DNA from: Selaginella moellendorffii | Lineage: Eukaryota; Plantae; Lycopodiophyta | Assembly: GCF_000143415.4 (NCBI RefSeq) | Contig: NW_003314265.1 | Span: 2,621,181 to 2,685,180, forward strand | Direction: 5' to 3' | DNA: 64,000 bases | Part shown: positions 1 through 64,000 of the stretch, one piece after another | Layout of the letters: every line of letters begins with the position of its first letter | Numbering within the stretch: the stretch's first letter is position 1 | Made by a program: the position numbers and the translations under genes | The notes under the pieces: generated by a model | Told to the model about the DNA's origin: nothing | Seen by the model: only the letters and a program-made list of their open reading frames with translations | Database searches by the model: none

Positions 1-9032: not shown

Positions 9033-12000
9033 ATGGGAAATGGGGGCGAGCAGGAGCCGGTCATCCACGACGCCGATTATGTGGAGGCGTTTGAAAGCTT
9101 CCTAGAGGAGAATCACTTGTCGGAGCTGGAGAGGATCTTGCTCCTCGAGGACGAATCCAAGCACTACTCAGTCCATGTCGAGTTCAGTGGTTTGCGACAT
9201 CGTGTTTGAGCCCATTCTCATTTTTTTCCCCTTTGTTACTCAGCTTTGCGGAACTTCTGGAAGCCCATCCCAAGCTTTCTCATGAGCTCTACTTTCAACC
9301 AGGAAAGGTTTTGCCTCTATTCGACGCAGCAGCATTAGCAGTATTGGTAAAGCCTGTGACAGACACTCAGCGATCACACGGCTAACAGCTTCCACTTTGC
9401 AGCAAAAACTGGACAAAGGCAACAAAGTGATGAAGCGCGTTCATGTACGCTTGGTGGTACAGGGTTCCGCTTTGGAACGTCCAGGTACTGCAAGATCTCT
9501 AAAGCTGATTGCTACTGGAGAAATCTAACTTTGTTTTTCCACAGAAGTAAATCCAAGCATTGGACGCATCAGAGTGAAGCATCTTGGAAAACTTGTAACT
9601 CTGAAAGGAACAATAATCCGTTCAGGTGGCGTCAAGATTCTCGAGGGAGAGCGCGAGTACGAGTGCACAAAGTGCAAGCACAGGTTTTTGTCGACCTTCT
9701 AGCGGGCCGTGACTTATGATCTTGTTGTTTTCAGTTTTAAGTTGTTCCCGGAGCTGGAAACTGGCAGCGGCGTTGAGCTGCCACGAAGGTGCCCCTCTCA
9801 GGTGAATGGTCAGACCTTCGATTCATAATCGCTTACATGTAAGTCACAGAGAACAAAGCCATGTACTGGTTCAACCTTCCGTTGCATAGAGGACTCGAAA
9901 GTTTCCCATGACTATCAGGAGATCAAAATGCAAGAGAATCTGCAAACGCTTGGTGTCGGCTCTGTTCCACGGTCTATTGTTGCTATTTTACAGGATGATC
10001 TCGTAGACACTGTCCAGGCCGGAGGTATGGACACAGTCATATACCATCATATTAAGTTTTTCATGCAGATGACGTTGTTGCAACTGGGGAACTTTTCTCC
10101 CGATGGCGGCGAAGCTGTAAAGATGCCCGTTGCGATATTGAAATAATGCTCAGGGTCCACTATGTGCGGTACGAAGCTGCTTTTGCTACCTCTAACCTTC
10201 TTAGAGCTTATTGCTGGCAGGAAAGCAAATGACTTGAAGGCGGCAGTCGACGTACCTGAAGATGTTATCCACCAATTTGAGCAATTCTGGAAGGAATTCG
10301 AGAGAGCGCCATTCAAAGGTTTGAATATCTTCCAGCGACTTCCTCATTACTTTGGTTTTTGTAGGAAGAAATGCCATACTACAGAGCATATGTCCTCAGG
10401 TGTATGGGCTCTTCACCGTAAAGCTAGCGGGTATCTATGTGCATTCTTACTTACGAAGAAAACTTTGTAAATGTTCGTCTTCGGCAGTTGCCTTGACGTT
10501 GGTTGGTGGAGTTCAGCGTGTAGATTCTTCTGGAACTCGTATACGAGGAGAATCACACTTGCTTCTTGTTGGAGACCCGGGTACGTTGAGTTCATGAGTT
10601 TCTTTTTTCTGCTTACAGTCTTCTAATATTTTAGGCACTGGGAAGTCTCAGTTTCTAAAATATGCAGCTAGATTGAGTCATCGCTCGGTTGTGACAACCG
10701 GTCTAGGAAGCACCAGTGCAGGGCTTACGGTAACAGCAGTTAAAGATGGAGGTGATTTTTCTTGCTAAGAGCAATGTGATACTCACGTTTCTCAAACAGG
10801 AGAATGGATGCTCGAAGCTGGGGCACTGGTTTTAGCGGACGGTGGACTATGTTGCATTGACGAATTTGACAGGTTTGATCTTGGCGTGCGTATTTACGAG
10901 TGCCGAAATTTCAATCAGCAGCATTCGAGAAGCAGACAGAGCCACAATTCATGAAGCTATGGAACAACAGACACTCAGTGTTGCAAAGGTCAGAGAGTGA
11001 TTATTTCCATCGAAGAAGTGTTAATGAGTTGCATATAGGCTGGGCTCGTGACAACGCTTAACACAAGGACGACTGTTTTCGGTGTAACCAATCCTAAGGG
11101 CCAATATGACCCTCTGCAGCGTATGTTTTTCTCTAGACCATGAAACTAACGCTTATGGACAATCCATTTTCAGCTCTTTCCGTGAACACCACCTTGTCTG
11201 GGCCACTCTTGAGTCGTTTTGACATCGTTTTGGTGCTTCTTGATACTAAAAACCCAGAGTGGGACACCATTGTCTCTTCTCACATTTTATCCGAGGTTTG
11301 TGGCCCTTAGATTGTTTTTCTTTAGCCTAGGCCGTGAGTAATCCGTGTCCACAGCATATGAAGCAAAAATCGGTGAACTGTGTCAGCAATCTCACGGGTT
11401 TTTGGACACTGGCAATGCTGAGGAGGTAATACATTTCCTGTTGGTCTGCTGAAACAAATTCATTAGCAGGTACATTCTTTATGTGAGGGACCACATTCGT
11501 CCTGTTCTTACGGCCGAAGCCGAGAAGATCATCATCAGTTACTATCAGCTCCAGCGGAGAGCAGGCGCTCAGAATGCAGGTGCTGTTACCTTCATCTTCA
11601 GAAGGAGCATGCTCAGGCTATGATTTTGTTGCTAGCAAGGACGACCATAAGGATGTTGGAAAGCCTGATAAGGCTCGCACAAGGTAAATACCAAGTTGAT
11701 CAGGGATGATGAAGGATGCGATAACGGTGTTGCAGCGCATGCGAAGCTTATGTACCGGCGACAGGTTACCAGAGCAGATGCTATTGCGGCGATTGTGTGC
11801 GTAGAATCGTCGATGACAACGTCTGCTATTCTGGACAACGTTGGGAACGCACTGCATTCAACGTTCTCGGAGAAGCCGGACGCAGAGTGTAAGCAAGCGT
11901 GCCTGTTTGCGGCTGTTTTTGGTTGTAAAGAGCTTTTCAGACACGGAGCTAGAGCGCAAGATACTGGTTGCACTTGGTCTGAATCGGCAGGATCCCTCCA

Positions 12001-12101
12001 ACAGAGGGCCCGTCATGCAACGCTGCTCCAGCTTGCTGAATCAAGTGGATACGGAAGCTGGGATTATATTCCCTACCCAAGGTCATCAAGGTCCTCAATA
12101 A
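9033..12101 (+). CDS. MCM9: DNA helicase MCM9 (about 20 short exons)
   Basis: [24 protein letters not shown] (Walker A), GLCCIDEFD (Walker B), [33 protein letters not shown] arginine finger; [14 protein letters not shown]; short MCM9-type N-terminus. Confidence 0.92.
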
Positions 12102-12189
12102 ACTATTGTGGCATTTCTGGGTCGACTTTTAAGTTACAGCACTGTGAGAGTTTTTTTCTATCAATTAAAACAAATAAATAAGATGGGTT

Positions 12190-13490
12190 CTAATCAATTA
12201 GAAATTTTTTGGTTTTTCGTTTTTGTTTTTTCTTGGATAATAATTTCTTTTCAGATATAAGTAGTTAATTTTGTCAAAATTTACATAAGGTAGTTTTACT
12301 AATTACCTAGTAAATTTTCTATTTTTTTTCTATATCTCATACGTTAAAAGTATAAATTATGTTCAATTTAATATGTTTATCTAGAAATTGACAAATATAC
12401 AAGTTTCTCTCTATACAAATAAATTGTGTTAAGAAAATTATATTCAATAATTTTTTTCCTTAAAATTTATATAATTATTTATAATTTTTATTCAATAATA
12501 TAAATCTCTTGTACTTGTTTGAAATATTACACATATAGTTTATGTTTTATAAAATAATGTTTAAGAGGATTTTTAATAAGAAAAAAAAATAAAAGTATAA
12601 AATTTAAATGATAAAATTCATATGAGATAATTTTTTTTTATTTTTACACATTTATATTTTTAATAACTTAAGTAAAATACTATAATTAAGTAAATACAGT
12701 AAACAAAGTTTTGTAACAAAAGATATAGATTATGTGTGGCTAATTATTTTTTCAACTAGCATTTTTATAAAAAAATATAGTTATTTTTTAATTATAAATA
12801 TAAATAGCAGTTTAACCAATAATTTAATCAAGGTTGGAATAAGAAAATTATATATCTATGTATTTATAATATTATAGAGTTTATATTATTTAAATAATTT
12901 ATGCTAAAATCATAAATTTCACTCAACAATGCCATTGTTAAAAGAACATCTATATAGTTACCTTTGAGTTAAAAACTAAATAAATATATAAATTAAAATA
13001 AATTTTTCAATAAAATAATATGTTTTATTTTTATCACCTTTTGAAATTCAAATGATCAAATAAATGGAAAATAGTAAACAATTAAAAAGATAAAATTCCA
13101 AATTAAAATATTTATTTTCAATCAATTAAGGGTATTTAAAAAGTGGAATTGAAGTGTTTATGAGTTTATTTAATTTTCTAGGAAGTCTAGATTGATGAAC
13201 ATTTGCATCACATCTAGTGTAAATCCAACAACTCTCTTTAATAAATAAATTTAGAGCTTTTTTAATTATAATTATAGTTATATCTAAAATGTTCTTAAAT
13301 ATTTTGAGATATTCTACCATCTAATGGTTGTTATTCACTTTGATTAATCTTGTTTTTATAATTTATAAATTTTCCTAAACTTTTCTTAATATATTCTATT
13401 TTATTCTACCAATAAGATTAATCTAATAGTATATTTATAATATTATTTTTTATTGATCAATTGAATTAATAAAAAATACTGAATAACTGA
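12190..13490. other. Extremely AT-rich non-coding tract
   Basis: Almost pure A/T runs, very few CG dinucleotides, no credible ORF. Confidence 0.8.
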
Positions 13491-14707
13491 AAATAAATGA
13501 AGCATGGAAGGCCACATGAGGCACTAGCAGATATAAGACTGGAGCAGGGGAGGAAATAGCACGGCAGGGAATCCTTTAGAGTTAGGTCCATAATCGAGCT
13601 AATCCAAAATGCAAGTACCTGAAGAAGAGGAAACCAAAAACTTGTGATCTTGCCAGTACCTGCCAAACATTCTTCTTTAAAGAAAAGTTCATCCAGGATA
13701 GCTATGGATCCCAAAAGCTTGGAACTTATGTGTGGAAGTGGAAAAGAAGATATATAGCATGCTTTGATCAATGGGCATGGCTGTGGCAGGAAGTGAGCCA
13801 TGGCACGCTAGTCATTCTTGTGTCTATCCTGAGTATGGGAGCAACGCAGGTCCATTCCTTTTGGAGTTGTGGATGATGATAGGAGCAGGCTGAAAGGTGA
13901 TCTATCCAAGCTTTGCCTTGTCTATAATCTCGCAGGATTCTAGAGATAAAAAGGGGCTTTCCAAAATTTTGTCACTCTCATTTTTTTAACTGTTCTTCTT
14001 TTGCAACAGTTACTGTGACAACTTTTGGCCGGTGAAATAGGTCCAAACACACTTTGAGTTGATAGAGCTCAAGTGGGTATAAACCTGTCGACTTAATGAC
14101 CTCTCTAGCCCTTGCACAATGTTAAACATTTTTTTGCTGTGTGCTTTCAAGAATCTCTAATGAACTCATTGTGTCTCTTAATGATTCTTTTGCAAGTATC
14201 ATACATTGATAAACTCCTTTCTAAAAGCTTCGCATTTGCCACCTTTGCTACAAAGGTGTCTAACATAGTAGGCATCCAGCCCCTATCACGTAGCGACAAT
14301 CTTACATGAATGAATAGCTGGGTGAAAGGTTTTAGTTTAGCAAGTTCCTCACTAGAATGGGAAAGGGAGTCCACTTTCCAGCTTTTTCTACACACTCTTG
14401 AGACTCAACAAACTGCTTTGCAGAAAAATGGGGACATATCATCAAAGAACCTGTAAATCAATCATTCCACTAATGTCTTGGGCACTTGCATTCAACAATA
14501 GGATTGACAACACATGCTTGATGTGGTGTGATTTAGCCAATATGAAAACATTTTAGATTTAAAATAGGTTATGGATAATGCTATAATTAAAAATTTGAAC
14601 CATAGAATATGCTTAAAAATTATTTTATCTTATTTTTCTAGTTTGGTCCAACCTTTCAAAGTAATAGGAAAAAAGAATGAGAAAAATGTTTGAGTACCAC
14701 TTCGGTT

Positions 14708-16090
14708 TTAGCTTACTCTCCTCGTCTTCCTCTTCCTCTTGCTATCAGGCGTCCTGAGCATCTGGCTCTGGACGTTATACCTCTCGCGCTGGAACGCCTG
14801 GAACGCATCGCACGCCGCCTCCAGATGCTCATACTTCTTCACGTACACCCGGACGATCCTCTGCGGCACGTCGTGCCCAGCATAACTCCTCCCCACCTCC
14901 TCTGCCTTGAGCTCCAGCTTCTCCGTGCTGCCATAGCCTTTGAAGAAGTGCACGCCCTCCAGGAGATCGCTCTTCCCGCAAGCATCGTCAATCTTGACGT
15001 TGCTCACCACGATGTCGTCCCTCTGGAGAACGCCACCCTTGGCGTAGCAGAGGATGTCCTCGGCCGTCACAGCACTAAACCTCTCGGCGTGCTCCGCCGG
15101 GACCTTGAGGCTGTCGCAAAACTGGTACAGCTCTCGCCCCCGCCGCCGCATCCTCCACACCAGCTTCCTCGACGCCTCCAGCTCCGGCTCGTCCGACGTC
15201 TCGATCGCCTTGAGTAACGAGTCGTCCAGCTTCCAGAAGCTGGCCGGGTCGTCCACCATCCCGGAGATGCCCAGGAAGCCGTCCGCCATCACCAGCGCGT
15301 CCGCCAGCATCAGCTCCATGGCCTTCACCTTGGGATGCGTGTAAACCTCCCGGAAGAGGTTCCCCCTCGTCACAAACAGCTCGCAGATGGTGGCGGCGAC
15401 GTTGGAGCGGAAGCAAATCTCGTTGTCGATCACCCGCATGCTGTCCATGAGCCGGCAAACCTTGAACGTCCCGGGCTCCAGGCCGCAGGCGCGGGTGTCG
15501 CGGAGGATATAGTCGAACTTGTCCACGTCGATGCCGTTGCGCCCGTTGGCGACGATGTCGTAGAGGAAGGCCTTGTCGCCCTGCGGCGCGCCGCGCTCCG
15601 AGCTGCACAGGATCATGTCCTTGACGCGCTTGAGCACCCCGGCGTCCACGTCGATGTAGTTCCTGTCCACGATGAAGTCCACCATCTTTCCGGACATGGC
15701 CTCGTGGTGCCACTTGAGCAGGCCGGCGCCGATCCTGGGCAGGAACTCGTTCTCGAAGACGTGGCTGAAGGGGCCGTGGCCGACGTCGTGGAGAAGACCC
15801 GCCAGCCCCACGGACGTGAGGTCCGACTGCTCCAGCTCCAGCTCGGGCCAGCAGCTGTCCAGGTTGAAGACGGTGGCGCGCGCGAAGTTGTAGACGCCGA
15901 GCGAGTGCTCGAGCCGCGAGTGGGTCGCGCCGGGGTAGACGAGGTTGCACAGGCCCAGCTGCTTCACATCGCGCAGGCGCTGGAACTCCACCGTGTCGAT
16001 GAAGTCCTGCGCGAGCGGGTCGATGTGGATGTTGTCATGGACGTTGTCGAGGACGTCTTTCTCGTCGGACCTGTTGCGGCGGAGCGGCAT
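14708..16090 (-). CDS. HD-domain dNTP triphosphohydrolase, SAMHD1/VENOSA4-like, intronless
   Basis: [65 protein letters not shown]; the H..HD..D metal ligands are intact. Confidence 0.93.
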   Translation of the reverse strand: MPLRRNRSDEKDVLDNVHDNIHIDPLAQDFIDTVEFQRLRDVKQLGLCNLVYPGATHSRLEHSLGVYNFARATVFNLDSCWPELELEQSDLTSVGLAGLLHDVGHGPFSHVFENEFLPRIGAGLLKWHHEAMSGKMVDFIVDRNYIDVDAGVLKRVKDMILCSSERGAPQGDKAFLYDIVANGRNGIDVDKFDYILRDTRACGLEPGTFKVCRLMDSMRVIDNEICFRSNVAATICELFVTRGNLFREVYTHPKVKAMELMLADALVMADGFLGISGMVDDPASFWKLDDSLLKAIETSDEPELEASRKLVWRMRRRGRELYQFCDSLKVPAEHAERFSAVTAEDILCYAKGGVLQRDDIVVSNVKIDDACGKSDLLEGVHFFKGYGSTEKLELKAEEVGRSYAGHDVPQRIVRVYVKKYEHLEAACDAFQAFQRERYNVQSQMLRTPDSKRKRKTRRVS

Positions 16091-16206
16091 GGCGCTGGCG
16101 AGCAGCAAGAGAAGAACCCTAACTGTGTGGAGCCATCGCCGTCGCTGCTCTAAGAATAGCTGACATGGAGCCGGATATGGTTGAGGAAAGAAAGGAACTT
16201 TACTTC

Positions 16207-17121
16207 TTATTTCTTGCGAGCAATGCTGTTGGATAACGAGAGCGCTTTCGAGACGGACAGAAGCTGGACCAAAATCCCTGAAACACAGGAAAGAAAGATT
16301 TTTTCAGTCAGTCGATACGGAGGAACGACAGGGGCGAAAGAATAAACAAACAGACCAATGGCTTCTTGGACGGCTTCGAGGCTAACGAGGATGACTTTGT
16401 TCCTGTTTTCCTTGCTGCTCTTCTGCCACTCGTCCGACCACTGCTAGCAGACAAGAAGGATTTTTCACGTCGAGCTTGGTATTAGGCAAATCTAATGAAA
16501 TCCAAACCTCTGCGAAGAAACGGCCAGAGATGATCGGGAGCAGCGAGAGCGAGATGGAAGTCCCCGTGAGGAGCAAGTAGAGCTTGAGCAAATGGGGCGA
16601 AGCACCAGTTTTCAGAGCTACCAAAGCAACCACGATCAAAACAAGAAAAGAGAGAGAGAGAGAGAGAGAAAGAAGTCCGAAGAGAAGTTCTTACCGAGCG
16701 TTCCAACGAGGACAGAAGCTCCCCCAAAGATACACGCACACACGGTGGTCATTTCAAGCGGCTCGCCATTGAGAGTCATGAGAGTCGACCATAGAGCCTT
16801 GAACAACACAAACGCTGTCTGGATCAACGAAAAAATACATTAGAAGAAACCAGAGAAATCTCTCTCGAGAAAGAACAATGGAGCTTCTTTTTCACCTGGA
16901 TGGCCACAAATCTCCGCAAATGCATACGAGCATGCGCAGCTCTCCGGTACTCTACAGTGAAAAATCGATCGATCGATGAGATTGCGCCATGAGATCGAAG
17001 CAAGAAAGAGATCCAGCGCTCGCTGCTGCTACTTACTGTCGTCCACGGTCATGCGATAGGAGAAATCCGATCCATCGGTGCCGACCGGCCGCACGGCCGA
17101 GCCACCGCGCCTCATCGACAT
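16207..17121 (-). CDS. Jagunal homolog (ER membrane protein), ~6 short exons, not captured as one ORF in the track
   Basis: Exon 1 MSMRRGGSAVRPVGTDGSDFSYRMTVDD carries the jagunal GTDGSDF signature; later exons encode TM helices; ends ...SIARKK* (dilysine-like). Confidence 0.85.
16647..16668. repeat. (AG)n microsatellite in a jagunal intron
   Basis: agagagagagagagagagaga. Confidence 0.85.
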
Positions 17122-17150
17122 CCGGCTACCTAAAGAAGTGGATAAACAAA

Positions 17151-17160
17151 TTTAGGGTTT
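17151..17160 (-). promoter_or_regulatory. Telo-box (AAACCCTA) between divergent jagunal and PPD genes
   Basis: TTTAGGGTTT; similar boxes at 20211 (eIF5A), 37688, 40745, 53411 and 53504 (LSm4). Confidence 0.6.
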
Positions 17161-17168
17161 ATGCGAGA

Positions 17169-18382
17169 ATGGGCACTATCATCGCTCTCACGCCCAGCGG
17201 ATTTCTCTGCCGGGACACGAAGCGGGATCCCTGTGTGTGTCCGATGTCTGTGCATTCTCCTCATCACGCCGCGCAATCCGTGAGACTTTCACGCCGAGGA
17301 TTTGGAGTCCAGCTCGTGTTGTTGCCGAGTCTCTGGATGCAAATGCCAATGCCAGCAGCTGCGTTGGAGCAAGAGGAGCTAAACATCCCAAGTAAGTAGA
17401 GTAGCTAGCCTTTCTTCTGGCATTCTAGAAGGAAAAAAACGAGGAAACAATGAAAATTCTACTGGTTTGACAGAGAAGAATGATCCAAATTCTTGGGACG
17501 AGTACCAAGGGGATGGATTTGGCGTGAAAATTCCTCCAGGTTTCGAAGATACTCTGGAACCCGATGTAAGTTTGGAGTTTGCTGGAAAAAGAATTCTAGT
17601 TCTAACATGCTGCTATGCTGCTACGAGAATGGCAGGAGTTTCCTATAGGAGAAGTTCCTTTGTATGGCAATCGTGCAAAGCCCAAGGTTTTTGCAGCGCG
17701 TTTTGCTTCTCGTGACGGGTTTGTTCACTACTTCTTTCTTGGAAATCTTTCGTTTTTAGTTTTTCTTTTCATTCCTGTTTGGTTCTCAATCAGGGAAGAG
17801 TTTGTGAGCGTGGTAATTCGTCGGGCTTCGCAGCTCAAGGCTACATTTTTCGAGGTAACGAATACTGGGGTTTTGTGTTACCACTGCTGCTAAGGTGTGA
17901 TAGCAATAGTTCCTTTTGGTGTAGGCTAAGAGCATCACGGACCTTGGGAAAGTTGACGACATTGCGAAGCTATTTCTTCCTGGTCGGTCACTGCAAGTTT
18001 CTCTGTTTGTTTCTCCGCTTTGTTGATCGTTTGTCATTTCTTTTGTTTGTTTACAGTCGGTGCAAGGCTCACTGCCGCCTCGTCCGTGACCTCCGAAGCT
18101 CAAAGGTTTTGTATTCCATCGTGGATATTTTTTTATTTTTTTGTAACACTGACTGGTGCCACTGCAGAGTATACTATCTGTACGAGTACTTGGCAGGAAG
18201 CAAGCATGTAATCGTGTCCGCTGCAGCCCAGAGCGGTCGGGTAAGGTTTTGAATCGAAGTGTTGGTCGCTCTCAATGGAATCTGTCCAGATTTTTGTTGC
18301 TGCCGCTACTGCTCCTCAGTCGAGGTGGAAAAAAGATGGTCGTTTTCTGAGCTCTGCTGCTGCGTCATTCTATCTTTTGTGA
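17169..18382 (+). CDS. PsbP domain-containing protein (PPD2-like), thylakoid lumen
   Basis: Twin-arginine signal SRRGFGVQLVLL..AAA; YQGDGFGVKIPPGFED, KPKVFAARFASRDG, VYYLYEY, IFVAAATAPQSRW..LSSAAASFYLL*. Confidence 0.85.
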
Positions 18383-18546
18383 GGGAGTACTCGTGACTTT
18401 CTTCAGTTTTTAGTCTCCACTTGAATCTGGATACTAATTTCTTCTCAACTTTAGTGCATCACTAGGATGACCGAACTGCATTCAGGTATGACAGACATCT
18501 CACAATCAACATAATGAGTTTTTTTGTATTTTCCTTCTTGGCAGTC

Positions 18547-19779
18547 TCAAAATCTCCAAAACCTTCTCGTCCTTGCTCGCGCATTGCTCGCTTGAGCTGC
18601 CTTCGCTCTCGCTCTCCGTTCAGCAGCAGCTCTTCTCACGAGGTACTTACGTTGAAAGTATATGATCCAGGTCACAACCTCCATTACCAGGCTCACAGCT
18701 CCCAGAGAAATCACCACTGCGATGAAAGCCGTCTTAAATTTCGCTGCCGGCTCGAGGATGCTGAGGCCGATGAAAACGTTCACCACACCGAGCACAAGCG
18801 TCGTATAGCCGATCGATTGGTGGTATATGTTCCACAAGAAGCGGATCTTTTCGTATGGCTTGGGCCTCACCAGCAAAGCTATGACTTGCAGCGTTCCTCC
18901 GGCAAAGATGGCGTATCCGATGTTCCGGTGCGTTTCGTAGACGTTCCCGGACCCCGATTCGAGCTTTAGTCCGAGAACCCAGCCAGCCACCCCGACTCCG
19001 TAGGCCGGGATCTGGATCATCAGGTGGAGATAGAACCAAGCTCCGCTAGGTGACGTGAACGGGCGAAGATACCGAGCTGCCATCACTCCGACCGGGATGG
19101 CGATCCCCCAGGCAGCTCCACTCAGCAGCGCATGGGTGTTCTTGAGCCTCTGCCTCGGAGTGAGCTTGGAAACCAGGGGCTGGGCCACGGAGTCCTTCTT
19201 CGACATATCGATCCTCCTGAGCGACACCAAGTTGGCCTTTTTGAAGTCGTGGGACTGCGGAGAATCGCCGAGAACCTGGTCGCCAAAGTTCCAGACGTGG
19301 TTCATCGTGGTGCTGCTGCTGTTGGTCAGAGGGATGGTTGCAAAGATGGTGACGACGGTTCCTTCCATGGTCACGGACTGGTTCTGGAATGGAACTTCGG
19401 TCTGTTCTTGGGGGCTGAGAGAGATATCGTCGTCCTTGACTTGCCTGGAGACCGAGTAGCTGTGGAGCTGTGCTCCTTGCGAGCTCTGGAAGGCGATGAG
19501 AGCGCTGGTACCGGACATCTCCAACGAGTGGGGATTTATCCCCCAGCCCAGCCAGCCAGTCCGAGCTGGAAGGGCCCCGGTTACCGCCACCTCGAGCACG
19601 CTTTTCCTCGATGGATCATCGTCCCCGTGGAGTGTCCAAGCGATGGTTACTCGCTCGTCCAGACCGTGGCATACCTCAAAGTTCTTGAGAGCTGAACAAG
19701 GATCGCCCGCCACTGCTGCTACTGCTACTGGGAAAACTATCAGGAAGAACACCAGCAAAATTCGATCGACCTCCTCCAT
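18547..19779 (-). CDS. DOMON + cytochrome b561 domain protein (CYBDOM), intronless
   Basis: Signal peptide; GWLGWGINP..MSG DOMON heme Met; NHVW; KNTHALLSGAAWG, WFYLH, HRNIG, WNIYHQSIGY heme His residues. Confidence 0.93.
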   Translation of the reverse strand: MEEVDRILLVFFLIVFPVAVAAVAGDPCSALKNFEVCHGLDERVTIAWTLHGDDDPSRKSVLEVAVTGALPARTGWLGWGINPHSLEMSGTSALIAFQSSQGAQLHSYSVSRQVKDDDISLSPQEQTEVPFQNQSVTMEGTVVTIFATIPLTNSSSTTMNHVWNFGDQVLGDSPQSHDFKKANLVSLRRIDMSKKDSVAQPLVSKLTPRQRLKNTHALLSGAAWGIAIPVGVMAARYLRPFTSPSGAWFYLHLMIQIPAYGVGVAGWVLGLKLESGSGNVYETHRNIGYAIFAGGTLQVIALLVRPKPYEKIRFLWNIYHQSIGYTTLVLGVVNVFIGLSILEPAAKFKTAFIAVVISLGAVSLVMEVVTWIIYFQRKYLVRRAAAERRARAKAAQASNARARTRRFWRF

Positions 19780-20255
19780 ACTCGAGAGGAGTTCCACTTC
19801 GTGCTTGCTCGATAGATGGAGAGAGAAAGAGAGAGAGAGAGTGAAAGATTTATCTTTTCAAGTCTGGAATTCGCGTCGTTTAGTTTGCTACAGAGATCTT
19901 GGAACGTCTGTGAACCAATTCTTGCTCGTCGAGTTTGTCCCAAACAAAACCAAAGAGGTTTTTCTCTTCTAGAAAATACCACCAGCCCGGGATATAAAGT
20001 TAAGCAAAGTGCAATCGTGTTACACTAATCTAATGAAGGTTATAGTTGTCCACGTGGCATACTGTAGGGGCAGCCGTTAGATCCAGCAATCCGAGGGCTC
20101 CGGCTGTGCAGAATCGTCGCCGCCCGTCCGGGCATCGGGCGGGCATCGGGCGGCCCACATTTGTTAAGGGCTCGTGTGACGTGTTTGGTTTTCTTCTCTC
20201 CTTTTCTGTGAAACCCTAGAGTTAGGGTCCGTGCGGCAATTGCAGGGCAGCGGCG

Positions 20256-21088
20256 ATGTCGGACGAGGAGCATCACTTCGACAACAAGGCGGACGCCGGC
20301 GCCTCCAAGACCTATCCCCAGCAGGCCGGGACGATCCGCAAGAACGCCTACATCGTGATCAAGCAGCGCCCCTGCAAGGTAACTCCTCCGATCCGCCGCT
20401 CGCCAGATCTCGATCCGCCGCCTAGGGCTCTGGAGCGTGATCAGCTCGGCTGGATATTTTGTTTTGCTTACGCGCGGCCGCATTTAATTTCTCGCTAATG
20501 CCCGGCTACTCGCAGGTTGTTGAGGTGTCTACTTCCAAGACTGGCAAGCACGGCCATGCGAAGTGCCATTTCGTGGGCATCGATATCTTCACCGGGAAAA
20601 AGCTCGAGGATATTGTCCCATCTTCCCACAATTGCGATGTGAGTTTCTCTAGTTCTTTTGCTCCCTTTTCAACGCATTTTGATCCTCGCGGTCTCTCCTC
20701 TGCTTTCCCAGGTTCCGGAAGTCACTCGCACCGACTACCAGCTGATTGACATCTCGGAAGACGGATTTGTATGACCAAAGCTCCCACTTTTATGATTCAT
20801 GCCTTGCCTTTTTCTTATCTTTTCGTCATTGTGTGATCCAGGTGAGTCTCCTCACCGAGAATGGTGACACCAAGGACGACCTCCGCCTTCCAACTGATGA
20901 TCAGCTCAACGCCCAGGTGAGCGTCACGAATCACTTTTGCGAAAGAACACTTTCGTGTGTGTATCTAAAGGGCTTTGCCACCGCAGATTTCTTCTGGCTT
21001 CCATGACGGCAAGGATCTCGTTGTGACAGTCATGTCCGCTCTCGGGGAGGAGCAGATTTGCGCCCTCAAGGACATCGGGCCCAAGTAG
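20256..21088 (+). CDS. eIF5A: Eukaryotic translation initiation factor 5A (5 exons)
   Basis: [19 protein letters not shown]; hypusine motif [12 protein letters not shown]; ends ALKDIGPK*. Confidence 0.98.
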
Positions 21089-21484
21089 AAGCGCTCCAAC
21101 GCAAGCACGAAGCCGAGGACCACTGGTTTTGTACCTCCTTAAAAGTCATTTTACTCTATAGTTCGTTCGTTTTTCCTTGCAACTCTGTTGTAACCAGTGG
21201 GGAACGTTTTTTTCCAAAGTAGGGGAGTTTGGGTCGGCTACTATTTGTATGCTTTGACGACCTGGAAAAAATTCTATTTATTCATTGCCAGCTTCTTATC
21301 TCTTCCAGGGTGTGCGTGTGCTTTTGTGCCTTTTGGTCGAACGAGAGAGGCTGCCTTCTCTCTGGGGACCCGTGTCAAAGCCTTAAAAAATGGTTGTTTT
21401 TTTCTTCCTTTTTACTCGTTTCGCTTCGTTTCGTTGAGCTAACGTTCATGCTTATATTGACTTCGCTGTTTGCAGGGTGGCTCT

Positions 21485-23541
<2,057 letters not shown>

Positions 23542-26049
23542 TTCTCTTCTAAAGACGATATCAAAGCCTCGCAATCTACTCCTTTATCCTATATATTCAC
23601 GTGCTCGTCTTGCAGTACACGGAAGACAATACATACACCGTTAAGCAAGGACAGCGGAGAGCTCAGCGCTTCTAGCCAGCGAATTGCCACTTGGGAGAAG
23701 CGCAAGGTCTTCCTTTCCCCTCTTCTTTAAAGGCGCGAGACGGAGAAGACGTGTTGCCGAGGAAGCCGGGAAGAAAAAAGAGAACCCCGCCGCAATTTTA
23801 ATAAAAAGGGAGCCAGGAAAGAATGAGATGAGCGGTGATGTCACTGGAGAAAAGATCACCGCCCTCCACTGTAGGTTTCTATATATCTCTCCTCGCTCCG
23901 CTCGGATTGATCGCTATTGATCGCTGGTTCTGAGGACTGCAGTGAAGATTCAACCACATATATATATATCCTCGCTGGGATCGCCAGAGACGATCGCTAC
24001 GATTTCGATGCCTTGTACGCGTACTCGAGCTTTGACCTTTGAGCTGGTAACGAGCGAGTTTCTTTGGCTTGCTTCCTTCCAAGCTTCCTCATTTCCCCAC
24101 GTTTGGAAGGCTTGCAGGGTCAGAGAGCTGCGGCTTATGGTCTTCGTTTCAAATGTGACGAGAGCCAAGCAAGCTACACCACGACCCGCGAGACCATCCG
24201 GGTACTTTCTCTGGGAAGAGCTCGGAAGAGAGACGACCGACGTGGCGGGGGGACTTCCCGGGTGACGTGCGCGGCCATGCTGGACCGCGTCGGAACCACG
24301 TGGCTGGATCTTCGCCCGCCGCTTTGCCGACGTGTCTAACATCGTCGCCGTGGGAAAGTCTCAAACTCCGGTCGTGTGGAAGTCGCGGCTGCTGCTTCCG
24401 CGAAAGATTGCAACCCATGTTCTTTCGAACTTCCTCAAAGGTCTTGGCTTGGCCAATTGCCTTTCTTCCTCCACCCTTGTCCTCTTGTTGAGTAAGCTTT
24501 GGAGATTTTTTTTCAAGTTTAGACTTTGAACATAGGCGTTTATTAATCTCTGCATGAAGCCAGTGGAGGTTCATCGATCCCTCACTCGATCGTGTCCACT
24601 TGTTTGACTTCTTGCTGCGAGGGAGCAGAGATTGCGACCAGTGCTGTTTTGTATTGAATCCGGGAAAAGCGATTAGGATCGAATATGTTCGCGATCCTCG
24701 TTGATCACCATCTTACAGAAGTCCTTGAATGATACGGTACGAAGAGGACAGTGTCGTGACGACATGGATTGACTCAAAGTCTTCCAAATCGTTTTCTTCT
24801 CGTCTTATACATTGGACACTTAAAGTCTTGTGGCAATTCATTAATGTTCGCCCGAAAAACCGTCTGGAATTTGAGGGACGACGACTTAATCCAGATTTAG
24901 AACTAGAGTCAGCGATTGAAAGTCGGTGCTGTCTGTCTCAACTTAAATCTATTTTGATTTTTTTTTTCCACCCAAAACGTCTAACACCCTTTAGAAAACA
25001 AAATCAAACGTGGGGATTGGGCACAACGTGAGGGCCAAGGACTTTTTGCGGGACCCAAAGTTGACGTGCTTCAAATCCCCGGTCCAAAAGTGTAGGCGTG
25101 GAGAGACTCCGTAGAGACCGGCGCTAGGGCCATGTACCAAACAAGGAAGCTGGAGCCACGTCCGCCACCTTTGACTTTGATACTTTTTCGGCCGCGCAAA
25201 GTAGTCGTCTCGGCCATCGTCGTCGGCTTGTAACCTGGTCCAAACTGAAGCGAGGAAAAAGAAAGCAATTGCGTGGTAGAAAACGCAAGAGGAGGAATGC
25301 GAATGGTTGTTTGAAGAAGGAGAACAATGCAATCAAAGTCACGGTAATTCCACGCCCGAGCCCCACGACTACGACGTAGGGCTTAGTGTAGAATGAAAGA
25401 TATTTGTTGCCGACTTACACATTTTGATGTGGCGGGGTTTGTCCTTTTATGAAACGCGCTGCTTCCCAGAAAGGTGCAAGTTTTAGATTGCAACTAAAGG
25501 TTGACAAAGGAAACCCATTTGAAACTCAATGAAGAATTCAAAGCGATCTTGGGAGGGTGGATCGGAATTCGTGGCCCAAGAACGTGTCTCGGCTTCACGT
25601 TTGGATGAACCGTTGACACACGTTTCTGGCCTTGGTGTTTTGAGTGTGAAGGTGCTCAATCCTGTGAAACCCGGATGACAATTTGGACTAGTCATAGTAC
25701 GCAGCACTTGATTGAGAAATCCATCTTGTCTCCCAGCCTTTGTCATATTTGTGAAGAGAAAGTGGTCTTCGATCATCCTAAATCAAACTCGCTCGTGAGG
25801 ATCCGATCACACACTTGACAAAGTATGAAAGTTGGATCTTACACGTCTAGCCCGTGATCTCCAACTGGATTCTAGAGTCATTTGCGTCAGCTAGTCAGGA
25901 TGCTTCCTCCATAACAACTAGGAGCTTATCACTTAGAAAAGTACACAAGAAAGGTCAAGACTAGGTAAAACAAGTAAACCCCTTCCAACCCTAAAAATTT
26001 AAATTGTAGAATATTCTAGAGCATTCTAGGGTCCAGTTAGTTCCATTAA

Positions 26050-27026
26050 TTACCTTCCTCCACTGTGAAGAATGTCGCCATGTAGAGCTCTGCCTCTGTC
26101 CAAGGACTCGACTTTCACTCCGCTGCTCGTCTCTCCGGCAGCTAGAGCAACGGAAGCTTTGAGTGCCACCAAATGGATCTTCCTCACGTCCATCCGCCTG
26201 TAGAGCTCGAGAGCCATCGCTCCATCTCCGCTCTCGGCATAGCCGAGAATCAGCGAGTTCCACGACACCACGTCGTGCTTCCTCGAAGACTTCACGCGTG
26301 CTTCCCAGCTTCTCATATGTGTCCACCAACGCGTTTGCCACGAAGATCTCTCGCTCGTACCCGTTCTTTGCTACTTGAGAACTGATAGCTGTCCTCTGCC
26401 GAGACACGTAGCTTCGTCACTGGCGCTTGATCCCAGGCTCAGGCAAGCTTAGCAGCGAGATAAGTCACGCAGTTTGGTCCTGCATTCGCGACAAGAGATT
26501 TACAGCCTCGTCCCCCTGTCCACTATCAGCGTACCCCGAGAATCAAAGCGCTCCAGGCGACCACCGTGAGATCCACCATCGCGTCCATCACGCTGCCACA
26601 CTAAGTCACCAGAGAGTTTGAGATAGACCGTGCTTCACTGCTTGGCCGTGAAGTGCTCGTGCTCTATCCATGCACTCCATTTCACCATTTTGGAAGAGCT
26701 ATCAATCTTCCCCTGCTCGATCTCTGCTAAGCTAGTGCAGCCCTTGATCGCGGCGAGCAAAGTCACGCGAGCTGGGACGACCATCCGCTCGAGGAGGTCG
26801 AGCGCCAGCTCGCTTTCCAATCTGCGAGAATCATGGCATTCCACGACACAACAGTGCGCTGCGGGATCCCATCGAAGATGCGGCGAGCTTCGGCAGCGGC
26901 GAGAATACATTGCCACGAGCACATCGCGTTGGTGTGGCAATCCTTGAGAGCGGCAAGAGCGATGGGAATCTTACCGTGGCGTTCGAAGACGGTGGCATGG
27001 TTCCTCGAGGCGGGAGAATGCGCCAT
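26050..27026 (-). pseudogene. Degenerate PLS-class PPR pseudogene
   Basis: Fragments in different frames: AEARRIFDGIPQRTVVSWNAMI, GYEREIFVANALVDTYEKLGS, DVVSWNSLILGYAESGDGAMALELYRRM; multiple frameshifts. Confidence 0.8.
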
Positions 27027-27084
27027 AGCTTCCTAGAACCCTAGATTCCTTCGAATCTTATGTTGCTTATTTCGCCCTAAACCC

Positions 27085-28446
27085 ATGGCAGCGGGAGGAG
27101 GAAATGGGAAGGCGCAGGGCGGGCATTCCTCGCGTCTCCCTTCGCAGGAGATGCTCGATGATCTTTGCAGGTGAGGTGTTCTGTGCTGTGATGATCCTCT
27201 TGCCGTGATGCTATTTATTTCTTCCCACAGCCGGTTCGTGCTCAATGCGCCCGAGGAGGAACTGGAATCTTTCGAGCGGATCCTCTTCTTACTGGAGCAA
27301 GCTCACTGGTTCTACGAGGACAACACCATGGAGCAGAATGCTTCCTTGAAATCGCTAACATTGCGAGAGTTCACTGCTCTCAGTAAGATTTCTCCCTCCT
27401 TTTTCTCCCCTTTGCTTACATTTTCTTCCTAGTGTTCCAAAAATGTGTCGCGCTTCGTCCATACATCGCACACTTCGATGATATCTACAAGAACTTTACA
27501 AGCTACAAGACGAGTGTGCCTGTTACTGGTGCGATCATCTTGGACGAGTCTTATGAAAGAGTAAGCTCTAAGAGTCTTTTTTGTTTTCCTGTTTCTCTCC
27601 CTCTCACTATTTCTCGTCAGTGTCTCATGGTCAAGGGATGGAAACCGGGAGCTAGCTGGACTTTTCCCAGAGGCAAGAAGAACAAGGACGAGGAGGATCA
27701 CAACTGTGCTATCAGAGAGGTTTGCGAACTACTTGACGTTTGCTCACTAACTTGTTCTTTTATCAAGGTCTGGGAGGAAACTGGATTCGACGTCTCAGAG
27801 CTCATCAGAACTGACGATCACCTGGAAGTTGTCATCGGGCAGCAACGGATGAGACTCTTCATCGTCGGTGGCGTTCCAGAAGAAACGCTCTTCATTCCTC
27901 AGACAAAGAAAGAGATTAGTGTAAGTGGTCTCGCCCAGTTTTGAGCGGCAAGAACTTGATGAATTGCTTTATTACAGGAGATAGCTTGGCATCGGATAGA
28001 GGACTTACCCAAGCACAGTAATGAATCGTCACACAACAGGGGACCAACGGGGCTCAAGTACTATATGGTGTGGCCATTTCTCAGGTAAGCTTGGACGTGG
28101 AGAACTTTCTCTAAAGTTTCATCGTGCTTACTTGCAGGCCCCTTCAGGCATGGATTGTCAAGAACAGGCCATTGATAACACTGAAGAGCGACAATGGAAG
28201 CAAAGGTATTAATTATCTTCACTTCTCCTTCCAGAAATCTCTCGCTTCTCGGTTCTTGCAGGAGTGACAGTGTGGAAAGCAAATACGAGCGGGCACACAA
28301 CATTCTCGACACCCATTATGGTGAGCCACAGCGTCACGGTTGTGGCAGTGAAGGAGACAACGAGCACCAGCTTCGTAGATCTCCCAGGCAAGAGCTTCCG
28401 GAACTTTCGATTCGACGTGCCGCATATTGTGTCTCATATAGTCTAG
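27085..28446 (+). CDS. DCP2: mRNA-decapping enzyme subunit 2
   Basis: Box A LDDLCSRFVLNAPEEELESFERILFLLEQAHWFYED; YKTSVPVTGAIILD; Nudix box PRGKKNKDEEDHNCAIREVWEETG. Confidence 0.96.
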
Positions 28447-28997
28447 ACACAGCTTCTCTAAGCACACACAACTTCTCTAACCATATAACTCTCTGTGAAT
28501 TATCAAATGTTACACTAAGCAAGTCCCTAATAAGATTTATAAGCTGCTGCGTTGCGTTCTTTCTCTTCCTCAGCCTCCAGTTCACATATGATTTAAGGAA
28601 GGGCCTCTCCTTTTTCTTGAGTGCTGAAACCATCTGACCCCCATTCCATCCCATTTGGCAATCCATTGTTATATACCATCTCCAAGAACACACAAACTTC
28701 CCTTTCAAAAGAGATCAAGCCCTCGTAGAGATTCTTTCGTTGTATGAGAAACAATTCAATCAGCCGAGTAATGTAAAGGAACTTGCGTATGGCCAATGTA
28801 GATCGATCGATCGAATCCGATGAGTAGATCGCAACGATGAGAAGTTGCTGATGTCAGTGATCTCAGTTTTTGGTCCAAAATATCTTGCGTTATGAGATTG
28901 TTGCATTGTATAGAACTGTAGGAAGCCAGCAATTTTGTATAAGAACCAACTTCTTAGCATTTACCTCTAATGTTGGTCTCAAGTTAGTGCCCGTATT

Positions 28998-30143
28998 TTA
29001 ATCAAGTAGTTTGAGCTGCTGCTGGACGTTCCAGAGCGTCTTGGCGGAGCCGCGGAGCTTGGCCGCCTCCTCCTCGGACAGCGGCGCGTTGACCACGCTA
29101 ACCACCCCATTCCGGCCGAGCTGGACTGGCAGGCTCAAGAACACCTCCTCCTCGATCCCGTGAAACCCCTTGGCCATGACCGACACCGGGCAGATCCTCC
29201 TCTGGTCCCGCAGGATGTTTCTTACGATGCTGGCAGTCGAGTAGCCGATCGCCCACGAAGTGTAGCCCTTGAGCCGGATCACCTCGTACGCGCTCTCCAC
29301 CACGCCGCGGTGTAGCTCTTCCAGCTCCGCAGAGGAGCTCGGGCCCCATTCCTCGCGGAGGATCCTCCCCGCGACGCTCACCGTGGACCACACCGGCACC
29401 GAGGAGTCCCCGTGCTCGCCCAGGACGTAGGCCTGGACGTCGCGGGCGTTGGCGCCCATTTGCTCGGCTAAAAGGAACCTGAGCCGCGCGGTATCAAGGT
29501 TGGTGCCGCTGCCAATGACCCGTGTCGCCGGCAGCACGCTGCCCGCAAGCTGCCACGTAGCCCACGCCAGCACGTCCACGGGGTTGGACACCACGAGCAG
29601 CACGGCGCCCGGGCTGTGCCGCACAAGCTCGGGCACTATCTTGCGGTACAGCGCGGCGTTCCGCGCGGTAAGGTCGAGCCGTGTCTCGCCCTCGCGCTGC
29701 CGCGCGCCGGCGGTGATGATGCACACGTCCGACCCGGCGGAGGCGGCGTAGTCGGTGGAGGCGGAGATGGTGGCGCGCTGAAGGAACGCGGCGGCGTGCT
29801 GGAGGTCGAGCATCTCGCCGCGCAGCTTGTCCGGGTTGACGTCGATGAGCGCGAGCTCCTCCGCAAGTTCCTGGGTGAGGATGGTCTGCGCGCACGCCAT
29901 CCCAACGTTGCCCACGCCCACGACGGTGACCTTGGCGCGCTGCTGCTCCGGGCTGGATTGGAGTGGGATGAAGAGGGATCCATGATCGCTACTGTTGGTC
30001 GCGGACAGGACTACGCGATTGAACCGGTGGGTTGTCGATCCTAGTCTAGAGAATGGCGATGACCTCTTGAGAGAGGAAGGAGATCGAAGGGGATTCACCT
30101 GGATTTGACCGGAGGATGGATCGATCGCCGCCGGCATTCTCAT
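28998..30143 (-). CDS. LDH: L-lactate dehydrogenase, intronless
   Basis: VGVGNVG Rossmann motif; AGARQREGETRLDL (Gln specificity residue of LDH); SNPVD; GSGTNLD; GEHGDS; KGYTSWAIG. Confidence 0.95.
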   Translation of the reverse strand: MRMPAAIDPSSGQIQVNPLRSPSSLKRSSPFSRLGSTTHRFNRVVLSATNSSDHGSLFIPLQSSPEQQRAKVTVVGVGNVGMACAQTILTQELAEELALIDVNPDKLRGEMLDLQHAAAFLQRATISASTDYAASAGSDVCIITAGARQREGETRLDLTARNAALYRKIVPELVRHSPGAVLLVVSNPVDVLAWATWQLAGSVLPATRVIGSGTNLDTARLRFLLAEQMGANARDVQAYVLGEHGDSSVPVWSTVSVAGRILREEWGPSSSAELEELHRGVVESAYEVIRLKGYTSWAIGYSTASIVRNILRDQRRICPVSVMAKGFHGIEEEVFLSLPVQLGRNGVVSVVNAPLSEEEAAKLRGSAKTLWNVQQQLKLLD

Positions 30144-33100
30144 CGCAGGGCAAAACACTTTTTTTTGGGAGAAAAAGTGTTCAACCCACGTGGCAAGGCA
30201 TATCACATCATGTAAATCGTATTCTTAACATGGAGCTCCCACAGCGGGCTCGCTGAGCCCAATTCGGCCTGGTGTTACAGAAATCTAAAATCCACTATGC
30301 AACTGCTTGGGCTGTGAGATATTGTGACTTGATACATTGCCGCAAAATTGGAAAATGTGTGAAACATTTCCTGTGGTTTAGATGGGTTATTGTTGGTTAC
30401 CTTACGGTTCATTCATTGCTTGATAAATGAATCGAATAGGAACTAGGAAGAGGTGCAGAATTCCAAGGTTATACATGCGTTAAGAACCCTAAATTTCACG
30501 TAACGAGTGAAATGCTGGGAACCTTATAGTAGAGGGTGGATTTTGTTCTCGCGGCGGGAGAATGCGATGCAAGTCCAAGAACCCTAGATTCTTTTCGAAT
30601 CGTTTGTAGCAAGTATAGGTGTTATTAAGGAAATCGCAAAGAGAGCAATACAAAAGAGTATTACATTAAATTTTACTGAAGTTTTTGAGCAAAAAGATCG
30701 GATGACTGAGCAGGCACAGCTGTTGACATTGCCAGCACAAAACACAACAATTATTTATAGTTGTTTATAAGGAGTTCGACGTCAAAGCGTGTGCTTAGAA
30801 CCTTCAAATTTCAAACTTGTTTTCGCTCCTTAGCCTCACGCATTGCTTTCGCGACACCTCCATATTCCAATTAATTTCCTCAAGTTTCCCTTCCCTTCTC
30901 ATACAACCTCCACTTATTTATTTGGTTGACACCCTGGAGTAATGGAAGGTCTCCCACTGAGGCCATATAAGCCCTTTTCCCCGCTAGAACATGGCATTCT
31001 CCTGCTCGCTGCTTGGCTATGAGGTTGGAGAGATCTGTTTTGCAGCACTGTTGCTGCTCCTGTCTCAGTTCCCCTCCACGCTCCCCATTCATCCAGTTCC
31101 TCTCGGGTTTCTTTGGCCGCGCCACATAGATGCCATTTTTGACCAGTGCCACTGGAGTACCTCCACTGGCACTGGTACAATCACTAACTCCTCAATCAAA
31201 AACGGCATCCATGTGGAGGTTAATGGGAACCGGAGAGCTCAGGTGAATCCAAGGAAAGCGGCAGAGCTGATCAGAGTGCCAAGGCTAGTATGTTGAGTCC
31301 GTTGTTGCTTATCACTGGCATCTCTTTAATCAATTGTTTTGAGAGCCAAGGATCCTCCTTGTAAAATTCTCCGCCCGTAATAAAAATTTCTCTTTGCTCT
31401 TCTCCTTTTCACTAGCGCAACCGTTAACGAGAGCTTTCTTGGCCAAATGGGAATCTGATCAAGAACAAGAAATGAGTCTGCCCATCCTGCGGCAGGAAGA
31501 TCCAATGCGCGTGTAGCAGTCAGGAATTGCTTCATTTTCATGGCGATTAGGAATTCACCGTCTCGACTCTTAATTCTCGAGCACAGAGATCTTTCAACTC
31601 CATGCATACCAGCAAGTCCTCTTGGGCATCTCTGACATGTTGCGCTCGGTTGACGAGTGGAGCTGCTTGATCATCAATATCCCCGCCACTGTGCGTCGAC
31701 TCAGTTTTTGCCACGTGTATGCCACATCATCAGTTAATCGCCACATCACCAATTAAATATTGGGCGGTTTTTATTTAACTAGAAATAATACACCCAGAAT
31801 ATCCTTATATATTCTAGGATATTCTTTCATCTAACTTTTAACTCTAGTACTTTGTTGGTAATTAAGGTTTAATGTTAATAGCCATACCTAAACATTTCCT
31901 TTTACGATTATGATTCACTATATTCTAAGTAATTTATCCCTCAACAGATATCTCACCAAAAAATCATGAATTCCTAAATACGTAAATATTATTCTCATAT
32001 ATGAGGAGCTGACCGATTCTTGGCACAGGATTGCAACTCGTTTTCTTGTTCTTACAAGAAAATGAGTGTGGGGATCGGCTCTTTGCACTGATTCTTGGCA
32101 TAAGAAGGTGAGGCCACATTAGTACAGGAGTAGAGAAATTTGAATAAGAGGAATTTTTATTTAACAACACCTTAATGGTTATTGACAATAACAAACAAAC
32201 TGTTGTCTTGTATTGCTCCTCTCTTGTCGTTGATGCCAATGATCAAGCTCAGCTTGATTAACGAAAAGGAAGAGAGGGGCAATAGGAGGAACCATCTAAA
32301 CATATGCATGGATGCTCCTACTACCTCCCCTTGCATGCACTCTTCAGTGTTGCTGCTGCCAGTGGATCTGCTCAAGCTAGTATCAGGAGATCTTCTAAAC
32401 ACAAGTCTGTGCCGTGGAAAAAGCCACTCTGTTAGAGTTTGCTATCACAGATTGGCCTTTTCCTTGCACTAACTTTCCTGTACAGGAGCTGCAAGAGGCA
32501 ACAGTGGCGAACTAGCCAAATAAGCCATGTGCGCTCTTTCTTCGCCACTAAGTGGTGCAGACACATGGTTCATCTCCTAGTGTTTCCACCCTCCACCAGT
32601 GGTAAGCATTACTTGAGGCAGAAAGGGCAGGAACTATCCATCTACCTATCTACCTCTATGCTGTTTTAATCATGCGGTGTGTCACATGAATGCATGGATG
32701 CAAGAATGCAACTTTTTGTCAGCGTATCTGAGCACTGAGAACGTCTGCACCGTCTTGCAGCGCCGTCGCAACTCCACCACTCACCACGTCTCCGTTGAAC
32801 ACTGGGAAGCCACGGGCGCTACCAAGATTTCCATAGAGAATGGAAGAGGATAGTATACGGGACGCCAAGAGGTGAGGTGGGAATTGAGAACGACTGCGGC
32901 CCCTTGCTGCACCAAGGTCCTCTTGACCCTCACCCCGCTCTTGACCTCACAAAAGGGATACAGGCACGGACTTATATGCTCTGAGGAGCTGGCTCCAGGG
33001 TGTCAACGCATAATCGAGTGCCATGGGTGTTGGAGTTTATGTGAGAAGGGAAAGGAGAAATGTGGAGGTGGCACCTGAAGTTTTAGGGCTCTTAACGGCA

Positions 33101-33240
33101 GAAAATCAGATAAGCACGAGGCTGAAAATATGGAACGAGGGCTGTGCGTGGCGTTTGATCGTAGCAAGGTCTTTGAGGAGGTTATGCCGCCAGCCTTGGT
33201 AAGCTTTGATCATGGCTCAATCTTCCATCCCTCAAGTAAT

Positions 33241-34090
33241 TCACAGAGCTTCGAAAATGCTCGTCTCCCTAGTGGCCTCCAGCGGGACAGTAACGTGTTG
33301 CAACTCCTTGACCTTCTTGGTGATGATCTCGAGCATGGAGATGGCTCCCTGACAGTGAGCAGCTTGCCACTGGACGAGCCTGTGCATACATGCAAGTGCA
33401 TCCCCAACATGTTGCGCTTCGTTGAAATGCCCGAGACCAGCTGCTTGCGATGTTTTTCTGGATGCGAACCTCTCTGAACTCTGGCACAATCCTTTAGAGA
33501 CGACGACGTAAAAAAGATATCTAAAAGGTACCTGGGTGAAGCTCCTCGCAAATCCGCTTCTCTGTCTTGGACTGTGTGCCGCCTGATCCGCTGGTCTTCC
33601 AGGATGTCGGCGGAGGCGAACTTTCTTCACTTCCAGAATAAATTCCTGCATGTCTCTGCAACGTTGCAGGACAAGATCTATCCATCTATATGCTGTTTTT
33701 AGTCTCGCTGTGCCCATTGAAAAGCATGAGACTGTATGCTATGCAATGCAATTGAATTCTTGCCTGCTGCTCAGGGATGCGGTTTGTACCTTCTGAGCTT
33801 CTTCTCCAGGTTTCTTTCTCCACCACTTTGGCCTTGAGCTCTTGTCCTGCCTTCTCACAAGTTCTGACATGTTAATGACTAGAGCTTCCTTCTACAACGT
33901 CAAGTCTGTCCTTCGCCATGCTCTCCCTGCTCACAAACTCACTTGATCGCTCTGTGCGCTAGTAGCTGTCCTTGCACAGAGAGAGGCTCCTCTTCCTGCT
34001 CTGCAATCTTTCGTTTTCTACGCAGAGCTGCTTCTCTGCTGCCACCCTTGCTTCCTGTAAAGCGAATTCTTGTCCGTTGTAAGCTTTCGT
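33241..34090 (-). pseudogene. Truncated, degenerate duplicate of the 3' part of the coiled-coil gene at 35368-37578
   Basis: Shared segments with intron sequence retained: RDMQEFILE, REVRIQK, GISTKRNML, GAISMLEIITKKVKELQHVTV; deletions and frameshifts. Confidence 0.8.
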
Positions 34091-34299
34091 CCCAGCACCG
34101 TCGACCATGCCAGAGCATCCGGTGAAAAAGAACCAGCAGTTCCACCTCCGTCACATCTTTCTCGCCAGGCTGCGGTAGTGCTCTCATCCATGCAAACCGC
34201 TTGCAGCTCCGCTGGACGGCATACACGCCGACAATGTTGTTCCACGACGCCACATTGAGCTTCGAATGAAGTTGTGTTTTTAGCCTGCTGGGATTTAGA

Positions 34300-34790
34300 A
34301 TTTAGTTTGTGTCACGGGATCAGTCCCAAGCACCATCAACTTCTTTCTGATGGTGGAGTTCCAGCAGTTCTTGATCTGGTAGTCCGTGCGACCGGGGAGC
34401 TTTGCAGACCATGTGCCAGTTATGTACAGGACAAAATTTCAGAAACAGTAGAAACATATTCATGACCCACCTGTTTCTCACAATTGCATGCATTTCCACA
34501 ATGAACTCCTTCAGAAATCACTGTGGTTGAGCCCCGGCCTCAGATAGTTGCAGCCTGCAGCTCTTCCCGCCTGTAACTAGCTCAGTGATCATCACAGACA
34601 ATTGTCTACGAAAGCTTCTCATGACTGATGTGTATATATGTACTAGCATGCTTTGGAACTTAACTCCATCGGCTGTGATCGTGCTTGAGCACGCACTCGA
34701 TCAATAACTCGTCTTCAAATGGCGACCATAGCCCACGCCGTAGCATTCCTTGCTCCAGGATTTGTCCTAGTACATACTAACTTCCATTCT
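34300..34790 (-). pseudogene. R2R3-MYB pseudogene
   Basis: LRRGLWSPFEDELLIECVLKHDHSRWS*VPKHA; GKSCRL..NYLRPGL (frameshifted); [32 protein letters not shown]; canonical three-exon layout with an in-frame stop. Confidence 0.85.
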
Positions 34791-35367
34791 CCAGTGAGAT
34801 CCAAACTGAAAACTTTACGTTCCTGGAGCTGTGCACTTGTTTGTGCCCAAGTACGAAAACATTCCTCTTCGAGTGACTATATAAAGTCATATAAAGAATT
34901 GTCGACATTGTTGCCGTGCTTCTACAGTTTCCTTCGAAAACCTTCGAAGTTGGCTGCGATTATCATTTCTTAAAAAAGATTCATGGTCTCAAGCCTTACC
35001 AAATCCTTGACGCTCAAGCTTTTCCTTCTTTTATAGATCAACTTGACGCAAGATGCCAAGGCTTTCGTATAATCAAGTCTGATACGCGTGAAACGCACCC
35101 GTAGACTACTCGACCAAAAATATTTCAGTACACATGTTTATAATTCATAAACGATTCAAATATCATTACGGAGGGAGTTTCTTCCTTTGCTTCTGGCGCC
35201 CGTAGAATTAAAAGACAAATCAGCTCATCGATAGATCACATCACATTGATATCGATGAATTCCCTCGAGTAATTTATATATATACAAAGAAAGCTATCTA
35301 GAATGCCCGTCTCCCTCCTGTCAAAAACCATAGCTGTGTGTACTACAGCACTGATGCCTATGGATCA

Positions 35368-37578
35368 TCAAGGCCTCCAATGGACAGTAACGTGTTGCAA
35401 CTCCTTGGCTTTCTTGGTGATGATCTCGAGCATGGAGATGGCTCCCTGCGCCACGAGGACAGTGAGCGGCTTGCCACTGGACGAGCATGCCCGTGCATAC
35501 CTGCAAGTGCCTCTCGGTCATCTCCAACATGTTGCGCTTCGTCGAAATGCCCGAGTCGAGCTGCTTGATCGTTGACTCGATGTTTTCCTTCTGGATGCGA
35601 ACCTCTCTCAAGTCTGCCAAGACAAATCCTTTAGAGAAGAAAACGTAAAAGAGAGCATGTACCTGAGCGAAGCTGCTTGTACTCCTCGCAAATCCGGACT
35701 AAGTCTGCTTCTACTATGTCTGAGTTTCCCCCTTTTCCTTGGACAGTGTACCGCCTGATCCGCTTGAGCTGGTCTTCCAGGTTGATAAACTTCGCTTGGA
35801 GGCGGAGGATGGCGGCAGTGGCGGACTTTATTTCCTCTTCCTTGGATCCCTGCTGAGTGTGGCATAATTGCTTAGAACGATCTTCCAGAATAAATTCCTG
35901 CATGTCTCTGCAACGTTGCAGGACAAGTGAAGAGCGTGGGGTCTTTCTAATGCATGAAGGAGAGATACGGTTTGTACCTTCTTCCTTCCACTTGTTTGAG
36001 CTTCTTCTCCAGTGCGTCGATCTTCGAGGACTTCACTCTCACGTCGCTCTCCAGCCTGCTTTTCTCCACCACTTTCTCCTTGAGCTCTTTCGCAAGGTTG
36101 TCTTTCTCAGCCGTGACGGCTGTGAGTTGCTTGGACAAGTTCTCCTTCTGGGAAGAAATGCTAGAGACTTCTTTCGTTAGAGCTTCCTTCTGCGACGTCA
36201 AGTCTGTGATTTCCTTAGCCATACTCTCCCTGCTTTTCACAAACCCGCCGATTTGATCGCCCAAAGCATCTATCTGTGTTCGAGTAGCTTTGAGATCTTC
36301 CTCTAATCTGTCTTTGCACAAAGAGAGGCTCCTCTTCTCCCTCTGCAATCCTTCGTTTTCTACGCAGAGAAGCTGCTTCTCTGCTGCCACTCTTGCTAAG
36401 TTCCTGTCAAGCGAATCCTTGTCCGACGTTATCCTCCCTATGCTTCCCTCTAAACTCTCTGCATGTACAGTCAGCCTTCTACAGTTTGTCGCAAGAGCTT
36501 CTTTCTCCGAGTGCGCGCTTTTCATGTCCTCTTCAAGACGTTCCTTCTCAAACGCCACCTCCTTCAGATTTTTGGCCAAGCTGTCCTTCTCGGATGTAAT
36601 GCTCGATATGCTTTCCTCAAGACGGTCCTTGTGCAAAGTTAGCCTCCGGATGTTATCTTCCTTTTCGAACTGCGAGGTCTTATACTCTACATGAAGACGC
36701 TCCTTCTCAGCAGCAACCTGGCTCAAATTCTTGACCAACGCTTCTCTCTCGGAGGCGATGTTCGTCTTCTCCTCCACAACTTTGTTGAGATTCCTCGCCA
36801 GACTTTCTTTCTCAGCCGCAAAGCTGCTGAGTTCTTTCTGAAGCCTTTCTTTGTCCACTGTGAGCCTCCTCACCGCCGCATTGACGTTTTCCTCCCGGTT
36901 GATAAACTCGGAGAGCTCTCGGAAAATCCGGTCTTTATCGCTTCGAGCTTGCCACAGCTCCTTCGTCAGGCTCTCTTTCTCTGCAACCGTCTGTGAGCCA
37001 ACTATCCCTTTCTCAAATCAGCAAGCAATAACACAAAGGTGTGTGAAGCTGTCAAGGAGAAGTACCTGGTTGTGTGCTGCTTGGAACGCATCCAAGCTAC
37101 TCTCCATCTTGGCGATGAATCCCAACACGTAGTGGAGCTCCTCCACGGCCTTGTTCCTCGATTTCATGATCTCCTCGATCTTGGAATGGAGGTTGACGTA
37201 GTACTCGTACATCTTCTCCACAAGCGCGCACGTCTTCTGCTCCATGAAGCTGCTATAATCGCTGCAAAACACCGTGTTCTTCTCCATCTCCTGGAGCGCC
37301 GAATTTCTCTCGTCCTGGAGCTGCCGGATTTCCACCTCCAGCGCGTCTGGCGAGCTCATCTCGACGCACTCGTCGCACTCCGTGATCTGGACGGGGATGA
37401 ACACCGGATCCATCTGCATTTCCAGCACCATATCGCGAAGCTTGGCCACCTCCTTTCGGATCGACAGATGCTTCTCCTCAAGAACCAAGCTCCTCTTTTG
37501 CGCCAGGAAGTACAGCGCCTCGAGATCCTTTTGTGCATCGGATTCGTGCGGCACTGGCCTGACCTCTATGAATGCCAT
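35368..37578 (-). CDS. Long coiled-coil protein of unknown function; exons ~37578-37066, 36990-35978, 35907-35663, 35613-~35502, ~35445-35368
   Basis: Heptad and 14-residue EKxxL repeats; GT-AG introns keep the frame open; ends GAISMLEIITKKAKELQHVTVHWRP*. Confidence 0.75.
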
Positions 37579-37869
37579 GAGAAATCGCCGCTGCTCCTCC
37601 GATACCGATCGATCTATAGCTCACTCACTTGGATTACGCACAAGATGATCGCCATCGCCCTTGCTGCCCTTGGGAGAAATCCCGCCCTAGGGTTTTCGAA
37701 AATTTACACACGTCCTTTCATTTACACCGCTTCCACAGCAGCGCACACGTGGTGGCCAGCCAGTGGCCCAAGCACCGCGGTTTCGGGGTCAATGGTCCAG
37801 TCAATTTTCAACGTTCCATTCAAACTTGGCAAAATGCCAATCGAACGGCTGAAACTTAAAAGTACCTCG

Positions 37870-38880
37870 AGTTAAGGGCTTTGTCTGCCGCCAAAGTAAC
37901 CAATGTAGCTCCATAAGGCCTCGCATGAGCGTAGAAGCACTCGGCCATCGCCTGGAAGGATATCTAGCGTGATTTTCTTGCGAGAAGATGAAATCATAGA
38001 AAGGGAACTTACAGTTCCATTCTCTGATGTTAAGTCCGAGGATCCTCGCGAGAAGAATGAATGAACTCCTTCCTTGGGCTGTGGAAAACCAAGAACAAGT
38101 AAGTGATAGGTTGATCGAGACAGAGCAGCTTACTTTGTCTCTGGGATCTTTCTGCGGTGGCGATAGCATCGCTCCGGCTCTCATCGTCATGCTGTTGGCG
38201 AAGCCATACGTGGTCCCTTCTCTCGAAGTTCGTGACTTGTCCAGGATGATCCTATCCATCTGTGAAGAACTTTTGATCTTTAAGCTATGGAAAAGAATGC
38301 TTTTGTAGTTACCTGAGGAGGCTTTGGTCTTGGCGGAGGTGGAGGAATGGGCCGTTTCTTTGCTCCAGCAAAATATGGCATCTTCGGGCGTTTCTTGGGC
38401 TCGGGAGCCGTTTGCAAGCGATCGTAGTAGGCTCCGAGCACAGTCCTGATTTACCAAAACGTTCTTTTAAGGAAGAAGAGGGAAGAATTTACCGTGGGTC
38501 GTCTTGCAGCTTAAGTTCGTGACGAACGCGTTCTAGCCTGTGGAATGAACTCTCGGGTATCCTGGAAAAACAGAAAGCCTTTGTCGCAACAGAAGCTTGT
38601 GTTAAACGGACCTCTCTTCTAGATGAGAGTCGCAGTCGGTATCATCACACGTTGATCTTTGGCCACACTTTGGACTCGCTGTCCTCGGTTTCTTTGAAAA
38701 CAAGTCGATAGGCCTGATAATTCTCGGTGGTTTCTGCAAGGATAGTCCACCATTATCAACCAAAACAAAAGAGAAGAAGAAGAAGAAATCCACCTGTACG
38801 AACCAAGACCGACAGAAACGTCACTCTAACTCAAGATTCCCAGAAGAAAAAAGAGAAAAATAAATAAAGAAAACCATCTC
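37870..38880 (-). CDS. Multi-exon Pro/Lys-rich protein of unknown function (ends uncertain)
   Basis: Regular ~50-60 nt GT-AG introns separating open exons KPPRIIRPIDLF.., IPESSFHRLERVRHELKLQDDPR, TVLGAYYDRLQTAPEPKKRPKMPYFAGAKKRPIPPPPPRPKPPQ. Confidence 0.5.
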
Positions 38881-38977
38881 TGCGGTTGTCGAAGCTCTAG
38901 CTAGAAACGACGTTGTTGAACTTCTTTGTCCATTTATTTTCGAGCCGCTAGGAAGCAACATTCTTTGGAAGAGCCAT

Positions 38978-39808
38978 CTACTGCTGCTGCTTTTGGTCCT
39001 CGGGAGGCAGATCCTCCTTCCTACACCCGCAAGAGCTGTGACGATTTAAGTACTGTATTTGCTCCACCGGACTTAGCAACTGGAGCTGCCGCGGTTTCTT
39101 TCCCGCTGTCTCTGCAATCACGCTAGCTTTCCTCGGGAGCTTCTTCGACTTGGCTCGAGTCGGCCTAGTTTTGGCAGCGCTCCGAGCCTCAGCTCTCTCA
39201 GCTAGCAGTATAGCATCGGACAGAGAACCCGGCCTCAAGGCAGTCACCTCATTTCTGATCTTAAACTTGAGCCCAGCAGTGAACCTGCGAAGCTGCTCCT
39301 CGTTGCTCAGCGACTGCACCCCCATCATCTCCATCCGTAGCTTCCAAAACCTTTCACTGTAATCACCAATAGTTTCCTTTTCACCTTGCTCAAATCCCAT
39401 CCATGCTTGCATTACCTTCTCTCTGGAATGATGAAATCCCGGCAAGCAGACCTGGTCCTTGAAAGCCCACGTCTTTCTCGGCGACTTCTGCCTATCAAAA
39501 ACCGTGCTTGCGACGGCGGTCGACGCATTGTTGCCATAACTTCCACCACCACCACCTTCGTCAAAACTCGCCAGCCAAGAGAGAACCTTGTCGGCCTCGG
39601 ACGACGTCAGGAGCCTCTCGTTGATCCGTGGAGTCTCCTCCCTACTGCCGCTAATGCCCACTTCTCTCCTCCTCGGTGTCTGAGAAGACTTCGCCCTCAA
39701 ACGCTCGAGTTGTACCTCCAGATCCTGGCACTTCCCCCGCTCCTCCACAAACAACTGTTTGAGACTGTCAAGCTGCTCCTTAATCTGCCCAAGCTTCTTC
39801 ATTTGCAT
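38978..39808 (-). CDS. Solo Ty3/gypsy-type Gag (Retrotrans_gag capsid) protein with N-terminal coiled coil, 276 aa
   Basis: VLSWLASFD..TWAFKD..FEQGEKETIGDYSERFWKL (QGxxE-x-xxY-xxRF, MHR-like)..EEQLRRFTAGLKFKIRNEV..PGSLSDAILLAERAE; intact ORF; no protease, RT, integrase or LTRs seen. Confidence 0.75.
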   Translation of the reverse strand: MQMKKLGQIKEQLDSLKQLFVEERGKCQDLEVQLERLRAKSSQTPRRREVGISGSREETPRINERLLTSSEADKVLSWLASFDEGGGGGSYGNNASTAVASTVFDRQKSPRKTWAFKDQVCLPGFHHSREKVMQAWMGFEQGEKETIGDYSERFWKLRMEMMGVQSLSNEEQLRRFTAGLKFKIRNEVTALRPGSLSDAILLAERAEARSAAKTRPTRAKSKKLPRKASVIAETAGKKPRQLQLLSPVEQIQYLNRHSSCGCRKEDLPPEDQKQQQ

Positions 39809-39964
39809 GCTGTCCGTCTGCTTACACCATGCCTTACCCCCTCATGAAAAACCAAAGCTCTTGCGCAAAACAGGCACGAAAAAAACCAAAGGACATGACA
39901 CGAAGAGACATGACCCAAGCAAAACCACCCGAAACATTCATCCGCGGTAAAGGAGAAAGTTTAC

Positions 39965-40580
39965 CTTGTCACGGTACCACGTATGCTCCTGCTCGGGCTC
40001 CGTGTCAAGGCGTCGCTGGATCAAACTCATGTCCTGCATCGTCGAGTGGTATGGTGCGTACTGTGGACAACTCGGCTTGTACTTAAGCGGCGGCTTGGAT
40101 GGTTTCTTCTTCTCTCCCGGGAGAGGATACTTCTCATCGCAGAAATCATACCTGTGTCAAACTCCGATCAATCAGACCAACTTTGGAGCTGGGAGCGAGA
40201 GAGACTTACTTGTATTTCGGGAGGCCCATCGGGAACTGGAACTTCTTGTTCATCTCAATGTTGTTTAGCACCTTCATGTACTGACCATAGTCTCGAGTGC
40301 GTGGAGGATAGTCCGAAGGCTCCGGAGGGGCCATCTAGAAAAACGAAAAGGATTCTAGAACGAACGATACGCGCAAGAACTTACCGCCCTCATGTAGGAG
40401 GTCTCGAATCGCCCCAGGCATTTCTTCTTGGTGTCTCCCATCTTTCGTTTCTCCTTCTCTTGTCCAAACTCCAAACCGGGAAGAACGATCACAGGCCAGC
40501 TAGAGGCGAGCTTATCAGGAGAAGTGGAGAGAGCGACGAGGAAGGGACAAACTTACACGGAGGAGGATCAACCATTGCAA
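39965..40580 (-). CDS. Multi-exon protein of unknown function (3' end unresolved; may splice to the Gag ORF or end just upstream of it)
   Basis: Exons MGDTKKKCLGRFETSYMRA|MAPPEPSDYPPRTRDYGQYMKVLNNIEMNKKFQFPMGLPKY|YDFCDEKYPLPG..HTWYRDK with GT-AG introns; telo-box at 40745. Confidence 0.5.
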
Positions 40581-41158
40581 TTGCAATGCATTCCCCGGAA
40601 ACGAATGAGGCGCCAGCACGGAAATTCCATGCCCGCGCCGCCGCACAGCTCTAGCGCTTCCCAAATGCGGCACCGCTTCCCTCGTCGCGCTCGCGACGCG
40701 CAAGGCCGGTTGCCCATTGGAGAGACACGACGGCTCAGCTGAAGAAACCCTAAAAACCCGGTACGGACACTCTGCCACGTGGCACGCGTACGCGCAAGGA
40801 ATATACCCGTTCTTAAAACTAAACCAGCCGCTAACTTTTCTCGTTGCCGTTTCGCTGTATTTTATTGCCCTAGAAAGCTAGAAAAGCCCCCAAGCGGCGC
40901 TGTTAAGGCGTGTGATTCGGGCTAGGGTTATTGGAATGCGGGGCGCGTCATCGCAGCCGGCATAGCTTCGTGCGCAAGGTGAGCGGCTGCGACGGCAGAT
41001 TGGGGGATCCGAGCGCCGCGGCAGTGGGAATTTCTAGGGTTCTTCGCGGGGGGCGCATGAGCAGGGATTTGTTATCCGTGGAGCTTGCAGGATTGAAGAG
41101 TGTTATAGGACGTTTGGATTAGCGCCATCACGAAGAAAAGTGGGTCGCACCAGTTGCC

Positions 41159-42199
41159 ATGTCTGCGGCTGTTTGTCAGAAGCGGCATTTTGACGAGCTA
41201 CACGGGTCTCCTCCAATCTCGACTCCCCTCTCCAAGAGACGCTGCGGTGGGAATTCGAATTCTCCAGTTCGTTTTCCCTCGGCGGCTCCGGTTTTTGGCC
41301 GGAGCAGCTCTCCTGGTACCACTGGGCCGAGCTCTCCTTCCTCCTCGTCACACGACATCTTTCTCCAGCTCAGAGCTTTGTATCCTGACATGGATGGACA
41401 GGTAAAACCGTGTTCTTTTCTTCAAAGAGAAAAGAAGCTTTCTTTTCCTGAAGTTGACATTGTGACATTTTTTTTTTCTCTCTTTTTTCGCCAGCTTGTC
41501 GAGAAGGTCATTGAGAACTGTGGAAACAATCTAGACGATGCCATCAAATGCCTTAACGATTTGCGGCTCTCAAACGAGAGGCCAGCGGTGAGCAGTGCTT
41601 CGCAGCACGCGCCAGCAGCGTCGGCCCACCAGCAGCAGGAACAGCCAGCGAGCAGCGAAGGATTAGAATGGGTGGAGCTCTTCGTGCGGGAGATGCTCAG
41701 TGCCTCAGACCTCACAGACGCTCGCGTGCGCGCAACCAGAGCACTGGAGTCTTTCGAGAAGGCCGTCACGACTCGAAATGCCGCTGCAGTGGAAGCCATC
41801 CAAAAGGTGTGGATTTTTCTCTTTCACTGGCTGCTCGCTAAGCTACTGCTGCGTGTTTCCATATGTTTCTAGGAGAATGAAACGCTCAAGGGGCAGCTCC
41901 AAGTGATGGTGAAAGACAATGGAATCCTCAAGCGGGCAGTGGCCATCCAACACGAGCGCTACTCGGCGGAGATCGACGAGAAGGGGAAGGAGGTGAAGCA
42001 TTTGAAGCAACTCGTGACACAGTACCAGGAACAAATGAGGACTCTAGAGGTAAGCCAAGCCATCGCTCATTGCTTTCGTGGCATGAATAATCCTTTTGTG
42101 TCATGTTCACAGCTTAACAATTACGCGCTCACCGTCCACCTGAGAAGAGCCCAAGACAACAGCTCCATCCCGAATCGCTACAACCCGGACGTGTTCTAA
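41159..42199 (+). CDS. CUE domain-containing plant protein (ubiquitin system component Cue family)
   Basis: MSAAVCQKR; LRALYPDMDGQLVEKVIENCGNNLDDAIKCLNDLRL; EWVELFVREM; NGILKRAVAIQHER; NNYALTVHLRRAQ..PDVF*. Confidence 0.92.
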
Positions 42200-43019
42200 G
42201 CAAGCGCAAGCTCGTTCAGCGGAGATTCTTATTTTCGTCAGTGCATAGTGAGAATAAGAAAATCTAAAGAGGATATTCCGTGCACGTTTTCTTAGCTTGA
42301 TTATTTAATTGTCTAAAGGATAAAGAAGCAACACCTTTTATACTTAAATTAAATGTAAACTTTCCAGATTAAATTTAGGTAATAAAAATTTAATCTGGAT
42401 GTAATTTAAGTTGATTACATAAAAGTATTCAAACTGAACCATTAAATTTAAATAGAGATTGCGTAGCAAATGCTGGGCAGTTGGCAAAACCTGTGCTGGC
42501 TTGGTGGAAGTCTAATGAAATTCTCAAGCAAATCCCACCTTCTGAAGCGTAAGAACTTACCTTTTTTTTTTGTATAAATAGATGCTCCTTATTTAATGGC
42601 CTTAAGTTATAATACAATCAAATTCAAGGCCAAATTACCAGCAAAGCATTGGTGCTGCTACAACTCTCCCTCCACCAGGTTTCCCTGGGGTCCGGATCGA
42701 GTGCTGTGTAGGGATCCCTGGAGTCTCAATGTAGGTGACGGGAGTGGAATTGCGAGCGTTGACTATTGGAGCGCGTCCGACAGATCCATCGCCTAAGTAA
42801 ATTTGAGCCGCTGCGTCAGATTATGTGAATTAGAGTTGTGAAGAACACGCACTGTAAGAGTTTTACTAACTGACCTCTCCATCTTTTGTAGCAGTCTAGA
42901 CTAGCACTCACTCGTACACATCGAGAGTGCACTGCTTCCCAATACTGAACGGCTGAATCAGGCATCCACTCAAATTTCAGAAATTCTGACAGTCTTAGCC
43001 GTAATGGAGCCCGTGTCAC

Positions 43020-43410
43020 AGCCCACAATCAGCCGCGTAACCCTCAAACAGTTGACACAACACTTGGTGATGAAGTTTTCTCCGGGACTTGGAAGCGCCT
43101 GGAAAGCAGGATGAGGACGGGATCATCTCACGAGCATCATCCAATTCGTCTGATGACAGAGAGCAGACAAGACATTTGGAGCACAAGCAAGCTTTCTTCC
43201 TACACAGTATTGTGGGTTCATCAGTACCTGGATTGCGGACGGACTGTTGGATAGTGGTGGTGGCATTGGCGCATTGACAAGAGAGTGGCAGTAATCCGCC
43301 ATAGAACCAGAATTTTCCAAAGGCTCAACTTTGCGCCACGATCAGAGCATAGACAGTCTTTTAAGCTTGAAGGATACCTTTGTACTCATCTTTTATTCTT
43401 GGACATTAAC
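43020..43410 (-). pseudogene. Degenerate partial duplicate of ~47330-47755
   Basis: Near-identical blocks, e.g. GGAAAGCAGGATGAGGACGGGATC, CAAGCTTTCTTCCTACACAGT, TGGCGCATTGACAAGAGAGTGGC, TGTACTCATCTTTTAT; deletions break the frame. Confidence 0.8.
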
Positions 43411-43449
43411 TCTACAAACATAGTAGTAATTAAGGGAATAAGATGTAAA

Positions 43450-46400
43450 GGATGGGAAAACTTTCATTCAAATTCTTGATTGTGGAGAAGCTAGTGAGAA
43501 ATTTTATTAAAAATATTCAACAATCTATGTTTTTCTTTTTTATTTTTTGATTCTAGGAAGCTAAAAATCTTTTTAAAAATATATAAGAATATCACTAGTT
43601 AACTTCTTTTGTTTTCTCTGTTTCTTAAAAGTCATATCCATATCCTAGAGTTTTATTAAGTGCATAATCTACAAAATCAAGTGTATAACACTATACAATA
43701 TTTTTGTTTGCAAAATGACCTTATAATGTAAATAAGTACATTAATAAAAAACTTTTATTACTGAGTACAAAAGAAAAAGAAGAAAATCCAACAAAAACTC
43801 AAATGCAATATCGAAAAAACTTATAATATTTTATCATTTTTTATACCACGATATTAATGGTAAAGTGTGTCCCAAATTTATTGAGTAATTTAGATATTTG
43901 CATTGTCTTTGAGTTTTTATTATGGATAGGATTTTTTTTTGTGCTTAATAACAAGACAAGTTTCCCAAAAGTACCTCTTCTGAAAAACTTAAATTATAAA
44001 TTTTTTAGATATGCAAAAATAACATTAATTAAATATATACTATTTATATCTCATTAATTTCATTACAAATGTATTTCTAGTTTAGTACCCCTCACTTTGT
44101 AAAGAGTATGATAGCACACATAGATATTGAGCATAGATTATAGAATATAGATTTAAAGTAATAGAAAATAAAAAGTTAACTACTAAATATCTCATTAGTT
44201 TTATTAATTTATCTTCTTTAAAATAAAAACTAAAACGTAAATTAAATACAAATCTAAGATGATTGATTGATCAATTGCCTCAAACGACCAAGACAACTAA
44301 AATTAAATAAAAAATTTTTAGGTTATCAATCTCGAGAAGCTCAAGGGACTCTCCATATATAAAAGGTGAGCTCCTTTCTTTCTTTGAAAATTTATATTTT
44401 TATATTAATTTTAAATGAGATTAATTATAAGAAATTTTATAGAAATAATATAAAGCCACAATGTAAAGTTAGAGTAAAATATTAATATAAATATTTAATC
44501 ACACAATGTGCATTCAAGTTCTAGAGAAAATATATAGTTATATATAAATATTTAAAAAAAGTGGATTTCTTACTTCTATAATTAATAATTGAAGAAAAAA
44601 ACATAGATTTAATGAGATTTGTTACTAATATTCAATAATTTTAATTAAAAATAAATATAGTACCAGAAATAATATTATATATGATATTATTCAATACAGT
44701 ATAATTTATAAAAGCATAATTGTTAATTTTGTCAAAAGTGAACTTTAGGTGGGAGCATATGTTTCATTTTTTCAAAACTAAAATTAATTCTATATTAAAT
44801 TTATTTATAAAATGGCTGTGGACTAAACAAAACTTATCAAAATTTAAATATGTTATTTTTTTATAAAAAAAATAATTTACTAATAAATATTTATATAAGG
44901 ACATAATGAAAATTAAATAAAAGCTAATATTATGGTAGTCTCAATGAACTTCAAATAATAAATAACTTTTAATGATAAAATCAGTATATTTTTTATTGAG
45001 GAGTTTGAGAAAAAAAATATATTATAAAATCATATATTTAAAATATTTATTTTTATAATAATATATAATTATATTATTTAGAAATTATATTTCAGAATTA
45101 TACTCCAGTATTTGAAATTTTATATTTTAAAATTTTTTTGGAACTCAACTATCTGAAAAATATTTTGCATAAGTGAAAAGTTTATAAAACCTTTTTTTAT
45201 CATTTTTTAGTAATATAAAGCTTTAATCATCTTATGAGATCTAAGTATATCGCTACGATGCCATATACTAATATTAATATAGTGAGATTTTGATAGCCAT
45301 CATATTAGTTTCAATTTTGACCATTTGCTCCTAGTAGAGATGAAAAGTAATTGTGATTGTACCTAATAAGTACTTGAATTTATGCTTTTGTTTTAGATGT
45401 AACTTTTGCATCATCTAGATATCTCTTATTATTATAACTTTTTCAATTTCTTTTCTTTTTTTTCTTTTTGTTCATCTTCATGGCAAATCAATAACCTCTT
45501 CCTCCTTTGACTTTGAAGCAATAATTAATGTGATTGTTTGATGTTATGTGATTGCAATTGAACAATTAGACTTATTTGGTAATGTCATTCATGGTATGTG
45601 GTGTAGTTCCTTCCACTCTTATTGCCAATCTTTGTGAACTTCTTTCATAGGAATCTTGAATGATATATATTATTGGTTCAATCAATTTTTAGTGATTGTC
45701 ATCATATAAAATGGATGATATGGTGTTGGTTTGTTTTCCCAATTTTATAGTATATACTTTGTTTAATAGGCTTCGTGCTTAGTGGAAAGGATTATATTGA
45801 GTATTACAGTAAGTTGGATTGCAAATTTATAAAGTTTGACATGTTATTCAACAAGCTAATCCTTAAAGAACTATGTATGTACAACAATTAAAACCCTTCA
45901 TACAAAAGGATTTAGAATAATTTACACTTTTTAGAGATTCACTGGTGCCTCCTTTTGATATTCTTCCAAATTCTAACCCATGGATTAGGGAACCTTAAGG
46001 GCTTTCCATCCTTCTAAGAGGAAGGAATGACATGAGGTCCAAGTGTATATCTATAATGTTGTATATTAATTTTAACATTTTTAGTATAGTAGGATTTTGA
46101 CAATTATTGAATTGATTTTAATTTGGACCATTCATTTTTGTATATAAGCTAGTGTTTTTGGGCTAATTGAATATGTATATTTATATATTCCATTTCTGTA
46201 TTTTATGCACTCACAATCTTTATAAAATTTCAATTTTAAACTTCTATTTCCAAATTTCTACTTATTAAAGGAGTTTGAAAGCATTAAGATAAATACTTAA
46301 AACAATAGAATATTTATTTTTTATGGTGAAATATTATTATATAGATTTTTATATTGAAAAGTTTGGGGCATTTATATCCTTCTAATCTTTCATTTACATA

Positions 46401-47065
46401 TTAAAGTTAATATTTTAACTTTTAATTAATATATCTATATTATCAATATTTATTAAAAAATTTATGAAATTATTTTTTATAATTTACCAACTTAATAAAA
46501 CAATTTAATTAACTTTTAGTTACAGATAATATTCTTTTTATCTATATTATATTATAATTATTTTTATATAAATTATTTTTATTGTTGAGATTGAGGTCTA
46601 GAAGACAATGCATGAAATTTAAATCTTAAAAATATATTTATTAAAAATTAATTAATATTTTCTTTATATATATTATGTCTTATGTATAAAATATCCTTTA
46701 AAATAATAGAATTCATTAATATTTTAGTTAAAAGTTTTTATGAATTATAATCAAAACATGTTTACAAACTCAATGATATGTTTGATTTTTGTTTATCAGT
46801 TTATTAATTATATACAAATTTCATTATTAAAAAGAATAATTTATTTCTAATTTTTTAAAAATTACAATTCCATATAAACTTATTTATGTACTACAGCATT
46901 TATTATATAATATTTATGTTATTTTCATGAAATTTTTTAAGGTTTAGAGTAAGAGAATGACAATCCTCTTTTACAAAAAACAACAAGATGGGGAAAAAAA
47001 TTTGTATTTGAGACCTCATATATTTTGATTAACTATTTTGAAACTTCAAGTTTAAAGAGAATATT
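43450..47065. other. ~3.6 kb extremely AT-rich tract, probably a decayed repeat or TE
   Basis: Very low GC, strong CG depletion, essentially no ORFs. Confidence 0.75.
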
Positions 47066-47078
47066 TTTTATGCGTTTC

Positions 47079-47651
47079 TTAAGATTCGAAATTCTCTTTC
47101 CAGTATTCGCCTCCAAAACCAGTGAAAGGGATCTCGTCCTCTTTGAGTAGTGAGTCCTTGGGTTTCCTGAGCTCGTCGGGATTGATGCCCAGCCTCTGGT
47201 ACGCTGATACCGACTTGGCTTTCGTTGTAAGCTTGCAGATCCGGCGGTAGAGTAGCACGGGAAGCGTGACGAAGAGAAAGTGTGGGATCGAGAGCGGACA
47301 GCAGCACAATGCTAGACAGTCGGCCGAGTAACCCATCAAACAGTTGACGCAGCGCTTGGTGACGAGCTTGATCGCTCTTCTCCGGGACTTGGAACCGGCT
47401 GGAAAGCAGGATGAGGACGGGATCGTCTCAAGGCCATCGTCGAATTCGCCAGATGACGGAGAGATCTCGTTTGGTTGCTCGAGACATTGGGAGCAAAAGC
47501 AAGCTTTCTTCCTACACAGTGTTGTCGACTCATCGGTACCTGGATTATGAACGCACAGGAAGCAGCGGCTTATTGGATGATGGTCGCGTTGGCGCATTGA
47601 CAAGAGAGTGGCGACGATCCGCCAGAGAACCATAAACACGTTGCTCCACAT
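47079..47651 (-). CDS. Uncharacterised plant Cys-rich membrane protein (DCxAxCCCP family), 190 aa
   Basis: ADCLALCCCPLSIPHFLFVTLPVLLYRRI hydrophobic segment and C-terminal FTGFG..W motif. Confidence 0.55.
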   Translation of the reverse strand: MWSNVFMVLWRIVATLLSMRQRDHHPISRCFLCVHNPGTDESTTLCRKKACFCSQCLEQPNEISPSSGEFDDGLETIPSSSCFPAGSKSRRRAIKLVTKRCVNCLMGYSADCLALCCCPLSIPHFLFVTLPVLLYRRICKLTTKAKSVSAYQRLGINPDELRKPKDSLLKEDEIPFTGFGGEYWKENFES

Positions 47652-47732
47652 TTTCGACGGCGCTCATCTCTGCGCCACAATCAAAGAATAGGCGGTCTTT
47701 TAAGCTTGAAGGAAGGTCCGAGTACCTTGTAC

Positions 47733-48879
47733 TCATCTTTTATCCTTGGACATCTCGTCATTCACGATAGCCAGCATTCCTTCGACCCTGTAAAGCTGCA
47801 GTAATTAGGAGAAAAGTGCTTTCATGGCTTTGCATACCTGTTTTTCTCGACTTGAGCCTCGGCAAGCCAAGAAGTTAAACACACCTATAAAGAGCTGGTT
47901 GGCACCTTTCGATGGTTAAAACACTCGCAAGTTACCTCTAGAGCTTCTCTTTCGAGTTTGGTTCCGGGAAGGTCAAGAGCTGAGCTTGGTAAATCGTGGT
48001 TTGTGCAGTGTCCAGCTATCGATAACTCGTGCTCGCAGAACATCAAGCAATGGAGAGCTCTCAGATTCTCTGTGGAGAGAACTTCATTGTCCTGGAAACC
48101 CAAGAGCTTGGAAGCAATGCGCCACTGAAGAAGTTGATAAGTAAGATCAGAAAGCCATTGCATTGTAAACGTCACCTTGATCCTTAGTTCTCTAAGGTAC
48201 ATGGCAGTGATCTCCGTTGCTAAATCTTCTGCAAAGACAAAAGGATCAACACGGACACAAGAAATCGAGAAAACAAACCGTAGCATTTGATAGTGAGCAT
48301 TGAGAACACGGGAGCTCCATCGCCATCGCCATTGTCACCGTCGAAAACTTTCTCTTGCGAGAATGTAGCTACGCTTCCAGAATCCTTCACGTAGGTTCTC
48401 ATGGACTTGGCCGCATAAATCAACCTGGAAGTAGCATCTTCCTGCTCAAACAAGCATAAGAACCAAAAGCTATGGAGAAAAAAATCCACTCACACCAGCT
48501 CTTGGTACGCCGAGACGAGCTCCTGGCAGTTTGATCTCTGCAAATGAAAGAAAAATAAATCTTCCTGAAAAGATCGATTTGATTCAAACCTGCTGGCACA
48601 GGAGCTTCTCGCTCGATGCCGATCGCAGGCCAGGCATGTCTTCCAGCACTCCCAAATCCATGGACACCAAATATCTGCGAAGAAGGATTGGAGCAAGCAC
48701 GATCCAGATTGGAAGAACTACCCCTGCGTGAGAAAAACATTGACGAATCCAGTGGCTGCCGAGAGGCCCTTGCTGGAAGCCGCCGACCACGACGATCGCG
48801 CCGCGGCAATCGAAGACCAGACGTTCCTCACATTCCGCTGCGCGGCGGGGCGCCACAATCGCTCGCGCAGCTCCGCCAT
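47733..48879 (-). CDS. Conserved uncharacterised plant protein (~7 exons)
   Basis: MAELRERLWRPAAQRNVRNVWS..|YLVSMDLGVLEDMP..|DNGDGDGAPVF..|VCLTSWLAEAQVEKN|RVEGMLAIVNDEMSKDKR*; matches my recollection of a conserved land-plant unknown family (LWRPAAQRNLRNQW). Confidence 0.75.
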
Positions 48880-48920
48880 GGCTGGAGAAAATATTTAGGG
48901 CTTATGGAAGAAGAAGATGA

Positions 48921-50708
48921 ATGAAGCAATGGACAAGGTTTCGCTTCCAAGCAGCAAGAATCCCTCCCAGGATCGTTTCCAGCGGCGGCAAGAAGCACCA
49001 GGATCATCTCACCGCGAGCCTCGGTCTCCTGGATCGCAGCGAGACCGCGGACAAGAACACGTTTGCATCGCTCCTCCGCGAATGCGGCAGTCGCCAGGCC
49101 CTGGATCAGGGCAGGAGAATCCACCGGCACATCGTCAACACCGGATTGGAGCGCGACATCTTCCTCCAGAATCTCCTCGTCCAGATGTATGGCAATTGCG
49201 GCAGCACGGCATCCGCTCGGTGCATCTTCGACTCCATTGCGGAGCCCAATTCGGTCTCCTGGCACCTGCTGATGCTCGCCTACGCGCAAGGTGGAGATCT
49301 TGCGGAGGCGCGTGCGATCTTCCACCGGATGCCAGAGATCCGGAAGAACAGCATCTCGTGGAACATCATCGTTACAGCATTTGCCCAGACCGGGCATATT
49401 GACGACGCGAAAGCGCTGTTCCAGGAGATGCCGCGCCGCGACGTGGTATCCTGGAACACGATGATCACCGCGCTCGTCCGGGCGAGCCGCGCGGCGGAGG
49501 CGATCGCGTTGTTCCGGCGGATGGACGTGCCGCCGGATCGCATCACATTCGTGTCGTGCATCGATGCCTGCGCCTCCGCGCTGGCGGTGGAGCTCGGCAA
49601 AGATCTTCACTCGCGCGCCGCTACCGCTTGCCTGGCCGCGGATGTTCTCGTCGCTACCTCACTCGTGAGTATGTATGGAAAGTTTGGATCCACTGCGAGC
49701 GCCAAGGCGGTGTATGACTCGGTGAGCTCCGGCGGCGATGTGATTCTCCACACCTCGATGATCGCGGCCTTCGCTGAAAATGGCGAGATCGATCGAGCGA
49801 GGGAGCTCTTCCACGGGCTTTCCAGCGCCAGGGATCACGTCTGCTGGACGAGCATGATCGTGGCGTGTGGATCCAATGGAGAGCTCCCCGAGGCCGAGAG
49901 ATTTTTCCAGCGGATGCCGGGGAGGTCACTCGTGTCGTGGAATGCGATGATGGGAGCGATGATCCAGAGCGGCGAGTACTCTCTCGCGATCGAAATTTTC
50001 CGCGAGATGGATCTGGAAGGAGTGACTGCGGACAAGATCTCGTGCGTCACGGTTCTCGACGCCTGCGCGAACCTCACGAGGCTCGACGAGGGAAGAACTG
50101 TGCACTGGATCGTCCAAGGCGTGGAGGAGCTGGGTGAGTGCGTGATCGTCAAGACCGCGCTGCTCAACCTCTATGGAAAATGCGGAAAGCTGGCGGAGGC
50201 GAGAGAGATCTTCGACGAGATGGCGGCGAGGAAGACGATCGAGACTTGGAACGCGATGATCTCGTCCTACGCTCAAAAGGGTCAGGGGAGGAGAGTTTTG
50301 GAGCTCTACTGGCTGCTCAACTTGGATGGGATCGTCCCCGACTTTGTGACGTTCCTGTGCGTGATCTCGACTTGCAGCCATGCTGGACTGGTCGAGGATG
50401 GTCGCAGCCACTTCCACTCTATCACCGCCGACTTTAGCAGCTTCCCGACGCGGGATCACTACTGCTGCATGCTGGATCTCCTGGGACGAGCTGGCCGATT
50501 GAACGACGCCGAGGAGCTCGTCGAGCTGATGCCGTTTGAGCCCAATGCTGTGGAGTGGACTGCCGTGCTTGGAGGGTGTGAGATGCATGGAGAGTTCCAG
50601 CGCGGGGAGAGAGTTTCAAAGAGGTTTTTTGGGCTGAAAGACGACGAGACTGGCGTGGCTCCATACTTGCTGCTCTCCAATCAGCTGATGACTGCAACGA
50701 TGGTATAG
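48921..50708 (+). CDS. PLS-class pentatricopeptide repeat protein with E domain, no DYW; intronless
   Basis: Repeated DVVSWNTMI and LVSMYGKxG motifs; HYCCMLDLLGRAGRL..PFEPNAVEWTAVLG..PYLLLSN. Confidence 0.95.
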   Translation: MKQWTRFRFQAARIPPRIVSSGGKKHQDHLTASLGLLDRSETADKNTFASLLRECGSRQALDQGRRIHRHIVNTGLERDIFLQNLLVQMYGNCGSTASARCIFDSIAEPNSVSWHLLMLAYAQGGDLAEARAIFHRMPEIRKNSISWNIIVTAFAQTGHIDDAKALFQEMPRRDVVSWNTMITALVRASRAAEAIALFRRMDVPPDRITFVSCIDACASALAVELGKDLHSRAATACLAADVLVATSLVSMYGKFGSTASAKAVYDSVSSGGDVILHTSMIAAFAENGEIDRARELFHGLSSARDHVCWTSMIVACGSNGELPEAERFFQRMPGRSLVSWNAMMGAMIQSGEYSLAIEIFREMDLEGVTADKISCVTVLDACANLTRLDEGRTVHWIVQGVEELGECVIVKTALLNLYGKCGKLAEAREIFDEMAARKTIETWNAMISSYAQKGQGRRVLELYWLLNLDGIVPDFVTFLCVISTCSHAGLVEDGRSHFHSITADFSSFPTRDHYCCMLDLLGRAGRLNDAEELVELMPFEPNAVEWTAVLGGCEMHGEFQRGERVSKRFFGLKDDETGVAPYLLLSNQLMTATMV

Positions 50709-51056
50709 TTCATGGCAATATCACGAAAGAGAATTGGATCGTGAACGAGGCAAACAGGTTCGTCAGAATATGTTCCTTTATCTTGCTGACAAAGAATTTT
50801 TTTTCCAGGAACTGCGTACGATGTAGTTTCTACATGGATTCAAAGTGAATGAAGAGCAAAACGAGGAAAGAGGTTCGTAGAACTTTCATTCTCAGAATTT
50901 TCCTCTGACGTCTTTTAAATGCTAAATGCAGGCTTTGGAGTTTCCAGTAACATGTAGTTTTCTGCAAGGTGTCTCTCATATGGCCAAGATTGAAGATTGA
51001 GAGGTCTACATAAACTTTTGCTTTCATCAAATGCTAACTTCAGCTTAAAGGTGGCT

Positions 51057-52554
51057 ATGGCGACGGGACTTCTTCCCTCACAGTTTTTCGCCTCTGGTGG
51101 TCGTAGCTGCTGTAAGTTTCCCAAGCTGCCTGGAGCGAAGCCGTCCAAGTTCCACAGCAGAGTATCGGTGCCCCGCTTGTCTAGGCGAGTCTCTGCTACT
51201 GCCACTCCTGTTGCTACTGATGCGGAAAGTTTGGTCGGGTTCCTGGAGCAGGATTTGCCACACCTGTTTGACGACCAGGGAATCGACAGGACCCGCTACG
51301 AGGAGCGAGTGGAGTTTAGAGATCCCATCACCAAGTATGACACTCTGAGCGGCTACCTTTTCAACCTCCAGCTCCTCCGCGTGGTTTTCAACGTCGAATT
51401 TATCCTTCACGAGGCCAAGAAGGTTTGACGAGGCCATTGTTTTCTAGGCTTGACTCGGCTGCTGTATTCTCGATTTTCCACAGACAAAACAGGACGAGAT
51501 CACAACACGATGGACAATGAACATGACCTTCAAACTGTTGCCATGGAAGCCAGTGCTGCTGATTACAGGAGTTTCGGTCATGGGAGTCAACTTGAGCACT
51601 GGAAGATTTCGCAGCCATGTGGTAACTTCGAGCTTTTTCGTTTCACAGGCACTTCATCTCGTTGTAGAACAGGACTACTGGGATTCTGTAGACAACAATG
51701 ACTATTTCTCGTTTGAGGCCGTCATGGACGTGTTGAAGCAGGCAAGCTCTCTATTCTATGACGATTCTTTTATGATTGTTTGTAATAGATGCGACCTTTC
51801 AAAACACCCAACTTGGAGACTCCAAAATACACGGCTTTGAAGAGAACCAAATATTACGAGGTTCTGTTCTTTTCCCCCCTTTTTTTTTCTAATTTGCAAG
51901 CCACTGACTGCTGAAAAACAAATGTAGATTCGGAAGTATGACGCATTTCTAGTAGTCGAAACCACGACTGATGGACTGGCTAGCTCAAGCGGTTTCAACA
52001 GCGTTGCCGGGTAAATTATTATCCTAAGCAAGTTCAGTGCTTCACGTCGCGAGAACAGGTACATCTTTGGAAAGAACCAACGCGAGGAGAAGATGAAGAT
52101 GACCACACCAGTTTTTACAGCGAGGCAGAGCCAGGATTGCAGCGACGTGATCCAGATTGTCTTGCCGTTGAATTGCGAGCTCCCGAAGTAAGTAGAACCA
52201 AGTAAAGCATTACTGATCTTTAAATTGTTCTAGATTGCCTCCTCCAAACTCCAGCGAGCTAACTCTACGTGAAGTGAGCAGAGTCTACGCTGCTGCGATC
52301 AAGTTTAGCGGCGCAGTCACCGAAGAACTCGTCATGGAAAAGCAAAAGCTCTTGAGAGACAGTCTTCGCAGAGATGATCTTAAGCCTGCGGATGGCTACT
52401 TGCTTGCTCGCTACAACGATCCCGATAGCACTCCAGCTTTCTTAAGAGTAAGATTTATCACTTGGAAATCTCATATTTTTTCCCATGGATTGCTTGTTCG
52501 TTGCAGAGAAACGAAGTGCTTATCTGGCTGGAAGACTATCACTTTGAAGTATGA
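51057..52554 (+). CDS. SOUL heme-binding protein with N-terminal SnoaL/DUF2358-like domain (HBP5-like), plastid
   Basis: Transit peptide; DLPHLFDDQGIDRTRY..FRDPITK; LETPKY; GFNSVAGYIFGKN; MTTPV; LARYNDP..RNEVLIWL. Confidence 0.92.
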
Positions 52555-52698
52555 TCAAAGTTTTGTAGATGCCAATTAAATTGATATGGTGATACACTGA
52601 AAATAGTAGCTCTCAAATCTTCAAATCTTAGAGGAGCTCTACAAAACTTTCATGCACAAGCCTGTCTTTTCCCAGATCTTTGCGACGTATGTGAATCA

Positions 52699-53461
52699 TC
52701 AGCCACGACCCCGACCACCTACAAAAACAAAGCAAAGAACGAAGTGAAAAAAGGTTCTTATTCGCAGAGACAAACTTGATACCTCGGCCTCCTCTTGGAG
52801 CTCCACGGCCTCCTCGGCCTCCTTCTTGCGGCCCCCGCCCCCTGCCTCGTCCTACAACCTCCCCTCTTCCGCGGCCACGCCCGACGCTCGGGGGCTTTCT
52901 ATCTGTAAAGCCAGATCTGTGAGAAAACTAGAACCAGGAGAAAGAGGAAGATTTACCAGAGCGCTTGGTTTCTTCTTGGACCTTGTCAATCACCTGGTTC
53001 AAACGAAGTGAGTGACGATCTCTCTCTCTCACAAACAAGCTCGGCAGTAACGCGAATGGAAATCGCTCACCTCGTCTGGAACACGAAGATACTTAATGGT
53101 GTTGCCCCTGATGTAGCACTCGGGCATTCTCCAAAACCGGTCTCCATCCTGGAGAGAAAGAAGGATGAGAACTTCCGCAAAAGAAAGGAAGGAGAAAACA
53201 TCACTCGCCTTGGAAGTGCAAATAACTTCTCGTAGATGGATGTTCATCCAGCTATCGCAGCTCACCAAATGCCCATTGTAAGTCTCTCCATTCTTGAGCT
53301 CCACTAGCTACCAAAGCGAATTTTCAGACAAAGAAGAAAACGAAGAACATCACTCACCATTGGGTGCCCATGCGCTGTCTTGAGCAGCGAAAGCGGAAGC
53401 TGCGCGAAAAAAACCCTAAGAAACGCGCGATCGATCGATCAGCACAAGGAAAACATACCAT
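52699..53461 (-). CDS. LSM4: Sm-like protein LSm4
   Basis: M|[14 protein letters not shown]|[33 protein letters not shown]|[26 protein letters not shown]; RGG tail; ATG-only first coding exon. Confidence 0.97.
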
Positions 53462-53718
53462 CTCTCGCCGCGTGCGTTCTCCCGCCTAGCTCTGCGCTCC
53501 GGAAAACCCTAACTCTTCGACCTCAAGCCATTTTGGATTTAGGGTTCCTTTATTCACAAAGTTTTTTTTTTTCTTTCGCGGCGCGCATTGGCGTCCAAAA
53601 AATCGATCGATCGATCGCGCCGAATCGATCCAGTCCTTCTCTGTAGATCTACAATGCTCCGTGGAGCAGCCGCGGCGGCAACTGGGCGAAGAATGGAGCT
53701 GCATTGTCTCGGGTATGG

Positions 53719-56700
53719 CTATGGGAACTGGAATCCCCCTCCAATGTTGTTGGCGCCGCTAGGGTTCCTCAGCGACACCCACAGCAGCGAGATTATGATA
53801 GACAGGAGCCCCGCCCAGACGAAGACGATCGTGGGAGCCCTGCCCTTGCGGCCCATCAGGCCCTTGGCGAAGGGATAGAGATGGCACAGCACCCAGAAGC
53901 TGAAGAACACCCCGCCCAGGAGCTGGCTCCAGCGCGGGACCTCGGAGTAGATCTCACGCGACACCGCCACGGCGATGGCGATGAGATTTGTGAGCATGAT
54001 CGTGATGGGCGGGATCATGAGCGCCGACCACTTGACGATGTAGAGGTCGGCATACACGTCCTGCTCGTCTCCAGCGGCCTTGGACGTGAGCGTGAAGGAG
54101 ATATCAATGCCTGCGACCACCTTGAGCAGCCCCTGGAGGACCGCCACGAGGTGAGCGCTGGTTCCGCCGATCAGCCAGAACTGCTCGTTCCGCCACCATT
54201 CGTCCAGGGTGATACCCGACCACCGGATCTCGAGCACCGCTAGCAGGCACAGCGTGAGCGTGATGACGAAGAGGTAGACCAGGAAGGTGGTGCTCAGCGT
54301 CTGGACGATGAACTCTCCTGTGAAGAGCGACAGCGCTGGGAGGAAGCAGTAGACGACGAGGAAGATCGAGGTGAAGGGATAGACGCCAACGTTGAGGTAG
54401 GCGATCCTCTGGAGGAACTTAAGCCGGGTGTTGGCGAAGAGAGCGTTGTTTCTGGAGAAGAAAATCTCGACCGAGCCGGTGGCCCAGCGGAGGACCTGGT
54501 GGAGACGATCGGTGAGGTTGATGGGAGCTGTGCCGTGGAAGGCGTCGACTTTGGTGACGCAGTAGACCGACCTCCACCCGCGGTTGTGCATCCGGAAGCC
54601 GGTGACCACGTCCTCGGTGACCGAGCCGTAGATCCATCCGACTCGCTGCCCCCACTCGGTCTTCCCCTCGTAGAAGCACGAGATAACGTGAATGGCCTCC
54701 GCGACCGTGGTGGCATCGAGAGGCTCGCGGGGGACGAGAAGAGCTCCAGGTGGTCGACCGTTCTTCGCACCCTGCTCGGCTAGAGGCCGGCCTTGGAACT
54801 CGGCAACAGGGACGGAAGCAGCGAAACCGGCCGAGTTGCCGAACCGCTTTGGCAAGAGCTGGAGCTCAACGTCGTCGTCCTCGATGCTCTTGGTCTTGGA
54901 TGTTTTCTTCCTTCCTCCGCCGCAGCAGCCTCGGTCTTTCACTCTTGGGGGGTCGAAGCCGTAGAGGGCGGTTCTCCGGAAGCAGCAGCCGGTGCCAACG
55001 TAGACGGGGCCCTGGATTCCGTCCAGAGCTCGCATGTTGACGTCGAAGAAGACGGAGTTGTGGTTGGCGTAGCGGTCGTTGGGGTCGATCCCCTCGAACC
55101 GCTGGGGGAACTGGACGTAGCAGATCTGGTCGCCGGTGCGGTCCATCATGAAGCACATCGCCTCACGGATAGCGAGCGCGTTGTAGATGTAGTGGTCGCA
55201 GTCGAGGTTGAGGATGAAGGCTCCGTTGGACATGATGGCGCTGGCCCGGACGAGCGCGTTCATGGCTCCGGCTTTCTTGTTGTGGTCGTAGCCGGGGCGC
55301 TTCTCTCGGGAGACGTAGACCAGCATTGGAAGGCGGGTGTCGATGCCGGTGGTGTCGATGATGGTAGAAGTATCGGGGGTGCCGAGGATTGGGTCACTGC
55401 TTGGAGGAGCCAGCATCACCTGGGAACAGCCACAGATCGAGTCAGCCAACTTTTCAAGGAGAAACAAAAGGTGGCGAAAAAACTTACTTGGATGATACCA
55501 GCGTGATCACCTCGACCATGCTCCGACGACGTCACCGTCCAAGTTCCTGGCCAGTGTGTGCCATCGGACATCCAGGTCGCTTTTGGGATATTGAGAGGCT
55601 CTGTCACGTCTCTGCCGCTCTCGATCTGTGCTCGCTTGGCTTTGATCTCCTCGTGCGCATTGTAGGCATCGGACCTCCGCCGGATCGCCTCAGGTAGGCC
55701 GTTGATCCTGACTTTGAACTCGTCGTACTCACGCTTCACTCGTCTCCTGTCCTTTACGAAATCAGGACGCGACTTGTTCTTGGTTGGATCACCTCTCAGC
55801 GCGAAATACGTCTCGGGATTGCGAGGCTCGATCACGTGCTTGCGACAGAAGGGGACCCAGGTCTGAGCAAAGCTGGCGGCCTCCGCAAGTGCCTCGAAGG
55901 TTAACAGTGCTCCTCCATCGTCAGAAAGATAGCAGGCGGTCTTCTCGACGGGGTATTCTGCGGCTAGAATGGACAGGATAGTGTTGGCAGTGACGAGTGG
56001 TGGCTCCTTCTCGGGATCAGCAGTAGAGACGAACAGGTCCACGCCTGGAAGATCAGACCGTCCCTTGGGATTGTTCGGACCCGGCTTCTCAAACCTTTCT
56101 TTGAGCGCCTCCAAGTCCGTGTGCCGGTTAACCGGAACTAGCTTTGGCAGCTGATCGAGCAGCCACGAGAAGGCAAACCAGATCTCACAGGCGACGGACA
56201 TACCCCACAGCCACACTGCGTCACGGTTTGGATTCCTCACTCGCCACATGAGGAACAGGACCAGGACAACCATCCGGAAGAGCACCAAGAACCTGGAGTC
56301 CAGAAAAAAAAAATGTTAGCAGACAAAAGACAAAGTTTGCGGATCGAGCAAAGTACCTGTATGGGCTGATGATGGCGGCTGGGATGCTAGATTTCCTGGC
56401 CAGGGGGCGCTTGGACCGCTCGTTAAAGGCAGGTGGATCGGCATCCGGGCCGAAGTTATAATCGTTGGGTGGCCAGTGAGCGTTTCCATATCCATAGGTA
56501 CCTTTGGTCTCGAAGAGCCACTTGGCGTGGTCAAACTCCGACTGCTTCACGATCATGGTGTTCTTCCGGGATCCAAGCCTCCGGGGATCGGCCTTGGCAG
56601 TGGCCGTGGTGGTGGCGGCAGAGGCGCCAGAAGTGGGAGTGAGAGCTTTGGTCTTGGACTCCGTCTCCCGCTCGTCATCCTCGTCCTCCTCCTTGTACAC

Positions 56701-57234
56701 CTCCTTGCAGCCGGGACAGATTCCACCGTTGGAGACGGCGTCGATGAAGCACTCCTTACAGATGCTAAAGCCGCACTCGCAGGGATGGATCTCGTTGCCT
56801 TGCTCGTCCCTCATTGCGAGCTGGTCGCAGCCCCGGACGCCGCAGGTGGAAGGCCCGGTGAGGAGCTGCTGGCCGTGCTCGGGGTGCTTCTCCATGATGT
56901 GGCCGCGGGTGATGGCGTTGTATCCTCCGGTGAAGATGGCGTTTGAGACGAACTGCTGGGACGCTTGCTGCGGTGCTGTCGGGCCCGAGAAGTTCATAGG
57001 CTGGTTGTCCGGCGTCGGGGGTATGTGCACCGTGTAAGGATTCAGGAACTCCCCGCTCACGGGGAAGTCGGCGGTGGACATGATATCGGACATCTCGCTC
57101 TCGTCGCGTGAAGCATACCGGTAGCGGCCGCTGGAGGATCGAAGCTGAGGACCTGTGCTGTTTGGAGCGGCCGCGGGATTGCGGAAGCTATTTGTGCGAG
57201 TGCTCTGCTGCTGCTGCTGCTGCGAAGACGCCAT
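53719..57234 (-). CDS. CSLD: Cellulose synthase-like D; exons ~57234-56357, 56292-55488, 55419-53719
   Basis: [10 protein letters not shown], Cys-rich RING-like region, [34 protein letters not shown] terminus. Confidence 0.96.
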
Positions 57235-58141
57235 TTTGATCGATGATGCTGCTGCTTATGAAGTGCTGATGGCCTAGAGAGGACTAAGAAGGACGAGCTA
57301 AAACCTGCGACCGATTCGTGCTGAGAAACGCGAGGAGAGAAGAATTGGCATGGATGCAGCGACTTTAGCGGCGTCGCCACAGTGCGGGAGGGACTAAGTC
57401 ATTTTTTTGCGCCACTATGGAATTCTAGATCGCTGGGATGTGGAAAAATTCGTCGGGTCGTTCTACTGCTGTGGGCTCTATATCGCGATCACAGCTATAA
57501 GAAGGGAATTACCCCTGCAAGAGGGAGTGGATTTGACGATTTCACAAAAAACAATCACGCGGCTAAACTTCTTCCTTTCCACGCTGCATTGGAACGTGCC
57601 CTGTTATATTAGGTCATTTTCATTGACGGCCGTGAGCCGGCAAGCGGAATGTGCGGCATCCCGCGGATATGCCGTCAGATTTGCCGGAATGTGCCGGAGA
57701 GCGAGCGGAATAACCTGTGACGTGCAGGCTTCGTGCAGCGGGACGGCCCAACGCGTGGGGCCGCGTTTGAGAAGTTTCTTTCGATTTCGTCGTTTCGAAG
57801 ATGGAAGTTTAAGCAACAATTGGATTTTGTTGGGGACACGAATTCGGAAGGAGCGCATTCTTTTGTACTGACGTGCGATCCACTGGGAATAGATAGAGAA
57901 CTCGCGAAGAACAAATCATATTTTACTGCTACCTTAGCTGCCAGTTAAGAGTTTCCGCGGAGAGGAATCATCTCCTGTTCTAGAGAGATCACTGTTGGGT
58001 TTCAGTAGTGTCATTTGTTTTTGTTGCTATCGATCCGGATCTCCTGTAACGGGACGCACGGGATCAAAACAAATAGCAAAACGAGAAGAAAACAAAGCTG
58101 GCTGACCTCGGCAAGAACCGCCAAAAGCACCTGTACGTGGA

Positions 58142-64000: not shown

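What the first reader, a model, noticed from the sequence alone, without database searches (positions are those of the whole stretch)
38978..39808. Intact solo Gag-capsid gene with Arc-like architecture: candidate domesticated retrotransposon gene
Seen: an uninterrupted 276 aa ORF with an N-terminal coiled coil (LGQIKEQLDSLKQLFVEERGKCQDLEVQLERL), a low-complexity linker and a Ty3/gypsy capsid region (W..F, QGEKETIGDYSERFWKL, RRFTAGL..IR..V..P.SL.DAI.LA). A basic tail follows with no CCHC knuckle. No protease, RT, integrase or LTRs are visible, and it is packed within ~100-160 bp of host exons on both sides. Nearby non-functional sequences (PPR, MYB, duplicates) are visibly decayed, whereas this ORF is not. 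Known: Arc, PEG10 and PNMA are animal Gag domestications that form RNA-carrying capsids. Inference: a plant analogue that may form virus-like particles or restrict TEs.
Basis: partly seen in the sequence, partly recalled or inferred. Interest (0 to 1): 0.75.

Follow-up and report, generated by a model that had tools for sequence, protein, structure and literature searches.

The report
Gag remnant spliced onto flagellar gene
The open reading frame is real and comes from a retrotransposon capsid (gag) gene, but it is not a stand-alone gene: it sits inside an intron of a conserved sperm-flagellum gene of the spikemoss Selaginella moellendorffii, is annotated as an alternative last exon of that gene, and keeps only half of the capsid fold, so an Arc-like capsid is unlikely.

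Summary
The 276-aa ORF at 38978-39808 (minus strand) exists and is gag-derived. It scores at the Pfam Retrotrans_gag threshold, and its nearest relatives are Ty3/gypsy-type Gag proteins at 24-46% identity.

The "solo, Arc-like" reading fails on three points.

1. The "host exons on both sides" belong to one gene, S. moellendorffii LOC9654811. The ORF lies in sense orientation inside its intron 3.
   - RefSeq isoform X2 (326 aa) skips the ORF. It aligns end to end with 322-aa fern proteins and matches the Chlamydomonas microtubule inner protein FAP129.
   - Isoform X1 (402 aa) splices exon 3 in frame onto the gag ORF as an alternative last exon. An AATAAA lies 39 nt after the stop.
   - Isoform X3 truncates before the capsid core.
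2. Only the capsid C-lobe is intact. It is predicted at pLDDT above 90 and superposes on the PEG10 CA C-terminal domain (TM 0.8). The N-lobe has lost its A..WW core helix, and the zinc knuckle is cut after its first two cysteines.
3. No LTR, pol or second copy is present in the window.

Best reading: an exonised gag remnant that diverts host transcripts and adds a self-associating helical module. Whether it is under selection is unresolved. Interest is moderate to low.

The parts
38978..39808 (-).
   Evidence: One search lists the ORF. It is 100% identical to residues 127-402 of XP_024524411.1 (P0001).
38978..39817 (-). Coding part of the gag-derived alternative last exon of LOC9654811 isoform X1 (279 codons plus stop). 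The acceptor is ...aagcag|ACG, 9 nt before the ATG.
   Evidence: P0001 maps exactly to the window. The rebuilt X1 CDS equals P0001.
39683..39805 (-). Long N-terminal helix or coiled coil (ORF residues 2-42). None of the Gag hits has a homologue of this part.
   Evidence: AF2 predicts helix 2-42 at pLDDT 92-96. The heptad pattern is shown.
39434..39604 (-). Degenerate capsid N-lobe (ORF residues 69-125). The first helix (ADKVLSWLASFDE) and last helix (KTWAFKDQVCLPGF) are kept. The central A..WW helix is replaced by a shorter G/S/N-rich stretch (residues 85-101, 39506-39556).
   Evidence: Alignment A1. pLDDT is 39-54 here, against 67-81 in control P0010. The Pfam match starts at model position 21 of 97, whereas the control covers 1-96.
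39170..39433 (-). Intact capsid C-lobe (CA C-terminal domain; ORF residues about 126-213; five helices).
   Evidence: pLDDT is 92-98. Foldseek matches the PEG10 CA C-terminal domain 7lga (TM 0.80-0.82, rmsd 1.9 A, 85-88 columns) and the HIV-1 CA CTD.
39086..39178 (-). Basic linker or tail (ORF residues 211-241).
   Evidence: Read from the sequence. pLDDT is low.
39017..39076 (-). Vestige of the pre-knuckle helix and the first half of the CCHC zinc knuckle (LSPVEQIQYLNRHSSCGCRK). The His and the last Cys are absent.
   Evidence: Alignment A1 against CCHC-bearing Gags P0008, P0010, P0011 and P0033. No zf-CCHC Pfam hit here, whereas the controls have one.
38933..38938 (-). AATAAA, a candidate intronic poly(A) signal 39 nt after the stop codon.
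   Evidence: Its use is inferred, not shown.
39818..39964 (-). Intron between host exon 3 and the gag exon in isoform X1 (147 nt, GTAAAC...AAGCAG). The polypyrimidine tract at the acceptor is weak.
38734..39964 (-). Intron 3 of the canonical isoform X2 (1231 nt). It contains the whole gag exon. The gene's other introns are 47-61 nt.
39357..39415 (-). Inferred 59-nt GT..AG intron inside the gag exon. It would explain isoform X3 (257 aa, TGA immediately after the junction) and removes the start of the C-lobe.
   Evidence: The rebuilt X3 equals P0034. Four acceptors are possible. This one fits the local intron size.
39965..40441 (-). Host coding exons 1-3 (40385-40441, 40210-40334, 39965-40151) with introns 1 and 2. 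They encode the 123 N-terminal residues shared by all three isoforms.
37856..38733 (-). Host coding exons 4-9 of isoform X2 (38612-38733, 38493-38561, 38313-38445, 38134-38259, 38013-38078, 37856-37951). They encode the conserved FAP129-like C-terminal 203 residues that X1 lacks.
   Evidence: The fern alignment is and the FAP129 match.

Best explanation
The ORF is the remnant of a Ty3/gypsy-type retrotransposon gag gene. It lies in sense orientation inside intron 3 of a conserved FAP129-like gene of Selaginella moellendorffii (LOC9654811); FAP129 is a flagellar microtubule inner protein.

Shown here:
- The canonical mRNA (isoform X2, 326 aa) splices over the ORF.
- An annotated alternative mRNA (X1, 402 aa) splices exon 3 in frame to an acceptor 9 nt before the ORF's ATG and ends in the gag exon. 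An AATAAA follows the stop by 39 nt.
- X1 therefore carries the first 123 host residues fused to 279 gag-derived residues. It lacks the conserved, FAP129-like C-terminal 203 residues.
- The gag part keeps a long N-terminal helix, an intact capsid C-lobe and a basic tail.
- The N-lobe core helix and the zinc knuckle are broken. LTRs and pol are gone.

Inferred:
- The element acts on the host gene as an alternative terminal exon, a natural gene trap. It diverts part of the transcripts away from the full-length flagellar protein.
- The peptide it adds can at most self-associate, through the coiled coil and C-lobe dimerisation, much as the SCAN domain does. It is unlikely to build a closed capsid.
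- Whether the peptide is maintained by selection is open. I put about 0.4 on a selected protein-level role and about 0.5 on a neutral or merely regulatory exonisation.
For: Gene architecture:
- Searches give RefSeq isoforms X1, X2 and X3 for LOC9654811 and the same three for the allelic LOC9661835.
- Searches show that all three proteins are reproduced exactly from window exons with GT..AG introns.
- Intron 3 is 1231 nt, against 47-61 nt for the gene's other introns.

X2 is the ancestral form:
- It aligns end to end at 31% identity with 322-aa Adiantum proteins that have no gag part.
- UniRef names one of them "Flagellar associated protein".
- The family profile matches Chlamydomonas FAP129 in doublet-microtubule structures 6u42 and 8glv, E = 7.4e-5. 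FAP129 is described as a microtubule inner protein with Mn and PYG repeats in PMC10973386.

Gag origin:
- Pfam PF03732 scores 24.2 against a cut-off of 24.1.
- All gag-region hits of the exhaustive HMMER search are retrotransposon Gag proteins or fragments, several with CCHC knuckles or an adjacent retropepsin.
- The family profile hits the PEG10 CTD, Ty3 Gag and Arc in the PDB.

C-lobe only:
- (window ORF) against the control.
- The A..WW residues that the window ORF lacks are the most conserved N-lobe core residues, and N-lobes form the capsid's penta- and hexameric rings (PMC8121366).

Other points:
- No other TE parts or copies are in the window.
- CpG o/e is 0.79, in the genic range, unlike the CpG-depleted AT-rich blocks of the window.
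- All five allelic amino-acid differences in the gag exon fall outside the confidently folded parts (p about 0.04).
Against: - The isoforms are RefSeq predictions (XP_ accessions). I could not see the transcript evidence, so the use of the acceptor, the poly(A) signal and the internal 59-nt intron is not demonstrated here.
- The acceptor has a weak pyrimidine tract, so X1 may be rare.
- The low N-lobe confidence could partly reflect the shallow 15-sequence alignment. The control argues against this, but it is a single control.
- The allelic amino-acid difference rate is about six times higher in the gag exon (5/279) than in the host exons (1/326). Fisher p = 0.10, so constraint on the gag exon is at best weaker than on the host protein.
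- Self-association is inferred from homologous domains and was not tested.
Confidence: 0.65

Rival explanations
1. Neutral relic. A fragment of an LTR retrotransposon happened to remain open-reading and happens to be spliced at low level. Isoforms X1 and X3 are splicing and polyadenylation noise with no selected protein function.
For: - The acceptor is weak.
- Isoform X3 destroys the C-lobe by an internal intron.
- The allelic amino-acid difference rate is higher than in host exons.
- The N-lobe and the knuckle are already broken.
- No orthologue is known.
Against: - 279 codons are stop-free although every other part of the element has been deleted and the N-lobe was remodelled in frame.
- The C-lobe still gives a very confident fold.
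- No relative above 46% identity (over full-length matches none above about 34%) exists among 1.84 billion representatives, including annotated Selaginella proteins. This argues against a young copy of a living family.
- The allelic differences avoid the folded parts.
- CpG content is genic.
Confidence: 0.45
2. Selected chimeric protein. The gag C-lobe plus coiled coil has been exapted as an oligomerisation module on the N-terminal part of the flagellar protein. This would be analogous to the vertebrate SCAN domain (a CA C-terminal domain fused to host proteins) or to the Crtg10-KELP and Crtg14-PEX14 fusions.
For: - The fusion is in frame and annotated in both haplotypes.
- Only the dimerising lobe is preserved, and at high confidence.
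- dArc C-lobes crystallise as homodimers (PMC8121366).
- Gag-host fusions are known in plants and fungi (PMC8321522).
Against: - No conservation data are available.
- X1 drops the conserved FAP129-like half of the host protein.
- The acceptor is weak.
- No experimental evidence exists for the protein.
Confidence: 0.3
3. Truncated-Gag restriction factor. The N-lobe-deficient Gag acts as a dominant-negative inhibitor of capsid assembly of related Ty3/gypsy elements, like Ty1 p22, mouse Fv1 or sheep enJS56A1.
For: p22 is the C-terminal half of Ty1 Gag and blocks VLP assembly (PMC7055915). The window ORF likewise keeps the C-terminal lobe.
Against: A dominant-negative factor needs a closely related target Gag, and none was found among annotated proteins. 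Expression would be tied to a flagellar gene promoter.
Confidence: 0.08
4. A stand-alone domesticated gag gene with Arc-like architecture that forms RNA-carrying capsids.
For: - The ORF has its own ATG, stop and downstream AATAAA.
- It has an N-terminal helix plus a capsid-like region, as in Arc.
- It has a basic tail.
Against: - Only 147 nt separate it from host exon 3, and all annotated transcripts start at the host promoter.
- The N-lobe core helix with the A..WW motif is missing.
- The model matches single-lobe CTD structures only, whereas a control Gag matches two-lobed dArc1, PNMA2 and Ty3 capsids.
- N-lobes make the capsomer rings.
Confidence: 0.04

Closest known systems
[quoted passage not shown]
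   Same: A retrotransposon gag coding region has lost pol and the LTRs and is joined by splicing to a host gene's coding exons.
   Different: - Those genes are conserved above family level with selection and expression evidence. Here conservation is unknown.
- The four plant cases are all in angiosperms.
- Here the gag part is an alternative last exon competing with the canonical isoform, and the N-lobe is degenerate.
SCAN domain of vertebrate zinc-finger proteins (derived from a Ty3/gypsy CA C-terminal domain; from my own knowledge, not tested here)
   Same: Only the capsid C-terminal lobe is retained, and it is attached to a host protein where it would serve self-association.
   Different: - No SCAN structure appeared among the listed Foldseek matches.
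- SCAN is an N-terminal module of transcription factors. This one is a C-terminal module on a flagellar-protein fragment.
- Dimerisation is untested here.
Arc/dArc1, PEG10 and PNMA (animal domesticated Gag capsid genes)
   Same: - Ty3/gypsy gag origin.
- An N-terminal helix followed by capsid homology.
- The C-lobe superposes on the PEG10 CA C-terminal domain (7lga; TM 0.8, 22-24% identity).
   Different: - Those are independent genes with a complete two-lobed CA, and they assemble capsids.
- Here the N-lobe core is missing and the ORF is an exon of another gene.
Ty1 p22 / Fv1 type truncated-Gag restriction factors
   Same: A Gag protein lacking a complete N-terminal capsid part but keeping the C-terminal part.
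   Different: p22 comes from an internal transcript of an active element and targets its own family. No related active family is known here.
Chlamydomonas FAP129 (doublet-microtubule inner protein with Mn and PYG repeats; PDB 6u42, 8glv). This concerns the host gene, not the ORF.
   Same: The conserved C-terminal half of isoform X2 and of its fern homologues matches FAP129 residues 320-458, E = 7.4e-5.
   Different: - The host protein is 326 aa against 483 aa.
- The N-terminal 123 residues shared with the gag isoform are not covered by the match.
- Orthology is not established.

Membership tests
Ty3/gypsy-type retrotransposon Gag (Pfam Retrotrans_gag PF03732 / Ty3_capsid PF19259) | Profile match at or above the curated threshold | tested here: inconclusive
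   PF03732 scores 24.2 bits against a cut-off of 24.1 for the ORF and 23.5 for the full isoform X1. It covers model positions 21-96 only. PF19259 scores 17.6, below its cut-off of 29.1. Control Gags score 47-48 bits.
Ty3/gypsy-type retrotransposon Gag | Nearest relatives are retrotransposon Gag proteins | tested here: met
   All gag-region hits of the exhaustive search are gag-domain proteins or fragments, some with CCHC or retropepsin next to them. The profile hits Ty3 Gag 6r22, E = 2e-3.
Ty3/gypsy-type retrotransposon Gag | Two-lobed capsid (CA N-lobe plus C-lobe) | tested here: not met
   The C-lobe is confident and matches CA C-terminal domains. The N-lobe has pLDDT 39-54 and has lost the A..WW helix. 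The control is two-lobed.
Ty3/gypsy-type retrotransposon Gag | CCHC zinc knuckle after CA | tested here: not met
   Only C-x-C-R-K remains before the tail ends. There is no zf-CCHC hit.
Intact LTR retrotransposon | LTRs, protease/RT/integrase next to gag | tested here: not met
   No flanking direct repeats, no pol ORFs and no other copy in the window.
Arc/PEG10/PNMA-like domesticated capsid gene | Independent transcription unit | tested here: not met
   Every annotated product containing the ORF starts with host exons 1-3.
Arc/PEG10/PNMA-like domesticated capsid gene | Orthologues at the syntenic site under purifying selection | not testable with these tools
Only allelic proteins could be compared.
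Arc/PEG10/PNMA-like domesticated capsid gene | Assembly into capsids | not testable with these tools
   This needs expression and EM. The missing N-lobe core argues against it.
TE exonisation as alternative terminal exon (gene-trap type) | TE-derived sequence inside an intron, same strand, with splice acceptor, stop and poly(A) signal, competing with the canonical splice | tested here: met
   The acceptor is at 39817, the stop at 38978 and AATAAA at 38933-38938. Canonical X2 skips the exon. Usage levels were not measured.
FAP129-like flagellar microtubule inner protein (host gene) | Sequence match to FAP129 and occurrence in plants with motile sperm | tested here: met
   The profile matches 6u42_7I, E = 7.4e-5. 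Homologues were found only in Adiantum ferns and Selaginella. No Pfam family matches.

The most novel reading that the evidence does not exclude
A lineage-specific chimeric protein of the sperm flagellum or spermatid. The N-terminal microtubule-lumen-binding part of a FAP129-like protein would be fused to a self-assembling Gag module (coiled coil, CA C-lobe and basic RNA-binding tail), maintained by selection. It would give a lycophyte a SCAN-like or Arc-like function in the male gamete, for example oligomeric scaffolding or carriage of RNA into the egg.
Probability: 0.05. Interest if true: 0.8.

Novelty: new member of a known kind. Interest (0 to 1): 0.35.

Why it matters
Gag co-option in plants is documented only for four angiosperm gene families (PMC8321522), and none is known in lycophytes. 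If this exon proves conserved and expressed, it would be the first seedless-plant example. It would also show a route to domestication through alternative last-exon capture by a host gene rather than through a free-standing gene.

The host is a sperm-flagellum protein. That gives a precise tissue to look in: antheridia and sperm.

If the exon is neutral, it is an ordinary case of TE exonisation. It is then mainly a warning that intact ORFs flanked by "host exons" may be parts of the same gene.

Tried and rejected
- **Word-index protein search with the ORF and with residues 1-126 of P0001.** Only self and allelic hits came back. Because that tool is length-limited, the exhaustive HMMER search was run with P0001. 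It found 10 hits, no polyprotein and no other Selaginella protein.
- **PDB sequence search with P0001 alone.** Nothing was found.
- **BFVD fold search.** Only weak Gag hits, which add nothing.
- **Search for LTRs, TIRs, target-site duplications or other copies in the window.** None was found.
- **Rfam and tRNA scans.** Nothing lies in or near the intron.
- **Reading Banks et al. 2011 for haplotype divergence.** The paper is not held. PMC3095285 only says that allelic cDNAs differ by 7-9 bp. My neutral-expectation estimate therefore stays qualitative.
- **Endogenous pararetrovirus coat protein.** Considered and rejected, because the Pfam and HMMER relatives are retrotransposon Gags, one cluster with an adjacent retropepsin.
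- **The old JGI model EFJ34905.1 (1303 aa) as evidence of a giant protein.** Considered and rejected. It skirts the stop codon and merges three genes.
- **Hand-joined spliced models.** Searches used the database's own proteins by id. Exon joins were only checked for identity in a script.
Full report
**1. The observation**

- Pfam places residues 106-181 on Retrotrans_gag (PF03732) at 24.2 bits, just over the 24.1 cut-off. The match covers model positions 21-96 only.
- Ty3_capsid scores 17.6, below its cut-off of 29.1.
- The ORF is real and gag-like, but the family signal is marginal and partial.

**2. Where it sits**

The word-index search returned only Selaginella moellendorffii proteins. The ORF is 100% identical to residues 127-402 of XP_024524411.1, LOC9654811 isoform X1 (P0001, 402 aa).

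Cluster look-ups show three RefSeq isoforms for this locus, and the same three for LOC9661835 on another scaffold. That second locus is the other haplotype of this two-haplotype assembly (PMC3095285).

I mapped all three isoforms onto the window. CDSs rebuilt from window exons reproduce them exactly, with canonical GT..AG introns.
- **X2 (326 aa, P0037).** It uses nine coding exons from 40441 down to 37856. Its intron 3 (38734-39964, 1231 nt) contains the whole ORF. The other introns are 47-61 nt.
- **X1.** It splices exon 3 (ending 39965) in frame to an acceptor at 39817, 9 nt before the ORF's ATG, and ends at the ORF's stop. AATAAA follows 39 nt later.
- **X3 (257 aa).** It is explained by a 59-nt GT..AG intron inside the gag exon (39357-39415) that runs straight into a TGA. 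This is an inference. Three other acceptors would give the same length.

So the "host exons on both sides" are exons 3 and 4 of one gene, and the ORF is an intronic insert modelled as an alternative last exon.

No hand-joined model was sent to any search. Searches used the database's own proteins by id, and joins were only checked for identity in a script.

These isoforms are predictions.

**3. The host gene**

- X2 aligns end to end (31% identity, both termini conserved) with 322-aa proteins of the ferns Adiantum nelumboides and A. capillus-veneris. These carry no gag part.
- UniRef calls the latter "Flagellar associated protein".
- A profile of the family matches Chlamydomonas FAP129 in the doublet-microtubule structures 6u42 and 8glv, E = 7.4e-5 over the C-terminal half.
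- FAP129 is a microtubule inner protein with Mn and PYG repeats (PMC10973386).
- No Pfam family covers the host protein.

X2 is therefore the ancestral form. X1 replaces its conserved 203-residue C-terminal half by the gag remnant.

**4. What is left of Gag**

The exhaustive HMMER search with P0001 against 1.84 billion representatives gave only 10 hits at E <= 1e-3.
- Apart from the allelic entries and the fern host homologue, all are retrotransposon gag-domain proteins or fragments.
- They come from Escallonia, Adiantum and metagenomic eukaryotic fragments. Identity is 24-46%, and about 34% or less over longer matches.
- Several have CCHC knuckles or a neighbouring retropepsin.
- There is no polyprotein and no other Selaginella protein among them.

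The alignment shows three things.
- The ORF's C-terminus (LSPVEQIQYLNRHSSCGCRK) aligns with the LTxEE...CFxCxxxGHxxxxC of these Gags. It ends after the second Cys, so the zinc knuckle is cut in half.
- The block from QAWMGFEQGEKETIGDYSERFW to SLSDAILLAERAE aligns throughout.
- In the N-lobe the first and last helices align, but the central helix with the A..WW motif is replaced by a shorter G/S/N-rich stretch.

Structure prediction with this 15-sequence alignment gives pLDDT above 90 only for helix 2-42 and for about residues 126-213 (five helices). Residues 50-124 score 37-54.

Foldseek against the PDB finds the PEG10 CA C-terminal domain (7lga; TM 0.80-0.82, rmsd 1.9 A, 85-88 columns) and HIV-1 CA C-terminal domains. 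Only one lobe matches.

As a control, the fern transposon Gag P0010 was modelled with the same shallow alignment.
- Its N-lobe scored pLDDT 67-81 and its C-lobe 75-88.
- It matched two-lobed dArc1 (6tap, 152 columns, TM 0.63), PNMA2 and Ty3 (6r24, 158 columns) capsids.
- Pfam covers model positions 1-96 in the control and finds its knuckle.

According to PMC8121366, the A/W/W residues are the most conserved N-lobe core residues, N-lobes make the penta- and hexameric rings of the capsid, and C-lobes form homodimers.

The remnant therefore keeps a dimerising lobe and has lost what is needed for capsomer rings.

**5. Other context**

- There are no LTRs, flanking repeats, pol ORFs or second copies in the window.
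- The neighbourhood is gene-dense. It holds LDH, a coiled-coil gene, a DUF155 protein, an HD-domain protein, a DOMON-cytochrome b561 protein, an intact PPR, a cellulose synthase, a RING protein, an LRR kinase and an aldose epimerase.
- CpG o/e of the gag exon is 0.79. The host CDS has 0.95 and neighbouring genes 0.77-1.08. Two AT-rich blocks of the window have 0-0.48. This is no sign of long-term TE-type methylation, though it is only a proxy.
- GC3 is 0.64 against 0.60 for the host CDS.

**6. Selection**

Only allelic proteins could be compared.
- The gag exon has 5 differences in 279 residues. The host X2 has 1 in 326 (Fisher p = 0.10). Constraint on the gag exon is at best weaker than on the host protein.
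- All five differences lie outside the confidently folded parts (p about 0.04).
- For selection: the frame stays open although all the rest of the element is gone and the N-lobe was remodelled in frame; the C-lobe fold is very confident; and no close relative exists in a very large database.
- Against selection: the weak acceptor, isoform X3, the lack of any known orthologue, and the bias of having been picked for being intact.
- I leave this open, at about 0.4 for a selected role against about 0.5 for a neutral one.

**7. Mechanism**

*Shown:* the gene architecture and the domain content.

*Inferred:* the insert acts as an alternative terminal exon.
- It diverts transcripts from the full-length flagellar protein.
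- It yields a chimera of the 123 N-terminal host residues with a coiled coil, a CA C-lobe and a basic tail.
- The chimera could self-associate, and so works like a SCAN-type module.
- Capsid formation is unlikely (about 0.04).
- A p22-like dominant-negative role needs a related active family, and none was seen (about 0.08).

**8. Comparison and novelty**

The closest documented cases are gag-host fusions among co-opted gag genes (Crtg10-KELP and Crtg14-PEX14). The four plant co-options known are all in angiosperms (PMC8321522).

This locus is a new, unproven member of that kind, in a lycophyte and in alternative-last-exon form. It is not a new kind of system. Interest is 0.35.

**9. Limits**

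I had no access to transcript data, the other haplotype's DNA, other lycophyte genomes, genome-wide copy number or methylation. These are listed as the decisive next steps.

Noticed in passing
window 1966-2447: A tRNA-Leu(CAG) at 1966-2046 is followed by a partial match to SRP RNA at 2180-2328 (Rfam RF00017, model positions 102-249 of 299, 79.8 bits). The 3' end of that match overlaps a 68-nt tandem duplication at 2309-2447. It is either an SRP RNA gene poorly fitted by the metazoan model or a truncated or duplicated copy.
   Followed up: no
window about 12200-14300 and 43300-46600 (also 4200-5900): AT-rich blocks (GC 0.16-0.40) with strong CpG depletion (CpG o/e 0-0.49) sit in an otherwise GC-rich, gene-dense window. 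They are probably methylated repeat or TE relics. No large ORFs lie in them.
   Followed up: no
window 48921-50708 (+): An intact 595-aa PPR ORF with very strong PPR Pfam matches.
   Followed up: partly
window about 33000-40441 (-); protein P0036: The old JGI model EFJ34905.1 (1303 aa) fuses three things into one protein: the FAP129-like gene, the gag exon (skirting its stop codon through a short invented exon) and the downstream coiled-coil gene (ORFs 35947-36873 and 37018-37578). This is very likely an annotation artefact.
   Followed up: partly
window 39357-39415 (-): A 59-nt GT..AG interval inside the gag exon has the size of this gene's normal introns (47-61 nt). It would explain RefSeq isoform X3, which stops just before the capsid C-lobe.
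   Followed up: partly
window 40442-41158 and ORF 41159-41872 (+): The FAP129-like gene is head to head with a plus-strand ORF of 237 aa that has no Pfam match. About 720 bp separate the two start codons, so the region may be a bidirectional promoter.
   Followed up: no
proteins P0004 and P0005 (Escallonia rubra): The best gag-region hits are proteins made of two to three tandem repeats of a gag domain. This is an odd arrangement that inflates their scores. It may reflect tandemly duplicated gag fragments or a mis-assembly.
   Followed up: no
window 28998-30206 (-): A long ORF encodes an L-lactate/malate dehydrogenase with an N-terminal extension of about 90 residues. The extension may be a transit peptide.
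   Followed up: no
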